A DNA stretch of 64,000 nucleotides from Candidatus Woesearchaeota archaeon (GTDB lineage: Archaea; Nanobdellota; Nanobdellia; Woesearchaeales; JAZDKJ01), in NCBI GenBank assembly GCA_043803105.1, contig JAZDKJ010000013.1, forward strand, positions 1 to 64,000. Direction: 5' to 3'. The notes under the pieces were generated by a model. That model did not search any database. It saw only the letters and a program-made list of their open reading frames with translations, and had not been told where the DNA came from. This document shows, in pieces, positions 1 through 64,000 of this stretch (positions within the stretch are counted from its first letter, which is position 1; the number at the start of each line of letters is the position of its first letter). Both the position numbers and the translations under genes were made by a program.

Positions 1-1
1 A

Positions 2-220
2 ATAAAGCCAAAGGAAGCAGAGATAACTGATCCAGATATACACGCCATACAGGCTATGACCAAGCATTTCAAAAAAAGAACGATAGAATTAGCAGTTAAA
101 GAAAGAATAGAGAATAGCACCAAACCCACTCATTTGTATCGCAGTCTTAATAAAATTGAGAAGGAACAGGTTAAAAAAATAGTAAAACAAATAAAAAACC
201 AAAGGAGTAAGGCAAAATAG
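2..220 (+). CDS. 3' end of a hypothetical protein, truncated by the window edge
   Basis: Frame 2 is open from the window start (IKPKEAEITDPDIHAIQ...RSKAK) to TAG at 218-220. Confidence 0.55.
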   Translation: MKPKEAEITDPDIHAIQAMTKHFKKRTIELAVKERIENSTKPTHLYRSLNKIEKEQVKKIVKQIKNQRSKAK

Positions 221-246
221 AGCGGGGACTAACATAGATGTCTCAA

Positions 247-364
247 TACGGCAGCCGGGACTATCGAGCTGACGCTCTCTGTCGTTGTCGACATGGTCGC
301 CAACTACTCGAACCCGGGTATCAAGCTTGGGAAGCTCGAATCATAGCCGCTAGATCACTGCCGT
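247..364 (-). tRNA. tRNA-Gly(CCC) with a 46-nt intron (261-306) at T-loop position 59/60
   Basis: Minus strand: acceptor stem ACGGCAG/CTGCCGT, anticodon arm CGAGC-TTCCCAA-GCTTG, and T-arm CCGGG-TTCGAG^T-CCCGG once 261-306 is removed. Discriminator A, no encoded CCA, TATA-like box upstream. Confidence 0.9.
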
Positions 365-413
365 GTGGAATAAGGTTATGTTTCTTGGTTTTTATAGATT
401 GCTAAAAGTTTTC

Positions 414-503
414 CCAGGCCCAATTCGAACTTTGTTCGAATGGGCGCAATCAAACCTTAGGTTTGATTTGTGTTTTTTGGAGCGTTAGCGAGAAAAAAGC
501 TGG
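414..503. repeat. Multi-hairpin palindromic element (REP/MITE-like)
   Basis: Three stems: gcccaattcgaac-ttt-gttcgaatgggc (418-445), aatcaaacc-tta-ggtttgatt (448-468) and T6...A6 (473-498). The set is closed by ccag (414-417)/ctgg (500-503). Confidence 0.6.
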
Positions 504-533
504 CTCACATCAAAGCAGGTAGATCACTGCCAT
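503..533 (-). pseudogene. Degenerate 5' half copy of tRNA-Gly
   Basis: ATGGCAGTGATCTACCTGCTTTGATGTGAGC matches the first 31 nt of the adjacent tRNA-Gly at 25 of 31 positions. No 3' half follows. Confidence 0.65.
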
Positions 534-695
534 GCAGTATGAGGATAAGAATCCCTTCTTATAAAAATTATGTATTCACAGTTTTACATATATTTCCTGT
601 AGCTATGTGAGCAATCGGCGGTGAAGTAAATTTCCCAATAGCCAGGGGAAGAATCGAGCACCACAGAAGGGGAGAAGTACAGAAAAAGCTGAACC

Positions 696-968
696 CTACT
701 CTTTTTCCTCTTCTGCCTCATAAGACGGAACTGCAGCCTTGCTTATGACCATGACATCGCCAATGGCCTTGACAAGCTGATGAGGCACAATAACACCCTT
801 GGCAGAGCCAAGGACCTTGTTTAAAAAGGAGCTCTTGGTGGACTTAACGCGCCAGCCAAAAACCTTGGTCTGGGTGAGAATGACCTCTTCAACGTCGCCA
901 AAATAGTCCCCGGTGTCAGTAAAGACCTTCATATCATAAGAATCAGTTATCCTTTTCATCTTGAGCAT
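696..968 (-). CDS. PRC-barrel domain protein
   Basis: MKVFTDTGDYFGDVEEV...VIVPHQLVKAIGDVMVI is the PRC-barrel pattern. Probable start is MLKMK, with GGAGGG upstream. Confidence 0.85.
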   Translation of the reverse strand: MLKMKRITDSYDMKVFTDTGDYFGDVEEVILTQTKVFGWRVKSTKSSFLNKVLGSAKGVIVPHQLVKAIGDVMVISKAAVPSYEAEEEKE

Positions 969-1056
969 GCTATCCCTCCGAACAATTACTATGAGCCTAC
1001 CGAAAGGGTAATAGTATATAAATCTTACGTCGAGACACAAGCTTTATATCTAAAAA

Positions 1057-1761
1057 GTGTTATCTGAAGGCATGGAAAATCTCAAGATCTTGGGAACGTC
1101 ACACATAGCAAAGGAATCAATAGAAAGGGTAAAGGAAGAGATAGAAAGCGGACAATATGATATCGTAACCCTCGAGCTTGACAATGTAAGACTCTATTCT
1201 CTATTGCACCCCTCAAAGGCAAAAATAAGGGCAACAGACATAGCAAAGGTAGGACTAAAAGGCTATATTTTCAGCCTGATCGGAGCATGGGCAGAAAACA
1301 AGCTAGGTGCTGCGGTAGGAGTAAAGCCGGGCACAGAAATGACAATGGCATACAAGCTAGCAAAGAAAAAAGGTTTGAAAATAGCACTCGTGGACCAGAG
1401 AATAGACATCACACTAAGCAGGCTGTCGAAGGGAATAACATGGAAAGAGAAACTGAACTTTGCAATAGACATAATAAAAAGCCCGTTCGTGAGAAGGCCT
1501 GAACTTAGGTTTGACCTAAGAAAAGTACCGAGCCAAGAAATCATAAACACCCTAATCAAGGAAGTCAAAGAGAGGTACCCAAACTTCTACAGGATATTGG
1601 TAACGGAAAGAAACCAAGTGATGGCACGAAACATCCACAGAATAATGAAACAGAATCCTGGACAAAGAATCCTTGCCATAGTAGGGGCAGGCCACGAAAA
1701 AGAGCTTGAACTCCTAATAAAACAAGAGGGACAGATCACATACAGCTTCACAGTTGGATAA
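1057..1761 (+). CDS. TraB/PrgY family protein
   Basis: Motifs LGTSH, LELD, PGTEM, LVDQRI, LVTERN and AIVGAGH. Confidence 0.88.
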   Translation: MLSEGMENLKILGTSHIAKESIERVKEEIESGQYDIVTLELDNVRLYSLLHPSKAKIRATDIAKVGLKGYIFSLIGAWAENKLGAAVGVKPGTEMTMAYKLAKKKGLKIALVDQRIDITLSRLSKGITWKEKLNFAIDIIKSPFVRRPELRFDLRKVPSQEIINTLIKEVKERYPNFYRILVTERNQVMARNIHRIMKQNPGQRILAIVGAGHEKELELLIKQEGQITYSFTVG

Positions 1762-1797
1762 AAGCAAAAATTTTTATATGCCCATCACGGAGAAAAA

Positions 1798-2550
1798 TTG
1801 ATGGGCGCCTATACTGACCTATTAAAAAGATATTTCCCATTCACAGAGAACGAAACAAAGGCATTCATAATATCAGTACTCGCGTTAACTTTGATAGTAA
1901 GCTTCAATGACCGGGCAGAAAGCTTCAGCCTTGCGCATTGGCTAGGAAACTTCTTGATATGGCTTGTTATTGTTGCAATAAGCTTATTTGTGCACCATGC
2001 AGGGCATAGACTGCTTGGACTAAAAGTGGGCAACAGAGTCGAATACCAGTTATGGTGGTACGGGCTTCTAGTAGGGCTCATAGTCATGTTCGTAACCAGG
2101 GGGAGGATATGGTTACTAATACCTGGCGGAATATTGATACATCACATGCCAATACAAAGGCTAGGCAGGTTCAGATACGGACCAAACGTGTTCTCTTTAG
2201 CGATGATAGCATTGTTTGGGCCATTGGCAAGCATTGCGCTAGCGCTCCTGGTAAAAACACCCCAGGTATGGTTCAATTTCGCACTATTCGGGCCAACCTT
2301 TGTAGAAAACGTGTACATCTTCAACCTGGCAATTGCAGCATATGCACTCCTGCCAATCCCGCCACTTGCAGGAAGCAGGATATTCTTCGCATCAAGGCCA
2401 ATCTACATATTGATTGCAACAGCAGTAATAGCATATGCGCTCCTTGCGTATGCAAAGATATACTCAGCATTGCTTGCAATACTGATAGGCGTGATTGTAT
2501 GGGCAGTATTTGTATTCCAGTTTGAGAAGGGGGCGTGGAAGTTTGAATAA
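1798..2550 (+). CDS. Site-2 protease (M50)-like membrane protein with degenerate catalytic motifs
   Basis: Several TM helices. HHAGH sits at the HExxH position, followed by IALFGP, and ALLPIPPLAG sits at the NLLPxxPLDG position. Confidence 0.7.
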   Translation: MMGAYTDLLKRYFPFTENETKAFIISVLALTLIVSFNDRAESFSLAHWLGNFLIWLVIVAISLFVHHAGHRLLGLKVGNRVEYQLWWYGLLVGLIVMFVTRGRIWLLIPGGILIHHMPIQRLGRFRYGPNVFSLAMIALFGPLASIALALLVKTPQVWFNFALFGPTFVENVYIFNLAIAAYALLPIPPLAGSRIFFASRPIYILIATAVIAYALLAYAKIYSALLAILIGVIVWAVFVFQFEKGAWKFE

Positions 2551-2878
2551 AAAAGCAGTAAACTTCTACAAGGACTGGGCAGAAATACTTGCTGGTGTGC
2601 TGCTCGTGCTTGGGTTCATACTTGCGTTAACAACAGGCTCAAAGGTAATGTCATATTTGGTCATAACATTATGCGGAATGATGTTCGGCAGGCTTTGGCA
2701 CAAATACAAGAAAAACTTCCAGTTCACATGGTTCCTGGTAATACTCGGATTCATTATAGGATATCTCCTCGGCAACTATTACGGCAGCACATACACCACC
2801 ATAACCTTGTTCCTGGTGGGCATAATGATAAGCTATTACATGCACGACAAGAAAATAATAAAGACAGTTGGTTATTGA
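2543..2878 (+). CDS. Small integral membrane protein
   Basis: About 4 hydrophobic helices; overlaps both neighbours in an operon. TTG start inferred. Confidence 0.65.
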   Translation: MNKKAVNFYKDWAEILAGVLLVLGFILALTTGSKVMSYLVITLCGMMFGRLWHKYKKNFQFTWFLVILGFIIGYLLGNYYGSTYTTITLFLVGIMISYYMHDKKIIKTVGY

Positions 2879-3441
2879 TGCGTTATCTTGAACAGATTAC
2901 CAAAAACATATGGAAACTGAAGGCAGACTGCAATGTTTACTTGCTGGATAACGATGAGCCCATAGTGATAGACACTTCAAAAAGGGCAAACAGAGAGCTA
3001 CTCGTAAGATGGCTCTCAAAGGTAAGGGCTTTTGAAGAGATAAGGCATGTGGTATTCACTCACCTTCATTATGACCACATAGGCAACTTTGACCTTTTTT
3101 CCAACGCAAGGTTCTATGCATCAGAAAGCGAAATTGAATCATTCAAGAAAGAACCTGAAGGGACAGTACTAGACAGGGAAATGGCAGAGAGGCTCAAGGT
3201 TGAATTGAGACCAGCACAAAACCTCGAGGGGCTTGAGGTCATAGAGACACCAGGACATAGCGCAGGCAGCATATGCCTTTGGCACGCAAAAGAAAGAATA
3301 CTTTTCTCAGGAGACACACTATTTTCCAGCAAGCAGACAGGCAGGGTGGACTTGCCAAGCTCTGAACCTTCAAAAATGAATGAATCACTAATGAGGCTTG
3401 TCAACTACAACTTCAAAATCCTCTGCCCAGGGCACGACTGA
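2878..3441 (+). CDS. MBL-fold metallo-hydrolase (glyoxalase II-like)
   Basis: THLHYDHIG, TPGHS, LFSGD and PGH motifs. ATG overlaps the previous stop. Confidence 0.9.
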   Translation: MRYLEQITKNIWKLKADCNVYLLDNDEPIVIDTSKRANRELLVRWLSKVRAFEEIRHVVFTHLHYDHIGNFDLFSNARFYASESEIESFKKEPEGTVLDREMAERLKVELRPAQNLEGLEVIETPGHSAGSICLWHAKERILFSGDTLFSSKQTGRVDLPSSEPSKMNESLMRLVNYNFKILCPGHD

Positions 3442-3497
3442 ATAATTGCGGATCAAGGCGCGAAACGTATATAAAGCGCAAGAAACTCTGAATAGGT

Positions 3498-5699
3498 ATG
3501 ATAAAGGATTTCACGCCAAGGCTTTACCAAGAGACAATACTAAACACCTGCGTGAACAACAACACACTGGTTGTCTTACCAACAGGCATGGGAAAGACAA
3601 ACATTTTCCTAATGATAAGTGCGCAGAGGCTAAGGCAATACCCAAAATCAAAGATATTACTTGTCGGGCCAACAAGGCCGCTCATCGACCAATACATGCT
3701 AGTTTTCAAGAAGCACTTCCAGATAGAAGAGAGCAAGATGGCAATCTTCACAGGGATGGTTAGCCCAGAAAAAAGGGCAGGATTATGGAAGGAGTCAACA
3801 ATCATCTTCTCAACACCACAAGGATTGGAAAATGACATAATCACAGGAAGGATAAACCTTGAAGAGGTATCGCTTCTGGGGTTTGATGAGGCACACAGGG
3901 CAGTGGGAGATTATGCGTACGGCTTTGTCGCAAAACAGTACCATAAACTGGCAAAACACCCGAGAATAATAGGGCTTACTGCAAGCCCAGGGGCAGACAA
4001 TGAAAAAATCCAAGAGGTGTGCACAAACCTGTTCATAGAGGCAATAGAAGTAAGGACAAATGAAGACGCTGATGTCAAGCCATACAGCCAGGAAATAAAG
4101 ATAGAATGGAGAGAGGTTGAACTAGGGGCAGAGCTAACAAAGGTCCAGTATTTCCTGAAAAGGTACATAAATGAGAGGCTAAACAAACTCAAGAAATGGG
4201 GAGTGCTGAAAAGAACAGACCTACAGTTTATCAACAAAACTGATCTTTTGGCAATACAACAACAGCTGCGCGCGAGGGCGGCGTCAGGGGAAAAGGACTT
4301 TGTTGTATGGACCAGCCTGTCAGTGCTTGCCGAGCTGATGAAAATATCACATGCTCTAGAATTAGTTGAGACACAAGGCGTGGGGGCTGCATACAACTAC
4401 CTAAAAAAGCTGGAAGAAGAAGGCAAGAACACAAAGGTTAAGGCAGTGCAAAACATAGTGAAAGACCCTGATTTTCGGTCAAGCCTGTACCTGGTGGAGG
4501 AGTTGAAGAGAAAGCACGAGTTGCACCCAAAGCTCAAAGAGCTAAAAAGAATAATCAGCAGCGAAATGCAGAACAAGGATGCAAAAATACTCGTATTCAA
4601 CCAATACAGGGACAATGCCAGCGAAATACAAAAAGAGTTATCAGAAATAGAAGGGGTAAGAGGCCAAATATTTGTAGGGCAGACAAAAAAAGGAGAGACA
4701 GGGCTAAGCCAAAAAGAACAAAAGGAGATAATAGAAAGGTTCAGGGAAGGGGAGCTAAACATCCTGGTAGCAACATCGATAGGCGAAGAAGGGCTGGACA
4801 TACCAAGGGTGGACCTGGTGATATTCTATGAACCGATACCGAGCGCAATAAGGCACATACAAAGAAGAGGCCGCACAGGAAGACAAGAGGAAGGAAGGGT
4901 AATAGTGCTAATGGCAAAACACACCAGGGACGAGGGATACAGATGGTCGGCACACCACAAAGAAAAACAGATGTACAAAAATCTTGATGTTCTGAAGAAA
5001 AAAATAAAGTTATATAAGCCAGAGGAAAGCCTAAGCAAATTCATGGAAACAAAGCCCATAGTGTATGCAGACCACAGGGAAAAAGGAAGCGGAATAATAA
5101 GAGAGCTTGTGGACCTGGGAGCAGAGATAAAACTGCAACAGCTAGAGGTAGGAGACTATCTAGCGAGCAACAGGGTGTGCATTGAGCTTAAAACAACAGA
5201 GGATTTTGTGAACTCGATACTAGACGGAAGACTTCTTGAACAGCTGAAGGCAATGAAGTCACAATATGAAAGGCCGGTTGTTATTATCGAAGGAAATGAG
5301 GACATATACTCAGTAAGAAACGTACACCCAAACGCAATACGCGGAATGCTGGCAACAATAGCAGTGAGCTACGGAATACCTACAATAAACACAAGAAATG
5401 CAAAGGATACAGCAGCGTTAATACTGGCGATAGCAAAAAGAGAGCAAGAAGAAACAACAAGAGAATTCCAGCCGCATGGAGAGAAAAAACCGATGACGAT
5501 AAAGGAGCAGCAGGAGTATATAGTCAGCGCACTGCCAGGAGTAGGAATAACACTTGCAAGGCCACTATTAAGAAAATTCAAAACAGTCAAGAAGCTGGTG
5601 AACGCCACAGAAGAAGCGCTGCAAAAGGTGGAAAAAATAGGGCCTCAGAAGGCAAAACAAATCAAGGAAGTAGTGGAAAAAGAATACGAAGAAAACTAG
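3498..5699 (+). CDS. hef: Hef/FANCM-like SF2 helicase with ERCC4 nuclease
   Basis: LPTGMGKT, DEAH, TASP and QRRGRTGR helicase motifs; ERCC4 GDY...IELKTTEDF; C-terminal HhH motifs (LPGVG, VEKIG). Confidence 0.95.
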   Translation: MIKDFTPRLYQETILNTCVNNNTLVVLPTGMGKTNIFLMISAQRLRQYPKSKILLVGPTRPLIDQYMLVFKKHFQIEESKMAIFTGMVSPEKRAGLWKESTIIFSTPQGLENDIITGRINLEEVSLLGFDEAHRAVGDYAYGFVAKQYHKLAKHPRIIGLTASPGADNEKIQEVCTNLFIEAIEVRTNEDADVKPYSQEIKIEWREVELGAELTKVQYFLKRYINERLNKLKKWGVLKRTDLQFINKTDLLAIQQQLRARAASGEKDFVVWTSLSVLAELMKISHALELVETQGVGAAYNYLKKLEEEGKNTKVKAVQNIVKDPDFRSSLYLVEELKRKHELHPKLKELKRIISSEMQNKDAKILVFNQYRDNASEIQKELSEIEGVRGQIFVGQTKKGETGLSQKEQKEIIERFREGELNILVATSIGEEGLDIPRVDLVIFYEPIPSAIRHIQRRGRTGRQEEGRVIVLMAKHTRDEGYRWSAHHKEKQMYKNLDVLKKKIKLYKPEESLSKFMETKPIVYADHREKGSGIIRELVDLGAEIKLQQLEVGDYLASNRVCIELKTTEDFVNSILDGRLLEQLKAMKSQYERPVVIIEGNEDIYSVRNVHPNAIRGMLATIAVSYGIPTINTRNAKDTAALILAIAKREQEETTREFQPHGEKKPMTIKEQQEYIVSALPGVGITLARPLLRKFKTVKKLVNATEEALQKVEKIGPQKAKQIKEVVEKEYEEN

Positions 5700-6073
5700 T
5701 TCTGCAAGAGGTAATGACCATCTGGGGGAATCCAGTATGACTTTGGGTCAAAAGGGAGTGTTGCATGATGAACACCAAGGGAGTGACATCTCTTAATAGG
5801 AGCTGGGCTTTGCCAAGCTTCCAAAAACTCATCAAGGTTTCCAGAGACTGCAGCGGCAATAATCGGGTCAAGCTTAGACTTTGGAATTATCAGCTTATGC
5901 AAAATCTCAGCACTATCGTAGAAGACTTTTCCGACAAAAGCCCTGCCTTCAGGGGTGTAAATGCCCAAGGGCGGGGAAACAGGAATGTACCTTACCATAA
6001 CCACACCATTAGGAAAATCTTCAGAAGGCTTGAACAAGGTAATATCAATTGACGGATGTATTATGGCCGGCAT
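5696..6073 (-). CDS. Hypothetical protein
   Basis: 125-aa ORF converging on hef, with a TTTATATA box about 25 nt upstream. No recognised motif. Confidence 0.5.
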   Translation of the reverse strand: MPAIIHPSIDITLFKPSEDFPNGVVMVRYIPVSPPLGIYTPEGRAFVGKVFYDSAEILHKLIIPKSKLDPIIAAAVSGNLDEFLEAWQSPAPIKRCHSLGVHHATLPFDPKSYWIPPDGHYLLQN

Positions 6074-6150
6074 ACTGAAGAGGATACGGATGATATATAA
6101 AAATTTTTACCTCAAGCTTTTTAAATGGAACAGGAACTAAGGGCAAGAAC

Positions 6151-6351
6151 ATGAGCACAAACAACTACACGCAAATAGAAGAAATAGAACGAACACGAGC
6201 AGGACATTTCATTGGGTTAATAGAGTATGGCATACTAGTTGCAGCAGTAGACACAAAAATCGCTTACCATAGGATGAAATGCGCGCTGAAAGCAAAAAAG
6301 GACCAAATTCTAGGAAACAGAAATCCTGAAACAATAGAAGCGAAGCTCTAG
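6151..6351 (+). CDS. Small hypothetical protein
   Basis: 66-aa ORF preceded by a TTTAAA box; ends ETIEAKL. Confidence 0.5.
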   Translation: MSTNNYTQIEEIERTRAGHFIGLIEYGILVAAVDTKIAYHRMKCALKAKKDQILGNRNPETIEAKL

Positions 6352-6388
6352 GGAAAGTTTTTTATAGGCTCTTAAAGGCATAAAATCC

Positions 6389-7453
6389 ATGCTGTACTGG
6401 TTTTTGCCCGGGATAATACTTCTGGGAATAATAACAACATATGAGGACCTAAAGAAAGGAAAAATCAGAAATAAATGGATCATAGCAGCGGTTGTATATG
6501 CGATTGCAGCCAACCTTGCCATAACAGGATATATGGCAATCACAGCCCAGCAGGCAAGAGGAATGTATTTTGTTGAGTTAGCTGTCATGGCGATGATTTC
6601 GCTAGCAGCAGGATACTCAATCTGGGCTGCAGGGTTCTGGACTGCAGGAGACGCAAAACTATTCTTCGCTTTTTCGCTGCTTGTACCGCTTGACAGCTAT
6701 AGGTATGGGTATATGCCTTATCTTTCCTCAATAAACATACTGATAAACACCTTCATACCAGTGTTTGTTGTATTGACAATATTTGTGCTCATTAAAACAA
6801 CTGCAGGGCAGAAGATGGAAAATTTAAAGAAAACGCTTGAGCCTAAACAAGCGCTACAGCTCTTGCTGTACCTGTTCGCGTTCAGCTGGATACCAGCGAT
6901 ATTACAATTTGCAGGAATCAGAACAAACTACGTAATCTTTTTAGGAATATTGTTCATATTATATTTCTTTGTGGAACTACTCAAAGGAAAAGCAATATAC
7001 CTCCTGGCAGCAATATCATTGGCAAGACTTTTCCTGGACCAGAACATATATTCACTGCACTACCTAACTATGCTGGCAACCATTTGGTTTGGCTTTCTCA
7101 TAGCAAGGTTCTTCCTGGTGTACCTTGGCTATGCTGTGCTCACAAAACAGACAGACATAAAACTACTTAGGGAGGGCAATGTTCCTGCAGAGGCAGTGTA
7201 TATTGAGCGCGGAAAGTACAAAAAAGAGAGCATGGCGCAGTTCTCATTGTTCCAGCGCAGAAAGCATTATTATATCATCGAACCAACAGCAGAGGGCTTG
7301 ACTGCCAAGCAAATAAGGGCAATAAAGAAGACAAATCTCGGACACCTAAGAATTCATTCGACAGTACCGTTCGCACCATTCATATTTGCAGGGGTAATCA
7401 TCACAATCTTGGTGCAGGGCAGCATGATCGCTTCGATAGCAAGCGGATTATAG
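6389..7453 (+). CDS. A24 family prepilin/class III signal peptidase (long, EppA/PibD-like)
   Basis: Both catalytic Asp motifs are present (YEDLKKGKIRN and TAGDAKL), with many TM helices and C-terminal VPFAPFI. Confidence 0.88.
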   Translation: MLYWFLPGIILLGIITTYEDLKKGKIRNKWIIAAVVYAIAANLAITGYMAITAQQARGMYFVELAVMAMISLAAGYSIWAAGFWTAGDAKLFFAFSLLVPLDSYRYGYMPYLSSINILINTFIPVFVVLTIFVLIKTTAGQKMENLKKTLEPKQALQLLLYLFAFSWIPAILQFAGIRTNYVIFLGILFILYFFVELLKGKAIYLLAAISLARLFLDQNIYSLHYLTMLATIWFGFLIARFFLVYLGYAVLTKQTDIKLLREGNVPAEAVYIERGKYKKESMAQFSLFQRRKHYYIIEPTAEGLTAKQIRAIKKTNLGHLRIHSTVPFAPFIFAGVIITILVQGSMIASIASGL

Positions 7454-7494
7454 GGCACACAAAAATTTATATAACAAAAATCTTTTGTGCATCC

Positions 7495-7866
7495 ATGGAC
7501 AAAATCTTCGAAATAAACAAGGAAGAAGGATATGTCATAGTTTCTGTAAACCCGAAAATATACCCCTTGGATGTGGTATTGTCAGCAGCTTATCTTTTTA
7601 CAGAAAACAATTATGTGCTCCTAGACGGAGATCCAAAGGATGAGCTCATTGTGGAAATACGACCGAAGGAAAAGGCAGACCTGGAAAAGGTTGGCATGGA
7701 GTTCAACAATGAACTGATACGCTATGCAAACTATGCAGTAGCTGCCATAAAAAACCAAAAACTAAGGGAGGCAATAATCTCAAGAGTGATGATGACAAAC
7801 AGCCTTGATCCTCTAGAGGCATTAAAACCCTGGGCAAAAAATGAAGAAAGTAACAATCAAGGATAA
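7495..7866 (+). CDS. hxsD: His-Xaa-Ser system protein HxsD
   Basis: IYPLDVVLSAAYLFT...EFNNELI...LREAII pattern; lies upstream of hxsB. Confidence 0.8.
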   Translation: MDKIFEINKEEGYVIVSVNPKIYPLDVVLSAAYLFTENNYVLLDGDPKDELIVEIRPKEKADLEKVGMEFNNELIRYANYAVAAIKNQKLREAIISRVMMTNSLDPLEALKPWAKNEESNNQG

Positions 7867-8062
7867 AGCTGCAGTGCTGCAGTTCAACAAGAAAATATAC
7901 GAAGAAAAGATGATAAAACAAGCAGCAGAAGACTATGGGGAAATATGCAGCGTGGAGTTTACAGACACAGGGATTGTGCTTAAACCCAAAGAAGAAGGGC
8001 AGCTAAAACTCGTAGGCTACGAATTCTACAATTACGTGCTTGGGCTGATGAAAAACCAATGA
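7841..8062 (+). CDS. HxsD-like small protein
   Basis: FNKKIYEEKMIKQAAEDY...EFYNYVL is a shortened version of the HxsD pattern; overlaps both neighbours. Confidence 0.7.
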   Translation: MKKVTIKDKAAVLQFNKKIYEEKMIKQAAEDYGEICSVEFTDTGIVLKPKEEGQLKLVGYEFYNYVLGLMKNQ

Positions 8063-9396
8063 ACGGCGAACTTCTGCAAAACCATGTAAGACAAAAGAGA
8101 ATCGGTGAAGGCATACTTCTTACAACAGACTACGGAAGCTGGACATACTTGAGCCAAGAAGAATACGAGCAATACCAAGAAGGAAAACTTGACAGCATAA
8201 AACTCAAAGAGAACGGAATAGTTATAGGAGACGAAAACTATGAGTCCGTAATCAGAGACTACAGGAGAAAGATAGCATACCTGTTCCAGGGGCCGAGCCT
8301 GCACATAGTGGTGCCAACACTAAGATGCAACATGCAATGCATTTACTGCCATGCAAGAAGCAAGCCAATCGACACACAAGGATATGACATGGACATAGAC
8401 ACTGCAAAAAAAACAGTTGACTTCATATTCCAAAGCCCATCAAAGGCAATAACGATAGAATTTCAGGGAGGAGAGCCACTGGCAAACTTTGGGACAGTAA
8501 AATATCTGGTTCAGTATGCAAAGAAAAAAAATCAGAAAGAAAAAAGAGACCTAAGGCTAAGCATAGTGACAAACCTTGTCCTGATGGATGAAGAAAAACT
8601 AAAATTTCTCACAAAGGAAAAAGTAAACATATGCACGTCACTAGACGGGAACCAGATGGTGCATGACAAAAACAGACAGGAATATGCACAGACTGTGAAG
8701 TGGATAAAGAGAATAAGGGAAAACAACAATATAAACGCGATGACCATAATCACTAAACACTCATTGAACTATCACAAGGAAATAGTTGACGAGTATGCAA
8801 GGCTAGGGCTTGACACAATATGGATAAAGCCAGTGAGCAAATTAGGATGCGCGGAGGAAAAGTGGAATGAAATCGGAATAAGCGCTGAAGAGTTCCTTGA
8901 GTTCTGGAAAAAAGCAATGGAAAGGGTGCTTGAGATCAACAAGAAACAGACGCTAAAAGAGAACTCTATATCTATAATCCTCAAGAAGATACTCTCCAAG
9001 GACTGCTACAATTTCGCAGACCTTGAAAGCCCTTGCGGGGCAGCAATAGCGCAGCTGGCATACAATCACGATGGAAGCATTTACACCTGTGATGAGGCAC
9101 GGCTGTTTGAGATATTCAAGCTAGGCACAGTGGAACAAAAATTCAAAGAGGTTGTGGCATCAAGGGGAACTGAGGGAATAGTCAGGAGCTCGATAAACGA
9201 CAACCCTGCTTGCGAGGTATGCGCATACAAGCCATACTGCGGGGTTTGCCCTGTAAGCAGCTTTGCTGAAACAGGAAACATAATAACCAGGCTTCCAAAC
9301 AGGAGATGCGCGATACTCAAAGGACAGTTTGACTATGTTTTCGAGAAGATATTATTTGATGAAGAATTCAAAAGCGCAACCAAACCCTGGATTTAA
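8059..9396 (+). CDS. hxsB: His-Xaa-Ser system radical SAM/SPASM maturase HxsB
   Basis: LHIVVPTLRCNMQCIYCHA, IEFQGGEP, SPCGAAIAQLAYNHDGSIYTCDE and CEVCAYKPYCGVCP. Confidence 0.9.
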   Translation: MNGELLQNHVRQKRIGEGILLTTDYGSWTYLSQEEYEQYQEGKLDSIKLKENGIVIGDENYESVIRDYRRKIAYLFQGPSLHIVVPTLRCNMQCIYCHARSKPIDTQGYDMDIDTAKKTVDFIFQSPSKAITIEFQGGEPLANFGTVKYLVQYAKKKNQKEKRDLRLSIVTNLVLMDEEKLKFLTKEKVNICTSLDGNQMVHDKNRQEYAQTVKWIKRIRENNNINAMTIITKHSLNYHKEIVDEYARLGLDTIWIKPVSKLGCAEEKWNEIGISAEEFLEFWKKAMERVLEINKKQTLKENSISIILKKILSKDCYNFADLESPCGAAIAQLAYNHDGSIYTCDEARLFEIFKLGTVEQKFKEVVASRGTEGIVRSSINDNPACEVCAYKPYCGVCPVSSFAETGNIITRLPNRRCAILKGQFDYVFEKILFDEEFKSATKPWI

Positions 9397-10220
9397 TTTC
9401 TCAAAAAGGATATCCTAGAATAGCAATCGTCAGGATTCTGCACTATGTTGCAGACAGAAGCATCGTTAATGAATTCAGCAAGATTAAGAGCACACAACAG
9501 CTTATCAGGCTCATCCACATCCTGGCAGTACTCGACGCTCTCTGTGGCAACACCCAGGCAGGCCTGCTTCTTGCTATAGGTGATAATCTTCGCGCACGCT
9601 TCCTGGTCCTGCTTATTCATGCCATAATCCTCAAGGCATGAGTCCTTGAATGGCTGAGGTAAGGATTCACAAAATGAAGGATCAGCAAATAACAGGGCCT
9701 TGCACTTTGTTCGCTTGTAGTTCACATTAATATTGTCACAAAGGGAGGGGTCTTGCTTCAAAACTGCCAAACAAAGATATTGGTCAGAAATCTGCGGGCC
9801 AAGACATTGGGCAAGGTCTTTTTGCGACCGGACCATTTCACAAATCCTAAAATCTGTGGACTCGCAGCCTGCTGTATCGAAGGGCTTGCATTCGCAGACT
9901 GGCTCAAGGCTTTGCTGCGAAGCCCCATCAGGCACTGCTGAGGATACAAGTTTACTGGATTGAGGCTTGATTATGCCTATTGTGTATACGGATTGCTTGC
10001 CCTTGATTGTCATTGTAGCGATGCAATCACATGGTTCATTATTCTCGTTTATTATGGAAAAAGACATGATATCATCACCAGAGACTTCGGAAAAGGTGAG
10101 ATTAGCAATAAAGGGTTTCTTGTCAGAGACTCCAAGCTGAAAGCCAACAGCAACAACAATAATCAAGAGTGCGAGTATTCCTAAAAGGAAAACGAGGTCG
10201 TTGTTTGTTTTGTGTTTCAC
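9393..10220 (-). CDS. Membrane-anchored protein with tandem two-Cys repeats
   Basis: N-terminal TM helix, a beta-rich segment, then about 6 repeats like D.S.C..I.....K..C. Confidence 0.75.
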   Translation of the reverse strand: MKHKTNNDLVFLLGILALLIIVVAVGFQLGVSDKKPFIANLTFSEVSGDDIMSFSIINENNEPCDCIATMTIKGKQSVYTIGIIKPQSSKLVSSAVPDGASQQSLEPVCECKPFDTAGCESTDFRICEMVRSQKDLAQCLGPQISDQYLCLAVLKQDPSLCDNINVNYKRTKCKALLFADPSFCESLPQPFKDSCLEDYGMNKQDQEACAKIITYSKKQACLGVATESVEYCQDVDEPDKLLCALNLAEFINDASVCNIVQNPDDCYSRISFLRN

Positions 10221-10249
10221 CTTAGGACACTTAAACAGAAGGATAGCTT

Positions 10250-11821
10250 TTAAATTTTTTGGTCAAACTTGGATAACCATTGATTTTCGCAATCTGAGAG
10301 AAGCATTCTAGTTAGTTCTCGAAACTTCTGGTCAAAACATTCCCTTCCAGCAAAGAGCAATTCCTTGACTGTTTCTATACCAAAAGAATTAACCAAATAG
10401 GACACAAAGCTGTGAGACTGCTGGTAACAAATGTTTTTGTCAATCGGGTCTTTGTCCAAGGCAAGCAAACTGCCAGGGCTTGACAGGTCATTGAAAGGAA
10501 TTTGCTTCTTTGATTTCAACAGTTTTCTTAGCTGCTCGGTATTGTCTGGCCGTGAAGCAAACTCGCAAAATCCTTCGGCAAGCCAATCAGGAGAATCTGG
10601 CAGAAAAAGGTGGCATAATTCGTGAACAAGGTCTTTATCATTCAAGCCATATTGGAAGTAAACCTTTCTTGACACGGGAAACCCGTTAACCCAGGAAGGA
10701 AAATCAGACCTTCCGGAATAGCGCAAGAGGTCCTCCCTATTATCGAACAGATAAACTATAACCTTTTTATCTGAACCAAAAATTTGTCTGAGGTGAGTTG
10801 AGGCAGAATCAACAGACTTCTGGAAAATCCTGGACTGCTCTGCAGGGTACTGAGAATGAATTATTGAATTTGCAGAGCTTAGTGTGAGGAAAGGCTTGCA
10901 TTTGTAGCCCAAACAGGCACCCTGACAGTTCTTCCTTGCAAAATAAATGCAATTATTGCATTTTTCGTATAGGGGAACCTTCCATTTCATGTAGTTGATT
11001 GTATCTTCATAAAAGCCCCTGAACTCTTGAAGGTCCTTAAAAGAGGTTATTCTTCTACCCCTAAAAAAAATTGAGAGGCATGGAAAGGTTGTGAGATCCG
11101 GATTAACAGTCACAATGCTGCAGCCAGTACCGCAACTGAAATAGGTATCAAGCAAATCAAGATCATCAAAACTAAAGGAACAGCGTGGCATGGGACGTGA
11201 GATGCGGTTCTTTATGCCCAACTTTTTCAAGTTTGAAACAAAATCAAGCACTATAGCTTTCTTATTATCATAGCTTTTAGCTTCTACAAATGAATTTGAT
11301 TGCAAGGCGTTTGGGACTATGAAGTCGATGTTAACTGCGTTTACTGCAATTTTCCTGCAAAGGCTAAGCACATGCTCAAAACCGGCTAGGTCGCTTGTTA
11401 TATTTACCTGCAAATTGATTTTTACCTTAGCTTTTGCTAATGCTTCGAGATTTTCGTGCAATAGATCATACTCTTCGGCAGTATAATGCCCTCTTGGATT
11501 GTAATTAATCAGGAATGATTCGGCAGAAGAGAATTCTTTAATTAAGGCTGAAGGAAAGAGTCCATTCGAAAGAATAGTGAACTTAAAACCTCTTTGGTTT
11601 GCAAGGGAAATAAAATCCTTTATCAATGGATGGAGTGTTGGCTCGCCTCCAGTAAAATTGAATGATTTTATGTGATTATTCTCAAGCCAATCGAGAAGCT
11701 CCTTGTACATTTGCATATCCATATCATCAAATTCATACTTCAAGTTGTTAGCGTAACAATAGGCACAAGACTTATTGCAGGAATAGGTTATGGCAACCTG
11801 AAAAAGCTTCAAAGGGATCAT
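10250..11821 (-). CDS. Radical SAM/SPASM protein fused to a C-terminal zincin (peptidase MA-like) domain
   Basis: CNKSCAYC, TGGEP and SPASM Cys (CGTGC...FPC...CNNC...CQGAC), then HELCH...WLAEGFCEF...YQQS. Confidence 0.85.
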   Translation of the reverse strand: MIPLKLFQVAITYSCNKSCAYCYANNLKYEFDDMDMQMYKELLDWLENNHIKSFNFTGGEPTLHPLIKDFISLANQRGFKFTILSNGLFPSALIKEFSSAESFLINYNPRGHYTAEEYDLLHENLEALAKAKVKINLQVNITSDLAGFEHVLSLCRKIAVNAVNIDFIVPNALQSNSFVEAKSYDNKKAIVLDFVSNLKKLGIKNRISRPMPRCSFSFDDLDLLDTYFSCGTGCSIVTVNPDLTTFPCLSIFFRGRRITSFKDLQEFRGFYEDTINYMKWKVPLYEKCNNCIYFARKNCQGACLGYKCKPFLTLSSANSIIHSQYPAEQSRIFQKSVDSASTHLRQIFGSDKKVIVYLFDNREDLLRYSGRSDFPSWVNGFPVSRKVYFQYGLNDKDLVHELCHLFLPDSPDWLAEGFCEFASRPDNTEQLRKLLKSKKQIPFNDLSSPGSLLALDKDPIDKNICYQQSHSFVSYLVNSFGIETVKELLFAGRECFDQKFRELTRMLLSDCENQWLSKFDQKI

Positions 11822-12846
11822 AAAGAGACACCCGCCAATTTGCTGACAATGCCTTTGGTAAGGTTACATGACTCCTGATAGCCGTTCTCAAGAAGCGTAT
11901 GATACTGAAACTGAGAAATGGCATTGCCAAAACAAGAATCCTTTAGGAAACAGCCAGAGCATGTTCTTTCAAAATATGCATTCATCATACCAAGAAATTG
12001 CTGGTAATCCACAGACCTCATAAGGCCTTGCATATCATGGATGCTAAGGCTTAACCTCCTTGACATGGGAAATGCACTGAAAAAGAAAGTACTATCAGGA
12101 TTAACCACAATGCTTTGCGGACCTGAGAAGGTGACAGATTCGTTTGATGAATACTTGCTCAAGACCCTTGACCAAGGACCAAACAAAGAAACACCATTAT
12201 TGCAAGCATAGGAATGGCAATCAAGGTATTTCGGAAGGACAATGGCAGAATGCTGCATCTTTGACTGGTAAAAATAATCAATGTGGACCCTATCGATGCC
12301 ATAGGTTTTTGCAATGTCTACGATGTCACGCAAATGGCCAAGGTTTTCAGGCATGGCATAAGAGTTTAGCTGAGCCTTAAGCCCGTGATCCTTAATAATC
12401 TGAAGAGCTTTTTTCACTCTTTCAAAGGTGGGATTGCCAAACTTGTCAACCCTGTTCTTGTCATGCACATCAGCATAACCATCACAGCTCAAGTGCACAT
12501 CAACGTTGTGGGCTTTTAAGAAAGCAGCATCGTCGTCTGTTAGGAGGCTGCCGTTTGTGTGAAGCAGCCAGGAAATGCTGATTCCATCATGCAATGCACC
12601 GTACTTCTCAATGAGGCTAAAGACATTTTTCTTGTTGATAAGTATCTCTCCGCCATAGAGCCTAACACCCAATCGCTTTGTGCCATAAGACTTAAGCACA
12701 TCACAATAAGAATTCATTGAGAAATCCATGGTCTCGAAGGACATCTGAGAGCCAGGCACTTGCGTTGAATACACATGGCAATTCTTGCAGGCAAAATTAC
12801 ACAGCCCAGTAACTATAAGGCAGAGCATGAAGAAAACATCAATCAA
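11818..12846 (-). CDS. Radical SAM protein with a reduced SPASM-like tail
   Basis: CNFACKNC, YGGE, TNGSLL, SCDG...HDKNR and C-terminal CSGCFLKDSC. Start codon uncertain. Confidence 0.85.
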   Translation of the reverse strand: MIDVFFMLCLIVTGLCNFACKNCHVYSTQVPGSQMSFETMDFSMNSYCDVLKSYGTKRLGVRLYGGEILINKKNVFSLIEKYGALHDGISISWLLHTNGSLLTDDDAAFLKAHNVDVHLSCDGYADVHDKNRVDKFGNPTFERVKKALQIIKDHGLKAQLNSYAMPENLGHLRDIVDIAKTYGIDRVHIDYFYQSKMQHSAIVLPKYLDCHSYACNNGVSLFGPWSRVLSKYSSNESVTFSGPQSIVVNPDSTFFFSAFPMSRRLSLSIHDMQGLMRSVDYQQFLGMMNAYFERTCSGCFLKDSCFGNAISQFQYHTLLENGYQESCNLTKGIVSKLAGVSL

Positions 12847-12869
12847 GGCTAATATTTTAATTTATGTGA

Positions 12870-13154
12870 TTATTCACCCGAACCTGAACAGGCACCAGCA
12901 CAATCACATGCACTGGGGCTTACGTAGACCTCGGAGCTGTGGTGGGCATGAGTGCCGACAGCAACCCTGCTGAGAGATTGATATTCAACAGTGAGATTAT
13001 TTGCATGGGTAGCAGAGGCCTGCTTGGAAGCAAGAGAGCCACCAATTATCGCAGCAGAGACAAAAGAGCCCAAGGCAAGCATTGACTGCTTGGAGATCTT
13101 GCCCTCCTCAGATAGAAGAAAGCCGGAAATATTCTTTTTGAATTTTGGGAACAT
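12870..13154 (-). CDS. Putative RiPP precursor (HxsA-like) with His-rich and Cys-rich core
   Basis: 94 aa and first gene of the rSAM operon: leader ...FLLSEEGKISK, a hydrophobic helix, then THAN...THAHHSS...SACDCAGACSGSGE. GAGGCG lies upstream. Confidence 0.75.
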   Translation of the reverse strand: MFPKFKKNISGFLLSEEGKISKQSMLALGSFVSAAIIGGSLASKQASATHANNLTVEYQSLSRVAVGTHAHHSSEVYVSPSACDCAGACSGSGE

Positions 13155-13303
13155 ACAACGCCTCTTTTTTAGGATTATGGGAAAGACTGGTATTTAAGTA
13201 TTTCGGCAAGTGAAAATACTACGCAACAAGGATTGGTTGCGCTTAAAGAAGACTTAAGAGATAAAGATAATACTAAAATAGAAATCTTTAAATATTACTT
13301 AAT

Positions 13304-13924
13304 ATGGATAATATAAATATGAACAATACACTATTGATGGAGATTGAGGGACTGCAAACCATCAAGACATTAGCAGATAAGCTCGGAATAAAGAAACAGT
13401 CGGCAATCAATCTAGCCAGCAGGCTAAAGAAAGAAGGCTATCTCACAACAACAGGGGGTGGCAGAAAGATAAGATTTTACAAGATAAGCACAAAAAAGCA
13501 AAGAATAAGGAGTCCAGGAATGTTTGACATCATAAACAAATACAGCCCGATGAAACTAAATCCCTGGTATGATCACCAAGTGCATGGAAAATACGGGCCT
13601 GAAGAGGCATTGGTGGACGCAATAGAAACAAAAAGCTTCAGGGCAATACTTGCAAGCCTTAGGCTTTTTGGCCACATTAAAGACTGGAAACAGCTAAGGA
13701 AGTATGCGATCAAGAAAGGTTGCTGGCAGCAGACGCTGGCGCTGCACGAGCTGGCAATGAAATACTTCAAAATCAGAAAGATACCAAGTCAGTACGTAAA
13801 AGAGGATGCGAGAGATTGGATATCACTAACGCAACTCAGGGAAAGACACAACTTCCCAGAAATAGAGAGGAGATGGCATGTCTATATACCGTTCAATAAT
13901 AGAGATATGGAGGCAATCTCATGA
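13304..13924 (+). CDS. wHTH protein, putative antitoxin partner (AbiEi-like)
   Basis: N-terminal HTH (LADKLGIKKQSAINLASRLKKEGY); ATGA-coupled to a nucleotidyltransferase. Confidence 0.65.
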   Translation: MDNINMNNTLLMEIEGLQTIKTLADKLGIKKQSAINLASRLKKEGYLTTTGGGRKIRFYKISTKKQRIRSPGMFDIINKYSPMKLNPWYDHQVHGKYGPEEALVDAIETKSFRAILASLRLFGHIKDWKQLRKYAIKKGCWQQTLALHELAMKYFKIRKIPSQYVKEDARDWISLTQLRERHNFPEIERRWHVYIPFNNRDMEAIS

Positions 13925-14571
13925 TAACATATGAAGACCAACTGGACGTTTTCAGATTAGTGGTAACTGCGATAAAAACAGACCTAACCTGTTATGGCTT
14001 TGGCGGTACGGCCATGATGTTCTATGGCTACAAGGACGAGACAAAGGATGTTGACCTGTTGTTTGAGGATGATGCATCGAGGAAAGAGTTCATCTCAGCA
14101 ATAAGGACACTTGGCTTTGAGGAGACAAGCCCGATTAAGGTGTATATACCCGAAAAGCTCAGGGACAAGACCAGGCCGCTGATGTTCAAGAAGGATGACT
14201 ACAGGTTTGACCTTTTTACAAAGAAAATCTTTAGGACGCAGATCTCTCCCAGGATGAAAGACGACCTTTATGCAATACATGAGTTCAGGCAAAAGCACAC
14301 ATTAACAATCAATGTGCTAAGAAAAGAGCACTTAGTGCAGCTCAAGGCAATAACTGAACGGGACAAGGACTTTGAAGACATCCTGACCATAATCCGTAAA
14401 GAAAAGAGGTTTGACTGGCAGTACCTAATTGACGAGACAATATGGCAGGATCAGCACGGAGACAGCTGGGCAATACTTGACATGGAAAAGATGATGCAGG
14501 AGCTAAAGAAATACGTATTGATAGAGAAAAAGTACTTCGAACAACTTTATGATGCCAGAAAAAAGGCTTAA
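13921..14571 (+). CDS. Pol-beta-type nucleotidyltransferase (DUF6036/AbiEii-like)
   Basis: GGTAM...TKDVDL...LK...RDKDFED motif set. Confidence 0.8.
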   Translation: MITYEDQLDVFRLVVTAIKTDLTCYGFGGTAMMFYGYKDETKDVDLLFEDDASRKEFISAIRTLGFEETSPIKVYIPEKLRDKTRPLMFKKDDYRFDLFTKKIFRTQISPRMKDDLYAIHEFRQKHTLTINVLRKEHLVQLKAITERDKDFEDILTIIRKEKRFDWQYLIDETIWQDQHGDSWAILDMEKMMQELKKYVLIEKKYFEQLYDARKKA

Positions 14572-14670
14572 ATAGCACGACAGAATGCAAAAGTCGTTTA
14601 TAAACAAAGAATAGAAAAGCTTAAATATTAGTTGTTACTAAGTTGTGGTTACAATATAAGGGTCTGAACC

Positions 14671-16560
14671 ATGGCAAAAGACGAGACTTTAGAGGGAAAG
14701 GTTAATTCTGTAGACCCAGTGCTGAATTATAAAGGCTCGATAATGCGCAGGATAGCTGAAGGAGCACAAGCTATGCCAAAGAAAGTAAAAGCTTTTGCAG
14801 CAGGACTTCTGACAATAGGGATGCTTTACAATATAGCACCAATCAAGGCAAGAGCGCAAGAAACAAAAGAGATAACCTTAGCTTATAACGGAGCTGCACT
14901 ACTTAATGAAAACGGCTGGATAAACAAGCTTGACGACTTCCTGGATACATGCCCGCAAGATGATCCTGCCTTTGAAACAATAAACAATGATTTTATTCTT
15001 ACCCATTCGACAGCAGGAATCCCTACAATCATTAATCCACAAAATGTCTACTGCCAAGCACCTTATTCAAAAATGAATGTTGCAGACGTGACAGAAGAAC
15101 TAATCATACAGCAATCATTAAGAGTAGCATTCTATGCAGGAAAAGGCTCAGGAAGCTTGCTAGAATGGTACACAAACGAGAACATTAACGACACAAGCGC
15201 AGGACCAATATACAAATGGCTCAAAGAACACGTGGGTGGATTTGAGGTAAACGATGGCTCGCAAAATCCAGGACACGGTTATGTTATAAACGGGAAAAAA
15301 CAGTTTGTGGTCTTGCCTAGATTCCAAGATTATGCTAAAGCATTAATGCAGGAGCCAAGAGGCCCGCCAGGTTTGATAGGACTTTTTCTTCACGAGGCCA
15401 GCCACATAATCGGCCAAGGGCATGATGGTACTTGTGGTTATGGAGTTGATTCTGATTTTGATGAAAGCAAGCCAACACCTTTTAGCGCAGACTGGAGGAC
15501 TTATGAATTATTTCTTACTGGCGAATTTAATGTGGGAATCAATTGCATGGACCAAAGCAAAGCTCAGGACACTTTGGCAGGTTTATTGAACGCAGCTAAC
15601 GCGCGAAAAGATGGTTTCTGCGGAATTAAGCCTCCAGTGCTGACAATGCCGGCAAATGCTGGAGGGGCATGCAATGGGCTAGTGACTGGAGAACTGGCTG
15701 ACAGTTTCGGAGACACAATAGAAAACATGACAATACAAGCATACAATGTGCCAGGAGATTTCATCTTTGCAACAACTAACTCAGGAAATGACGGGCTGTT
15801 CAAAATCGCGAGGCTAATCGGGCACTATAACTTGGATGTGAGTTCGGGAGACAAATGCTTCAACAACACAAGCTTTGACATAGGCAGCATAGTAGCAGAA
15901 CAAAACTTTGACCTGGGAACATTAACAATGCAGCATAATGAACTGGCAGCGCCAAATATCACACTAAACGGCAGCTGCGTAGCAGGAAAGCCGTGCAACT
16001 TCGCATTCTCTGACACATTCGGCAACAGCGTGTACTACGACATAGATGCAGGAAACGGAAAAACAACGTTACCAAAAGACCAAAAAAGCGTCACAGTAAG
16101 CTATCCAACACCAGGAACAAAAACCTTAACCGCAGAATACAGCTGCGCACAACACGGAACACTATCAGCAAGCTCAACACTAGAATTCACAGTAAGCCAA
16201 GCAAGCGGACCAGACACAAAAATCGATTTCACAATCGAACCAAGCCAAACCTGCAACAAAAAAGGAAAATGCAAGATAAATGCAACAGCAAGCATACAAA
16301 ACACAGGCGACCAAAAAAGCGGCACGTCAACAATACAATTTTTCACATCACCAAACCCAATACTGGGACCAGAAGCGAAATACCTAACACAAAAAAACGT
16401 GCCAGCACAAAAACCAGGAACAGCCAAAACAATCAACCTATCAACAATACTGCCAGCAGGAACAAACGCAACAGGACAATACGTATACGCAGTAATACAA
16501 ACAACATACGACACAAACCCAGAAAACAACACAGCAAGGTCAACAGAAAAAATAAACTAA
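14671..16560 (+). CDS. Secreted multidomain protein: zincin-like domain, carboxypeptidase-regulatory-like, PKD-like and CARDB-like domains
   Basis: Signal-like segment ending ARA|Q, HEASH motif, T...DGLF, YPTPGTKTLTA and C-terminal DTNPENN. Confidence 0.7.
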   Translation: MAKDETLEGKVNSVDPVLNYKGSIMRRIAEGAQAMPKKVKAFAAGLLTIGMLYNIAPIKARAQETKEITLAYNGAALLNENGWINKLDDFLDTCPQDDPAFETINNDFILTHSTAGIPTIINPQNVYCQAPYSKMNVADVTEELIIQQSLRVAFYAGKGSGSLLEWYTNENINDTSAGPIYKWLKEHVGGFEVNDGSQNPGHGYVINGKKQFVVLPRFQDYAKALMQEPRGPPGLIGLFLHEASHIIGQGHDGTCGYGVDSDFDESKPTPFSADWRTYELFLTGEFNVGINCMDQSKAQDTLAGLLNAANARKDGFCGIKPPVLTMPANAGGACNGLVTGELADSFGDTIENMTIQAYNVPGDFIFATTNSGNDGLFKIARLIGHYNLDVSSGDKCFNNTSFDIGSIVAEQNFDLGTLTMQHNELAAPNITLNGSCVAGKPCNFAFSDTFGNSVYYDIDAGNGKTTLPKDQKSVTVSYPTPGTKTLTAEYSCAQHGTLSASSTLEFTVSQASGPDTKIDFTIEPSQTCNKKGKCKINATASIQNTGDQKSGTSTIQFFTSPNPILGPEAKYLTQKNVPAQKPGTAKTINLSTILPAGTNATGQYVYAVIQTTYDTNPENNTARSTEKIN

Positions 16561-17588
16561 ACCCCGGAACCAATCTTCTCTCGCAAAACTCCCGCTTCTT
16601 CCCTGTCCAAAAGCAAATCAAAACTAAAGTACTTATCAATCGCATCCTTTGCTGCTGTAAAGTCATTCGTGGCATACAAGACCTTAGCCAAAGTAAGATA
16701 ATAGGCTGCTGAGGAATTATCAGACCTCAAAGCATCACCCACAACACTGGAGGCAAAGCTGTAATCTGACATATTCAGATAAACCAAGGCCAAACCATTC
16801 AATGCAGTCGGGTTCATGAAATTGAGCTCAAGGGCCTTCTTGAAGTAATGCAAAGCCTGATTGTTGTCATGCAGATAAAAATAGTCGTAACCCAAACCAG
16901 CAAAGGTCTGATCAGACTGCTCTGAAAGCTTGCTGGAGATGTTAAAATAAGCAATCGATTTTTGGTAATCACCCAACCTGAAAAAAACCCAGCCTAGACC
17001 GCCATAAGCGTCTGCGTTAGGAATAATCTCAATAGAGCGTTCATAAGCAGCGAAGCTCTGCTGGTATTTGCCCTGCATATAATATATGGTTCCCAAATTG
17101 GAGTATATGACTGCAGAATTTGGTGAGAGTTTGGCAGACTTGTTAAGTTCGAGTTCTGCTTGAGCATATTTTTTCTTCTGCAATAGAAGCTTTCCAAGCA
17201 GGTAATGTGCCTCAGCATTATTAGGGTCGATAATTGTTGCATTGGTAAGAGCAAAAACAGCGCTGTTAGGATCGCCGCGGTCAATTGCAGACTTTGCCAA
17301 AAGCACAACATTCTGGCCAGCAGCAACAAGATCTGTTTTCTCACGGCTGAAAGGCTGAATAATAACAGGCCTAATAAGAACCACAACACCGGCGATAAGA
17401 ACAACAGCTATAATAAATACTACAATAGCGTTCTGAAAGTGTTCATCTTTCTTCTTCATATAGTCTAAAAGATGTTCATCAACAACAAAACGGTCATAAC
17501 CGGCCTGCAAGAGCTTAGACCTAATCTGATCAAGGGACTGGCCCTTTGACAACTGCTTCCTAACGTAGCTAAGCAAATCCTTATCCAT
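16557..17588 (-). CDS. Membrane-anchored TPR protein
   Basis: Short N-terminal helical domain (LLSYVRKQLSKG...LLQAGY), one TM helix, then about 7 TPRs (DPNNAEAHYLLG, SAVIYSNLG). Confidence 0.88.
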   Translation of the reverse strand: MDKDLLSYVRKQLSKGQSLDQIRSKLLQAGYDRFVVDEHLLDYMKKKDEHFQNAIVVFIIAVVLIAGVVVLIRPVIIQPFSREKTDLVAAGQNVVLLAKSAIDRGDPNSAVFALTNATIIDPNNAEAHYLLGKLLLQKKKYAQAELELNKSAKLSPNSAVIYSNLGTIYYMQGKYQQSFAAYERSIEIIPNADAYGGLGWVFFRLGDYQKSIAYFNISSKLSEQSDQTFAGLGYDYFYLHDNNQALHYFKKALELNFMNPTALNGLALVYLNMSDYSFASSVVGDALRSDNSSAAYYLTLAKVLYATNDFTAAKDAIDKYFSFDLLLDREEAGVLREKIGSGV

Positions 17589-17718
17589 CCTGAGGCTTTA
17601 GAACTATATATTTGGTTATATAAATTTAACTATTGGCAGTATATGAACGGTTGCCTTAGGCCAAGTGGTGACTGTGAGAGAAATATTTATATATAGATAG
17701 ATTGGGAATGCTATAGTA

Positions 17719-20700
17719 ATGAAAAAGAGGGCGTACGTTTGCTTAGTTGTTCTTGCCTTAAGCATTCTGGCCATTAACTTAACCTATGCAGCAAAGACCT
17801 GCGTCAGTTGTGATACAGCAAATAATAGGGTTCAGCAAGATTATTATGCTGATTGCGCTTCCGGGAAATCCTGTGATTGGTGCAGTAAAAACAAAGTAGC
17901 GACAACCACATACACCCAATGCAGTTCGGGAACACAAGTCTGTCGCAACGATGCTTGTTGCACCCTAAACTGCATAGATAGTCAAAATCAATATAAATGC
18001 GATAGTGCTAGCGACGGATGCGGAGGAACCAGATGCAGCTGTCCTTCTGGCTATGCATGCAAGAATTCTGAAAACAGATGTTATGCAATTACCTGCACTT
18101 ATGGTACTGACTGCAACGACAACAATGGCTGCACCACTGACACTTGCACAAATGGAGGGGCATGGAACTCCGCATGCAGTCACCCTAATGCTTGTACGGG
18201 TAGCCAAATCTGTTGCAGCAATACGTGCACAACCCCTGCGTGCAGCTCATCAACCAACTGCAATGATAATAACGGTTGCACAGATAATATATGCAATCTT
18301 GGAAGCAGCTGCAGTGCTTATTGCAGCAACCCCAATATATGCACTGCGAGCCAGATATGCTACAACAACGCATGCTGCACGCCAGATAGCAATTGCCCAA
18401 GCCAATACTGCACAACACAAACATGTGATGACAAATGTGGTCATACGCTACCAGGCGCAAAGGACTGCACCTGCACCGGGGATTGCACAAACAAGGCTTG
18501 CGGTGCTGATAATGGTTGTAACAGTCCTTGCCTGACTGGCAGCTGCTCTCAGACTGGTTATACTTGTGTTAGTGGGGTTTGCCAACCGCCTAGTTGCACT
18601 CCAAGCAACGCCTGTGCAGCAAATACTTGTCCAGATACCACTTGCCAAGATACTTGCGGGACCACCTATCAAGGAACAAAAAGCGCTTGCATAAGCGGTG
18701 ATGGCTGCTGCCCAACAGGGTGCACAAGTTCGGACACTGACTGCTCCCCATGTCAGCCTGCATGTGGAGCAAATTCGGTCTGCGTTGATGGTACATGCAA
18801 GAAAAAGAACACAAAAGGATGCAGCTCAAATTCTGATTGCTGCAGCGACAACTGCTGCGGATCAACATGCTTTGGCTCAACTGTATTTTGTGGAGGCAAC
18901 AACCTCAAGGCAGATACAGTATCCTGCGACACAAGTTATGCTTGCAGGTGCGCAAGCGGAAACTGCTGCTATAACCCAGACAGCGGAAGCGCGTACTGCG
19001 TTGGACCAGCAAACTGCATTCACGCTGGACAGGCGGCATCATCAGACTGCCTTTGCTGCTCAGGAGTGACAGACTACTCAGGGAAATGCCTATTATGCGC
19101 GACCTACAAAAGCTGTGCAGACAAAGGTTTCAATTGCGGAACAACAGATGATGGTTGCGGAGGCACTTTGGACTGCGGTCCTGTGCCACTGCCGACAGAT
19201 ACTGAGAAACAATGCACGAGCAATGTTCTACATGAGAAGGCTTGTCATGACTACAAAGACAATGACGATGACGGCCTAACAGACTGCCAGGATTCAGACT
19301 GCGCAGGCGTGTGCCAATGCTCTGACACAGATGCTGATTTTACAAACAATGGAAGGAACTATGCGGTAGGGGGCACAGTGAAAGCCAACCTTGGTTCAGG
19401 CACTGACTCTTGTAAAGAAAAAACCCTAACAGAATACTATTGCGGTACTGGAACTTCCACAGGCATGGGAGTACATGAAGAAGTTACCTGCGACCAGGCC
19501 TGCTACACTAAAGACAGGAAAGGGGAGTGCTGCGCATTCAAATTCAACTGCAACAAGCAAAACTACCAATGCGGATGCTTACACGATGACGGCTGCGGAG
19601 GAACATATTGCTGCGGAAAGAGCGACAACTCAGGGAATTGTACAACAAGCGGGCAGAGATGCACAGGCGCACCATTCTACCAATGCACATCAGGCAATAT
19701 AGCAGACGGACAGCCATGCACGGCAGACAAGGATTGCTTAAGCGGATTTTGCAGGGGCACGCCAAAGGTATGTGTACCATGCATAGACGATGACGGATGC
19801 ACATATGTCGATAAAATAAGGTGTTCTGGAAAAACAGGAGAAAGAACAAACGAATACTACACATGCAAAATATCTGGGCCAGGAAACTGCATGCACTGGA
19901 CCAACACCACAACAACGTGCGGAGGCCAAAGCTGCTTTTGTGACATAACCACAAACCAATGCCAGACCTGCTCTGGAGACAAGATTTGCCTTAATTACAA
20001 ATGCGGAATTTATGAGAAAAGGTATTTTGCCTGGTATTCTCCTCCTACTGACACATTCCATCTACAGACAGCGTGCAGCAAAGACTTTTTCATAGTGAGC
20101 AATGAAAACACTTATTACACGAGCAGTGTGCCATTAGAGTGCTGCAAAGGCAGACTAGGCCCATTACAAGTAAAGTTCTGCAGTTATGGGGAGACTTGCA
20201 GCGGAGCAATTGATGCTTTCCCATGCGGAATAGATTGCGGTACAGATGGAGTATGCGGACTAGATGAGAACTGCGAGAACTGTCCACAAGATTGTCCCTG
20301 TCTTTGTCCGATCGACCAGTGCAAGAACGCAGCAGGAGCTTGTGTGGCCGGAACTGATAACAGCGCCTGCGGAAGTGGAGGAGGGCAATGCACAGATTGT
20401 GCTACCGGAGAATTCTGTAATGCAGGCACTCATCGCTGTGAAGGTTGCACTCAGCAATGTACAGGGAAATGCGGGGGTGCTGATAGTTTATGTCCTACTA
20501 ATCCCTACTGCGGTACTCCAGGAGCTACAGGGCAGGATATATGCTTGGATGGGCAGGTTTGCAGTGGGCAAACTTGCGTGCCTGCTCAGTGCTCAACGTT
20601 TCAGGACTCTGGAACGTGCAATGCTCAAGCTGCAAGATGTGACTGGTGCCCGACATGCTATGGTGGGAAAAGCAATGGACAATCTGCAGACCAATGCGTT

Positions 20701-22755
20701 AGCGAGGGAGCATGCCTTGCATCCAACTACAATATTTGCTCAAGAAGCTGCGGGGCAACGTGCGACTCAACAGGAGGATGCACTCTTCCGAATGTCTGCG
20801 ACCCGAACACGTGCACATGCAGATTACCGCCTGCGGATTGCAATAACGGATGGGTTGAACCACCTGATGAGAACTGCGAGTACCCAGACACCATAAACAA
20901 CAACAACTGCTATCAATCAATATCACAATGCGTGAACACAAAGATCCAATACAGGCCTGACAACTATGGAGACTGCGGAGCAACATGCCAATGCGTGCTT
21001 GATGCGTTTGTTGGCAGTGCACAATGCCTAAGGGGGAGCGGCTGCGGTGCAGTATGTGACGCAACAGGAGGGTGTGTTGCACCGAATGTATGCAACATAG
21101 ACACCTGCGACTGCTACAACCCGATAAGCTGCAGCGATACTGACCCAAGCAATGATATTTACACGCCGGGAAGCTGCAGTGACGGTGTAGGGGCTCATCC
21201 TGATTCTTGCTCAAGCAACACTCTTACACAATACTCTTGCTCTGGAGGCAGCTGCATCGCAAGCACGCAGGACTGCCCTGCAGGAACAAACTGCGTTGTG
21301 GACAAATGCGTCCTGATCGTCAGCTGTGACACTGATGGAACATGCGACCCTGGAGAAACATGCAGCTGCACAGACTGCAACGGAAGGCAGGACGGCTGCC
21401 CAAGCGGACAGGTATGCGCAAATGGAGTATGCACAAGCACCGCAACATGCTTATCATACCAAAACCTGGGGCAGTGCGCAGCAGACCTGAACTGCGAGTG
21501 GTGCCTGATGTGCAAGGACACAAAATACAATGGGCTAACAGCAGACCAATGCGTACCAAAAAACGCATGCCCAGCACACAACACGTGCATGAGGATGTGC
21601 GGATCAAGCTGCGATGCAACAGGCGCTTGCTCTGGAGGGAGCGTATGCGATCCAGCAAGCTGCACTTGCATGGCGCCAGATGACAGAGCAACATTTGTTT
21701 CACAAAGCGTGCAAAACTCGATGCCAAAGAACTCACAGCAGGCGGTTACTGTCACAATGCAGAACTCAGGCACAACAACATGGAATTATAATTACAGGCT
21801 TGGATCGCAAAACCCGCAAGACAACCTAATGTGGGGGATAGGCAGAATCTTTTTAGGAACAACTGAAACTATCGCGCCAGGCCAAAGCAAAACATTCAGC
21901 TTCAGCATAACCTCACCCGGGGCAGCAACAGTACAAAACTTCCAATGGAAAATGGTCAATGAAATGGTAAGATGGTTTGGGGATTACTCAACAAACGTAC
22001 CAATAACCATAACTGATTGTGACTGCAACATAGGGCAGTGCTGCGATGGATGCCATTACAGGACAACAAGCTATGTGTGCGACAATGCCTATGCAACAGA
22101 ATATGGCTGCCCGTTTGGAACAACTTGCGGGACAAACGTGGCAACAAGATACAAAAACAGAAGCTGCAGCGGAACAAGCGCACAATGCTCAGGGGCAATA
22201 TCAAACTGGGGCAATTGGCAAGTGGTACAAACATGCAGCTCAAACCAAAGATGCGTTGCAGGCAATCCTAATTGTGTCACTGACTCAGTATGCGCAGACC
22301 AATGCGCAAGCGGCATCTGCTGCAACATGACAAAGCACCCATACAAATTTATGCCAACAGACTTTGTATGCCAGACAACTGACTCGTGCAATCCAGCAAA
22401 AACCTCAGTCTGCGACTACAAAACGTGCGACAGTCTCGGAAGCTGCAGCACATACAAAGGCTGCAGTTCATGCAGCTTAAAGCCAATAATTGCAGACTGT
22501 GGAGTGCCAACAGGACAATGCATAAGCCAGGCAGGCGGAGATGTTTGCGGCTATACAAATGACAACAGCAAGTGCGCAACCTGCTCAGAGGAATGCGACC
22601 AAAGCACATTCATGTGCATAGGCCAAGAGCAAAAAGGACAGTGCGAATATACTTATGAGCAGTGCATCGCTTTAGCAAACAACCCACAGCCAGGAAAAGA
22701 GCCGAGCGACCCTGCACAATGCATATGCCACCAGTACTGGACAGCATGCACATGA
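17719..22755 (+). CDS. Giant secreted Cys-rich protein A1 (1678 aa) with an NBR1-like Ig domain
   Basis: Signal peptide, many Cys modules (CNDNNGCT.D.C, DGCGG, C.DTD...TEYYC, PSI-like C.WC) and ATFVSQSV...FQWKMV...WFG. Confidence 0.85.
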   Translation: MKKRAYVCLVVLALSILAINLTYAAKTCVSCDTANNRVQQDYYADCASGKSCDWCSKNKVATTTYTQCSSGTQVCRNDACCTLNCIDSQNQYKCDSASDGCGGTRCSCPSGYACKNSENRCYAITCTYGTDCNDNNGCTTDTCTNGGAWNSACSHPNACTGSQICCSNTCTTPACSSSTNCNDNNGCTDNICNLGSSCSAYCSNPNICTASQICYNNACCTPDSNCPSQYCTTQTCDDKCGHTLPGAKDCTCTGDCTNKACGADNGCNSPCLTGSCSQTGYTCVSGVCQPPSCTPSNACAANTCPDTTCQDTCGTTYQGTKSACISGDGCCPTGCTSSDTDCSPCQPACGANSVCVDGTCKKKNTKGCSSNSDCCSDNCCGSTCFGSTVFCGGNNLKADTVSCDTSYACRCASGNCCYNPDSGSAYCVGPANCIHAGQAASSDCLCCSGVTDYSGKCLLCATYKSCADKGFNCGTTDDGCGGTLDCGPVPLPTDTEKQCTSNVLHEKACHDYKDNDDDGLTDCQDSDCAGVCQCSDTDADFTNNGRNYAVGGTVKANLGSGTDSCKEKTLTEYYCGTGTSTGMGVHEEVTCDQACYTKDRKGECCAFKFNCNKQNYQCGCLHDDGCGGTYCCGKSDNSGNCTTSGQRCTGAPFYQCTSGNIADGQPCTADKDCLSGFCRGTPKVCVPCIDDDGCTYVDKIRCSGKTGERTNEYYTCKISGPGNCMHWTNTTTTCGGQSCFCDITTNQCQTCSGDKICLNYKCGIYEKRYFAWYSPPTDTFHLQTACSKDFFIVSNENTYYTSSVPLECCKGRLGPLQVKFCSYGETCSGAIDAFPCGIDCGTDGVCGLDENCENCPQDCPCLCPIDQCKNAAGACVAGTDNSACGSGGGQCTDCATGEFCNAGTHRCEGCTQQCTGKCGGADSLCPTNPYCGTPGATGQDICLDGQVCSGQTCVPAQCSTFQDSGTCNAQAARCDWCPTCYGGKSNGQSADQCVSEGACLASNYNICSRSCGATCDSTGGCTLPNVCDPNTCTCRLPPADCNNGWVEPPDENCEYPDTINNNNCYQSISQCVNTKIQYRPDNYGDCGATCQCVLDAFVGSAQCLRGSGCGAVCDATGGCVAPNVCNIDTCDCYNPISCSDTDPSNDIYTPGSCSDGVGAHPDSCSSNTLTQYSCSGGSCIASTQDCPAGTNCVVDKCVLIVSCDTDGTCDPGETCSCTDCNGRQDGCPSGQVCANGVCTSTATCLSYQNLGQCAADLNCEWCLMCKDTKYNGLTADQCVPKNACPAHNTCMRMCGSSCDATGACSGGSVCDPASCTCMAPDDRATFVSQSVQNSMPKNSQQAVTVTMQNSGTTTWNYNYRLGSQNPQDNLMWGIGRIFLGTTETIAPGQSKTFSFSITSPGAATVQNFQWKMVNEMVRWFGDYSTNVPITITDCDCNIGQCCDGCHYRTTSYVCDNAYATEYGCPFGTTCGTNVATRYKNRSCSGTSAQCSGAISNWGNWQVVQTCSSNQRCVAGNPNCVTDSVCADQCASGICCNMTKHPYKFMPTDFVCQTTDSCNPAKTSVCDYKTCDSLGSCSTYKGCSSCSLKPIIADCGVPTGQCISQAGGDVCGYTNDNSKCATCSEECDQSTFMCIGQEQKGQCEYTYEQCIALANNPQPGKEPSDPAQCICHQYWTACT

Positions 22756-23372
22756 AATATAGACTAATATCAGTTCTGGCAATCATTTTCTTTGCACAGA
22801 CAGCCATGGCAGAGATTAACATCAACCTCATATCTTACAATGCAGAAACCCAGGAAGCGAGAATACTCATAGCAAACACAGGACCTCAAGAGTACAGTGA
22901 CATAGTCTTTTCTATAGACAACAGCGTGACAGAATTCAAGGGAAGCCTGCTCAAGCCAGGCACAGGATTCACTATACCAAAAAAGGTCCAGGCAGGAGTT
23001 CACCAACTGAAGGTCATAACAAAAGAAGGCGCAGTATTCGAGCAGCCAACGCTATTCGCAAAATCGACAGTACCTGATAACTTCATAGTCAAGGGAAAGC
23101 AAATACAAACACAACAGGCAGAAGAAGAGGCAAAGACCCATTGGGTACTGCCTACAATAATCATAACAATAATAGTGGGAATCCTGACCTTTATCATTAT
23201 AAAATATCATGACAGACTGCTGATGATGCTCAAGAAACCGAGGCAGCAGGAAAGAACATCCCGCCAACCGGTAATGCAGCCGGCAGCAAGGTTATCTGGC
23301 TCAAGAGTGGAACTGGTACGCCAGCAAAAGAAGGCAGACAGGGAAAAATTTTTTGAAAGCTTCAAGAGGTAG
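22752..23372 (+). CDS. Membrane-anchored small Ig-like protein B1
   Basis: Start MKYRLIS in ATGA overlap with the A1 stop; signal peptide, beta domain, TM helix and basic tail. Confidence 0.8.
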   Translation: MKYRLISVLAIIFFAQTAMAEININLISYNAETQEARILIANTGPQEYSDIVFSIDNSVTEFKGSLLKPGTGFTIPKKVQAGVHQLKVITKEGAVFEQPTLFAKSTVPDNFIVKGKQIQTQQAEEEAKTHWVLPTIIITIIVGILTFIIIKYHDRLLMMLKKPRQQERTSRQPVMQPAARLSGSRVELVRQQKKADREKFFESFKR

Positions 23373-23377
23373 GAATC

Positions 23378-25747
23378 ATGAAAAAAACAATCTATCTATC
23401 AATCCTCATACTTCTACTTCCTTATGCTGTACAAGCACTATGCTGCGGGGATAAGTGCTACCAAAATGCAAACTGCTGCGGGCAATATGCTCCCTGGGTA
23501 GAGGTAGGACTTGTCGGATGCCAAAGCGCAAGCGGATACTTCTGCCACAACGACATGCTAGGCGGCTGCCTGGCGTGCATATGCTCAAGTCCAACAAACT
23601 GCCAATGGACAACCAGCACGTGCACGTGCGGAACCTGCAATTATGACAGCATAACCAATCCCAGCTACAGCAGCTGCCAACAAACCTCAGCGTGCATAAG
23701 CAGCACAGCAAAGTGCCTTGCCGTCGGCCAAACTGACAACAACGAATGCTGCTTCGGCACAAACCAGATAAGCACCACAAAACCGACCAATTGCATTCAT
23801 CACGAGGGAACATTCCCATTTATTTACATGAACTACAACTGCGTTGGCCAGAAATGCGGCAGCACAGGCTGGGAATGCTACAACGATGCCAGGGACACTG
23901 GCTGCAGCCAATGCATTGATGCAGACAACAACAATGTCTGCGACCCATCAACAGACACGGACAATGACGGATTCCTAGACACTCAGGACAACTTCAAGAA
24001 TGACCCATGCTCCATAATAATACAGTATGACAACTGCGGAAACGTTTTCAATATGGCAGGAAGAACCGGGGCAGGCTGTGATGTGAGCACAGACCTAGGC
24101 GCAAATTATTGCACGAACTGCGACACTGACAATGATGGAGTAAAGGAATGCGACGACAAATGCCCTGCAACAACCTTACCAACGTGCAGCGGAAGCGTGC
24201 TTACAAACGGATGCCCGGACTGCAGCATCTCAAGCTGCTCAACGAACCAGTACTGCCAGTGCACAAAATGCACTGATTGCAGAAACGGGTTTCTTGGATT
24301 CCTTACCTGCCAGGCAAGCAAGTGCGCAAGCTGTGCAGGGCAGCCATGCTATTACAATAAAGAAATAATCGGGGGAAGCTGCTACTCATGCAGTACAGAC
24401 CCTCTGGCTAGCTGTACAGGATACAACAACCAGCAGACATGCGAGCAGGATCCCTGCGGATTAAAATGCGCCTGGGATGGTGAAAATTGTCAGGATGACC
24501 AGGATATGGACGGAATCCCAGCAACGACAGACAACTGCCCAAACGTAGCAAACCCGGACCAAAGAGACAGCGATGCTGACGGGGCAGGAGATGCATGCGA
24601 TCCATGCGAGTATGAAAAGAATCTGATCAACCCGACGCAAAACTATGAAACCAACTGCAATGATGGAATCGATAACGACTGCGACAGCACAGGCTGGCAG
24701 ACACAAAACACAGGAAACAGAGAGGACTGCAGTGACTCAGACTGCCTAATGAGCGCAAGCTGCAACACAGCATGCATAAGCGGCCAAGACTGGAGTGAGG
24801 GAAGGCTTGCGTGCGTTGCAGGCAAACTGGTAGAATGTAATGAAGAGAACTCATGCGACATCAGAAGAATACAGAATCATGACTATGTCTGCAATGGAAG
24901 CGATTGGGTAAACATCATAGAATGCCAGAACAGCGGAAGGTGTGCAAACGGCTACTATTTAATCAATGGCAAGGGAGCTTGCGACTTAAGCAGGCCTGCA
25001 ACAAGCAACACATGCGGCAACGGAGTAATCGAGCCAGTGGAGCAATGCGAAGGAACCATGATGCCTCAGGGAATAAATTGCCAATCGTTCGGATACAGCT
25101 CGGGAACACTAAAGTGCAGCAACTGCCTTCTGCAAGAGACAGATTGCATAGGTGGCGCTGCGGGCAGCTGCGGAGACAACAGTATCCAAATGGGAGAACA
25201 GTGTGACGGGACAGCAAACAGTTTCACATGCCAGAACTTTAACCAGGAATTAACGAGCGGACAACTAAGATGCACGAACTGCAAGCTTGACACAACAGAA
25301 TGCAGCAAGTCAGGACTGCTTGAACCGGATGAAAGCCAAACACTCTGCGAGGCAATCGGAGAAGGAAACCAGGGACTATGCGATGCCAACGGGAAGAGCG
25401 GGTGTTGGAACCCAAGCGCATCAGCAGAAAACCAGTACTGCTGCGGGGATGATGGGGTGCTTGACACGTGGCTAACGAGCAACGGTGCGTGCGAGGAAGG
25501 CACATTCTGTAAAGACAAACTTTGCTCATCATTAATGTGCAGCGCAGGAATGCAATGCAGTTGGAGTACACTCACAAATTGCTGGAGCAACATGCACCAC
25601 ATGTGCTGCTATGGACAGCAAAGCTGGCTAACATATGCAACCAACAAAACACTGGACAAGGTGCTTATAGAAGCAACCTGCATAAACGGCTTTTGGTACA
25701 ACAGAGCCCAAGGCAAAGTAACTTACTATAGTTTATTTACTCAATGA
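23378..25747 (+). CDS. Secreted Cys-rich protein C1 with TSP type-3 and CGNG..E..EQCD repeats
   Basis: DMDGIPATTDNCPNVANPDQRDSDADGAGDACD, CGNGVIEPVEQCE and CCGDD. Confidence 0.85.
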   Translation: MKKTIYLSILILLLPYAVQALCCGDKCYQNANCCGQYAPWVEVGLVGCQSASGYFCHNDMLGGCLACICSSPTNCQWTTSTCTCGTCNYDSITNPSYSSCQQTSACISSTAKCLAVGQTDNNECCFGTNQISTTKPTNCIHHEGTFPFIYMNYNCVGQKCGSTGWECYNDARDTGCSQCIDADNNNVCDPSTDTDNDGFLDTQDNFKNDPCSIIIQYDNCGNVFNMAGRTGAGCDVSTDLGANYCTNCDTDNDGVKECDDKCPATTLPTCSGSVLTNGCPDCSISSCSTNQYCQCTKCTDCRNGFLGFLTCQASKCASCAGQPCYYNKEIIGGSCYSCSTDPLASCTGYNNQQTCEQDPCGLKCAWDGENCQDDQDMDGIPATTDNCPNVANPDQRDSDADGAGDACDPCEYEKNLINPTQNYETNCNDGIDNDCDSTGWQTQNTGNREDCSDSDCLMSASCNTACISGQDWSEGRLACVAGKLVECNEENSCDIRRIQNHDYVCNGSDWVNIIECQNSGRCANGYYLINGKGACDLSRPATSNTCGNGVIEPVEQCEGTMMPQGINCQSFGYSSGTLKCSNCLLQETDCIGGAAGSCGDNSIQMGEQCDGTANSFTCQNFNQELTSGQLRCTNCKLDTTECSKSGLLEPDESQTLCEAIGEGNQGLCDANGKSGCWNPSASAENQYCCGDDGVLDTWLTSNGACEEGTFCKDKLCSSLMCSAGMQCSWSTLTNCWSNMHHMCCYGQQSWLTYATNKTLDKVLIEATCINGFWYNRAQGKVTYYSLFTQ

Positions 25748-26883
25748 GAAAAGCGCAGATACAGTCACAGCTATTTGTGTACATCATAGGAGCCATACTC
25801 GTCATATTGTTAGTCATCTTCTCATTCAAAGTGCTAGGCTCCCTACAAAAGAAGCAGGGCGAAGCGCTACTGATTGGACTTGACGAAAAGCTCAAGTCTG
25901 CAGTAGACCTTGGCACGGGAGACTTTGGCGCAGTGAGCAAACTCGACTTGAAGCTTCCGGATGACATCAATAAAGTCTGTTTTGTTGACATAAACAAGTC
26001 AGAAGAGCTAATGCAAGGAGTGCTCACCAGCACATACCCAGAGATAAAACACAGCATAAGCTCTGGAGAAAGAAAGAACGTGTTCCTGATAACACAAAAC
26101 AAGGTCAGCCACAGCCTCTACTCAGGAAACATATGCCTTTCAATACCTTACTACAAATGTGTCAACCCAAATGAGCATTACCTGAGAATATTGATCCAAG
26201 GCAGGAATAAGTGCATAGATATTATAAAACCCATAAGGGACATCATGATATATAACTCGTTGCAAGAGTCAAAATATTCAACTAATCCAATCTTGTTCAT
26301 CAAAGACTCTTCAAGCTGGAGTGAAAGACAGAAAATACTGGAATACCTACCCATCTCGATGTCAAACGATAAGAAAGGCGGCATAGACACTCATCCATAT
26401 TATGTGTATTACACAGATGCACTAGGCAGTTTTGATGACACAGCCTTATCACTCATAGCGGCAAAGCATCCTGGCTCACAAGAATACAGGTTCTTTGGGG
26501 GAATACCAATCAGCATAAACAACCCAATGGCAAAATCAGAAGAGATAACTCTCAACAACTACTTTAGTTATTGGAGCAAACTGGTGGATGTGGTAGTGAT
26601 TGATTACAACAACCAGGACGCAGCATTGATCAGCTCACTTTTCGCGTCATACCTGATTGCCCCGGTCATTTTCATAGGAGAGAGCAACTATGCCCAATAC
26701 GCAAACTACATTGACGGAAAAAGAGTATACCTTGTAGACGAGATAGACAGCAATGCAGCAATGGAATCAATCAGAACAAATGCAATCGAGATAGAGGCAT
26801 ACGACAGCAATTATCTTAGGATAGACGAGAAAATCAACCCATATAAACAGTTGGTATCAAACATTATAACATACAATCCATAA
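25744..26883 (+). CDS. Class III signal peptide (pilin-like) protein D1
   Basis: MRKA|QIQSQLFVYIIGAILV. The C-terminal DAALISSLFASYLIAPVIF resembles cell-wall-binding repeat 2. Confidence 0.8.
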   Translation: MRKAQIQSQLFVYIIGAILVILLVIFSFKVLGSLQKKQGEALLIGLDEKLKSAVDLGTGDFGAVSKLDLKLPDDINKVCFVDINKSEELMQGVLTSTYPEIKHSISSGERKNVFLITQNKVSHSLYSGNICLSIPYYKCVNPNEHYLRILIQGRNKCIDIIKPIRDIMIYNSLQESKYSTNPILFIKDSSSWSERQKILEYLPISMSNDKKGGIDTHPYYVYYTDALGSFDDTALSLIAAKHPGSQEYRFFGGIPISINNPMAKSEEITLNNYFSYWSKLVDVVVIDYNNQDAALISSLFASYLIAPVIFIGESNYAQYANYIDGKRVYLVDEIDSNAAMESIRTNAIEIEAYDSNYLRIDEKINPYKQLVSNIITYNP

Positions 26884-26898
26884 ACCAGAGGGATAAAA

Positions 26899-29800
26899 AT
26901 GCAACGGAACGATTATGGCAAGGTGGCGCTGTTCGTGCTGCTCTTTTTTGCCTCACTAAGCACAGCCAAGGCAACGTACTGCGTGTCTGGCACATCTTGT
27001 GCTGCGCACCCGATAGGTTATGTATGCTGCAACAGCCCGACCGCTACGCTGACGTGCGGCAGCAGTCCAAGGAATTGGGGGTCTCCGGGCGTGTGCCCAA
27101 AATCAATTTGCATTGCCGCAACCTGCTCAGGAGGCAGCCCGGTATGCGGTACAGCATATATAGCTCATGGGACGACAGATACTGGCTGCTCTGGGAATTA
27201 CAATGGATGTAATGGCTATGCATGCCATTGTAGCGGTACTGGTGCGTGTGAGGCGGCCTGCACAGATAATGATGGCAACATGAACCCTTATACGCGAGGG
27301 ACAATGGACGCTGCCCCCTCAGGCCCTGGAGGCGAAGCCACAGACTACTGCCAGACCACCCAGCAAGTGGTCGAGTATTACTGCCTTGACAGCGGAGCTG
27401 GCACAAGCACATTCGCCAGCTGCCCTACCAACTATTTTTGCACTACGGGTGCATGTACTTACTGTGCTGGATGCAATTACGGAGGAGCCTGTTATCCAGG
27501 CAACACAAATTCCTACTGCGGTTCAGGAGGGGCTCCTTGTTCAACTTGCGGTCAAGTGTGTTATCTTCAGGCGTGTTGTACTCCTAATTGTGTTGGCAAG
27601 TGCGGCGGGGCTAGTAATGGTTGTGGCGGGACCTGTACTGCTGCTTGTCCTTCCCCTCAGGTTTGTAATGTCCAGACTTGCTGCACTCCTACCACTTGCG
27701 CTTCTTTGGGGAAGAGCTGTGGTTCATGGCCTAACGGTTGCGGTACCAACTTGAATTGCGGTACTTGTAATGACTATAATTTTTGTACAAGTGATGTCTG
27801 CTCTGCTGCCGGTGCTTGCATTTATACTGCCTATTGTACTGGTTCTGATACAAGCTGTGGCTGCTCTTCGTGTACGAACTGTAATCTTAATGATGCGTAT
27901 GTTGGCGGCTATTTTTGCTCTTCAGGTGATGTTTATCAAGTTTATAGGAATTATTATTGCTCTGGGACTTCGTGTACTTACTCAGATTCGTCTTTGTTGA
28001 TTCAGGATTGCGGTGCAAATGTTTGTTGCAATGGTGGTTGTTGTGCTGCTGGCCAGATTTGTCAGGCAGCAGGCTGTATTGCAGCTTACAATGCTCAGTT
28101 TGTTTCACAAAGTGTTTCTCCGGTTATGACTATTGGCCAACAATATTCTGTTTCTGTAACAATGAAGAATACTGGAGGGAATACATGGACTCAAAGCAAC
28201 AATTATAAGCTTGGATCACAGAATCCTCAAGATAACAGTAGGTGGAGTGTAGCCCGTGCTTTACTGGGTGCAAGTGATGCAATCGCCACAGGCCAATCCA
28301 AGGCTTTTAGTTTTACTGTCACCGCTCCTGCAACTGCAGGAACATATAATTTCCAGTGGCGAATGCTTCAGGAAGCAGTTACCTGGTTTGGGGACTTTTC
28401 GACGAATTTAGCAGTTTGCGTAGCTTCTACTTGCGCTTCTCTTGGAAAGCAATGCAGTTCATGGCCTGACGGTTGCAGCGGAACATTGAATTGTGGAGCC
28501 TGCATTAATGGTTATAGCTGCTCTTCCGGAAGCTGTGTATGCCCTGGTTGCCTTTCTGGCGGATATTGTTATGCCGGTAACACAAGTACCCTGTGCGGCG
28601 CTGGCGGCATAGCCTGCCAGGCCTGCAGCTCTGGCCAAGTTTGTTCTGGCGGCACTTGTGTTGTAGGCACTGAGGTCTGTTCAACTGCTGGCGACGAGAA
28701 CAACAATGGCGAGTGCGATTATGACAGCTCAACATGTTCTCATGGTGATATTGCCTGCCCAGTTGGGATAACAGCAATAAGTGTCACCAATGCAAACCCA
28801 ATTGCCGGCTCAAGCATAAATGTTTCCTGTACTTCAACCAGAACTGGTGTTAACAGCATAATTGCCAGCATCGATGGTGTTGGAACATGCAGCTGGGGAA
28901 AATGGAACGGCAATGTTGCCATTTTCAGCTGTCCTGTAGGTGCTGCTTATGGGACCAGGACTGCGAGATGCTGGGTGAACACAGCAAAGTCCTACCAAAC
29001 TGGCACTAATATGACCTACTCAATTAATGTATTAGCATCAACCTGTTCTGTTTACGCTTCTTCATCTAGCTGTATTGATGATACAAGATGCAACTGGTGT
29101 TCTAGCTGTTCTGGCACCAAGTACACTGGCGGTTCTGACAGGTGCGTTGAAGCCGGAAGTTGCCCTGCTCCATATTGTTGGACCGGCCAGTGCGGCGCAG
29201 AGTGTGACCCAACCAATTATGTGTGCAATGACAAGGATAGCTGTTCAAGCTGCCCGGGATGCAGTTATAGTGATTATTATTGTACTGCCAATTGTGGTTG
29301 TGATTTCACGTCGAATAATCCTGACAGCTTACAGGCATATTGCGCAGGCTGCTCGAGGAATTGGGTGGCAGGCGGAGAGGGTACTGTGTTTGGTGAATAT
29401 AATCCGGGCACAATAACAGCTTGCTGCGGAGATGACTCGGGCGAGTACTATCAGCCCACTGATGCGGGAACACAGAATATTTGCTGTAATGCTGCAAGCG
29501 ATTGTGCAATAAACAGTCTCTGTGTTGCGAGCGGGTCTGCTGATACAACAAACAATTACTGCTGCTACTCAAACTCTAATGCAGACGGCACAAAAGAAAC
29601 ATGCGCCACTTATAGCAACGGAGCAACGTGCTTTTCCAATGGTGTCAATACCTGCAACGCACTATCAGGATGGGCATGCAGCTACACCACAACAACCTGC
29701 ACAAGCAGTGCAGAATGCACCGGGCTATGCGGAAGCAAGAAGTGCGTTTTCACGGACAGCGGCATATACAATTATACAGAACCCACTACAGAAACAAACT

Positions 29801-31029
29801 GCGCAGATGGGCATGACAATAACTGCAATAACGAGAGGGACTATGACGGAAAAGACACAATGGGCAGTTATGTATCAAAGGGAGATGCATCATGTCCAGT
29901 AGCTGTAAACAACATAGCAACTGTAAGCTCAGTATGCCCGAGCGCACACTTAAACGTCAACTGCACATTAAGCGTTGCAGGAGTAGGGAGCACTACTGCT
30001 TTTATAGGAGCAAGCCAATGCAGCCTGACAAAATGGGTAGGCAGTGTTGCGGTCTTTGATTGTGTTGCGCCCAGCAGTGCAGGCAGCGTTACAGCACAAT
30101 GCAGCATTGACACAACAAAGTCCTACCAAACAGGAACAGATAAAACAGCAACAGTAAGTGTGGGAGGAACAAACTGCTGCTCAGCATACTCAAACCAGCC
30201 GGGCTGCGAGGCTGACAGCGTTTGCGAGTGGTGTGTCTCATGTGATGCAATGACCAGATTCAGCGGGAACCCAAGCGCAGCATGCGTGAGAAAAGGAAGC
30301 TGCACATATTCGTGCAAGAAAGACTCATGCAGTGCAAAATGTGACGGAAGCAACGGCTGCAATCCACTTTCAACATGCGACCTGGCAACTTGCGAGTGCG
30401 TTTGCGGAGACTCTGATGGCGGCAAGAACTACAATGTAGCAGGCACGACATCACTAGGCTTGACTACAAATGTGGATAGCTGCACAGGAAGCACCCTGAC
30501 TGAATACTACTGCGAAGCGAACGCAATAAAGTCAGAGAGTTACAATTGCCTGGCAGGATGGGGCTGCGTTAGTGGAGCCTGTGTGCCACCGCAGTGCACT
30601 GCAGGAAGCTGCTGTGACCAATCAACGAGGCCATACAAATTCTATCCTGCAGGCTACATGTGCGACCCGCAAAAAGTATGCAGTTCAAACCAGCTCTGCC
30701 AGTACACTGTATGTGATAGTACGGGCAACTGCAACCAATTGATTGGATGCAGCAACTGCGCAGGACAAACCAAGGGACAATGCGGAATAGCAACGGGTGC
30801 GTGCATAACCAAGGCAGGGGATGATGATTGCGCATTCACGGACAGCGCATCAAAATGCGTTGATTGCAGCACATACTGTGACAGCTCATTTACCTGCACG
30901 CTCCTGCCTTCTCAGGGAGGCTGCAACTACAGGTATGATGAATGCGTGGCAGCAGCAAAGCCTGGGGGCAGCCCTAGCGACCCTGTTGAATGCCCATGTC
31001 ATAACTACTGGACGGGGTGTTTACCATGA
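26899..31029 (+). CDS. Giant secreted Cys-rich protein A2 (1376 aa), paralog of A1
   Basis: Signal peptide, NBR1-like Ig domain (AQFVSQSV...FQWRML...WFG), an internal duplicated domain ending KSYQTGT, and a C-terminus shared with A1. Confidence 0.85.
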   Translation: MQRNDYGKVALFVLLFFASLSTAKATYCVSGTSCAAHPIGYVCCNSPTATLTCGSSPRNWGSPGVCPKSICIAATCSGGSPVCGTAYIAHGTTDTGCSGNYNGCNGYACHCSGTGACEAACTDNDGNMNPYTRGTMDAAPSGPGGEATDYCQTTQQVVEYYCLDSGAGTSTFASCPTNYFCTTGACTYCAGCNYGGACYPGNTNSYCGSGGAPCSTCGQVCYLQACCTPNCVGKCGGASNGCGGTCTAACPSPQVCNVQTCCTPTTCASLGKSCGSWPNGCGTNLNCGTCNDYNFCTSDVCSAAGACIYTAYCTGSDTSCGCSSCTNCNLNDAYVGGYFCSSGDVYQVYRNYYCSGTSCTYSDSSLLIQDCGANVCCNGGCCAAGQICQAAGCIAAYNAQFVSQSVSPVMTIGQQYSVSVTMKNTGGNTWTQSNNYKLGSQNPQDNSRWSVARALLGASDAIATGQSKAFSFTVTAPATAGTYNFQWRMLQEAVTWFGDFSTNLAVCVASTCASLGKQCSSWPDGCSGTLNCGACINGYSCSSGSCVCPGCLSGGYCYAGNTSTLCGAGGIACQACSSGQVCSGGTCVVGTEVCSTAGDENNNGECDYDSSTCSHGDIACPVGITAISVTNANPIAGSSINVSCTSTRTGVNSIIASIDGVGTCSWGKWNGNVAIFSCPVGAAYGTRTARCWVNTAKSYQTGTNMTYSINVLASTCSVYASSSSCIDDTRCNWCSSCSGTKYTGGSDRCVEAGSCPAPYCWTGQCGAECDPTNYVCNDKDSCSSCPGCSYSDYYCTANCGCDFTSNNPDSLQAYCAGCSRNWVAGGEGTVFGEYNPGTITACCGDDSGEYYQPTDAGTQNICCNAASDCAINSLCVASGSADTTNNYCCYSNSNADGTKETCATYSNGATCFSNGVNTCNALSGWACSYTTTTCTSSAECTGLCGSKKCVFTDSGIYNYTEPTTETNCADGHDNNCNNERDYDGKDTMGSYVSKGDASCPVAVNNIATVSSVCPSAHLNVNCTLSVAGVGSTTAFIGASQCSLTKWVGSVAVFDCVAPSSAGSVTAQCSIDTTKSYQTGTDKTATVSVGGTNCCSAYSNQPGCEADSVCEWCVSCDAMTRFSGNPSAACVRKGSCTYSCKKDSCSAKCDGSNGCNPLSTCDLATCECVCGDSDGGKNYNVAGTTSLGLTTNVDSCTGSTLTEYYCEANAIKSESYNCLAGWGCVSGACVPPQCTAGSCCDQSTRPYKFYPAGYMCDPQKVCSSNQLCQYTVCDSTGNCNQLIGCSNCAGQTKGQCGIATGACITKAGDDDCAFTDSASKCVDCSTYCDSSFTCTLLPSQGGCNYRYDECVAAAKPGGSPSDPVECPCHNYWTGCLP

Positions 31030-31523
31030 AAACCTGGATGACAGCAATCCTGTTTTTGCTCCTTGTACCGATATCGACAGCTGAGCTTAACGTGCGCCTG
31101 ATTTCATACAACGCAGACACTACAGAATCGAGGATACTGCTTCAGAACACAGGGCAGACAGACTACACCAACCTCAAAATTTTAATAGACAACATGACAA
31201 CTGACCTGAGTGGTGGGGTATTAAAGTCCAAGACAGGATGGCTGCTGGCAAAACTCGTGCAACCAGGAACACACCAAATAAGGATTGTGGCCGGAGAGCA
31301 AGTAATCATTGAGCAACAGCTAATATTCCCAGAAGCGGCAAAGCACATAGAGAGCTATGTTGCGCCGGTAGTAACGGGAACAAGCGAAAAAAAGGACAAT
31401 TCATGGATTTATGTTGTAATCGGGGCTGCAATCACAATAGCGGTATTGCTAATGATATACGGGCTTAAAAGAGCACACAAAGCGCCGAAAGGCAGGTATC
31501 CTGATCAATTACGCAGAAGATGA
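31026..31523 (+). CDS. Membrane-anchored small Ig-like protein B2
   Basis: ATGA overlap with A2. AELNVRLISYNADTTESRILLQNTG aligns with B1 AEININLISYNAETQEARILIANTG; one TM helix. Confidence 0.8.
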   Translation: MKTWMTAILFLLLVPISTAELNVRLISYNADTTESRILLQNTGQTDYTNLKILIDNMTTDLSGGVLKSKTGWLLAKLVQPGTHQIRIVAGEQVIIEQQLIFPEAAKHIESYVAPVVTGTSEKKDNSWIYVVIGAAITIAVLLMIYGLKRAHKAPKGRYPDQLRRR

Positions 31524-34500
31524 ATAAGGTCCTGATTGTGTTTCTTTTTTTGGCAATTCTGGTTCCGATAGCGGCAAGAGCGTCATGCGAGGGAAAGGTA
31601 TGCTGCAACAATGAGTGCAACCAACAAGCTAGGTGTTGTGCACCAGGCACTTCAGAATGGAATGGGCTTGCAGTATGCGGCTGCAACAGCAAGCTGAACG
31701 TGCAGTGCGACACTATGAACCTGGGAGACTGCGTTCAATGCATATGCACAAGCCAAAAAGACTGCAGCTGGTCAATAAAAGACTGCGGCAAATGCGCAAG
31801 CTGCCAATATGATGACATCGCAAACCCCGGATACAGCAGATGTGTCAGTAGCGCCTGCGTATCCTCACAAGACAGATGCCTGGAAATAGGCGAGATAGAC
31901 GATAACGAATGCTGCTATGGAAATGACCTTTTAAGCAACACCAAGCCGACAAACTGCGCATACAGTGAAGGGGCAGTGCCGTTGAAGTACAGACTAGAAC
32001 ACTGCACAGGACAGAAATGTGGCGGCACTGGCTGGGAATGCTACAATGATGTGCGGGACACGGGCTGCACAAGGTGCCTGGACTGCGACAACAACCAGGC
32101 ATGCGACCCAAACATAGACAGCGACAATGACGGCTTTATCGACAGCTGCGATAATTTTGACAATGATGCATGCTCTGTAGTCACCCAAGGCGACAATTGT
32201 GACAATAAGTTCAGCATGGGGGGAATCTACGGCAAGGGCTGCGGTAAGAGCAATGATCCCGGCTCAAGTTATTGCACCACATGCGACACTGACTCTGACG
32301 GAATAAAAGACTGCCAGGACAAATGCCCAGAGACAACAGACGGGTGCAAGAACTCCATAGGAGTGGTACTCACAAGCGGGGACCCAAGACTAGGCTGCCC
32401 AAAGAGCTGCGGCGGCCAATGCCAGAATGACCAAGGGTGCATCTGCGAGAGCTGCGACCAATGCGGTTCTGGAGGGGGCTGCAGCTTTCAAGAGTGCACA
32501 AACCAATGCGGGGGCCAGCCATGCTACTTTATCTCGCAGACCATGGGCTCGGATAAATGCGACTTCTGCACAACCAACCCTCCACAATCATGTGAAGATT
32601 ACAACAATGCGGAAACATGCAACCTGCATCCATGCGGGAACTTCAAATGTGCATGGACTGAGTGCCGATGGTATGACATTGGGTGCAAGAACTGCAGGCT
32701 GGACACGGATGATGACGGAAAGGCGGACATAACAGACAATTGCCCAAATGATTACAATCCCGGCCAACAAGACCAAGACGGTGACGGAAAAGGAGATGCA
32801 TGCGAATACTGCAAATACGAAAAAAACATGTTTACACCGGAAACGGAGATAGAAGAAAAATGCACGGACACGAAAGACAATGATTGCGACAGCACAGGCT
32901 GGAAAAGCAGCGATGTCGGGAACAGCGAAGACTGCCTTGATGCAGACTGCACGCAGGTCAAAGGATGCCCAGGAGGAAGCTGGCCAAGGGTATGCAAAGA
33001 GGGAGACGATTGGGTCTCGGAAGACCAAAAAACCGTATGCGACGAGGGAGTTCCAGTACAATGCAGCGGCCGAATTCCCTGTCAAAGAAGGTGGGTAAGG
33101 AATTCAGTGTTTTTCTGCAACGAAACGCATTGGATCAATAAGACACAATGCGAGATAATGGGCAGGTGCAACAACGGCTATCATTTTTATCACGGAGGCA
33201 GAAAGGTCTGCAACCTTAACACAGGACAACCGGAAGAAACATTCTGCGGAGACGGCCTAATAACCCAAGGAGAGCAATGCGACGGCAAGAATTGGGGCTC
33301 GATAACAGGATGCACAAGCTTCACAAGCTTTACTGGAGGAAACCTTGAATGCGATGCAGGCTGCACATTTAGCACCACACACTGCACAGGGGGCGACGGA
33401 ACATGCGGGGACGGAGAAGTCCAGCCAGGAGAGGAATGCGAGACCAATGTAGGATTAAGCGATTGCAAAAGCCTTGACACATTTGATCCTGGACAATTAA
33501 GCTGCCACAATTGCAAGTATGACACTACCGAATGCACCAAGGGCGGACAAGGGTACTGCGGAAACGCGGAACTGGACGGCGGCGAGCAATGCGACCCGAG
33601 CAGCGGAATAGAACCACCAGGATGCACAAGGTTTGACAATTTCAACGGTGGAACAACAACATGCACAGAGTGCATGGTGGATGTGGGTGGGTGCAGTGGC
33701 GGAACAAGCGGCACCTGCGGCAACAATAGGGTAAACACGGGAGAGCAATGCGATGGGACAGACTGGGGGCACATAACAGACTGCAAAGACTTCAGGTTCC
33801 TAGGTGGAGTATTAACCTGTTCAAATGACTGCAGGTTTGACACATCAGCCTGCATAGGAGTTGGGAGTTATTGCGGCGACGGATTCATTGACCCTGGGGA
33901 AGACTGCGACGGGACCAATTGGGGGCATAGCATCAATGGATGCAATGACGTGAACAGCAGGTTCACGGGAGGAACGCTCGGTTGCGGGAAAGACTGCCAC
34001 TTTGACACAAACAAATGCTTTGCTCCCGGACAAGGCATCTGCGGGGACAACCAAATCAACGGGGGAGAGGAGTGCGACGGCACCAACCTCAACTGGAAAA
34101 CATGTGTGTCATTCGGATTCCTAGAGAGCACCAACCTAAAGTGCAAAGAATGTAAGTTTGACACGAGCGAGTGTACTTCAAACCAAGCGTATGACCCAGA
34201 TAGCTCAGCACAACTCTGCGAAGAGCTTGTACCAGGGCAACAGGGAACATGTGATGTGCAGGGTGAGTACGGATGCTGGATTACAGACGGGATGGGAGCA
34301 AACAGCAAATGCTGCGGAGATGACTCCACAGCAGATGATTGGATGAACAAGACAGGATTATCAGCATGTTCAGAAGGGGGTTACTGCCTAGACGCTGACT
34401 GCTCTGAACTGCTTTGCAAAAATCGGATAATGGGCACTGGCACAAACTGCGCTCATGAACTCACAAAATGCTGGAGCGAAACAGACAAGGCATGCTGCGG

Positions 34501-34645
34501 AGATGATATTCAAGAGAGCTGGAGCTATGAGACAAATCAGGCACTAAACCAGTTATTGGTGGCTCAAACCTGCTACGAAGGCAAATGGTATGACAGGAAC
34601 CAAGGCATCATAACATATTACGGCCTATCAACAATAACGCAATGA
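31520..34645 (+). CDS. Secreted Cys-rich protein C2, paralog of C1 with expanded repeats
   Basis: TSP3 repeats, 6 CG(D/N)...E.C(D/E) repeats, and N- and C-termini shared with C1. Confidence 0.85.
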   Translation: MNKVLIVFLFLAILVPIAARASCEGKVCCNNECNQQARCCAPGTSEWNGLAVCGCNSKLNVQCDTMNLGDCVQCICTSQKDCSWSIKDCGKCASCQYDDIANPGYSRCVSSACVSSQDRCLEIGEIDDNECCYGNDLLSNTKPTNCAYSEGAVPLKYRLEHCTGQKCGGTGWECYNDVRDTGCTRCLDCDNNQACDPNIDSDNDGFIDSCDNFDNDACSVVTQGDNCDNKFSMGGIYGKGCGKSNDPGSSYCTTCDTDSDGIKDCQDKCPETTDGCKNSIGVVLTSGDPRLGCPKSCGGQCQNDQGCICESCDQCGSGGGCSFQECTNQCGGQPCYFISQTMGSDKCDFCTTNPPQSCEDYNNAETCNLHPCGNFKCAWTECRWYDIGCKNCRLDTDDDGKADITDNCPNDYNPGQQDQDGDGKGDACEYCKYEKNMFTPETEIEEKCTDTKDNDCDSTGWKSSDVGNSEDCLDADCTQVKGCPGGSWPRVCKEGDDWVSEDQKTVCDEGVPVQCSGRIPCQRRWVRNSVFFCNETHWINKTQCEIMGRCNNGYHFYHGGRKVCNLNTGQPEETFCGDGLITQGEQCDGKNWGSITGCTSFTSFTGGNLECDAGCTFSTTHCTGGDGTCGDGEVQPGEECETNVGLSDCKSLDTFDPGQLSCHNCKYDTTECTKGGQGYCGNAELDGGEQCDPSSGIEPPGCTRFDNFNGGTTTCTECMVDVGGCSGGTSGTCGNNRVNTGEQCDGTDWGHITDCKDFRFLGGVLTCSNDCRFDTSACIGVGSYCGDGFIDPGEDCDGTNWGHSINGCNDVNSRFTGGTLGCGKDCHFDTNKCFAPGQGICGDNQINGGEECDGTNLNWKTCVSFGFLESTNLKCKECKFDTSECTSNQAYDPDSSAQLCEELVPGQQGTCDVQGEYGCWITDGMGANSKCCGDDSTADDWMNKTGLSACSEGGYCLDADCSELLCKNRIMGTGTNCAHELTKCWSETDKACCGDDIQESWSYETNQALNQLLVAQTCYEGKWYDRNQGIITYYGLSTITQ

Positions 34646-35769
34646 AAAAAGCACAGTACCAAATATTCATTTACATAGGAAGCGCATTATTAGTAATGCT
34701 GCTACTTGTTTTCAGCTTCAAGGCGATAGAGGCATTCAGATCAAGCCAGAGGTTAGCCACTGTCATAGAATTCGAAGAGAAACTCAAGTCAATAGTGGAC
34801 CTGCTTGAGGGAGATTATGGGAGCGTACAGCAGTTGGAACTAAGAGTGCCGGACGATGTGGACACAGTATGCTTTATAGACCTTTCAAAAAAAGAAGCAC
34901 TTTTGAAGAGCACAATAGTTGAAGCCTATCCAGCAATAAAGAGAAGCATAGAACAAAATGTGCAAAAAAACACCTTCCTTTTGTCAAAAACAAGGATCAG
35001 GGAGTCATTCTACCCCGGGAACCTGTGCCTAAGCAGCCCATACTACAAATGCATAGACACGTCAGACCATTACCTGAAAATCCTGGTAAAAGGAAAACAG
35101 AATTGCGTAGACATAATAAAGCCGCTCCAAGCAATAAAGATCAACAACATAAAAAACATGTCAAAGTATGCCACAAACCCAATTCTTATGATTGAAGAAA
35201 CAGCAGGACAATCCAGGATATTGCAGCTTGTGCCAGTGGCGATCTGGAACAACAAGGCAGGCGGCATTACGAGCTATCCATACTTTGTGTACTTCCAGAA
35301 AGGCACGCCAACAGCAAACGACTTCACGCAATTACTCACAAAGCACCCAAACGCAGGAGAGCTAAGGTTCTTTGGCCAAATACCTGGTGTGCTTGTTCCT
35401 GGAGACAGGATAAAACAGGACAGCCTAGAGGGATATTCAGGGTATTGGGACACAATGGTCGATGTTGTAGTAATAAGCAGTTCTGACACAGAAGGGGCGC
35501 TTGTGAGCTCATTATTCGCATCATTCTTGGTAGCTCCAATGATAACATTGGACGCAGGCAATTATGGTATGTATACAAATTATCTCAAGGACACAAGGGT
35601 CTACATCATTGACAAGGAAGAATTGGACGGGCCGGTAAGGCAGTATATAGACAACAACGCGAAAGAAGTGGTGGATGAATGGGATTACCAAGACCTTCAA
35701 ACCCAGCCTGAGCTAAATCCTTACGTAGCCTTGATGTCACAAATACTGCCATCAATATACATGCACTAA
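34642..35769 (+). CDS. Class III signal peptide (pilin-like) protein D2
   Basis: MKKA|QYQIFIYIGSALL; colinear with D1 (VCFID, PYYKC, SKY.TNPIL, SSLFAS). Confidence 0.8.
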   Translation: MKKAQYQIFIYIGSALLVMLLLVFSFKAIEAFRSSQRLATVIEFEEKLKSIVDLLEGDYGSVQQLELRVPDDVDTVCFIDLSKKEALLKSTIVEAYPAIKRSIEQNVQKNTFLLSKTRIRESFYPGNLCLSSPYYKCIDTSDHYLKILVKGKQNCVDIIKPLQAIKINNIKNMSKYATNPILMIEETAGQSRILQLVPVAIWNNKAGGITSYPYFVYFQKGTPTANDFTQLLTKHPNAGELRFFGQIPGVLVPGDRIKQDSLEGYSGYWDTMVDVVVISSSDTEGALVSSLFASFLVAPMITLDAGNYGMYTNYLKDTRVYIIDKEELDGPVRQYIDNNAKEVVDEWDYQDLQTQPELNPYVALMSQILPSIYMH

Positions 35770-35770
35770 A

Positions 35771-37078
35771 ATGGTGGACAAGAATCTGCTTTCATACATA
35801 AGAGAAAATCTTCGAAGAGGAGTAAGGGTTGAGGCAGTCAGAGCTACATTACTCAAAGAAGGTTACAACCACAAAGAAATAGATCATGCAATAGGCCTTG
35901 AGGCGCCAATAAGACCTCAAGCAAGGGTTGTGACCCAAGCGAAGCAAAAAGAGGCAAAGCGACCAAAGAGTTCTATCAAGGAAGTGTTAGGCAGACTAAT
36001 AGGGCTGTGCATCAAGTACAAGAGGTTTTTGCCTTACGCAATACTTGTGACAATGCTTATTTTGCTTGTCTTCCTTATCATGATGTCAAGGATCAAGCCA
36101 CCTACACTGGAATTCCTTGACCAGGCAACACAAACACCTGTCAGGGGGTCTGTGTTCTACAACGGTGTCTACCTAGGAACCACCACAGGCACATTTAAAG
36201 AGTTGCCGAAGGAATTCTGCGAAGGAGAAGGATTAATCGAGGTATACACAAAGCTAGGAACCATAGCCTGGCGCACAAACAAGAGCGACTGCTCGCACAT
36301 GAGCCTTGTGTTGAACGTCAAGTATGCCGAGATACAAGAGGTTTTCTTCTACGTGACACTGCAATTCCTCACAGAGGAAGATAGGAAACCAGTCAACGGC
36401 ACTCTTTTTATAGACGGAAAAGAGGCTGGAAAAATACAAGGATCGTACCAAATGACCAAAAGTGAATGCCCGCAAGTGCACATACTTAACCTAACAAAAA
36501 TTGAGAATGCAAAGGTGCCAAGAAAACACATGGAATGGCAGCAGAACCCAGCACATTGCGAAGACGAAGTGATAAGATACTGGATACCGGCAAACCTTCC
36601 GGTACCACAAGAGATCCTACCAACAATAAACGTGACCAACAACACAGCCATAATCATGAAGATGCAGCAAGAATATGAGAAAGCATTGCGCGAGTGCAGC
36701 AATTACTGCCCGAACACCACAAACTGCACGCACAAACAAAAAGCAGAGTACTGCTCCAGCTTTGTGAAAGATGCAGACCTGGATGCAAATGGACATGTAG
36801 GAGACTTTATAGCAAACTTCTTCGGAGAATTTGGGGTCTGCGAAGACAGGGTCTATTGCTCACAACTCACGTATTGCCAATGCGACCAGACACTAACATT
36901 CGAAAGCTGCAGACCAATATTGTGCGGCGAATTTGCGCTGCAGAGGATGACAAAAGAAGAGGCAACAGCTGCCCTAAAAGAAACCCTCCAGGAAGGAAGA
37001 TGCCAGGGTGATGAAAGATACAATTACCAACAGTCCTGGTGGAGCAACATGCAAAACAAGCTGAACTGCACCGGGTAA
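35771..37078 (+). CDS. Membrane-anchored protein with duplicated beta domains and a Cys-rich C-terminus
   Basis: N-terminal LLSYIRENLRRG...LLKEGY domain, TM helix, two L.F......PV.G....G repeats and CEDRVYC. Confidence 0.75.
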   Translation: MVDKNLLSYIRENLRRGVRVEAVRATLLKEGYNHKEIDHAIGLEAPIRPQARVVTQAKQKEAKRPKSSIKEVLGRLIGLCIKYKRFLPYAILVTMLILLVFLIMMSRIKPPTLEFLDQATQTPVRGSVFYNGVYLGTTTGTFKELPKEFCEGEGLIEVYTKLGTIAWRTNKSDCSHMSLVLNVKYAEIQEVFFYVTLQFLTEEDRKPVNGTLFIDGKEAGKIQGSYQMTKSECPQVHILNLTKIENAKVPRKHMEWQQNPAHCEDEVIRYWIPANLPVPQEILPTINVTNNTAIIMKMQQEYEKALRECSNYCPNTTNCTHKQKAEYCSSFVKDADLDANGHVGDFIANFFGEFGVCEDRVYCSQLTYCQCDQTLTFESCRPILCGEFALQRMTKEEATAALKETLQEGRCQGDERYNYQQSWWSNMQNKLNCTG

Positions 37079-37110
37079 GATTTAAAAGTGCAAAAGAATT
37101 CTAGGGAAGA

Positions 37111-37839
37111 ATGGAATTTGAGGAAACGCTAAGGGTCATAGAAATCACTGAAGAGACCCCAGACGTGAAAACGTATACATTGGAGAAGGGAAAGGTAGAC
37201 TTTATACCGGGGCAATATGCCCTAATATCGCTCCCTGATCTTGAGCAGGTGAGAGAAGAGGAAAGACCGTTCACCTTCGCCTGCTCACCCGCTAGAAATT
37301 ACGTGGCGCTCACAATAAAAAAGACAGGATTCTTCACTGGCATCATCCACAAACAAATCAGGAAAGGCAACAGCCTAAGGCTGAGAGGACCTTTTGGAGA
37401 ATCACTCAACATTGACATGGCTGCAAAGAGGATTGCGCTCATTGCAGGCGGTTCTGGAATAACACCTTTCAAAAGCATGATAGACTATGTGTTAGATAAA
37501 CAGCTCAATATGGAAGTATGCCTCTTTTTCTCCAACAGAACAGAAGAAGACATAATATACAGGAAACAATTCGACAAGATACTTCAAGAAAACATCAAGA
37601 TAGTCTGCACGCTAACCAACGAAAAACCAGAAGGATGGAAAGGAGAATTGGGATTTATAAATGCAGAAATGATACAAAGGCACCTTGAAAAACCAAGAGA
37701 ATGGCTGTACTATTTCTGCGGGCCGCCTCCAATGATATCAGCAGTAAAGCAATCGCTGATTGGCATCGGGATTACTGAAGACAGATTTAGGATAGAGGAC
37801 TGGATGGTTCCGGGAAAGCACGACAAAACTAACGCTTAG
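37111..37839 (+). CDS. FNR-like FAD/NAD(P)-dependent oxidoreductase
   Basis: PGQY, RPFT, GPFG, IAGGSGITP and YFCGPPPM motifs. Confidence 0.9.
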   Translation: MEFEETLRVIEITEETPDVKTYTLEKGKVDFIPGQYALISLPDLEQVREEERPFTFACSPARNYVALTIKKTGFFTGIIHKQIRKGNSLRLRGPFGESLNIDMAAKRIALIAGGSGITPFKSMIDYVLDKQLNMEVCLFFSNRTEEDIIYRKQFDKILQENIKIVCTLTNEKPEGWKGELGFINAEMIQRHLEKPREWLYYFCGPPPMISAVKQSLIGIGITEDRFRIEDWMVPGKHDKTNA

Positions 37840-38920
37840 CAAGCACTCTCTCTTTCGCAATCTGCATTGCAGCCTGTCTCGGCAGAAAAGCCTTTGAGGC
37901 AGCCAATTCAAGGACTGTTTTGGTATTGGAAGAGACTTTCTTCTCGACTAACTCAAACATCTCTTTATCAGAGCCTCCTTTGTACTCAACGTAAGAGCTT
38001 ATGACTCCGCCTGCATTAGCAACAAAATCTGGCACAACAAGAACTCCCTTCTTATGGAGTGCTTCTTCCACATAATTTCCCATAGGGATGTTACTGCCTT
38101 CCACAATGAGCTTGAACTTCAGCCTGGAAACATCTGCCTGCTTAATGAGATCTGGGACAGCAGCAGTGATGAGTATATCTGCCGGAACATCAAGGATGCT
38201 ATTGTAACCTGATTTTGACGCAGTCATGTAATTAATGACAGAGCCAGTGTCCTTCTTGACCTTGGCAAGAGAATCAAAATCCAGGCCGGCCTTGTCATAA
38301 ACAACACCTTTGCTATCTGACACAGAAACTATAGTGGCACCATAAGAAGCCAGATGCATTGCTGCAAACCAACCAACATTACCAAAGCCTTCAATCGCCA
38401 CTGTTGAACCCAACAAGTCCAGGCTGGCAAAAGGAGCAGCGACCCTTACAGAATGAAAAACACCAAAGCCAGTGCTCCCAAGCTCATGAGGCAGCCCAGC
38501 CATAGACCTGGGCTTGCCTGTACAGCTCTTCAGGCTGCCATTAGCATCTGCAAACCAAGCCATTTCCTGCTCGGCAGTATTCATGTCAGGTGCAGCAACA
38601 TAAAGATAAGGGCAAACAGGCTTAATAGCCTTAGAAAAAGCCTTGATTATTTGCTCTTTGGTTTGCCTAAGCATGTTATGATCATATGCGATAATTCCAG
38701 ACTTTGCACCACCAAAGGGAAGGCCTGCGATAGAGCATTTCCAAGTCATTACCCGGGCGAGCCTTGCAGTCTCATCAACAGTAACAGAAGGAGTAAGCCT
38801 TATGCCTCCTTTGCCAGGACCAAGCACTGTATTATCTATAACCACAAAACCTTTCATTCCGGACTGTGAATCGTAGACGGTCAGAATCTTTTCTGGACCA
38901 AACTCATCATAATCAACCAC
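37829..38920 (-). CDS. gdhA: Glu/Leu/Phe/Val dehydrogenase (glutamate dehydrogenase-like)
   Basis: GPGKGGIR, MTWK, PFGGAK, APDMNT, EGFGNVG and PDFVANAGGV. GTG start chosen from the GGGGTG RBS. Confidence 0.88.
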   Translation of the reverse strand: MVDYDEFGPEKILTVYDSQSGMKGFVVIDNTVLGPGKGGIRLTPSVTVDETARLARVMTWKCSIAGLPFGGAKSGIIAYDHNMLRQTKEQIIKAFSKAIKPVCPYLYVAAPDMNTAEQEMAWFADANGSLKSCTGKPRSMAGLPHELGSTGFGVFHSVRVAAPFASLDLLGSTVAIEGFGNVGWFAAMHLASYGATIVSVSDSKGVVYDKAGLDFDSLAKVKKDTGSVINYMTASKSGYNSILDVPADILITAAVPDLIKQADVSRLKFKLIVEGSNIPMGNYVEEALHKKGVLVVPDFVANAGGVISSYVEYKGGSDKEMFELVEKKVSSNTKTVLELAASKAFLPRQAAMQIAKERVLAKR

Positions 38921-38951
38921 GCAAACACCCCGCAAAAATTAAAAGAAAAAT

Positions 38952-38993
38952 TTACTTAGACTTCTTTTTTGTTCCGCAACATCCGCAACCCAT
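38952..38993 (-). CDS. 13-aa Cys-rich micro-ORF MGCGCCGTKKKSK
   Basis: GGAGGTGA SD 5 nt before the ATG and a TTTAAAAG box further upstream. Not in the ORF track. Confidence 0.6.
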   Translation of the reverse strand: MGCGCCGTKKKSK

Positions 38994-39054
38994 TTATGTC
39001 ACCTCCTATTTAGTATGTGCAATGAATACAGACATGCTTTTAAATGTTGCTTAT

Positions 39055-39684
39055 CTATTTTAAAACCTGCCCTGTTTTCATGTACCACAAGTAAAGGTCA
39101 AGCTCAGCAAGCGACATGCCTAGCTCTTGTGCGAGCAACCTCAGCTTTTTCTCAATAACAAGGTAAACCCTCTTGGTAACAGTCTTTGGCCTGGTAATAA
39201 GACCATATTCAACCAAGACATTGATAATATGCCTGTCAACGATGGCAAGATCGGTGCAGCCAGTGTTGCGCAAGAAATGTGAGGCTTCCTTATAGCCAAG
39301 GCCTTTGATGTTCTTCACGAGCCAAACCCTTGCTTGGTCTTCACTTGATTTTAACAGAGCAGAAATCTTATCCTTGATATCCAGGTGATTTCTTGCACCT
39401 ACAATAAAGGCTGTCTTGTTGTTGTGGAAACGGTGCTTGTGCTTCACAATACATTTTTTCACGTCAGCAGCAGATGCGCTACAGAAACCATTAGCCCCAA
39501 GATCTGCTTGTATGGCAAGAGATGTCTTTGCCTTGGAATTGGCTGTAAGAAGGCAGAAACAGAGCTCAGAAAACCACTCTTTTGGAGCCTTCTTATCAAA
39601 GCTCTTGAACTGCCTTAACCTTTTCTCAACCTGAGTTCCTACAGGGCCGTGGCTTAAACGTTTTGTCTCAGCGATAAGGCTCAT
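39055..39684 (-). CDS. ogg: 8-oxoguanine N-glycosylase/DNA lyase
   Basis: FSELCFCLLTAN, IKGLGYKEASHFLRN, AIVDRHI and LDLYLWYMKTG. Confidence 0.93.
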   Translation of the reverse strand: MSLIAETKRLSHGPVGTQVEKRLRQFKSFDKKAPKEWFSELCFCLLTANSKAKTSLAIQADLGANGFCSASAADVKKCIVKHKHRFHNNKTAFIVGARNHLDIKDKISALLKSSEDQARVWLVKNIKGLGYKEASHFLRNTGCTDLAIVDRHIINVLVEYGLITRPKTVTKRVYLVIEKKLRLLAQELGMSLAELDLYLWYMKTGQVLK

Positions 39685-39905
39685 ATTCCGAGATAAATCG
39701 AACTAGCAAGAAAGCCATGAACAAATGCCAACACGATCGAAATAGCTGCCATTCTTGGGTGCCAGACAAAAGGCACGTAACTAATTCCTCTCTTGTTCAA
39801 GACTGATATAGAGGCAGTGAACAAAAAAGAAAGCAAGGTAAGCACGCCCATATATGCAACAAAAGGTAGACCAAAAATCATACTATAGGCAATCTGGCTA
39901 ATCAT
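39681..39905 (-). CDS. Small membrane protein with two His-bearing helices
   Basis: FVWH...FVHG in hydrophobic helices; GAGGTG RBS before MISQ. Confidence 0.65.
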   Translation of the reverse strand: MISQIAYSMIFGLPFVAYMGVLTLLSFLFTASISVLNKRGISYVPFVWHPRMAAISIVLAFVHGFLASSIYLGI

Positions 39906-39913
39906 AGTACACC

Positions 39914-40459
39914 TCAAGAGCAATCCTTACAGCCTGGCTCAAAGCACAAGCAGGCAGGCTCATAGTATTCCCTCGGATGCTTGCATGACGGACAGGTCAG
40001 GGGAGGCTCTGTGCCAACATGAACACAGCCGCACTTTGAGCATTTCCAAGAGATTGGCTTATCACGCTTGAACACCATGCCTTTCTCAACAAGCTCGAGC
40101 AATTTCCTGTAACGAGCCTCGTGATGGGCTTCGACCTCACCGATTTCCTTAAACAAAGTGGCAGCGTCCTTATTGCCTTCAGCCAAGGCTTCTTTCTCGA
40201 AACCTGGGTACATGCTTGAGGTTTCGTAGTGCTCACCTTCAATAGCAGCCAGAAGATTAGCCTTGGTATTGCCCAGCAATTTCAAGCGCTTGAACTCATC
40301 CTTGGCATGCTGCATCTCATTTAATGCAGTCTCCTCGAAAATGCGCGCAATATATTGAAATCCCTCAGCCTCAGCAATCTTGGCAAAATAGGTGTACTTA
40401 TTCCTGGCCTGGCTCTCGCCAGCAAATGCAGCCTTCAAATTATCATCAGTCTTGCTCAT
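39914..40459 (-). CDS. rbr: Rubrerythrin
   Basis: AFAGESQARNKY, E..H diiron motifs and a rubredoxin-like CSKC...CPSC. Confidence 0.95.
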   Translation of the reverse strand: MSKTDDNLKAAFAGESQARNKYTYFAKIAEAEGFQYIARIFEETALNEMQHAKDEFKRLKLLGNTKANLLAAIEGEHYETSSMYPGFEKEALAEGNKDAATLFKEIGEVEAHHEARYRKLLELVEKGMVFKRDKPISWKCSKCGCVHVGTEPPLTCPSCKHPREYYEPACLCFEPGCKDCS

Positions 40460-40576
40460 GAACCCAACCTCCGGTAGGAATGATGGATTATTGGTATTTA
40501 ATTGTTATGTTTTGAAAAACAGCAATAATTTTAAATCGTGCACCAAACCAGAGAACAGATGCAAACAACTGAGGAG

Positions 40577-41182
40577 ATGAAACGAGAGTATCCAGGTGCC
40601 CTAGTCATAAGAAAAACAGTGGGGCTTATAGGCAGGATAGACAGGTGCAATCCTCTTCTTGAACAGGCAAAAAGGGAAGCAGAACAGGAGATCAGACAGA
40701 AGTTCAAAAGCCTTGAGGATTATAGGATAAGGGCATACCAAAAATTCTACAAAAGTTTAGGATTAGACGAGTCACATATGAGGTCGCAAATCAAGGGCAT
40801 AATCAAAGGAAAGGAGATGCCTGTTCTAAGCACATTGATCGACAGCCTGGTAATACCTGAGCTAAAATATTGCATACTAATCGGAGGCCATGACAAGGCA
40901 AAGGTAAAGGGAGAAATGACAGCCTGTATAGCAGGAGAGAATGAGCGCTACATGGGGATAGGAAACAGGGAGCTTACAATCCCAAAGGGAGACATAATAG
41001 TAAGGGATGAAGAGTCAATAATAGCGAGCATAACGATGGGCCCGAGCGAAAGGACAAAACTTGGAACAGATACAAAGCAGGCAGAGATACTAGCATGGAC
41101 TGTTCCTGGAATAGGCAAAGAGGTTGCAGAACTGGCCTTGGAAGAGTGTGAAGAAAACATCAAGAGGTTTTGCAGTCAATAG
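40577..41182 (+). CDS. Stand-alone B3/B4 (PheT editing-like) domain protein
   Basis: IRAYQKFYK.LG, LIDS, GGHD..K and DIIVRDE; GAGGAG before MKREY. Confidence 0.75.
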   Translation: MKREYPGALVIRKTVGLIGRIDRCNPLLEQAKREAEQEIRQKFKSLEDYRIRAYQKFYKSLGLDESHMRSQIKGIIKGKEMPVLSTLIDSLVIPELKYCILIGGHDKAKVKGEMTACIAGENERYMGIGNRELTIPKGDIIVRDEESIIASITMGPSERTKLGTDTKQAEILAWTVPGIGKEVAELALEECEENIKRFCSQ

Positions 41183-42114
41183 GACTCGAGCACTTCAACA
41201 GAATCAATGCTGCCGTCGCCGTCAAGGTCAAAACCCTGCACAATGCAGCAGAACTCCTTCTGGTCAGCAAATCTTGAAAGGACTTGCCTTGTGAACCGTG
41301 AGAAGCCAATGACTGCTGCCTTGGTACCAGAGAATCTAATGCCTGCCAAAGCAATAATCTTAGAGGCAGGATTATAAGGATTAGGGATCTTTGCAATAAG
41401 CCCGATGCTATCATCAGTATATTCCTCCTTGCCAACAATACCCCAGGGCTTTGAATCAGAAAACTTTGCAGGCAGAAAATCATTAATCTTTGCCATAGCA
41501 AGATTTGTTACTGGACCACCAACAATGATGAAGTTTGTCTTCTCGTGCTTGAGGTCAGTGTCCACATCAAGCTTGACTGAGAAATGGTTTGTGGACGAAC
41601 AAAAAGCGCCAAGGAAAAGAGCAAGGTCAACCGCATAATGACCATCCCGGGCACGGGCCTTAAACTGGCCATGCGGATCAGGGCTGCCGACAATAATCTT
41701 TGCGTTCAATTCATCATTTTCGATAAAAGGCTTTAAGAAAAGCTCGAGCCTCTTGTCCTTCTCAGAGCCCAAAAGCTGCTTGATATTCTTCCAATTGGCG
41801 GAAAGGCTTACTGCAAAATTCATCTGCCTGGCAGAATATTTTTTCGCCATGGTACCCCTGATCTCTTTTTTTTCAGTCAACTCAATAATGTCTGAGTTGA
41901 GAAGCTGCTTAACGTGGTAATAGACCTTCTGCTCGTGCATATGAAGCTTTTTTGCAATCTCTGCAGGATACATTGGTTGAAGGGAGAGCATCTTGAGAAT
42001 CTTGATCCTTGTGCCATCTTCCGTAAGCTTAAGGCTTGCTGGGTTCTGCAACATGAAGAGGTCATCGTAAAAAAAACGGTTGTCCTGCTCCTTCACTATG
42101 AAGTACTTTGTCAT
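41176..42114 (-). CDS. ArsR-type HTH regulator with a C-terminal S-layer-like domain
   Basis: YPAEIAKKL...EQKVYYHVKQL, followed by IVGSPDPHG, IIVGGPVTN and AGI...GT.AA. Confidence 0.8.
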   Translation of the reverse strand: MTKYFIVKEQDNRFFYDDLFMLQNPASLKLTEDGTRIKILKMLSLQPMYPAEIAKKLHMHEQKVYYHVKQLLNSDIIELTEKKEIRGTMAKKYSARQMNFAVSLSANWKNIKQLLGSEKDKRLELFLKPFIENDELNAKIIVGSPDPHGQFKARARDGHYAVDLALFLGAFCSSTNHFSVKLDVDTDLKHEKTNFIIVGGPVTNLAMAKINDFLPAKFSDSKPWGIVGKEEYTDDSIGLIAKIPNPYNPASKIIALAGIRFSGTKAAVIGFSRFTRQVLSRFADQKEFCCIVQGFDLDGDGSIDSVEVLESY

Positions 42115-42380
42115 GGCACAAAAAAAAAGCTGATGATATATAAATATTTGTTTTCATTATGAATATTTTTATAATATTATTATAATCCTTTATAATGTGT
42201 ATTATACCGATAAGGAAGAAAAATTGTTTATTTGTCAAAATATGGCCAAAAAATGCCAATTTTGCTTTTAAGATGCATAAAAATGCGTTAAAAGCATTTT
42301 TATTGGCAAATCAATCACTTTGCAAAGGAATACTACAAAAGATTTATGAATTAAAGATATAAAAGGGGAAGAAAAAGTAA

Positions 42381-43733
42381 ATGGGCATGAAAAAAACGCT
42401 ATTTGGCACTGATGGTATGAGAGGGATAGCAAATATACACCCCATGACTCCAGAGGTTGTGGTGCGGCTAGGAAAGGCAATAGTTGAAGCGCTGAAAAAT
42501 GGCACAAGACCAAAAATACTGATAGGAAAAGACACAAGATTAAGCGGCTATATGCTTGAGTCTGCACTCACAACAGGAATCTGTTCAATGGGAGGGGATG
42601 TGCTACTTGTCGGACCAATGCCTACACCAGCAATTGCGCACCTCACAAGGTCTTTTGCAGCTGACGCAGGAGTAGTCATCTCTGCATCACACAATCCGTG
42701 GGAGCACAACGGAATCAAGATTTTCTCAAGCAAGGGAATAAAACTTCCTGATGATATTGAATTAAGACTGGAACAACTGATGATAAAAGACGCAAGAAAT
42801 GAGCATGTGCAAGGAATTGCTATAGGCAAAGCAAAAAGGATAGACGACGCGAAAGGCCGCTACATAGAGTTTGCCAAGGCAGCCATAGACAATTTCCCCC
42901 TGCAAGGGCTAAAGGTTGTGCTTGACTGCGCAAACGGAGCAGCTTATGACATAACACCGCACATACTCCAGGAACTTGGGGCAGAGGTAATAATAATGTT
43001 CAACGAGCCAAACGGAACAAACATCAACAAGGAGTGCGGCTCACTGCATCCTGAGGTAATGCAACAAGCGGTGCTCAAACACAAAGCAGACCTTGGCATA
43101 GCACTTGACGGTGATGCTGACAGGGTCATAATGGCTGACGAAAAAGGAAACCTTGTGGACGGAGACCACCTGATGGCAATAATAGCGCTAGACCTCAAGG
43201 AAAAGAAGCAGCTAAAAAAGGATACGGTTGTAGGCACAGTGATGACAAACAAGGGACTAGAGCTGTACCTGAAGAAACAGGGAATAAGCCTGGTCAGGAC
43301 GAATGTAGGAGACCCTTACATAGTTGAGGAGATGCTTAAAAACGGCTACAATTTCGGGGGAGAACAATCAGGGCACATAATATGTTTTGACCATAACAGC
43401 ACACCTGATGCTACAATCACAAGCCTGTACATAATGAAAATAATGAAAGAAAAAGGGAAGAAACTGTCTGAACTCGGAACACTTTTCAAGTCAATGCCGC
43501 AGGTGCTCCTTAACAGCACGGTAAGAGAGAAGAGGGAGCTTGACAAGATGCCAAATGTAGTTAATACTATCAAGTCAGTTGAAAATGAGCTTGGAGAGGC
43601 AGGAAGGGTGCTTGTAAGGTATTCTGGGACAGAAAACAAGGTAAGGGTCATGATAGAAGGAGAAAATATGCAGAAGATAGAAGCGTACGCACAAGACATC
43701 ATGACAACGATACGAAAGGAGCTGGGAGATTGA
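42381..43733 (+). CDS. glmM: Phosphoglucosamine mutase
   Basis: FGTDGMRG, ISASHNP, DGDADR, GGEQSGH and RYSGTE. Confidence 0.95.
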   Translation: MGMKKTLFGTDGMRGIANIHPMTPEVVVRLGKAIVEALKNGTRPKILIGKDTRLSGYMLESALTTGICSMGGDVLLVGPMPTPAIAHLTRSFAADAGVVISASHNPWEHNGIKIFSSKGIKLPDDIELRLEQLMIKDARNEHVQGIAIGKAKRIDDAKGRYIEFAKAAIDNFPLQGLKVVLDCANGAAYDITPHILQELGAEVIIMFNEPNGTNINKECGSLHPEVMQQAVLKHKADLGIALDGDADRVIMADEKGNLVDGDHLMAIIALDLKEKKQLKKDTVVGTVMTNKGLELYLKKQGISLVRTNVGDPYIVEEMLKNGYNFGGEQSGHIICFDHNSTPDATITSLYIMKIMKEKGKKLSELGTLFKSMPQVLLNSTVREKRELDKMPNVVNTIKSVENELGEAGRVLVRYSGTENKVRVMIEGENMQKIEAYAQDIMTTIRKELGD

Positions 43734-44914
43734 AGGCTGTAATACTTTGCGCAGGCAAGTCAACAAGGACATATCCATTTACAATCTCAAAACCAAAGGC
43801 ATTGCTTCCGATCCTAGACAAGACCTTAATTGAGGTCAGCATTGAGAGCCTGAAGGGAATTGCTGAGGAGGTCATAATTGTAGTAGGATGTTTGAAAGAA
43901 CAAATAATTGAACACCTGGGGAGCACATACCAAGGAATAAAGATAACATATGTTGAACAAAAAGAGCAGCTGGGGACAGGCCATGCGCTCATGCAAGCCA
44001 GGAGCCAACTGACTGGAAAATTTTTGGTGCTGAACGGAGACGACATATACTCACCAAAAGATATCCTAAACTGTGCAAAGCATGACAGATGCCTGCTTGG
44101 CAAAGAGGTGGAGGACCCGGAAAAATGGGGAATCCTTCTCACTGAAGGTAAAGCGCTCAAAGGAATCCAAGAAAAACCTACAGAACCGTTATCAAACATT
44201 GGCAACACAGGCTTGTACGTTCTAGACAAGAACATTTTCCCATATCTGGAAAAAACAGGAAAGAGCGAGAGAGGGGAAATAGAAATAACATCAGCCATCA
44301 GCGAAATGTGCAAAGAGCAAACATACATGGTTGAAAAAATCCAAGATTACTGGTTACCAGTAAGCTATCCATGGCAACTGCTTGAGGCAAACGCATTTTT
44401 TCTAGAAAAGATAAGCCAAAGCAACATCAAGGGCATAGTCGAAGCGCATGTAACAATGAGAGGGGTTGTTGTGCTAAGAGAAAAAAGCATAATCAAATCA
44501 GGATGTTACTTGGAAGGGCCTGTATGGATAGGCAAAGACTGTGTAGTGGGCCCGAATGCATACCTGAGAAAAGACACCATACTCCTAGACAATGTGAGAA
44601 CAAGGTCAGAGATAGTAGACTCACTTATCATGAAAGGAACAACAGCAAAGCACCACAGCTATATAGGGCACTCAATCGTTGGCGAGAACTGCAACATAGG
44701 AGCAGGAACGATCACATCAGACTACAGACACGATGGAGCTACCAACAAAACTATAATCCAAGGAAAAAAAGTTGACAGCAACAGGAGGAAACTTGGTGCG
44801 TTCATAGGTGATGGTGTGCATACTGGGATTAACACAAGCATTTATCCCGGAAGGAAAATATGGCCAGGAAAGACAACTGTTCCAGGGGAAATAGTCAAAG
44901 AAGACATAATGTAA
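43730..44914 (+). CDS. glmU: Archaeal bifunctional sugar-1-phosphate nucleotidyltransferase/acetyltransferase
   Basis: LCAGKSTRTYP...PK, EQLGTG and C-terminal hexapeptide repeats (SYIGHS, NIGAGT). Confidence 0.88.
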   Translation: MKAVILCAGKSTRTYPFTISKPKALLPILDKTLIEVSIESLKGIAEEVIIVVGCLKEQIIEHLGSTYQGIKITYVEQKEQLGTGHALMQARSQLTGKFLVLNGDDIYSPKDILNCAKHDRCLLGKEVEDPEKWGILLTEGKALKGIQEKPTEPLSNIGNTGLYVLDKNIFPYLEKTGKSERGEIEITSAISEMCKEQTYMVEKIQDYWLPVSYPWQLLEANAFFLEKISQSNIKGIVEAHVTMRGVVVLREKSIIKSGCYLEGPVWIGKDCVVGPNAYLRKDTILLDNVRTRSEIVDSLIMKGTTAKHHSYIGHSIVGENCNIGAGTITSDYRHDGATNKTIIQGKKVDSNRRKLGAFIGDGVHTGINTSIYPGRKIWPGKTTVPGEIVKEDIM

Positions 44915-44915
44915 A

Positions 44916-46085
44916 ATGTGCGGAATCATAGCATACAAAGGAAATGAGCAGGCAAGCAAGATAATTCTCGAAGGGCTGCAGAATCTTGAATACAGGGGAT
45001 ATGACTCAGTGGGAATTGCAACAATAGATGCTGGCAAATTACAGGTACAAAAAGAAATTGGGAAAGTGCAAGATACGCAGCTCGATTTTGAGAGCATGAA
45101 GGGAACGATGGGAATGGGCCATAAAAGGTGGGCTAAGATAAAGTACTTAAGTAAACAAAACATTCCAATTACCCAAATGAGTAAACCATTTTTTCGGATG
45201 GTTGATTTAGCACTCGAAAATCCACAGTTATATTACGTTGAGATAGACGAGAATTTACGACACTTGATTGGATTGAAAATACTGAGAGTTAGTTCAATCA
45301 TTGATAAGACCATGATTTCAAGAAAAAGCTTGTACAGAATAATGAAAAAATCCGGCCACTATTGCCGATTGGACACATTGTTGAAACTTGGTAAATCTAT
45401 CAATGTTAGCGGAAAGACTCTACATATTCATATAAAAAGTGTAAAGACCAAGAATAGTTTTCCAATAACAAATCAGAAATTGAGCCTTAATGAAGGCTTT
45501 GCTCGCATTTTGGGTCATATCATTGGTGATGGAGGTATTCATATTGTTGTGAAAGAGAACAAGTACCGTATTTTTTATGTTAATAATGAAAAATTTTTGC
45601 TGAATTCATTCAAGACTGATGTGGTCAACTGCTTTGGAGAAACTAAGATATATAGCCGGCAAAGATTAGATCATGGAGACGAAGTTTGGCTACCATCTAC
45701 AATTGGTTCACTTATATACAGATTGCTGGATTTCAAAGCCGGTAATAAACAAGTTCCATCCATTGTCATGAGATGCAAGAATACAAAAGTTGTTGCAGCA
45801 TTCCTTCAGGCATTGTATGATGATGAAGGTTTTTTGTATCCGTCAAAGAAAATGATAGTGATATCACAGGTGGATCTACAATTAATCGAACAAATTAAGG
45901 AACTTGTATCCCGGCTTCAAATCAAAAGCAACAAAATCTTGGAACACAATTCGAAAAGTAGAAGTCTTATGTACTATTTTACGATAACGGGCAAACAAGA
46001 TATTCAGCGATTTAAGAACAAGATTGGATTCTTGCACCCTATCAAATCCAAGAAATTGTCCCTGCTAATGAAATCTTACAAGTGA
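44916..46085 (+). mobile_element. GlmS N-terminal 73 aa fused in frame to an HTH plus LAGLIDADG homing endonuclease
   Basis: MCGII...LEYRGYDS...GMGHKRWA, then ARILGHIIGDG and AFLQALYDDEG. No intein splicing termini; ends in a stop codon. Confidence 0.85.
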
Positions 46086-46090
46086 AAAAA

Positions 46091-47857
46091 ATGTGTGGTA
46101 TTGTAGCGTATCGTGGAATTAAACAAGCCAGTCCTTTACTATTGAAATGCCTTAGGCATCTAGAATATCGCGGGTATGACTCAGTTGGAATGGCAGTATT
46201 GAGCCATCAGGGAATAGAAGTCCGCAAAGAGGTGGGGAAGATTGATGAAGCTGACAAGCGAGCGCATTTTGAAGAATTGAAAGGAAATCTAGGAATGGCG
46301 CATACTCGTTGGAGCACCCATGGTGGTGTAACTCAAAAGAATGCGCATCCACACTTATCAGAGGATGGAAAGATTGCAGTTGTTCACAATGGGATTATCG
46401 AAAACTACCAATATCTAAGAGAATTCTTGAAGTCCAAGGGAATAGTATGTATGACTGACACTGATACAGAAGTTATACCTCATCTCATACAATACCATAT
46501 GCTGAATGGCCAGGATTTTAGAAAAGCATTTGTAACAAGTTTAAGAGAACTCGAGGGAAGCTTTGCTGTTGTTGCGATTCATAGTGACCATAATTTTATT
46601 CTTACGGCTCGTCGTGGCTCACCTCTTGTATTGGGTTTTAAAGATAATGAATTGTTCGCGGCATCTGACGTTCCGGCATTTCTGGAGTATACAAACAAAG
46701 TGATTTATCTTGAGGATGATGAATATGCTATTATGGCCAAGAGATTGGATGTTTTCAGCTTAAAAAATGATGAGTTACAAACCAAAGAACCTGTAACTAT
46801 CACATGGTCCATAGAGCAGGCAAGAAAGGGTGAGTATGCTCACTTTATGCTAAAAGAGATTACAGAACAGAAAGAGACAATAAGAAAAGCAGCAGAACAA
46901 GACCCAAAGCTCATGGCACAAGTCAGCCAGATGCTCAAAGATGCATTTGGAATTTTCTTTGTGGGCTGCGGGACATCGTACCATGCCTGCGTGTCAGCAT
47001 CATACCAATTCGCAGAAATAGCTAAGAAGCATGTAAACGTTATACTGGCATCAGAATTCAGGAATTATGAGAGCTTTCTGACAGACAAGACAGTGATGGT
47101 AGCACTTTCGCAATCTGGAGAGACAGCGGACACAATAGAAGCAATAAAGACAGCAAAAAAGCATGGGACCAAGATAATAACTATAGTGAATGTAATGGGG
47201 TCAACAATAACAAGGCTCTCAGACGTGAACATAATGACGCATTCGGGACCTGAAATATGCGTACTTTCGACCAAAAGCTACACAGCACAGCTCGCGATAC
47301 TCCTAAGCTTGGCATACAATGTGGCAGGAAGAGAGGCTGAAGGAAAAAAAGTGATTACAAAAGCTTCACTTGAGGTTGAAGGGCTGATCAAGGAGAACTT
47401 GACGCGGCTCAAGGCATTGGCAAAGCAATTGAAAGGCCAGCATGACATATTCCTAATAGGAAGAGACCTTGCATATCCCAGCGCTCTTGAAGGGGCACTC
47501 AAAATAAAGGAAGTCAGCTATGTGCACGCAGAAGGGTTTGCAGGAGGAGAGCTAAAGCACGGCACAATAGCGCTAATAGAGCAAGGCATACCAGCAATAA
47601 TACTTGCGACTGAACACACAAGAAAGGAAATTGTATCAAACGCAATGGAAATCAAGGCAAGGGGAGGATACATAATAGGGATAGACTCAGAGCCAAACGA
47701 TGTCTACGACTATCACATTAAAGTGGCTGAAGCAGGAATGGCAAACCCTATCTTGATGATAATACCTTTGCAAATACTTGCATACTACCTTGCACTAGAG
47801 CGGGGCTGCGACCCTGACAAGCCCAGAAACCTTGCAAAAAGCGTTACAGTAAAATAA
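46091..47857 (+). CDS. glmS: Glutamine-fructose-6-phosphate transaminase
   Basis: MCGIV (Cys1), HTRWSTHG, HNGIIEN, SQSGET, LKHG and PRNLAKSVTV. The Cys1 requirement puts the start at 46091. Confidence 0.95.
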   Translation: MCGIVAYRGIKQASPLLLKCLRHLEYRGYDSVGMAVLSHQGIEVRKEVGKIDEADKRAHFEELKGNLGMAHTRWSTHGGVTQKNAHPHLSEDGKIAVVHNGIIENYQYLREFLKSKGIVCMTDTDTEVIPHLIQYHMLNGQDFRKAFVTSLRELEGSFAVVAIHSDHNFILTARRGSPLVLGFKDNELFAASDVPAFLEYTNKVIYLEDDEYAIMAKRLDVFSLKNDELQTKEPVTITWSIEQARKGEYAHFMLKEITEQKETIRKAAEQDPKLMAQVSQMLKDAFGIFFVGCGTSYHACVSASYQFAEIAKKHVNVILASEFRNYESFLTDKTVMVALSQSGETADTIEAIKTAKKHGTKIITIVNVMGSTITRLSDVNIMTHSGPEICVLSTKSYTAQLAILLSLAYNVAGREAEGKKVITKASLEVEGLIKENLTRLKALAKQLKGQHDIFLIGRDLAYPSALEGALKIKEVSYVHAEGFAGGELKHGTIALIEQGIPAIILATEHTRKEIVSNAMEIKARGGYIIGIDSEPNDVYDYHIKVAEAGMANPILMIIPLQILAYYLALERGCDPDKPRNLAKSVTVK

Positions 47858-47892
47858 AGGATTATAAAGTCCACTTGCTTCTGATTGGCAAA

Positions 47893-48987
47893 ATGAAAAA
47901 GAACCTCAGCGCAATAGAACTCAAGCAGATTGTTGCAGAATTACAAGAGCTTCTGGGCTCGAAAGTGTCAAAGATTTACCAGCCCATAAAGGAAGAGGTG
48001 TACATACAAGCACACAGCGCATCACAAGGAAAGAAAATTTTGAGAATATTTGTGCCAAGGTTCATGCACCTGACAGAACACAAGCTAGCAAGCCCGCAAA
48101 GCCCTCATGGGTTTTGCCAATCATTGAGGAAATGGATCTCAAACACGAGAATAGCGAAGATAAAACAAACTCGAATGGAGAGAATAGTAGAGATAACCTT
48201 TGAGTCAAATGCTGGCAATTACATACTGATCATCGAATTGTTTGCGAGGGGAAACATAATCCTGTGCAGGGAAGACATGACAATAATATCGGCGCTTGAG
48301 ACACAAAAATTCAAGGACAGGGAAATCAGGCCAAAAGCAATCTACACTGCACCAAAAGCAGCATTCGACCTGACAAAATTCAAGATAGATGACATCAAGG
48401 AAGCGCTGGAGAAGACAAAATCAGACAATATAGTGAAGTTCCTAGCGATAGATTTAGGCTTGGGCGGGCTTTATGCAGAAGAGATAATCGAGAACTGTAA
48501 TATAAACAAGAACAAAACAAGTCTTGAGCCGAAGGAAATGGAGCAAGTATACAAAGGAATACTCAAACTTCTTGAAAGGAAACCGGAGCCTATGATTGTT
48601 ACAAAGGAAGGGTTTAGCGATGTTGTACCGTTTGAACTAGCTGCTTATAGAGACTATGAAAAGAAAGGATTCAAGAGCTTCAACGAAGCACTAGATGAAT
48701 ACAATTACAGTAATCTCACTGAGCAAAAAAGCAAAGAAGCCTCGCCTGAAAGAGAGAGATTGGAAAAAATCCTTAGAGCACAAGAAGAGGTCATTAAGCA
48801 AGGAGAGGCAGAAATAGCAGAGAACCAGAGAAAAGGTGAGATGATATACGAGCATTACCAAGAGATAAAAGACATTCTTGAAAGAGTCAACAGCGAGCTG
48901 AAAAAATTGACAAAAGAAGAGATTATCGAGAAGCACAAAATAAAAGAGCTGGATTTGAAGGATAAAACTATTACAGTAGAGCTCTAG
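47893..48987 (+). CDS. rqcH: NFACT/RqcH-like protein, N-terminal part only
   Basis: LRK, ERIVEITF, IELF..GNIIL, GGLYAEEI, FNEALDEY and coiled coil; ends before the NFACT-R domain. Confidence 0.8.
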   Translation: MKKNLSAIELKQIVAELQELLGSKVSKIYQPIKEEVYIQAHSASQGKKILRIFVPRFMHLTEHKLASPQSPHGFCQSLRKWISNTRIAKIKQTRMERIVEITFESNAGNYILIIELFARGNIILCREDMTIISALETQKFKDREIRPKAIYTAPKAAFDLTKFKIDDIKEALEKTKSDNIVKFLAIDLGLGGLYAEEIIENCNINKNKTSLEPKEMEQVYKGILKLLERKPEPMIVTKEGFSDVVPFELAAYRDYEKKGFKSFNEALDEYNYSNLTEQKSKEASPERERLEKILRAQEEVIKQGEAEIAENQRKGEMIYEHYQEIKDILERVNSELKKLTKEEIIEKHKIKELDLKDKTITVEL

Positions 48988-49991
48988 AAGGTCTTTCTAT
49001 CCATCAGATAACCCTCGCGAAGCTGTTGTTGGGTCTTTATATTCATCTGCTTTAGGTCCGAACTGCCTCCTGTGGTGGCTTTATCAGCAAGCTTTTGGAA
49101 AAAAGCAGAAACCAGGGGTTCTGTTGCATTGGGAAAATCAATGATATAGCGTATAAGGCTGTCCCTGAGGCTATCCCTCTGAGTAAAAACAGTCACACTT
49201 CTTTCTAGCTTGTGGATATTCCTGCTATATTTTATACCCATGACGTGGCCAAAGGCAATCTCAAAATCATCAACAGGAGTCTTTGAAGCAGCCATGTGTT
49301 GTATTTCCTTTATAGGGATATTGATCTTTAATTCAGCCTTGTGATTCTCATCGAGTTTTACTGGAAACCCCGCTTCATGCAATTTCCTGATTTTGTCCAA
49401 AATCTTCGATGTCTGATTTGTAGAATATTCTTCCAGTAAGGCGTATAAATTGTTAAAGTATTCTTGCACCTTGATCGCATAAACTTCCTGTAGCTGGGGA
49501 TTTTGCTTAAGCTCGGGAGAAAACAACAATCCATGGGACAGTTTTGGAAAAATGTTCTCTGCCAAGAAGATGACTTCTGCTGGATTAACTGAGTAACAAT
49601 CAGAAATCTTATTTCGCAAATTAATCAAGGTTGGTATACCATAGCATGGTTTGAGCACATCAAATGTCTGCTGAAGAGAGAGGACAGGATGGTTCTTTTC
49701 CCAATTAAGCTTGACAATCTTGTTGGCGAGCCTGTAGGAACACTCAGCCAAATCCAGAGAGGGTCGAGTATTTTCTTCCAGAAGTCCCTGTATGCCAATG
49801 CGGACTCCCTTATCTTGGAGAAAGGCAACCATGTATTGCTGCAAGCCTTTGGCAGACTCGGGCTTGAAAGAAAAACCACCTAATTCTGTGCTATTTGCGG
49901 TTAACTCAATCAGGGTTTCGAGTGATTCGTTGAACTTTGCAATCCGCCTCATCACTTCTTCAGGGGTATTTGGCTTCTTAGGCTTAAGCAT
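48984..49991 (-). CDS. Hypothetical protein
   Basis: 335-aa ORF with no recognised motif; TTTAAA box upstream. Confidence 0.6.
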   Translation of the reverse strand: MLKPKKPNTPEEVMRRIAKFNESLETLIELTANSTELGGFSFKPESAKGLQQYMVAFLQDKGVRIGIQGLLEENTRPSLDLAECSYRLANKIVKLNWEKNHPVLSLQQTFDVLKPCYGIPTLINLRNKISDCYSVNPAEVIFLAENIFPKLSHGLLFSPELKQNPQLQEVYAIKVQEYFNNLYALLEEYSTNQTSKILDKIRKLHEAGFPVKLDENHKAELKINIPIKEIQHMAASKTPVDDFEIAFGHVMGIKYSRNIHKLERSVTVFTQRDSLRDSLIRYIIDFPNATEPLVSAFFQKLADKATTGGSSDLKQMNIKTQQQLREGYLMDRKTF

Positions 49992-50057
49992 AAAGGAGAT
50001 TAATTGCTATTGTTTTTTAAAGCTTATGCCAGAGGTCATGAACAAGAATTATATCGA

Positions 50058-50183
50058 GAAATAAGAATGGCGGACTGCTATCCTGAGTCTTATGAGGCCA
50101 CCTCCAAAAAGAAAGACAAATTTGAAAATCTAAAAATGAGGCTATTGATCCCGAAATAAAAAGGGTGGACAGCTATCCTGGGT
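50058..50183. repeat. 31-bp imperfect direct repeat of the 5S rRNA 3' end and flank (50058-50088 and 50153-50183)
   Basis: gaaataagaatggcggactgctatcctgagt versus gaaataaaaagggtggacagctatcctgggt, 26 of 31 identical. Confidence 0.7.
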
Positions 50184-50279
50184 TCCCGTACAGAAGTACA
50201 GTACAGCCAAGAACGTATGCCTGTTTGACTTCCGAGTTCGAAAAGGGATCGGGTAGGACCAGGCAGCTATGGCCGTCCG
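50166..50279 (-). rRNA. rrf: 5S rRNA, stand-alone
   Basis: Minus strand GGACGGCCATAGC...CCCGATCCCTTTTCGAACTCGGAAGTCAA...GTACTG...GGGAA...GCTGTCC. Helix I pairs; a T-run follows and TTTTTAAA lies upstream. Confidence 0.92.
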
Positions 50280-50356
50280 TTCACAAGGATAATATGGTGG
50301 TTTAAAAAGCTAACGGTTTATTGAACTTTGCACACCCATCCACAACATTACGGAAA

Positions 50357-50920
50357 TTATTTCCAGTAATCTTCTGCTTTTTTGAGAACTCTCTTTAAGA
50401 GCTTTTTTCCTGTCTTAGTCTTAAATTTTGGAACAGTTCTTCCTTTAAAATAATCAAGGTATCTAAGGCAATTTTCCTTATCAAAATTCGGCGTAACTCT
50501 TTCCCAGTCTATTTTGGCTAAACCATCTGCCTCAATGACTAATTGTCTATTGCGCGTGTCTATATTATCTTTGTTATAGTGGCTTCCAATTAAATAAACA
50601 ATTTCTTTCATCTCTTCAGCAGAATATCCTAGTCTCTTCAGTATCCGCTTTGATCTTTCAGCTCCTAGCTCAGCATGGTGCTTCTTAGATTTGATCATAT
50701 CATCAAAATCATAACCTCTCTTCAATTTAGGATATCCAATATCATGCAAATACATTGCTGTAACAAGAATTCTTTCATTGCCACCCTCCTCTTGCATCAG
50801 TTTTCTCATCCAATCTACAGAAAAGATAGTATGTGGAATATCCCAATCTGGTTTTCCATTCTTCAGATATTTAATCGCCTCAGACTTAAGTTTCTCCTCT
50901 GTTTTCTGATCGAGGTTCAT
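50357..50920 (-). CDS. HD-domain phosphohydrolase
   Basis: H...LHDIG...HAELGA...H...EADG; start MNLDQ. Confidence 0.85.
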   Translation of the reverse strand: MNLDQKTEEKLKSEAIKYLKNGKPDWDIPHTIFSVDWMRKLMQEEGGNERILVTAMYLHDIGYPKLKRGYDFDDMIKSKKHHAELGAERSKRILKRLGYSAEEMKEIVYLIGSHYNKDNIDTRNRQLVIEADGLAKIDWERVTPNFDKENCLRYLDYFKGRTVPKFKTKTGKKLLKRVLKKAEDYWK

Positions 50921-51015
50921 ATTGAAATTATAAATGAGACGAGGATTTAAATGTTGGCTTTGGAGACTTGAGGCTGTCTTTGTTCTTCCTGTTAATGGAA
51001 ACAATTATGAAGGAT

Positions 51016-51627
51016 TTACAGGCTCTCAATCTTGAGCAGTTTCTTATTGAGAAGAAAGATCGTGATGACAAGGCAGGCAACAAGGGAACCAATCAAATTG
51101 TAAACCAAATCCCAGGCATTGTTAAAATAGTTTCCTACACCAGTGTACTTGAGAAAGAGCACAGCGGAAAACTCAAGGTTCTCATTCAATGAGCCGATGC
51201 CCAAGCTAATGAACACAAGGAGCACGAGGAGGTAAAGGCGCCTGGAGCGAATAGTATCATGAAGATAAGGGAAGATGAGGTTGAAGGATGCGATTGTCAC
51301 CAGGAAGGCACCAAAGGCATGAACAAGGTTATCGTAATGCAGAAAACCGAAGCTTAAGTCGTAAAGCTTGGTACCATGAACCGAAAAAAGGCCGCCTGCA
51401 AAATGGGCAAATGCAAACAATGCAAAACCCAGGAGAAGGGTTCCAGGAAGCTGCAGGCTGAACCTATACTTTCTTTGGATAACATAAACAAACAATAGCA
51501 AAAGAAGATAGATAAGCGAATAGTAAAGAAACTCGTGATTATGACTTAAGTAGGCAATAATGGCAAAGGCGAGAACATAGAATAGGATAAACCACCTGAC
51601 AAACAACTTCTTAGTCACTTTTGCCAT
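51016..51627 (-). CDS. DUF2238/YjdF-like membrane protein
   Basis: HFAGG, YDNLVH, NENLEF and WDLVYNLIG in a multi-TM protein. Confidence 0.75.
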   Translation of the reverse strand: MAKVTKKLFVRWFILFYVLAFAIIAYLSHNHEFLYYSLIYLLLLLFVYVIQRKYRFSLQLPGTLLLGFALFAFAHFAGGLFSVHGTKLYDLSFGFLHYDNLVHAFGAFLVTIASFNLIFPYLHDTIRSRRLYLLVLLVFISLGIGSLNENLEFSAVLFLKYTGVGNYFNNAWDLVYNLIGSLVACLVITIFLLNKKLLKIESL

Positions 51628-52415
51628 TTGGAAAGGTCCTCAACATTATGGATGTGAAACTCCTTTTCACTGCTAAGATGACCATTCAATAATCCCTTTA
51701 GCGCAAGATTCGGAAATACATCGCGCTCAAGGCTATCGCCTGGCTGATCGAGGAGCTCCTTAGACGCAACAAAAATAGGGGAGAAAACCAGATAGATATC
51801 AGAGGCACGAGGTTTTTGTGTGAATTCAAGGACCTTGGTACCTTCCACCTTTACTGTTCCCTTCTCAGAAGGCCTGTTTGAGGTTGTCAGCATTATCGTG
51901 GTTATGGCATTGTGCTTCAGATGGTCATTCCAGAGCTCATCAACGTTGATCTTGTCAAAGACCACGTCACCGTAGACGACCAAAAAGCTTGAGTTAATCC
52001 TCCCGCGTAGCGCGCGAAGAGATGCAGCAGTGCCGAGAGATTTTTTCTCTTCAACATAATTCACACGAACTCCGTACTCTGTGCCATCCTTGAGAAGATT
52101 AAACACATTTGTGAGGACATCATGGCGCGCCACCACATAGACTGTCTTGAAGCCGTTGTCGCGCATCTTCTTTACAGCTCGCTCGATCACAGAATGGCCT
52201 TTAAGCATAGCAGTTACCCTATAGGAGCCGTCGGACAATCTCAGCAGTCGCTCATCACCACCTGCCAAGACCACACCAGCCTTGTTCTCACCAAGAGAGA
52301 TCCGCACCAGGTGCTCAATTGCCTGGCTCCTGTTCCTGATATATATGTTGTCAATGATAGAATCAATATCTTTTAGGGTCTTCTCATTAATGGTAATGCT
52401 AATCTTGGCCTTCAT
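51615..52415 (-). CDS. Ribbon-helix-helix fused to a degenerate sugar-phosphate nucleotidyltransferase domain
   Basis: KISITI...NRSQAIE (RHH), then VVLAGG, LGTA, VYGD and LERDVFP. Confidence 0.8.
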   Translation of the reverse strand: MKAKISITINEKTLKDIDSIIDNIYIRNRSQAIEHLVRISLGENKAGVVLAGGDERLLRLSDGSYRVTAMLKGHSVIERAVKKMRDNGFKTVYVVARHDVLTNVFNLLKDGTEYGVRVNYVEEKKSLGTAASLRALRGRINSSFLVVYGDVVFDKINVDELWNDHLKHNAITTIMLTTSNRPSEKGTVKVEGTKVLEFTQKPRASDIYLVFSPIFVASKELLDQPGDSLERDVFPNLALKGLLNGHLSSEKEFHIHNVEDLSKWQK

Positions 52416-52516
52416 GAAAATGAGTGAAAAAGCCTAATATATAAACATATCGGATAAAGTAGGATAAGAGTAAGATATTTAAGGAGACAGGCTATCCTTT
52501 GATGAAGGTGATACAG

Positions 52517-53791
52517 ATGAACATAAGCATATCAGGAACTGGCTATGTGGGACTGATACAGGGAGTAGGGCTTGCAAAGCTGGGGAACAAGGTGATGTGC
52601 GTTGACATCAACAAGGAAAAGGTTGACGCGATCAATAACAAGAAAGCACCCATATATGAAAAAGGATTATCTGAGCTCATAACAAAACTGGTTCCAAAAC
52701 AGTTGACTGCTACCACAAACCTGAAAAAGGCAGTCATGGAAAGCCAGGTAACATTCATCTGCGTAGGAACTCCATCATCAGTGCACGGAGAGATAAGGCT
52801 GCACGAAATGGAGAGAATATGCACAGACATAGGCAAAATTCTCAGGCAGAAAAAACAACCGCATGTGATAGTCGTCAAAAGCACTGTTGTACCGGGCACA
52901 TGCGAGAAGGTAGTGATTCCAACACTGGAGAGGGCATCGAAAAAGAAATTTGGAAAGGACTTTGGTGTGGTTATGAATCCTGAATTCCTAAGGGAGGGGT
53001 CTGCAATCGAGGACTTTTTTCACCCGGACAGGATAGTGCTCGGAAGCTCTGACCAGAAAGCGATCAACACAATCAAGAACCTCTACAAGTGGTTCAAGTG
53101 CCCAGTGCTCGAAACACGTTTTGGGGAAGCAGAGATGATCAAGTACGCCTCGAATTCGCTTCTGGCAACCAAGATATCATTCATAAATGAGGTAGGCAAC
53201 ATATGCAAGCGGCTTGGAATAGACACGAACCAGGTTGCTGTAGGGGTGGGGTTGGATTATAGAATAGGCCCTCACTTCCTTAGGTCAGGGATAGGATTTG
53301 GGGGAAGTTGCTTTCCAAAGGATGTAGCAGCATTAGTGCACAAGTCGCTGGAGTTGGGATATCACCCACGAATAATGAGAGCAGCGCTCGATGTCAATAG
53401 GGACCAACCCTTAACGTTCCTAGAGCTTGTGGAAGAAACACTAGGCACTATCAAAGGGAAAAAAATAGCACTGCTTGGATTGACTTTCAAGGCTGAGACA
53501 GACGATGTACGGGAGAGCCCGTCCCTAACCATAATCAAGGAGCTAATACTGCACCAGGCAGAGCTGTTCCTTTATGACCCAATGGGAATGCCTGCTGTAA
53601 AAACACTTTTCCCTCACTTAAACTATGCAGAAAGCGCACAAGAGGCAGTAAACAAGGCAGAGGTCATATGCATCCTGACAGAATGGCCTGAATTCTCCAA
53701 GGTAAACTATGGGACCAAACAGGTAATCGATGGGAAAAATGTCTTTGAGAAAGCCAAAAGGCCGAAGAACTATCAAGGAATCTGCTGGTGA
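52517..53791 (+). CDS. ugd: UDP-glucose/GDP-mannose dehydrogenase
   Basis: GTGYVG, CVGTP, KSTV, NPEFLREG, GFGGSCFPKD and DDVRESP. Confidence 0.93.
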   Translation: MNISISGTGYVGLIQGVGLAKLGNKVMCVDINKEKVDAINNKKAPIYEKGLSELITKLVPKQLTATTNLKKAVMESQVTFICVGTPSSVHGEIRLHEMERICTDIGKILRQKKQPHVIVVKSTVVPGTCEKVVIPTLERASKKKFGKDFGVVMNPEFLREGSAIEDFFHPDRIVLGSSDQKAINTIKNLYKWFKCPVLETRFGEAEMIKYASNSLLATKISFINEVGNICKRLGIDTNQVAVGVGLDYRIGPHFLRSGIGFGGSCFPKDVAALVHKSLELGYHPRIMRAALDVNRDQPLTFLELVEETLGTIKGKKIALLGLTFKAETDDVRESPSLTIIKELILHQAELFLYDPMGMPAVKTLFPHLNYAESAQEAVNKAEVICILTEWPEFSKVNYGTKQVIDGKNVFEKAKRPKNYQGICW

Positions 53792-55179
53792 ACATGCTCG
53801 ACCTTAATTCATTAGAGAGCTACAAGGAGACAGTACTTACAGAACTAGAAAGACAACTCAAAGCATACTTCGGAAGCATAGAAAACCTCTCGATTGAGGA
53901 GATAAGGAAGAAAGTAGTCGAGATAAACACCTACCAAAATATTGGACACCTGAGGAACGCGGAAAACATCAAGGTGCTTGATGACAAGAACACAAGCGAA
54001 GCAGAAAAAACCATATTAGCAGGAAGGTTTTTCACAGAACACACAGCTGCAGGAGAAGCGACAAGGCTAGGCCTCGGCACAAAATACCTGCTAAAACTAA
54101 ATGAATTCAGCATGCAAAAGATAAGAGCGCTCATCATCAATGAATACCTTGATAACAAACCTGGGAAAAGTGAGGAAGAAGCAGAACTGCAAGCACAAAG
54201 GCTTATGGAACTAATTGACTTTGAGCCAAACGAACTTGAAGCCATGACTTTAGGCGAGAGGCACATGACCCAGATGGCCTTTGACTTGGTAAAACTCGCA
54301 AAAAAACACGGAAAGCCAGCTGCAGAAGTGCTAGCAAGGCAGAAAATTCTTATGGTGTTAAACGAACAAACTGCAAAAGAGATACTAGATAAATTTGAAA
54401 ATCATAATTACTATGGCTTTCTCAACAAGAATGTCCATTTCATGATCCAGCAAAGCTTCCACGGGATATCAATACAGCAAGGAAAGTTGTCTTATGATGA
54501 GGCAAGCCCAAAAAGATTACACAACCACGGGCAAATGCTGATGCAAAAATGTCATGAAGGCAGCATTTTCGTGCACGGAGAAGAAACAAGGGCTTTAACA
54601 TTCAAGGAATACCTGAAAATGCTGCAAGAGATGGAGGATATGCTCTCTTACAATATTGAAGACATTGGTTATCTTGAGAATTCGATTGACCTTGCAAGCC
54701 TGCAAGCCAGCCTTGACCTTGGAAGGCTAGGCTACAACATGGTAATGGAGGTTGTAGCACAAAACCCATACAAACCGCAAAAAGGAGGGGCATGTTTTTT
54801 TGATGTCAAGCTAGGAAAAACAGTGATGGTGGAAACCAACAGGTTGGGGGATATCAAGTACGAGGACATAAAATATCTAAACAAGAACTTCAACCATTAT
54901 CCTAATCCAGCAAACTCTATCTTAGAATTGAAGAAGCAGGGTATTGACCTTCCATTTGAAATCAAAGGACAGCCTAACAACGAATACATCTACCCCTGTC
55001 CAATACAAGGGGACCTCAACTTCAAAGTCAAAACTGCATTTGTCATGAGAAAGACACTGAAACCAATAGCTAACTTTAAAAGCCCCGCAACCCTACCAGC
55101 AACCATGAAAGCAATGCAGATGCAGGACAACCAAGATGGGTTCCTTGATTTTCGGGACAGGTTGAGAGAGGGATTATGA
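53788..55179 (+). CDS. UDPGP-family (eukaryote-type fold) UTP-sugar-1-phosphate uridylyltransferase-like protein
   Basis: AAGEATRLG...K, Q, HNHG, N.ED, KGG, VE and N.N occur in the UDPGP motif order; the gene lies between ugd and uxs. Confidence 0.6.
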
Positions 55180-56126
55180 AAGGCTGCGTGCTAATAACTG
55201 GCGGAGCAGGATTTCTGGGAAGCCATCTATGCGAACTAATGCTAAAAAAAGGGTATGAAGTAATATGCATGGACAACCTAATAACAGGAACACTCAAAAA
55301 CATTGAGGGCTTCAAAAGCAACAAGAATTTCAGCTTTGTCAAACATGATGTTACTGAACACATCACTGTTGAAGGCGAAATTGAATACATCATGCATTTT
55401 GCCAGTCCTGCCTCGCCGATAGACTACCTGCAAATACCCATACAAACGCTGAAGGCTAATGCACTGGGGACACACAATGCGCTGGGGCTTGCCAAGGCAA
55501 AAAAAGCAAGGTTCCTCTTAGCATCAACCTCAGAGGTTTATGGAGACCCGCAAGTGCATCCACAACCAGAGAGCTATTGGGGGCATGTGAATCCAGTTGG
55601 GCCAAGAGGGTCCTACGATGAGAGCAAAAGATTCGCAGAGGCGCTAACGATGGCCTACCATAGGATACACAAGGTGGATACCCGAATAGTCAGGATATTC
55701 AATACTTACGGACCACGAATGAGGCCAAATGACGGCAGGGCGATTCCAGCATTTATCAGCCAGGCCTTAAACAACGAACCCTTGACAGTATTTGGCGACG
55801 GACAACAGACCAGAAGCTTCTGCTTTGTGAGCGACCTCTTAGATGGCATTTTTAAGCTGCTGATGTCTGAGATAACAGATCCAGTCAACATTGGCAATCC
55901 TACTGAGATGACCTTAATTGAACTAGCAAAAAAAATAATAGAGCTAGCCAGGAGCAAGAGCACGATAATCCACAAAAGTCTCCCGGTCGATGACCCAAGG
56001 GTGAGGCAGCCTGACATTACAAAGGCAAGAAAAGAGCTTGGCTGGGAGCCCAAGGTAAGCATAGAAGAAGGGCTGAAGATAACCTTGGACTATTTCAAGA
56101 ATCTGAACAAACAGAATATTTTATAA
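55176..56126 (+). CDS. uxs: UDP-glucuronate decarboxylase (UDP-xylose synthase)
   Basis: [32 protein letters not shown] and [10 protein letters not shown]. Confidence 0.92.
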
Positions 56127-56150
56127 ATTCTTGGCAAGTCTTAAACAAGC

Positions 56151-57590
56151 ATGGACAATGCGAAGTCACTAGGCAGGGGGGCTCTCTACAATTTTGCTGC
56201 AAGAGCTGTACTTGTTCTTACAGGATATGCGACAGCAGCAGTGCTTGCAAGAAAACTAGGTCCTGAGCAATATGGCATATATGGGGTTGTCACTTCACTT
56301 GTTTTTGTTGTCACAGTTGTATTAATGACAGGGATAGAACAGACAACATCAAAATTCATATCAGAAAAGCCAAAGGACGCAAAGGCAATAAGTTATCAAA
56401 TGCTAAAGCTCCAGATAGGCATAGGAGTTGCGGCAACAATTGCTTACTTCCTGCTCTCAGAACCATTGGCAACAGTCCTAAATGATAAGAGTCTTGTGCC
56501 ATACATCAGGTATACATCATTGCTGATTATTTTCCAATCACTCTTTTCAGTCTTCACAGGATATTTGAACGGGCTTAAAAAATTCAAGCAGCAATCGTTG
56601 CTTAACATCAGCTATTCTGTGATAAAGGCAATACTTGTAATAGGTTTTGTGCTGGCTGGGTACTCAGTAGTTGGTGCTTTGGCCGGATTCGTACTTTCTA
56701 CAGCCATAGGATTAGGCATCTCGTTTCTTCTTTTCTCACCTGGGAGACATGAGCCAGTAACAACAAACAAGAAAATACTTGGATTTGGAGTGCCGATAGT
56801 GCTTTTCAGCAGCATAACAATACTACTGATGAACATAGACCTATTCTTTGTCAAGGCACTAAGCCAGGCAAGCCTCGCAAACAGGCTGTCAGGGCTTTAC
56901 ACAGCTGCGCTACTTCTCTCGAGAGGGCCGTATTACATCGTTACTGCGATAACGATCACAATATTCCCATTGATATCAGAGTTTGCGTACAGAAAAAAAC
57001 AAAAAGAATTGGAGAACTACACCAAGAAATCTCTTGATTACTTACTAATCGCAATAACTTTCATTGTTTTTATAGTTGCCTCAACATCATCAGATGTCAT
57101 AAGACTGATTTATGGAACTGATTATACAACAGCAGGCCCGGCATTAACAATATTGAGCTTTGGGGGAGGGCTTTTTGCAGTATTCCTGTTGTTGGCAACA
57201 ATAATCTCCGCAAGCGGAAGACCTAAACACTCATTCCTAATAGGGGCAGGATGCCTGGCAGTAGATTTTGCGCTTAACATGGTGCTTGTGCCAAGATACC
57301 AATTGGTTGGGGCTGCGATAGCAAACACAACATCAATGCTCATAGCAGTTATAGCCGGAATCTACTACATCAAGAAAAAATTTGGAATAGCTGTAATAAG
57401 CAGGAGGTCAATATTAACAATAATAACTGGGATAATAATCATGGGACTATCAATAGTACTGCCTTTTAGCGGGATTTTACTCATTCTGAAGTATACCTTC
57501 CTTGGAATTCTCTATGCAGGAATCCTGTATGCCCTGAAAATATTGGATTCAAGAGACCTTGCCTTTGCCAAAAGAATCATCAAAAACTGA
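56151..57590 (+). CDS. Oligosaccharide flippase (MOP/Wzx family)
   Basis: About 14 TM helices; LARKLGPEQYG and LN..LVPRY...GAA.A. Confidence 0.9.
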   Translation: MDNAKSLGRGALYNFAARAVLVLTGYATAAVLARKLGPEQYGIYGVVTSLVFVVTVVLMTGIEQTTSKFISEKPKDAKAISYQMLKLQIGIGVAATIAYFLLSEPLATVLNDKSLVPYIRYTSLLIIFQSLFSVFTGYLNGLKKFKQQSLLNISYSVIKAILVIGFVLAGYSVVGALAGFVLSTAIGLGISFLLFSPGRHEPVTTNKKILGFGVPIVLFSSITILLMNIDLFFVKALSQASLANRLSGLYTAALLLSRGPYYIVTAITITIFPLISEFAYRKKQKELENYTKKSLDYLLIAITFIVFIVASTSSDVIRLIYGTDYTTAGPALTILSFGGGLFAVFLLLATIISASGRPKHSFLIGAGCLAVDFALNMVLVPRYQLVGAAIANTTSMLIAVIAGIYYIKKKFGIAVISRRSILTIITGIIIMGLSIVLPFSGILLILKYTFLGILYAGILYALKILDSRDLAFAKRIIKN

Positions 57591-58613
57591 ATCTATAACC
57601 TTTTCAGCCTGCTGCCTATCAAGGTTAAGTTTTTCTAAGATGGTATACCTATCAGGCCTTGTCTTTGGAGCATAAAGCAATGCCTTAACCAGCTCATCAC
57701 GCGAAAAACCAAGTTCAGAGTAATGTGATGCAGCACCTATCCTTTGGTACAAAGACCTAAAGGTGGAAAGATCCAAGCTATGAAGCTTTGCAGAAACAAA
57801 AATGCCAATACCGACCTGCTCGCCGTGCAGTGCGCGATTGGGATACAAAAAATCAAGTGAGTGACTTATCTCATGCTCAGCACCGCTGCATGGACGGCTT
57901 GAGCCAGCAATAGCCATTGCAACACCGCTAAGGACAAGGCCTCCGACAAGCTTTTCAAAAAACTCATCAGACAAAAACTCATGCTTGGTTGTATGAAGAA
58001 AATAATCTGCATAAATAGTTGAAAGGGAGGCAGCAATGCTGTCAAAAGTATCCTTGCCATCGTTAAATGCGAGCTTCCAATCCAGGACAGCAGTTATGTT
58101 TGACAAAAGGTCACATAGCCCAGCGCGAATGTGCCTCAATGGAGCTTTACTTATGATGTCAAGGTCAGCTATCAAACCAATGGGCATCTTTGCAGTGAGA
58201 CTTTGCGAATGACCCTTGTCCATAATCACTGCAATGGGGGAGCAAATACCGTCATGTGCCGGCGAGGTGGGAAAACTCACAAAATCAACTGAAGAGCGTG
58301 CAGAAGCAAATTTTCCAACGTCGATAACGCGACCGCCACCCACTCCAATCACAAGGTCAATTGATAGTTCAGAAATCATTCCAGAGACCATATCAACTGT
58401 TGCCCTAGAATTGTCTGGTACCATGAAATCATAGGCACTGTCAAACTGAAGAGCAATTTCTTTTCCAGCAATCTTGAATGTGGTAGGGTCAGAAAGAACA
58501 AGAACATTTTCAAAGTGAAGATTATTAGTTGTGATGATTTCGGCAACCCGGGCTTTCAGGCCGTGGCCGACCAAAAAAAACCGCGGTATATTAACACTGC
58601 GCATGACTATCAC
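57549..58613 (-). CDS. Glycerol-phosphate dehydrogenase, EgsA/Gtp1 family
   Basis: GVGGGRVIDVGK, PTSPAHDGICS, SRPCSGAEH and HGEQV. Confidence 0.85.
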   Translation of the reverse strand: MIVMRSVNIPRFFLVGHGLKARVAEIITTNNLHFENVLVLSDPTTFKIAGKEIALQFDSAYDFMVPDNSRATVDMVSGMISELSIDLVIGVGGGRVIDVGKFASARSSVDFVSFPTSPAHDGICSPIAVIMDKGHSQSLTAKMPIGLIADLDIISKAPLRHIRAGLCDLLSNITAVLDWKLAFNDGKDTFDSIAASLSTIYADYFLHTTKHEFLSDEFFEKLVGGLVLSGVAMAIAGSSRPCSGAEHEISHSLDFLYPNRALHGEQVGIGIFVSAKLHSLDLSTFRSLYQRIGAASHYSELGFSRDELVKALLYAPKTRPDRYTILEKLNLDRQQAEKVIDSVFDDSFGKGKVS

Positions 58614-60109
58614 AGATGCGAGACCAGCTCACCAATCTCTCTTACTATCATGTCAGCCCTAATCTCTGATGACTCGTAATCAATCCTGCTTGTCTCACCA
58701 GTCTCTACGAGAACTGAGAGCATCTTTGAATTCTCTGCAAGCTTGATGTCAGTGTACAGCCGGTCACCAATGACCACAGCATCGGAAAAACTGAGATTAT
58801 GAGACTTCAGGACAGGCTCAATAAAGGACTTATCAGGCTTGCCAAAGGTCTTGTCAGGAAGCCTTTTGGTTGTCAGCTCGATGAGCTTTATGAAAGCACC
58901 TATATCAGGGACTAGGCCTTCATCTGTTGGACACACGATGTCGATATGGGTGGCATAATATGGAAGCCCCTTGGCCACCAGAATGCAAAAAAGTTTCAAT
59001 TGATCATAAGTTAATTCGGTGCTCCAGCAAAGCACCAGGGCTTCAGGGCCTTTTGCAGTCACATCAAAACCCTGCGCCTTGAAATGGTCTTCTACACTAC
59101 TGTTTGCAATAAGAAAAATCCCCTTCACCCCAGTTCCCTTAAGAAAACTGATCAGGCTGTCAGAGGAGACAAGAACCTGGTCTTGTGTTATGGGAAGCCC
59201 AATATCCTGGAAACGCTTGGCATGCTCTGCTGCAGTCTTCGAAGAATTGTTTGTCATCACGTAAAAACTCTTGCCAGATTGCACGAGCTTTTCCAAAAAT
59301 TCTTTGCTGCCCCTGATTGGCTTTTTTCCCAGAAGCAGAGTGCCGTCACCATCAATGAAAAAAATCTTCCTATCCTTCAACTCAGCGAAGTGCTCATTAA
59401 AGGCAGACTCTGCCTGCCGAAGGTCATCAAAATTATCGATCTCAACCCATTTTTCCTTGCCTATGGCACATGGAAAGGAAATGAGCTCATGGCGCTTGAA
59501 AAGATTCTGAAGCATGACCTCAGTCCACTGATTTCTGTCTTTTTGAACCTCGATGATCTTGTGGAGCTCATTTTTTATTACGGCGAGATCATTGACCAAA
59601 AACTTGTAGACATCGATAGAGCAGCCAAAGGCATCTTGCTTTGGGATCTTCTTTGAGATGTCCACAATGTGGTTATTGGTGTCTACCATCACCTTCATGG
59701 ACTCATCAATGTAATTGCCAACATCAACAGCAATGCACGATTTCTTTTCCAAGAGCATAGCTGAGATAATCTGTGGAGAGAAAACAACATCACCATTCAT
59801 CAGAAAGATGTCCTGGTCAAGATAATCCTTGGCCAGATAAAGGGAATACATATTATTGGTAGAGGCATAATCCTTGTTCTCCACAAAAGTCAAACGCAAA
59901 CCAGGATGATTTTTTATGCAATAGGATTCAATTTTGGCTGAATTAAAGCCAGTGCAGATGACAATGTCTTTGATATTGTTGGATTCAAGGCTTCTTAGGA
60001 TGTAGTACAGGATTGGTCTTCCGTTTACCTCGACCAAGGCTTTGGGCTTCTCAAGAGTAAGGGGCTTAAGCCTAGAGCCAACCCCAGCAGCCAAAACAAT
60101 TGCCCTCAA
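58610..60109 (-). CDS. LicC-like cytidylyltransferase fused to a HAD IIA (NagD-like) phosphatase
   Basis: LAAGVGSRL...PK, TNNMYSL and WVEIDN..D, then DGDGTL, TNNS, GKP and IGDRLYTDI. Confidence 0.88.
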   Translation of the reverse strand: MRAIVLAAGVGSRLKPLTLEKPKALVEVNGRPILYYILRSLESNNIKDIVICTGFNSAKIESYCIKNHPGLRLTFVENKDYASTNNMYSLYLAKDYLDQDIFLMNGDVVFSPQIISAMLLEKKSCIAVDVGNYIDESMKVMVDTNNHIVDISKKIPKQDAFGCSIDVYKFLVNDLAVIKNELHKIIEVQKDRNQWTEVMLQNLFKRHELISFPCAIGKEKWVEIDNFDDLRQAESAFNEHFAELKDRKIFFIDGDGTLLLGKKPIRGSKEFLEKLVQSGKSFYVMTNNSSKTAAEHAKRFQDIGLPITQDQVLVSSDSLISFLKGTGVKGIFLIANSSVEDHFKAQGFDVTAKGPEALVLCWSTELTYDQLKLFCILVAKGLPYYATHIDIVCPTDEGLVPDIGAFIKLIELTTKRLPDKTFGKPDKSFIEPVLKSHNLSFSDAVVIGDRLYTDIKLAENSKMLSVLVETGETSRIDYESSEIRADMIVREIGELVSHL

Positions 60110-60125
60110 CTTGTCACCCCAAAAT

Positions 60126-60836
60126 TCATCTTTTTGCCGTCAGGCGCCAAAGACGATATGTGAAATAGCTAACGTATGCAAAATAAAACAGAAGCTGGTA
60201 GACCCCAACCAAGATGAAAAAGATCAGCTTGTGGCCAAAGATGATGCCTACAGTAAGCAAAACATAAATGTTTGTTCTTGTGGGCACTGCCTGCTTGGCA
60301 AACCAAGATAACACGCTCTTTTTTGAGAACATCATGAACTTGACCTGGTTTCCCTTGGTAATCGGCTTGAAGGTATCACTAAAATAGACAACATCATTTG
60401 TTGAGGTGATAAGCAGCTTGACAACGAGAATCCCTGCAGTGAGTATCAGGATGTAAGGCTCTTGATAACGATAAAAAATCCCAATACCATACCCGGCATA
60501 AACGAAAACATCGACCCACTTGTCCGCGATAATGCCTTCAATCCACTCGCCAAGGACTGAAAAGCGATTAGTAAGCCTTGCAAGCGCACCGTCAAAATAA
60601 TCAGCAAACAGGGCAAGCTGCATGACAATAGCACCGTAGCCGAAATGACCCCTGTACAACAGCAGGCCAGCAACAAGCCCAACAAAAATTCCTGCAACAG
60701 TAATCATGTTAGGAGTAATAAAGGTGTTCCTGATGAGATAAACAAAAGAGAAGCCGATGAATCTGTAAACCTGCTGAAGCAGTTGCAGTTCTTTCTTGTT
60801 AGTGATTGACTGCTTGACAAATTTCTTGAAACTCAT
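60126..60836 (-). CDS. CDP-alcohol phosphotransferase family protein
   Basis: TPNMIT and DYFDGALAR...G.WIE...D. Confidence 0.88.
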   Translation of the reverse strand: MSFKKFVKQSITNKKELQLLQQVYRFIGFSFVYLIRNTFITPNMITVAGIFVGLVAGLLLYRGHFGYGAIVMQLALFADYFDGALARLTNRFSVLGEWIEGIIADKWVDVFVYAGYGIGIFYRYQEPYILILTAGILVVKLLITSTNDVVYFSDTFKPITKGNQVKFMMFSKKSVLSWFAKQAVPTRTNIYVLLTVGIIFGHKLIFFILVGVYQLLFYFAYVSYFTYRLWRLTAKR

Positions 60837-60874
60837 ACTAAATCGTCTTTGGCAAATCTATTTAAAACTTTGGG

Positions 60875-62272
60875 TCAACCCTTCCTGAGGTGACGTAAAA
60901 GAGTCCAGCCCTTCTTTCCAACAGACATAACGAACGGCCGGGTCAACCTCGGCTTCCAAACTAGCCAGGCAAGATAACCCACAAAAGAACCAAATTCAAC
61001 CCTCATAAGGTACTTCATGACATACTCTTGGGCTAACTCAAAGGCATTTTGCCGTTCTTGCCTGCTGAAATCAGGGGTCTCAAAAATAGGCTTTGAATCC
61101 CACCTACTGGCATTATTCAAGTAATTGTCGGGCGAGCCTAGCAGGTTAGCATTCTTTCTTATCCAGGAAAAAAGCTCAGTATTCGGATAGGGAACAGCGT
61201 TGTAGAACCTTATCTCATCAAACGGGAGAGATAAGGCAAAATCCAAGGTCTTCCTGAAATTCATGAGGTTGTCTCCAGGCATTCCGATGATGAAGAAACC
61301 GCTAACATCCTTGATTCCGACCTTCTTGGCCAACCGCACAGCATCTTCAGCCATCTTCACTGTAATGCCTTTTTTCATCTTATTCAAGATGCCTTGGTCT
61401 GCTGACTCAACACCGAAAGCAATAAAGAAGCAGCCCGCGTTCTTCATCTTCCTCAATAAAACCTCATTTACCTTGTCAACCCTTATACCGTTCTTGAGGT
61501 CCCACTTTATCCTTAGCTTTCTTCTGAGTATCTCGTCACAGATGTTCTCTGCCCTTTTCATATCGTAAGTGAAGCAGTCATCAACAAAAGCAAAATAGCA
61601 GTAACCTTTCTTGTACCAGTATTCTATCTCATCAACAACATTTTTTGGGGAGCGTGCGCGGAATTTCATGCCCATGGTGAATCTCATGGTACAGTAGGTA
61701 CAGGCGTAAGGGCAACCACGTGAAGTAACCATGGAAATCTTCTTATCCATATATTTATCTAGCTCAAATAGCTCGAATGCAGGAAAAGGAATCTCATCAA
61801 GGTTCTCGATCAACGGCCTCGGCTTATTAGTGACTATTTTGTTCTTGTCCCTCCAAATCAAGCCTTTAATCTTTGAGCTTTTTTTACCGTTTGCAAGTTC
61901 CAGAAGAGTGAACTCGCCTTCACCAAGGCAGGCATAATCAGCCAAGGTGTCCTCAAGTATCTTAGCGCCTATTGTGGATGGATGGGGACCACCAACAATC
62001 ACTTTGTAACCATGCCTCTTCACCTTGTTAACAAGCTTGTATATGTTGAGGAACTCCCTGCTGGTCATGGTAATCGCGACAAGGTCTGGCTTGAAGTCAG
62101 AAAGACGCTTGAAGAGGTCTTCGTCAGTATAGTCAAGGCGCATATCAAGCACCTTTACAGTATGGCCATTATGTAGGAGAGTGGATGCAAGATAAGCAGT
62201 ACCGTTATGCGGGGAGCTGGGCTTGAGCAGCACATCACCCTTTGAATTTGGTACAACAAAAAAAACACGCAT
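60875..62272 (-). CDS. B12-binding domain radical SAM protein
   Basis: GGPHP, GEGE, TSRGCPYACTYC and FGVES. Confidence 0.9.
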   Translation of the reverse strand: MRVFFVVPNSKGDVLLKPSSPHNGTAYLASTLLHNGHTVKVLDMRLDYTDEDLFKRLSDFKPDLVAITMTSREFLNIYKLVNKVKRHGYKVIVGGPHPSTIGAKILEDTLADYACLGEGEFTLLELANGKKSSKIKGLIWRDKNKIVTNKPRPLIENLDEIPFPAFELFELDKYMDKKISMVTSRGCPYACTYCTMRFTMGMKFRARSPKNVVDEIEYWYKKGYCYFAFVDDCFTYDMKRAENICDEILRRKLRIKWDLKNGIRVDKVNEVLLRKMKNAGCFFIAFGVESADQGILNKMKKGITVKMAEDAVRLAKKVGIKDVSGFFIIGMPGDNLMNFRKTLDFALSLPFDEIRFYNAVPYPNTELFSWIRKNANLLGSPDNYLNNASRWDSKPIFETPDFSRQERQNAFELAQEYVMKYLMRVEFGSFVGYLAWLVWKPRLTRPFVMSVGKKGWTLLRHLRKG

Positions 62273-62307
62273 CTTTTGACAAAACCTCTGAAGTTATTTA
62301 AACATTA

Positions 62308-63036
62308 CTAACAGGTCTGCGACCAACCCGAAAGATTGGAGACAAGACCATAGAGCAGGCCCTTCTTGGCCAATTGAGGAAAGATGTCACGTTCAAGAGA
62401 ACCAACCTTTTGCAGGTGCTGAAAAATGGCAGGTTCAAAAAGGTAGATGGCTGCATTAATCAAACCGGTCTTGGTCTTACCCTTATACTCAAAGGAAATA
62501 ACCCTGTCACATTCAAAGACAATGTTGTCTGTGGACTTGTCAAGGTCAACTGAGGTCAGGCACATGGTAGCGGTGCTGCATTTCTCCCTATGAAAGGAGA
62601 GCATCTTTGAGAGGTCAAAGTCAAACCTAATATCACCGGATACCACAAGAAATGTGGTTGTAAAATCTTTTTCCAGAGACTTTATCGCACCTGCATTGCC
62701 CAAGAGTTTCTCCTCATTAAGGTAGCTTAACCTGATGCCACGATAAGAAGAGCCAAGCATTGCAAAGACATCACTATTATGCGTTGCTGCGGCAATGACA
62801 ACCTCATGGACTGACTGCTCGAGAAGCTTGTCAAGGTAGTGCCTGAGCACCTTCTCGTCAATCAATGTAGCCTTTCCCAAGAGAATCACTGCTTTAGAAA
62901 TGGAGCCCTTGGCGAAGTATTCACGCAAAACCTTTTCGAACGCCTGACTCCTGTTCCTCACGAGAGAGGAGTCAACGAGACCATCAGCAAGCTTGAGCAG
63001 GTTGCTGCTGATCGAGATTGAAATCTTATCCTGCAT
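62308..63036 (-). CDS. Second RHH plus degenerate nucleotidyltransferase-domain protein
   Basis: KISISI...NRSQAFE, LGNAG, VSGD and LERDIFP; paralog of 51615-52415. Confidence 0.78.
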   Translation of the reverse strand: MQDKISISISSNLLKLADGLVDSSLVRNRSQAFEKVLREYFAKGSISKAVILLGKATLIDEKVLRHYLDKLLEQSVHEVVIAAATHNSDVFAMLGSSYRGIRLSYLNEEKLLGNAGAIKSLEKDFTTTFLVVSGDIRFDFDLSKMLSFHREKCSTATMCLTSVDLDKSTDNIVFECDRVISFEYKGKTKTGLINAAIYLFEPAIFQHLQKVGSLERDIFPQLAKKGLLYGLVSNLSGWSQTC

Positions 63037-63961
63037 TTTTCATCCACTTCAAAGTCTCGTAAGTATTGGGAGAGTTTGAGTAATCATCCTCAAATACCTC
63101 TGCAAGCACTCCAAGATTAGCTGGGGCACGCGAAACAATAGACTTGAAAAGCTTGGAAAGAAAGCTCTTGCTCCTTTCCCCCTTGCCAGGAGCATAGCCA
63201 TGCGACAGGCCCTTGAAGTCACTGAAATGAACGAAAGCAAGATCCTTCTTTAGACTAAGATAAGAGAAATCTTTATTCTTTTTCAACCCCTGGATTTCAT
63301 CAAAGTCCTCTGCATAAAACCCTTCAGGTAGTTCGGAGACTGTTCTTATGCCTGAGATTGCCTTGCAGAATATCCCAGAATGGCATGTATCAAAAGTAAA
63401 ACCCAAAGAAGGAACAGAGGAAAGGAAAAAATCTAAGTCAGAGGGAAGAGCACCAATATAGGATGAATGCAGGTTGTGGGGAGAAAGGCCGGGCATATTC
63501 TCAAAGGTGACCTTGGTGTCAAACGATGCTTTTCTTAAAATAGAAGCCATCCTTGACATTATTCTTTGCTTCTTCTTGTAAGTCATATGAAGCTTTAACC
63601 AATCCTTGGTGTAAGGATGGCTCAAATGCGAATTAACAAGCTCCAGCTCAATCGGAAAATGATTGGCAATCAATTGCAGGTTCTTAATCACCTTATTATT
63701 GAATTCGAGACTGCATCTTGTTAATGGAAGGTAAGGAGCATGAAATGCGTATAAAACCTTATCAAATAAAGGCTCGACTATGTCCTTGAATTCAAGAGCC
63801 CTTTTAGCCAATAGTGGAAATTGCTTCAACTCCGTATCATTGATGGCCATGAACTGAATTCCAATCTTCCTAAAGCCAAGGGACCTCACCTGCTTAGCCA
63901 GATTTGCCCTCCAGTCTACCTCATCTTTGACAAATAAATAAACAGGAAAATAAGGAATCAT
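63026..63961 (-). CDS. TIM-barrel sugar-phosphate isomerase/AP endonuclease 2-like protein
   Basis: HAPY, FENMP, FDTCH, VHFSD..G..HG and LAEV. Confidence 0.75.
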   Translation of the reverse strand: MIPYFPVYLFVKDEVDWRANLAKQVRSLGFRKIGIQFMAINDTELKQFPLLAKRALEFKDIVEPLFDKVLYAFHAPYLPLTRCSLEFNNKVIKNLQLIANHFPIELELVNSHLSHPYTKDWLKLHMTYKKKQRIMSRMASILRKASFDTKVTFENMPGLSPHNLHSSYIGALPSDLDFFLSSVPSLGFTFDTCHSGIFCKAISGIRTVSELPEGFYAEDFDEIQGLKKNKDFSYLSLKKDLAFVHFSDFKGLSHGYAPGKGERSKSFLSKLFKSIVSRAPANLGVLAEVFEDDYSNSPNTYETLKWMKNAG

Positions 63962-63999
63962 TTTGGATGAGCCTCATACCAATCAAAGGTGAGCTTTAG
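63958..63999 (-). CDS. C-terminal end of an upstream gene, possibly an NAD-dependent epimerase
   Basis: LKLTFDWYEAHPK* in ATGA overlap with the next gene; resembles SDR epimerase C-termini. Confidence 0.4.
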   Translation of the reverse strand, partial: LKLTFDWYEAHPK

Positions 64000-64000
64000 G

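Follow-up and report, generated by a model that had tools for sequence, protein, structure and literature searches.

Bacterial HxsA, HxsB, HxsC and HxsD were reportedly described by Haft and Basu in 2011 on bioinformatic grounds. PMC9062424 cites Haft and Basu 2011 for the HXS system, and Hxs was a purely bioinformatic family before Li et al. 2026 (PMC13128918). That paper describes bacterial HxsA as matured by radical SAM enzymes, N-terminally processed and exported, with the matured periplasmic protein stopping phage DNA entry. This phage defence by exported HxsA is the only experimental result known for any Hxs system, and 99.7% of the paper's HxsA-based bacterial survey falls in Pseudomonadota. 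The host discussed here differs in being an archaeon.

What does an Hxs locus look like in such a host? The window, that is the whole stretch of 64,000 nucleotides analysed, comes from a Candidatus Woesearchaeota archaeon (contig JAZDKJ010000013.1, assembly GCA_043803105.1) with a genome size of 1.56 Mb and a completeness of 96.5%. Eight open reading frames had been placed in this DNA by a sequence-only reading, and all of them are present. They form a plus-strand set (A24-like peptidase, HxsD, HxsD-like, HxsB) that converges with a minus-strand set:

6389-7453, plus strand: A24-like peptidase paralog, 354 aa; Pfam Arc_PepC over the cut-off
7495-7866, plus strand: HxsD, 123 aa; TIGR03976
7841-8062, plus strand: HxsD-like small paralog, 73 aa; NF038315; overlaps the 3' end of hxsD
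8059-9396, plus strand: HxsB radical SAM/SPASM maturase, 445 aa; TIGR03978
9393-10220, minus strand: Cys-rich repeat membrane-anchored protein, 275 aa; read from the sequence
10250-11821, minus strand: radical SAM (rSAM)-zincin fusion, 523 aa; Radical_SAM; HELCH at 10610-10624
11818-12846, minus strand: rSAM2, a radical SAM peptide-maturase-like protein, 342 aa; Radical_SAM
12870-13154, minus strand: HxsA-type precursor, 94 aa; NF038309 match below the cut-off

The gene for the Cys-rich membrane protein is the last of the minus-strand operon and overlaps the hxsB stop by 4 bp. The rSAM2 and rSAM-zincin genes also overlap by 4 bp, and rSAM2 could start at ATG 12828 (336 aa) instead of TTG 12846. 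We read these genes as one system, a Woesearchaeota-type Hxs variant without HxsC and with an add-on module, and give this reading a probability of roughly 60%. A literature search found no published description of an HxsC-less archaeal variant.

The likeness to bacterial HXS begins with HxsB and HxsD, which in the TIGRFAM/NCBIfam searches exceed their family cut-offs. HxsB scores 421.9 bits against TIGR03978 (cut-off 370), HxsD passes TIGR03976 marginally (50.5 bits, cut-off 50) and the HxsD-like protein reaches 55.8 bits against NF038315 (cut-off 41); the precursor stays below the HxsA3 cut-off. HxsB carries the motif CNMQCIYC (C90, C94 and C97), and by sequence the closest structure solved so far is 5wgg (E 3e-27). 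A CX3CX2C motif can be read in HxsB, rSAM2 and rSAM-zincin, all three of which exceed the Pfam Radical_SAM cut-off; the Pfam SPASM model has no match among the window proteins. The AlphaFold2 model of HxsD (pLDDT 88.3) is a small alpha/beta sandwich, for which no specific PDB match was found. No hxsC had been recognised in the window by the sequence-only reading, and genome-wide searches bear this out: in the 96.5% complete genome the top match to TIGR03977 (HxsC) reaches 60.9 bits against a cut-off of 267.9, and the top match to NF038332 (HxsC4) 46.5 bits against a cut-off of 500. Within the window, TIGR03977 gives rSAM-zincin 25.5 and rSAM2 18.1 bits. Because HxsC is needed by the bacterial system, its absence means that HxsB may act differently here.

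The candidate substrate is the 94-aa protein, in which four parts can be told apart with the help of A2, an alignment of 31 precursors:

13083..13154, minus strand: residues 1-24, conserved basic leader, consensus PKxKKKxxxFLxxE(E/D)GKISK
13029..13082, minus strand: residues 25-42, single hydrophobic helix (MLALGSFVSAAIIGGSLA), from the sequence and a run of hydrophobic columns in A2
12933..12953, minus strand: residues 68-74, THAHHSS, conserved G[TS]HxH core
12873..12932, minus strand: residues 75-94, an extra Cys-cluster tail (SACDCAGACSGSGE; C83, C85 and C89)

Against NF038309 (HxsA3) the precursor scores 38.1 bits (E 1e-9; cut-off 65) and aligns, leader included, to positions 1-73 of the 81-position model; TIGR03979 (HxsA) gives no match. 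None of 41 related genomes exceeds the HxsA3 cut-off. Of 31 relatives of the precursor, 28 match HxsA3 and 11 match HxsA4 (NF038313), and a profile built from the 31 finds 385 proteins. The reading of the precursor as an HxsA-type peptide is supported, and so is the pilin-like leader of the sequence-only reading. The locus resembles the NCBIfam variants (HxsA3, HxsA4, HxsD-like, HxsC4) in its HxsD paralog, which passes NF038315, and in the alignment of its precursor to HxsA3; it differs in that this precursor falls under the HxsA3 cut-off and the HxsC4-like genes of relatives lie far below 500 bits. A literature search found no paper on HxsA3, HxsC4, HxsD-like or HxsA2. A second leader-bearing open reading frame lies in the same genome on contig C4, with no rSAM, HxsD or A24 gene close to it, which counts against reading the window genes as one system.

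Which residues are kept? In the leader, E16 is invariant in A2 (31/31), G18 is found in 29 precursors (Ala in the other two), K6 and K22 in 29 each and F12 in 26. The core has an invariant H69 (31/31), with H71 in 24 and H72 in 25 of the 31, and upstream of THAHHSS are H50 (30/31) and N52 (28/31). The precursors of relatives carry long SHGSHG (HxS) arrays of 5-21 HxS units headed by the G[TS]HxH core. The window precursor has one HxS unit counted after H69, its array being down to GTHAHHSS; judged from its sequence, it belongs to an HxS-repeat family in reduced form. Cys tails like its own are seen in L067, L139, P0107, P0046, P0054 and P0099, and some relatives' precursors carry (CA)n Cys tails. 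A precursor family with HxS repeats and an N-terminal export/processing signal is common to the archaeal and the bacterial systems, as would be N-terminal processing and export after maturation. In contrast to the bacterial protein, the archaeal precursor lacks a peptidoglycan-binding domain and possesses a membrane helix, and in the window the array is reduced to one THAHHSS with a Cys tail, accompanied by two further rSAM enzymes.

Is this an oddity of one genome? Of 301 sampled genomes belonging to the same archaeal order, 69 have an HxsB above the cut-off, and the HxsB system is found in 59 of 216 sampled genera, a patchy distribution. Forty HxsB-centred loci were compared, from genomes related to one another and with gene labels based on our own ORF calling and iterative HMMs: all 40 have an HxsD homolog and 29 a second HxsD-type gene, an A24 paralog lies within five genes of HxsB in 28, and a precursor with the same leader lies equally close in 27, mostly directly downstream. 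The usual gene order is A24-HxsD-HxsD'-HxsB-precursor. This archaeal D-(D')-B-A order resembles the bacterial D-B-C-A, but the archaeal genome lacks HxsC, has two HxsD paralogs and adds a dedicated A24 peptidase. Because the gene combination recurs in relatives, the cluster is more than chance, and the linkage of the A24 paralog and the leader-bearing precursor to HxsB extends beyond the window. The sequence-only reading had seen a hybrid system here. For the A24/HxsD/HxsB/precursor core a one-off hybrid is not borne out; this conserved architecture is common in the order. Only the rSAM pair with the Cys tail has been added to this core, and the addition, too, recurs (L067, L139, L134). Another arrangement has an rSAM gene directly downstream of HxsB (13 of the 40 loci). 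All 12 of these enzymes that were tested are HxsC4/HxsC-like, matching HxsC4 best at 114-163 bits against the cut-off of 500. In most such loci no precursor was detected, so this subtype may work differently from the other.

Do the two gene sets in the window belong together? Two unrelated clusters could simply abut, an Hxs module whose precursor is lost or lies elsewhere and a separate rSAM cluster that makes no use of HxsB. That the sets sit on opposite strands and converge would suit such a view, as would the presence of another leader-bearing ORF elsewhere in the genome and the finding that none of the 40 HxsB-sampled loci encodes a homolog of the C-terminal part of rSAM2 or of rSAM-zincin. 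However, the window precursor shares its leader and its H50/N52/H69 core with the peptides found after HxsB in 27/40 loci, HxsB has no other precursor next to it in the window, and L067, L139 and L136 hold the same families in one co-directional locus. In L067, the closest named relative, one strand reads CysMem-like, A24, HxsD, HxsD-like, HxsB, four unrelated genes, precursor, an rSAM of the zincin-fusion family and another rSAM, and the precursor has the same VAVGTHAHHSS followed by a Cys tail. The order in L139 is HxsB-precursor-rSAM-zincin (48% identity), and in L136 an rSAM of the rSAM-zincin family sits between A24 and HxsD. The Cys-rich membrane protein, for which Pfam, NCBIfam and PADLOC gave no match and the ESM Atlas no usable one, has weak homologs adjoining A24/Hxs genes in L067 (31% identity) and L136, and one more in L037. 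We consider two abutting clusters very improbable, and the treatment of the convergent sets as one unit, already made in the sequence-only reading, agrees with the co-directional loci.

The add-on module of this single system centres on rSAM2 and rSAM-zincin. The latter scores 53.4 bits against Radical_SAM and 19.3 against Peptidase_MA_2, the second under the Pfam cut-off of 32.4. It has 16 full-length homologs (38-57% identity), and its motif CNKSCAYC is joined by seven further invariant Cys (C214/230/248/288/291/299/303 in 12 sequences). All 12 sequences share H400, E401, H404 and E416, so that HExxH and a downstream Glu, as looked for in the zincin clan, are present, and at the family level Peptidase_MA_2 (PF13485) matches 10 of 12 members (best E 2.5e-15). 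The top NCBIfam matches of rSAM2, far below the cut-offs, are YhhB (75.4 bits), PapB (73.7) and HxsB (72.4). The best sequence matches of rSAM2, rSAM-zincin and HxsB fall in the group of radical SAM/SPASM maturases of Cys-rich peptides (SCIFF/CteB 5wgg, the ranthipeptide maturase PapB, CcpM), and the clustered Cys of the precursor tail are a further likeness to this group; the scores, however, are far below the family cut-offs, and the rSAM-zincin family is unnamed. P0008 (878 aa) is 45% identical to rSAM2 over its residues 4-331 and is also a homolog of rSAM-zincin (48% identity, 98% coverage of the query). Since natural fusions such as P0008 exist, the pair works together in our reading, and it recurs in L134. 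Where the rSAM-zincin family lies beside a precursor, that precursor has a Cys tail in 3 of 3 loci, and the family is near none of 28 other precursors; the association has n=3, and L067 and L139 were found using the family as query. A division of labour in which HxsB would act on the His motif and the two extra rSAMs on the Cys tail, as first proposed in the sequence-only reading, is consistent with these comparative data, namely H69 in 31/31 and the rSAM-zincin family only beside Cys-tail precursors (3/3 vs 0/28).

How would the leader be removed? Archaeal type IV prepilins, which carry a class III signal, are processed by the A24 peptidases PibD, FlaK and EppA. The A24 signature consists of two catalytic Asp, the second in a GxGD/GDxK-type motif, and the class III signal of a basic N-region, G/A at -1 after a charged residue and a hydrophobic stretch that starts from the cut. 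The A24-like protein of the window scores 25.9 bits against Arc_PepC (PF06819, the archaeal C-terminal domain; Pfam cut-off 23.4) and 21.0 (hmmscan) or 24.2 bits (genome search) against Peptidase_A24, both under 26.5. Its putative catalytic residues are D20 (6446-6448) and D88 in AGDAKL (6650-6652); among 35 A24 paralogs D20 and D88 are kept in 34 each and K90 in all 35. The resemblance to prepilin processing lies in an A24-type membrane protein with two conserved Asp and a GDxKL motif, and in a substrate with a basic N-region, then one hydrophobic helix, and an acidic residue before G18, a column that holds only G or A and is preceded by E/D. It differs in that the peptidase is a divergent paralog beside a canonical A24 (contig C5, 54.4 bits), that six polar residues separate G18, the candidate site, from the helix, and that the substrate would be a small modified peptide, unlike a pilin with its globular head. 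Genes for a pilus ATPase or a pilus platform could not be recognised in the window either. By its residue pattern the leader matches the classical class III signal only in part, with the six polar residues after G18 counting against it, and the pilin-style G|F cleavage site of the sequence-only reading is doubtful, the residue before F12 being variable (S in 12, A in 8, D in 6 and G in 3 of 31, plus others).

The A24-like protein might not cut the leader at all, given that its Peptidase_A24 score is below the Pfam cut-off and that no leader column corresponds to a classical prepilin site directly before the hydrophobic stretch. Its role might instead be that of a scaffold, of a protein for export or immunity, or of a peptidase with different targets. 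The precursor's helix would in that case serve as an ordinary signal anchor that either stays uncut or is cleaved by signal peptidase or the fused zincin domain, which is available as an alternative protease. Twelve of the 40 HxsB loci also have no A24 paralog within five genes. Against this, 34-35 of 35 paralogs retain the catalytic-type Asp and GDxKL, ordinary pilins could be served by the canonical A24, and the paralog tracks the leader despite different tailoring enzymes, adjoining leader-bearing genes in loci without HxsB (L023 and all three HxsD-leader fusion genes of the relative G016, in YcaO-type loci). A non-cutting role looks unlikely to us; the paralog is probably an active enzyme dedicated to the system.

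For the HxsC-less Hxs variant that we favour, the following scheme can be drawn. The precursor would enter with its basic leader, followed by the single membrane helix, the His core (HxNxL...GTHAHHSS) and the Cys-cluster tail. HxsB, with two HxsD-type helpers, would modify the His core in the cytoplasm, and the coupled rSAM2 and rSAM-zincin would modify the Cys tail, most likely by cross-linking, with the zincin domain perhaps also trimming this tail. The peptide would then insert with its N-terminus inside and its C-terminus outside the cell, and the A24 paralog would remove the leader at the inner membrane face, the best candidate site being after G18. The product would be a short, modified, membrane-anchored peptide on the cell surface.

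What could such a peptide be for? Our first guess, a tentative one made by analogy with the one Hxs system tested so far, is that it keeps viruses from entering at the cell surface; a metal-binding role of the His/Cys array is almost as probable. The same maturation might serve a surface or released metal-binding peptide (Ni, Zn, Cu, Fe) or an adhesion or host-contact peptide of an episymbiont, a purpose to which we give something like a one-in-four standing among the possibilities. SHGSHG arrays and (CA)n Cys tails, as found in relatives, are typical metal-ligand compositions. PADLOC returned only generic viperin-type rSAM matches in the window, and the flanks hold no defence island or defence genes. 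The system is also frequent in the order (69/301) and often placed beside the housekeeping gene RNase P p30 (10 of the 40 loci), which is more like a core trait than a mobile island. On the other side, its patchiness (59/216 genera) is often seen for defence systems, and the sole Hxs experiment (PMC13128918) is phage defence by exported HxsA.

The leader is not confined to Hxs loci. G016 gave no HxsB match, and three of its genes join an HxsD domain to the leader; this ties HxsD to the leader and not to HxsC. There the leader and helix, the A24 paralog and the fused HxsD adjoin YcaO (218-238 bits), the cores are Cys-rich, and a nitroreductase-family gene is also present (L022). This pairing of the same leader and helix with YcaO resembles YcaO/dehydrogenase azole systems; the window has no YcaO, and G016 is evidence for a modular platform but no picture of the window locus. 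Because one relative pairs leader, A24 and HxsD with YcaO enzymes, these three look like a reusable platform. Woesearchaeota-type archaea may possess, as a speculative extension, a modular platform for surface-displayed modified peptides with HxsD-type leader recognition, dedicated A24 cleavage and interchangeable tailoring. In the tailoring set, HxsB would act on His repeats, the rSAM/rSAM-zincin pair on Cys tails and YcaO on Cys-rich cores, and Hint domains would provide self-cleavage. If so, this would be the first prepilin-type peptidase acting as leader peptidase of ribosomally made modified peptides, and Hxs-type products could do in archaea what the bacterial barrier does against the entry of viral DNA.

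In this order of tiny, uncultured archaea the HxsB/HxsD core is often met with, linked to a prepilin-type peptidase of its own and to peptides that have a membrane helix. That a 1.56-Mb genome devotes three Fe-S enzymes and two proteases to a single 94-aa peptide suggests a product of importance to the cell. DPANN cell surfaces govern the symbiont lifestyle. If the scheme above is true, it would offer an HxsC-less setting in which to learn the chemistry of HxsB on an invariant His, a new export and trimming route for modified peptides, and, for DPANN archaea, a candidate trait in surface defence or metal handling.

All eight ORFs proposed for the locus by the sequence-only reading were found in their places, in two sets on opposite strands. 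The minus-strand set converges on the plus-strand set and overlaps the end of hxsB by 4 bp.

Genes of the locus, with model scores
6389-7453, plus strand: A24 paralog, a 354-aa membrane protein; Pfam archaeal A24 C-terminal domain 25.9 bits (above cut-off), Peptidase_A24 21.0 bits (below cut-off)
7495-7866, plus strand: HxsD, 123 aa; NCBIfam HxsD 50.5 bits (cut-off 50)
7841-8062, plus strand: HxsD-like protein, 73 aa; NCBIfam 'HxsD-like' 55.8 bits (cut-off 41)
8059-9396, plus strand: HxsB, 445 aa; NCBIfam HxsB 421.9 bits (cut-off 370), Pfam Radical_SAM match
13154-12870, minus strand: precursor peptide, 94 aa; HxsA3 38.1 bits (cut-off 65), E 1e-9
12846-11818, minus strand: rSAM2, a radical SAM (rSAM) protein of 342 aa; Pfam Radical_SAM match
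11821-10250, minus strand: rSAM-zincin, a fusion of 523 aa with HELCH near the C-terminus; Radical_SAM match, Peptidase_MA_2 19.3 bits (below cut-off)
10220-9393, minus strand: Cys-rich membrane protein, 275 aa; one N-terminal helix and numerous cysteines

In the search with the NCBIfam Hxs models, HxsB, HxsD and the HxsD-like protein all scored above their cut-offs, and the precursor aligned to positions 1-73 of 81 of the HxsA3 model below its own. The start of rSAM2 is ambiguous (12826-12846, minus strand), with TTG (12846) and ATG (12828) as the alternatives; the alignment of rSAM2 to the database homolog P0008 starts near the ATG. Relatives of the Cys-rich membrane protein adjoin the system at three other loci (L067, L136 and L037), and the ESM Atlas returned no usable feature match for it, with structural TM ≤ 0.39. 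For the HxsD fold, Foldseek against the PDB gave nothing at E ≤ 0.001; the best rows are RNA polymerase Rpb11-type subunits (TM 0.42-0.48), together with weak type III secretion chaperone rows, and a wide structure search (VIA) placed it among generic ferredoxin/ACT-like sandwiches, with a top Z of 6.9. A search of public sequencing runs, RNA runs included, found none for 6389-13300.

What kind of peptide does this locus make? Many of the relatives' peptides carry SHGSHGSH runs, with up to 21 HxS units past a conserved core and a C-terminal end that is aromatic or Cys, and by these features they read plainly as His-Xaa-Ser proteins. An alignment of 31 of them (A2) gives the leader consensus PKxKKKxxxFLxxE(E/D)GKISK, in which E16 is found in all 31 sequences, G18 in 29 (Ala in the other two), K6 and K22 in 29 each and F12 in 26. 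Past the leader come one hydrophobic helix, an HxNxL motif (H50 in 30/31, N52 in 28/31) and a G[TS]HxH core whose H69 is present in 31/31. The NCBIfam HxsA3 model is matched by 28 of the 31 peptides, HxsA4 by 11 and HxsA by four. Searching a collection of 5.8 billion proteins with the A2 profile returned 385 proteins at E ≤ 0.001; those named by their source are all 'hypothetical protein', and those named by NCBI come from Candidatus Woesearchaeota. The window peptide is a reduced form of the family: THAHHSS occurs once, and an additional tail, EVYVSPSACDCAGACSGSGE, comes after it. Its nearest homolog, P0107, also 94 aa long, is 63% identical and identically built, and three other homologs (P0046, P0054 and P0099) have full HxS arrays and then (CA)n-type Cys tails. 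Some leader-bearing His or Cys peptides (P0075, P0142, P0150 and L020:15260-16450, minus strand) carry a C-terminal Hint (intein-like) domain starting from a CCFP motif, which suggests self-cleavage that would free the C-terminus of the peptide.

The sequence-only reading had recognised no hxsC in the window, and the HxsC model indeed stays far below its cut-off there and genome-wide: across all of the genome (1.56 Mb, 96.5% complete) the top score is 60.9 bits, on another contig, against a cut-off of 267.9, and the HxsC4 variant model reaches at most 46.5 bits against 500. Could one of the two extra rSAM enzymes be a disguised HxsC? The HxsC model gives only 25.5 bits for rSAM-zincin and 18.1 bits for rSAM2, and this reading was dropped. 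The genome has a second A24 gene on contig C5, which fits Pfam well (54.4 bits); the window gene, at 24.2 bits in the same search, is thus a divergent paralog and not the general prepilin peptidase of the cell. D20 and D88 are each conserved in 34 of 35 such paralogs.

How widespread is the system? Of 301 genomes in a sample of the same order, 69 have HxsB above cut-off and 85 have a match at E ≤ 1e-30; both tallies include the window's own genome and genome G207, which is flagged as unpublished. A phylum-wide sample yielded HxsB matches at E ≤ 1e-80 in 32 of 251 genomes, 31 from the window's order (its own genome included) and one from the same class. The sampled genomes are related to one another, so that these tallies do not count independent events. 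The closest named records are Candidatus Woesearchaeota archaeon. Gene neighbourhoods were compared in 40 HxsB-centred loci from 38 genomes, chosen among the rows above cut-off by rank and contig room, which leaves out G207 and many HxsB matches near contig ends. ORFs were labelled with our own caller and three jackhmmer rounds seeded with the window proteins; these calls miss ORFs below 45 aa, and many contigs are short.

Genes found within five genes of HxsB in the 40 loci
At least one HxsD-type gene: 40/40 loci
Two HxsD-type genes: 29/40 loci
A24 paralog: 28/40 loci
Peptide with the same leader: 27/40 loci
Additional, non-HxsB rSAM genes: 27/40 loci

The combination of A24, hxsB and precursor seen in the window recurs in relatives, where the commonest order is A24, long HxsD, short HxsD, HxsB and peptide. 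In 13 loci an rSAM gene directly follows HxsB. The 12 of these that were scored (the 13th, of 645 aa in L043, being omitted) score highest on HxsC4 (114-163 bits, cut-off 500) and next on HxsC (89-107 bits, cut-off 267.9), and the leader peptide went undetected in most loci of this arrangement. Two subtypes thus exist in the order, one HxsC-like and the other HxsC-less and peptide-adjacent, and the window locus is of the latter kind.

Seen from the peptide side, the picture is mixed. Among 11 HxsA3-model matches outside the window, in 41 related genomes, the expected linkage of precursor and hxsB held for five (adjacent, or with one to four genes between); three are YcaO-type fusions, one lies beside an A24 paralog only, one has none of these genes nearby and one is on a 1.7-kb contig, too short to judge. 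The match with none nearby is a second leader ORF of the window's own genome, on contig C4 (L017:2525-2794, minus strand, 89 aa), with the same leader, helix and H/N motif. It lacks an HxS array and has no rSAM, HxsD or A24 genes nearby; it adjoins L017:2827-3534, RNase P p30-like by eye, and two Cys-rich secreted proteins, and may represent either what remains of a p30-linked locus of the usual kind or another substrate for the A24 paralog. The module adjoins RNase P p30 in 10 of the 40 loci; the neighbour family concerned includes p30 by a Pfam match for L044:6677-7276, and its member L034:11327-11887 is without Pfam match. Other recurrent neighbours are an unannotated large-protein family (16/40), B12-binding rSAM genes (7/40) and DUF362 with ferredoxin genes (5/40). 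Membership of the window's large flanking proteins in the first of these was considered and dropped, there being a single weak match.

What would the two additional rSAM enzymes do? For rSAM-zincin there are 16 full-length homologs with 38-57% identity, and an alignment of 12 sequences shows no variation in the CX3CX2C motif, in seven further Cys or in H400, E401, H404 and E416; Peptidase_MA_2 is matched by 10 of the 12 (best E 2.5e-15). Lengths of 838-891 aa occur in four homologs. Among these, P0008 (878 aa) covers 98% of the rSAM-zincin query at 48% identity, and its residues 4-331 are 45% identical to rSAM2, so that it joins both parts as a natural fusion of the window's two adjacent, overlapping genes. 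The pair also occurs unfused in L134. In L067, a Woesearchaeota record, a single strand carries a Cys-rich protein, A24 (46% identity), HxsD (62%), HxsD-like and HxsB (62%), then four unrelated genes, a peptide, an rSAM of the rSAM-zincin family (32% identity, without the zincin domain) and another rSAM. The L067 peptide, of 138 aa, shares VAVGTHAHHSS with the window peptide, and its Cys/Thr/Ser tail is long. In L139 the order is HxsB, a peptide with an HxS array ending in SACCTTIE, and rSAM-zincin (48%); in L136 an rSAM of the family lies between A24 and HxsD, and the peptide is built of CxHxSC repeats. Scans of genome and metagenome contigs with the rSAM-zincin alignment gave mostly relatives of the N-terminal rSAM domain (20-34% identity), the informative loci being only L067 and L134-L139. 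Among the 31 peptides, a Cys-cluster tail past the His region is present in all three whose loci hold the rSAM-zincin family (at least 98 bits), three loci of which two were located through the enzyme itself; the loci of the other 28 hold no gene of the family. This co-occurrence, in three loci, fits the division of labour first proposed, with the extra rSAMs on the Cys tail. Relatives also have rSAM fusions with other partner domains (L058:17016-18956, L060:280-2136 and L046:2822-4651), among them a domain of the rSAM-zincin family with a family 9 glycosyltransferase domain and another rSAM with an amidohydrolase domain, and several of their rSAM proteins, of about 600-715 aa, have two tandem rSAM domains.

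The related genome G016, which has no HxsB match at E ≤ 1e-30, holds three fusion genes: in each an HxsD domain precedes the leader and helix known from the precursors, and a Cys-rich core comes after these.

HxsD-leader fusions of G016
L020:6605-7207, minus strand
L020:15260-16450, minus strand
L022:6543-7163, minus strand

An A24 paralog lies some 2-2.5 kb from each of them, and each adjoins a YcaO gene (218-238 bits); one of the YcaO genes is followed by a nitroreductase-family gene, and one fusion ends in a Hint domain. The fusions are taken as the azole-type form of a shared platform. Leader, A24 paralog and HxsD thus travel together regardless of the tailoring chemistry, which is the main reason for thinking that the A24 paralog acts on the leader, and that HxsD handles the leader or precursor beyond partnering HxsC. 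HxsD partners HxsC in E. coli pull-downs, according to PMC13128918. Complex prediction for HxsD (A3) and the precursor (A2) scored 0.00 in two runs, both without controls.

What is established of the maturation scheme is which parts are present, that their linkage is conserved and which residues are conserved; the events themselves are proposed. In the cytoplasm, HxsB with the HxsD proteins would modify the invariant His core, and rSAM2 with rSAM-zincin would act on the Cys tail, which they would probably cross-link and may also trim. The basic leader would keep the N-terminal end cytoplasmic, with the helix crossing the membrane, and the A24 paralog would remove the leader. Where would it cut? 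The archaeal cleavage rule calls for G or A at -1 with a charged residue before it, and the only leader column that fits is G18, with six polar residues between it and the helix. A pilin-style cut before F12, between G and FLLSE with E16 at +5, is unlikely, as its -1 column is variable in A2. The predicted product is a membrane-anchored peptide of about 76 aa with a modified outer part of 50 residues.

The window flanks encode Hef, a TraB-family protein, a metallo-beta-lactamase-fold protein and a TPR protein, and no defence genes were found in them; PADLOC gave nothing specific, only generic viperin-model matches to the three rSAM domains. The Hef-type helicase-nuclease (3498-5699, plus strand; DEAD, Helicase_C, ERCC4, HhH) fits an archaeal genome. 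Divergent from the precursor (13304-14571, plus strand) lie an HTH protein with a weak MarR_2 match and a second protein, of 216 aa, whose GG...KDVD motif is nucleotidyltransferase-like. A comparable pair stands between HxsB and the precursor in L067; conservation between the two pairs was dropped (BLASTP E 17 and 0.006), the likeness being at motif level only. A 629-aa ORF (14671-16560, plus strand) has weak, sub-cut-off CARDB, PKD and CarboxypepD_reg matches, domain types that suggest a surface protein; a 1678-aa ORF (17719-22755, plus strand) has no Pfam match at E ≤ 1e-5. The sole Rfam match at the gathering threshold in the window is a 5S rRNA gene (50164-50280, minus strand, 64 bits).

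Literature searches on His-Xaa-Ser/radical SAM and HxsB returned as relevant only the 2026 HXS paper with its preprint and a 2022 JBC network study, which mentions HxsB. No mention was found of HxsA3, HxsC4, HxsD-like or HxsA2, nothing combining prepilin peptidase, RiPP, radical SAM and archaea, and, by title or abstract, nothing on this system in the DPANN/RiPP/radical SAM literature. The archaeal variant was not found in print within this search; the supplements of the HXS paper, which lie outside it, could list rare non-proteobacterial systems, and the model names show that the NCBIfam curators were already aware of variant Hxs systems.

What is the peptide for? PMC13128918 reports that E. 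coli HxsB, HxsC and HxsD mature HxsA, with N-terminal processing and +8 Da on SHRSS, and that the matured HxsA is exported and blocks phage DNA entry. By analogy, our leading guess is that the archaeal system makes an antiviral surface peptide, and its His/Cys composition would suit metal binding equally well.

Follow-up and report, generated by a model that had tools for sequence, protein, structure and literature searches.

Homing endonuclease genes (HEGs) are usually considered to persist in essential genes only inside self-splicing introns or inteins. Archaeal rRNA introns carry LAGLIDADG genes. Free-standing endonucleases that perform intronless homing are also known, such as those of the seg and mob genes of T-even phages. 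These enzymes cut a nearby conserved gene in genomes lacking them, and spread through repair of the double-strand break, which co-converts flanking markers, their own genome being protected by site polymorphism.

In the sections of the published description considered here (Beaudet et al. 2013, PMC3630166), fungal mitochondrial mORFs are LAGLIDADG or GIY-YIG ORFs located within a protein-coding gene without an intron. They form gene hybrids, as in Allomyces macrogynus atp6 and in atp6, atp9, cox2 and nad3 of Glomus. Fractured genes, according to the part of their description used here (Dassa et al. 2009, PMC2677866), contain a free-standing HEG between gene halves with split inteins.

Here we analysed the glmS locus of a Candidatus Woesearchaeota archaeon, within a window of 64,000 nucleotides (contig JAZDKJ010000013.1, positions 1 to 64,000). 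In our view this locus probably contains a free-standing LAGLIDADG homing endonuclease element inside the glmS coding sequence, without intron or intein. The best reading of the sequence is a homing element that would duplicate the 5' exon, as a putative archaeal variant of the fungal mitochondrial mORF gene hybrids.

Organization of the glmS locus

The features of the locus are the following:

43730..44914, + strand: glmU-like sugar-nucleotidyltransferase/acetyltransferase gene (Pfam NTP_transferase and Hexapep)
44916..45134, + strand: old glmS 5' end, or stub (codons 1-73, MCGII...GHKRWA; BLASTP, TIGR01135)
45120..45134, + strand: left half of the putative target site (CAT AAA AGG TGG GCT), with the junction just after TGGGCT
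45135..45197, + strand: element-derived leader, from the junction to a conserved internal Met (KIKYLSKQNIPITQMSKPFFR; similarity to P0002)
45198..46085, + strand: endonuclease proper (Pfam LAGLIDADG_3, AlphaFold2, Foldseek)
about 45288-45398, + strand: HTH region, within the endonuclease
45507-45536, + strand: LAGLIDADG motif 1
45801-45830, + strand: LAGLIDADG motif 2
46083..46093, + strand: stop-restart junction, consisting of TGA, 5 nt and the ATG of the new glmS (sequence)
46091..46315, + strand: replacement glmS 5' end (codons 1-75; composition, identity to P0309)
46301..46324, + strand: variant full copy of the target site (CAT ACT CGT TGG AGC ACC CAT GGT, HTRWSTHG), putatively cleavage-resistant
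46316..46790, + strand: putatively co-converted glutaminase-domain tract (codons 76 to about 233) of donor-type composition (third-position T, change-point)
46791..47857, + strand: native rest of glmS, with the end of the glutaminase domain, the linker and two SIS domains (codon usage, C-domain tree, Pfam SIS)

ORF1 runs on the + strand from the ATG at 44916 to the TGA at 46083-46085 (389 aa), and joins glmS codons 1-73 in frame to an HTH plus double-LAGLIDADG endonuclease. ORF2 (46091-47857, 588 aa) is a complete glmS that starts 5 nt past the ORF1 stop and scores 664.9 bits on TIGR01135 (cut-off 418). A first-pass annotation, made from the sequence alone, had placed the end of the stub at 45134, followed by the ORF1 stop and a second glmS 5 nt later, and these coordinates and frames are correct. 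So is its identification of the stub as glmS. The stub aligns with ORF2 by BLASTP (39/84 identical, E 2e-23) and covers TIGR01135 profile positions 1-75 with 82.8 bits. Its codon log-odds is 0.14 (host mean 0.16), and it is 60.3% identical to GlmS residues 1-73 of G001, a genome of the same genus. The stub is a relic of the recipient's own glmS, now the in-frame leader of the endonuclease ORF.

The TAA of the glmU-like gene (44912-44914) ends 1 nt ahead of the old glmS ATG, and the old glmS start is thus probably translationally coupled to this gene. G001 has an identical glmU-stop/glmS-start junction without the insert. The element proper extends over 45135-46315, and comprises the short leader, the HTH-LAGLIDADG ORF, its stop and a second copy of glmS codons 1-75. 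As it lies between old codon 73 (GHKRWA) and Thr76 of the new copy, glmS has its first 73-75 codons in duplicate: a dead stub upstream, and a downstream copy that restarts an intact, complete GlmS.

The endonuclease

ORF1 matches LAGLIDADG_3 in Pfam (E 3e-13), and its translation contains the two motifs announced by the first-pass annotation, LGHIIGDGG and FLQALYDDEG. The HTH proposed there holds at the family level, where HTH_26 is matched by 16/35 members and HTH_3 by 7/35. For the window protein itself, Pfam returned LAGLIDADG_3 only and no HTH family, and its AlphaFold model has helices in the region. LAGLIDADG_3 is matched by all 35 members scanned. D132, G133, G134, D229 and D230 are invariant in 35 aligned members, and the sequences read have E or D at position 231. 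Both LAGLIDADG motifs therefore carry a conserved acidic metal-binding residue.

The AlphaFold2 model of the HEG (pLDDT 89.4, pTM 0.86) predicts the pseudo-dimeric alpha-beta-beta-alpha-beta-beta-alpha LAGLIDADG fold. Its best Foldseek matches are intein-borne HEG domains (the TliVMA intein HEG with E 2e-10, PI-PkoII and PI-PfuI) and I-DmoI (target TM-score 0.76), and PI-PkoII was also found by sequence (E 1.6e-5). The LAGLIDADG-derived regulator WhiA is listed by Foldseek at rank 18. The dN/dS of the HEG is 0.14 in two closer family pairs. Judging from the invariant acidic residues, this ratio and the confident model with a HEG fold, the enzyme appears to be maintained.

The profile match of the window protein begins at ORF1 residue 95, a conserved internal Met that is the start point of stub-less family members. 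A locus of this kind is an annotation trap: the 389-aa ORF is readily named "Xre regulator" or hypothetical protein, and the stub may pass for a truncated GlmS.

Recurrence of the arrangement

The search for HEG homologues returned 42 proteins with E 2.6e-51 or better. A glmS-type MCGI N-terminus is found in 17 of the 41 other homologues, and a degenerate one (MCDI) in one more. A full glmS lies directly downstream in 10/10 close loci in genome contigs and in 8/8 in metagenome contigs (one of them a duplicate). The 17 other non-duplicate close-family loci come from DPANN-labelled MAGs and metagenomes, and make 18 with the window. The distance from the HEG stop to the glmS start ranges from -16 to +5 nt in 18/18. 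The first-pass annotation had proposed a splice-free mobile HEG in glmS, with the old 5' end left as a stub and a replacement 5' end, and the layout of all 18 loci agrees with it.

An in-frame MCGI stub is present in 10/16 evaluable loci and absent in 6/16. The stubs keeping their end (window, L037, L039, L040, L071 and L072) finish in GH(K/E/T/V)(R/G)WA, with the junction at TGGGCT/A. L038 and L069 contain an out-of-frame junction relic, SH(I/T)RWAK... The stubs of relatives are internally deleted, with large parts of the glutaminase fold gone, and are thus unfit to act as exon 1, in contrast to the downstream copy, which is complete in every case. Stub dN/dS is about 0.15 in the L040/L071/L072 group. 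That the HEG borrows the host start, as initially suggested, is plausible. However, it is not obligatory, given the six loci without an in-frame stub and the conserved internal Met.

The nearest family member (P0002 for the HEG, P0309 for the GlmS taken as its partner) shares the whole stub/new-copy arrangement with the window. Identities are 64% for the stub, 69% for the HEG, 84% for the replacement 5' end (codons 1-75) and 76% for the C-domain. The leader residues after the junction are also alike (KIKYLSKQNI in the window, RQKYISRQNI in P0002). The relatives fetched as loci, free-standing HEGs of about 380 aa, come from DPANN-labelled records. In DPANN genomes, HEG relatives also lie immediately upstream of alaS, tgtA, lhr, carB and other genes, and may represent the same strategy at other targets.

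These loci bear on whether the window arose trivially, by tandem duplication or by an assembler joining two glmS alleles of a mixed population to an unrelated HEG. The assembly has 13 contigs, and a chimera would also give the composition break described below. However, the stub-HEG-glmS order with its conserved junction recurs in 17 other independent loci from different assemblies, and the window frames are intact across both junctions, which leaves such an origin scarcely credible.

Splicing signals

The first-pass annotation had reported no Cys1 or His-Asn splice termini, and we confirmed that the junction (GHKRWA/KIKY) lacks Cys, Ser or Thr and that the ORF end (...MKSYK-stop) lacks His-Asn. 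The search for HINT domains agreed, as none of the 18 Pfam families matched by the 35 HEG members scanned is a Hint or intein family. Regarding introns, Rfam gave 0 matches at E<=1 in 44500-48000, and strict BHB-like pairing was at chance level (1 found, where 300 random position pairs lead one to expect 1.98). The HEG was consequently rejected as a group I/II or BHB intron. It was rejected as an intein on the lack of a Hint family and of splice residues, and on hhalign results confined to the HEG insert of inteins.

GlmS inteins bearing HTH and LAGLIDADG_3 inserts are frequent, and the HEG aligns collinearly with the HEG insert they carry (hhalign probability 98.7%, E 2.9e-16, 280 columns). 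The alignment to 18 GlmS inteins covers template columns 197-486 only, which correspond to this insert. True GlmS inteins have the ends GH/CLHP...HN/SRW, the slashes marking the splice junctions. The metagenomic ones show GH/C...HN/SRWATHG in the 6/6 read and in the consensus of 18 aligned, and this site is 12 nt (4 codons) upstream of the HEG junction. The intein of Methanocaldococcus jannaschii GlmS, presumably at the GH/SRW site, had been placed by the first-pass annotation at the same position as the element. Our data place inteins at GH/SRW for metagenomic GlmS, but the two sites are not identical, the intein being four codons upstream. No GlmS-intein-length protein appears among the best 150 of 2974 HEG profile matches, in which the GlmS inteins are outscored by other free-standing HEGs, about 380 aa long, and by inteins from other proteins. 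Sequence comparison thus suggests that the glmS intein is next to the HEG site but did not give rise to the HEG.

A degenerate intein or intron (BHB or group I) that still splices non-canonically would make the stub a real exon 1. This idea draws on the frequency of GlmS inteins 12 nt upstream, on their collinearity with the HEG, on the LAGLIDADG genes of archaeal rRNA introns and on I-DmoI being among the fold matches. It is nevertheless very improbable considering the missing splice residues, Hint domains and GlmS-intein-length relatives, the Rfam and BHB results, and relatives' stubs that have lost much of the glutaminase fold beside an always complete downstream copy.

Putative target site and immunity

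Empty alleles were found among relatives, as the first-pass annotation had suggested looking for: glmS is uninterrupted in G001, and no HEG adjoins glmS in the relatives' loci L005-L036. RWATHG is present at the site in 0/18 HEG-linked glmS copies vs 18/23 HEG-free alleles; these rows are related and kin are non-independent, and the HEG-bearing loci were found via HEG search and the HEG-free ones via kinship, so they do not form one sampling frame. Residue 75 or 77 of RWATHG is altered in every replacement copy. In the window, Ala75 is changed to Ser (TGG AGC), and the second site copy reads AHTRWST with other codons (CAT ACT CGT TGG AGC ACC), as described in the first reading. Intein-bearing glmS alleles retain RWATHG, but HEG-linked alleles never do. 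The altered site in the replacement copies looks functional and would fit immunity to the element's own enzyme.

Composition and phylogeny

Third-position T (T3) rises from 0.19 in the stub to 0.316 in the HEG and 0.364 in glmS codons 1-250, then falls to 0.142 in codons 251-588; neighbouring + strand genes lie at 0.157-0.171. Within the new glmS, it is 0.31 in codons 1-75, 0.40 in codons 76 to about 233 and 0.14 downstream. The codon-usage change-point is at codon 233 (nt 46790), T3 drops from codon 251 (46841), and the glmS remainder (46791-47857) has host-type codon usage (log-odds +0.21). The HEG and the new glmS up to about codon 233-250 therefore differ at third positions from the stub, the rest of glmS and the neighbours. 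This supports the foreign T-rich tract of about 750 nt described previously. Its contrast with "host style" needs qualifying, because the genome has a strong strand asymmetry that makes - strand genes T3-rich. On the + strand of the contig, one other ORF alone (26899-31026) reaches this T3 (13/209 windows).

The composition gap between glmS codons 76-235 and 236-end, measured by adding up the absolute differences in the four base frequencies at third positions, is 0.51 in the window. It is <=0.25 in 17 HEG-free control glmS and <=0.31 in 15 other HEG-bearing loci, and G001 glmS is uniform (T3 0.11-0.17). The HEG with glmS codons 1-75 is the constant unit, and the tract to about codon 233-250, with a gap of this size found here alone, is genome-specific. 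The mobile unit of endonuclease plus recoded glutaminase DNA, as first conceived, holds in this shorter form.

Separate trees of the two GlmS halves did not give the incongruence that had been expected. It was not significant (AU p = 0.10 for the C-domain clade on N-domain data), and this genome (G000) and G001 are sisters in both trees (support 75 in N, 99 in C), the SH-aLRT of 99 applying to the glmS remainder. The N/C protein identity ratio of this pair (53/71) is like that of other pairs; hence either the tract is old or its donor was fairly closely related. HEG distances correlate with those of glmS codons 1-75 in a Mantel test (rho 0.42, p 0.005), falling to rho 0.18 (p 0.22) when one close-pair row is dropped. 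In the L038/L069 pair, dS is 0.46 for the HEG, 0.44 for codons 1-75 and 0.82-0.85 for the rest of glmS. HEG presence is patchy, with at least 9 changes for 11 HEG-bearing rows in the 40-row C-domain tree.

Part of these data would also fit an old, immobile relic. There, one ancient insertion was inherited vertically, its protein was perhaps domesticated for another role (e.g. an HTH-bearing regulator or repair factor), and the layout is a homing fossil. As far as the test has power to tell, the two GlmS halves agree in their trees. The arrangement shared with P0002/P0309, with stubs 64% identical, means that the insertion could be ancient and vertical in this lineage. Protein selection on stubs and HEG is by itself no proof of mobility, and WhiA provides an example of a LAGLIDADG-derived regulator. 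However, the stretch from 45135 to about 46790 keeps a composition unlike the strong strand bias of the stub and neighbours, and not having drifted to this bias argues for recent arrival here. Moreover, the HEG is scattered very unevenly over the host-gene tree, all 35 aligned members keep the metal-binding acidic residues in the two motifs, and an active enzyme would select for such site variants as every linked glmS copy shows. We thus consider the relic unlikely.

Proposed mechanism and significance

We favour a homing element that duplicates the 5' exon. The enzyme would cut HEG-free glmS at the conserved HTRWATHG (about CAY ACN MGN TGG GCN ACN CAY GG). The break would be repaired from an element-bearing allele, with the stub as left homology arm and the glmS sequence past the site as right arm. 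Repair would copy the HEG, the new 5' end and a variable length of downstream glmS, here to about codon 233-250. With the site copy in the new 5' end changed (Ala75 to Ser), the chromosome of the element would presumably escape cleavage. The HEG may be translated from the old, glmU-coupled glmS start and/or from the conserved internal Met, and the new glmS through restart at the HEG stop.

The glmS family would be a splice-free solution on archaeal chromosomes, in which the gene front is duplicated and then restarted. It is tempting, albeit speculative, to propose exon-duplicating homing as a third general route of HEGs into essential cellular genes beside introns and inteins, offering an immune spare 5' end, a captured start and rivalry with inteins. 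If true, glmS translation depends on reading through the HEG ORF, making the parasite hard to silence, and the element and the glmS intein compete for one conserved motif. At least 18 loci at one site, with empty relatives, inteins 12 nt off and putative immune-site variants, provide a natural set. This set opens the questions of the origin of the arrangement (e.g. one-sided repair plus end-joining), intein competition, the reach of co-conversion in host genes and protection from silencing by translational coupling. The enzymes are also candidate new long-target nucleases with a predicted natural target.

Comparison with known systems

The GlmS inteins share host gene, conserved motif (12 nt apart), endonuclease superfamily and domain order with the glmS HEG, which is also predicted to have the fold class of intein-borne PI-PkoII, PI-PfuI and TliVMA. 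However, the HEG has no Hint domain or splice residues, the gene is restarted, and GlmS inteins are not its nearest HEG lineage. The seg and mob genes resemble it by analogy, as HEGs outside introns or inteins, with presumed homing by break repair and protection by site variants. They differ in lying between genes and in encoding GIY-YIG or HNH enzymes, whereas the glmS element is a LAGLIDADG HEG inside coding sequence, made harmless by the 5' duplication. Fractured genes, in the portion of their description used here, also have a free-standing HEG lodged in an essential gene of environmental prokaryotes, as an alternative to a contiguous intein. Their halves are trans-spliced, while here a complete glmS follows the HEG and nothing is spliced.

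The layout of the fungal mORF hybrids, with a HEG in a gene, a foreign terminal duplicate and a native relic, is found in glmS as a mirror image. In the passages of the mORF description on which we rely, the endonuclease ORF also sits in a gene without an intron and a foreign terminal duplicate replaces the native part, which is left adjacent as a relic. The ORF can share the host gene's reading frame, and the foreign portion diverges more than the relic from a near relative's gene. The same passages show the 3' end duplicated and replaced, in contrast to the 5' end in archaeal glmS. Their relic is downstream and often untranscribed, and the glmS relic is upstream and predicted to be translated as the HEG leader; their host gene simply ends early, and glmS would be re-started by stop-restart coupling. 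The hosts are organelles in one case and archaeal chromosomes in the other. The glmS case further appears as an 18-locus family at one site with a recurrent immune-site signature. Taking the mORFs as they are known from the published description, and with free-standing HEGs of about 380 aa as the nearest profile matches listed, the resemblance is probably one of mechanism and not of membership.

Results

In the window glmS starts twice, as the first-pass annotation had proposed, and both starts lie in an operon-like run of genes:

42381-43733, forward strand: glmM
43730-44914, forward strand: glmU-like gene
44916-46085, forward strand: ORF1, glmS stub plus endonuclease, starting 1 nt after the glmU stop
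46091-47857, forward strand: ORF2, complete glmS, starting 5 nt after the ORF1 stop
after ORF2, forward strand: NFACT-family gene, the last of the run

The first 73 codons of ORF1 encode the GlmS N-terminus (MCGIIAYKG...GMGHKRWA). This stub shares 39/84 identities with ORF2 (BLASTP, E 2e-23) and matches positions 1-75 of the glmS model TIGR01135 with 82.8 bits. Beyond the junction (45134/45135), the frame of ORF1 stays open for another 316 residues, which comprise a helix-turn-helix region and a pair of LAGLIDADG motifs (Pfam LAGLIDADG_3, E 3e-13). ORF2 encodes a GlmS of 588 aa, made up of a GATase domain and two SIS domains; its TIGR01135 score is 664.9 bits, where the cut-off is 418. The genome (1.56 Mb, 13 contigs) contains a single glmS, a single stub and a single endonuclease of this type. 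A second LAGLIDADG ORF, weakly related (28% identity over residues 96-310, E 9e-4), is located on another contig (C10, 1338-2027, reverse strand; locus L002).

The arrangement is recurrent. Using the endonuclease part as query, 42 proteins were found at E 2.6e-51 or better, with 39-100% identity. A glmS-type N-terminus (MCGI...) of variable completeness is present in 17 of the 41 other homologues and a degenerate one (MCDI) in one more, while the remaining proteins start near MNILN..., aligned with Met95 (nt 45198) of ORF1. Surviving stub ends read GH-x-(R/G)-W-A, after which the element begins, and in the window, L037, L039, L040, L071 and L072 the junction reads TGG GCT and then A. Close relatives were fetched as 10 genome and 8 metagenome loci (40-56% identity); L075, a duplicate of L046, is left out of all family counts. 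The titles of the fetched records point to Woesearchaeota, Nanoarchaeota or Nanoarchaeia MAGs and to some "uncultured Methanosarcinales" bins. The endonuclease stop and the start of a full-length glmS are -16 to +5 nt apart in the window and in all 17 non-duplicate relatives. An in-frame MCGI stub is found in 10 of the 16 loci that could be evaluated (the endonucleases of L045 and L076 are cut by a contig end), and an out-of-frame relic of the junction is retained in L038 and L069.

More distant relatives of the endonuclease (23-36% identity, ~380 aa) are located away from glmS. Seven of these free-standing LAGLIDADG proteins (L047, L048, L050, L058, L060, L064 and L066) overlap, abut or sit within ~20 nt upstream of housekeeping genes, namely alaS (twice), tgtA, an Lhr-type helicase gene, lgt, carB and rpl44e. 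No stub-like N-termini of the downstream genes were detected in them (local alignment scores 16-34). These proteins may represent intronless homing directed at other genes.

The first-pass annotation proposed that the gene is restarted instead of spliced, and no splicing machinery was recognised. A Cys, Ser or Thr nucleophile is missing from the junction, as is a terminal His-Asn from ORF1. Among 35 family members scanned against Pfam, none matched an intein or Hint family, LAGLIDADG_3 being found in all 35. Profile-profile alignment to 18 intein-bearing GlmS proteins covered 280 columns, all of them falling where the inteins carry their endonuclease (template columns 197-486 of 1106). No Rfam match was obtained at E<=1 in 44500-48000, and bulge-helix-bulge pairings between the two junctions were at chance level (1 found, 1.98 expected). 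In many relatives the stub lacks most of its middle (e.g. MCGITAYIGGGQMFEENSSFDHTLWA...), and the downstream glmS copy is always complete; a stub of this kind could not provide exon 1 of a working GlmS. This comparative evidence against splicing is stronger than the motif and structure searches.

The enzyme has been maintained. The acidic residues of both LAGLIDADG motifs are invariant in 35 sequences, and dN/dS of the endonuclease is 0.14 for L038/L069 (dS 0.46) and 0.145 for L040/L071. Its AlphaFold2 model is confident (pLDDT 89.4) and matches intein-borne endonuclease domains and I-DmoI. The stubs of L040, L071 and L072 share one common internal deletion and have dN/dS ~0.15, so the leader also seems to be under constraint.

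Uninterrupted alleles, which the first-pass annotation had suggested looking for in relatives, do exist. In the same-genus genome G001, glmS directly follows glmU with no insert; its sequence was put together from two contig ends sharing an identical overlap of 141 nt. No endonuclease homologue was found in the glmS loci of relatives L005-L036. One of these genes, that of G021 (L035/L014), carries an in-frame insert of ~57 aa (LLFRANLTS...PPPEGGGF...) ~15 codons upstream of its GHTRWA site, with no Rfam match in the locus.

Composition sets the element apart. Third codon positions on the contig are strongly strand-asymmetric: forward-strand genes have A ~0.36 and T ~0.16 at third positions (A3 and T3), and reverse-strand genes the opposite. 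The forward strand is thus A-rich irrespective of gene orientation, in the window (1-64000) and beyond. The contrast between host style and T-rich style described in the first-pass annotation is real, but it has to be read against this asymmetry, T-rich third positions being normal for reverse-strand genes. T3 is 0.19 in the stub, 0.316 in the endonuclease, 0.364 in codons 1-250 of the new glmS and 0.142 in codons 251-588, compared with 0.157-0.171 in forward-strand neighbours; the stub and codons 251-588 are therefore ordinary, whereas the endonuclease and codons 1-250 are not. Codon-usage log-odds of host forward-strand genes against the endonuclease (host mean 0.16, sd 0.10, 5th percentile -0.03, 259 windows) were +0.14 for the stub, -0.10 for codons 1-73 and -0.11 for codons 74-250 of the new copy, and +0.21 for codons 251-588. 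With one change-point allowed, codon usage in the new glmS is best divided at codon 233 (nt 46790). In G001, glmS is uniform in T3 (0.11-0.17). As a measure of the composition gap, the frequencies of the four bases at third positions were compared between codons 76-235 and 236-end, and their absolute differences were added up. The gap is 0.51 in the window, 0.03-0.25 in 17 glmS genes free of the endonuclease and 0.06-0.31 in 15 further loci that bear it. These contrasts indicate that the tract from 45135 to ~46790-46840 has a history unlike that of its surroundings, and an extent of this size is peculiar to the window genome.

A T3 of 0.364 or more is also seen in 13 of 209 other windows of 250 codons along the forward strand of the contig, and the six highest outside the element all lie within one odd ORF (26899-31026, forward strand, T3 0.33). 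A block of very large forward-strand ORFs of odd composition occupies 17719-34642; three of them (17719-22752, 23378-25744 and 31520-34642) have C at 0.35-0.39 of third positions and GC ~0.50. In another relative, G034 (L025/L036), ~47 additional residues rich in lysine and asparagine are inserted in frame near residue 232 of GlmS, where the glutaminase domain meets the isomerase domain; the foreign tract of the window ends at this position.

The putative target site differs between the two kinds of allele. RWATHG is found in 18 of 23 endonuclease-free alleles of relatives (exceptions RWATTG, RWATSG, RWATCG and two RWSTHG) and in none of 18 endonuclease-linked copies, which read RWSTHG (7), RWATTG (5), RWATNG (2), RWATCG (2), RWSTTG (1) and RWGTHG (1). 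The window itself has an RWSTHG copy (46301-46324, with TGG AGC). The rows behind these counts are related, and the two sets were not sampled alike; excluded from the 23 alleles were L020 and L026, in which the pattern missed the site, and L035 and L036, which duplicate L014 and L025. The replacement 5' end restores the site in full, so changes of exactly this kind would be selected by an active enzyme. The five exceptions (L005, L007, L015, L017 and L019, from G002, G040, G039, G010 and G019) show mostly the variant types of the endonuclease-linked copies, and could be former carriers that lost the element.

Discussion

Several observations would fit movement of the endonuclease together with the start of glmS. 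A C-domain tree was built from 40 rows of GlmS, and on it the presence of the endonuclease in 11 of them requires at least 9 state changes. Between L038 and L069, dS is 0.46 for the endonuclease and 0.44 for codons 1-75, and about twofold higher (0.85 and 0.82) for the rest of glmS. Sliding identity between the two shows only a modest peak of 0.94-0.97 over the endonuclease 3' end and the glmS start, with 0.75-0.87 in the gene body. The GlmS nearest to the N-domain of the window, P0309, is 84% identical over residues 1-75, 65% over 76-235 and 76% over 236-588, and in all other comparisons made the C-domain is better conserved than residues 1-75. The contigs of P0309 and of P0002, the nearest endonuclease of the family, are equally long.

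The data also leave room for an old insertion that is now immobile. The window genome and G001 are sisters in the C-domain tree (SH-aLRT 99) and still so in the N-domain tree (75, unsupported; end branch of the window genome 0.36 vs 0.16). The C-domain clade of nine, forced onto the N-domain data, was not rejected (AU p = 0.10), so the conflict between separate trees that the first-pass annotation had anticipated is not significant. The protein N/C identity ratio of the two genomes is typical, and the window stub is 64% identical to the P0002 stub and 60% to the 5' end of G001, which means that the whole arrangement may predate the split between the window genome and the P0002 host. Co-variation of the endonuclease and codons 1-75 is weak and fragile, the Mantel test on the window and genome loci (L045 left out) giving p 0.005 with 10 loci and p 0.22 once L046 is dropped. 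Against such an age, in the window genome, stands the composition of the tract, which is unameliorated.

If homing operates, we hypothesize that the DNA encoding HTRWATHG in endonuclease-free alleles is the cleavage site of the enzyme and that repair, with the stub as left arm and the downstream glmS as right arm, carries over the endonuclease, codons 1-75 and a further stretch of variable length. The first allele may have arisen when a free-standing endonuclease gene parked upstream of glmS underwent one-sided repair and end-joining at the break; upstream parking is proposed here from the layout of the distant relatives beside alaS, tgtA, lhr, lgt, carB and rpl44e. The endonuclease would be translated from the old glmU-coupled start, from Met95 or from both, and the new glmS by stop-restart.

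The same region of GlmS hosts an intein. Longer, intein-carrying GlmS proteins gave 202 hits at E<=1e-20, with PF14890 and PF14528 in nearly all of the 120 listed, and the insertion site is GH/C...HN/SRWATHG in six metagenomic proteins read and in an alignment of 18. The GH/SRW site named in the first-pass annotation was thus seen in metagenomic GlmS proteins; it lies 12 nt upstream of the endonuclease junction and not at it. For Methanocaldococcus jannaschii, the species named there, the glmS match was confirmed in the TIGR01135 control list, and literature searches found no paper on the intein. GH/SRW inteins (P0043-P0162) are widespread, in records labelled Micrarchaeota, Nitrososphaerota, Omnitrophica, Persephonella and Patescibacteria. 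The 18 endonuclease-linked glmS genes (571-610 aa where complete, with one truncated at a contig end) are all too short to accommodate an intein as well, so the two may be mutually exclusive. When 1.84 billion representatives were searched with the profile, 2974 proteins matched, and the glmS-linked family was followed by free-standing ~380-aa proteins (~150 bits) and by inteins that belong to other, longer proteins (100-126 bits). The best 150 of the 2974 include none of GlmS-intein length, and the glmS intein was therefore rejected as the specific ancestor; by profile similarity, its endonucleases are not the nearest kin.

No prior account of such an arrangement in archaea or in glmS was found in the openly accessible literature searched. 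By analogy, the nearest described system is the mobile ORF (mORF) "gene hybrid" of fungal mitochondria. In the passages of PMC3630166 that describe it, an in-phase endonuclease ORF brings a foreign 3' end of atp6, atp9, cox2 or nad3, and the native 3' end remains as a relic. Compared with that description, the glmS family is a mirror image, in which the 5' end is replaced instead of the 3' end, and it differs in residing in archaeal chromosomes, in its proposed translational restart and in sharing its target with an intein.
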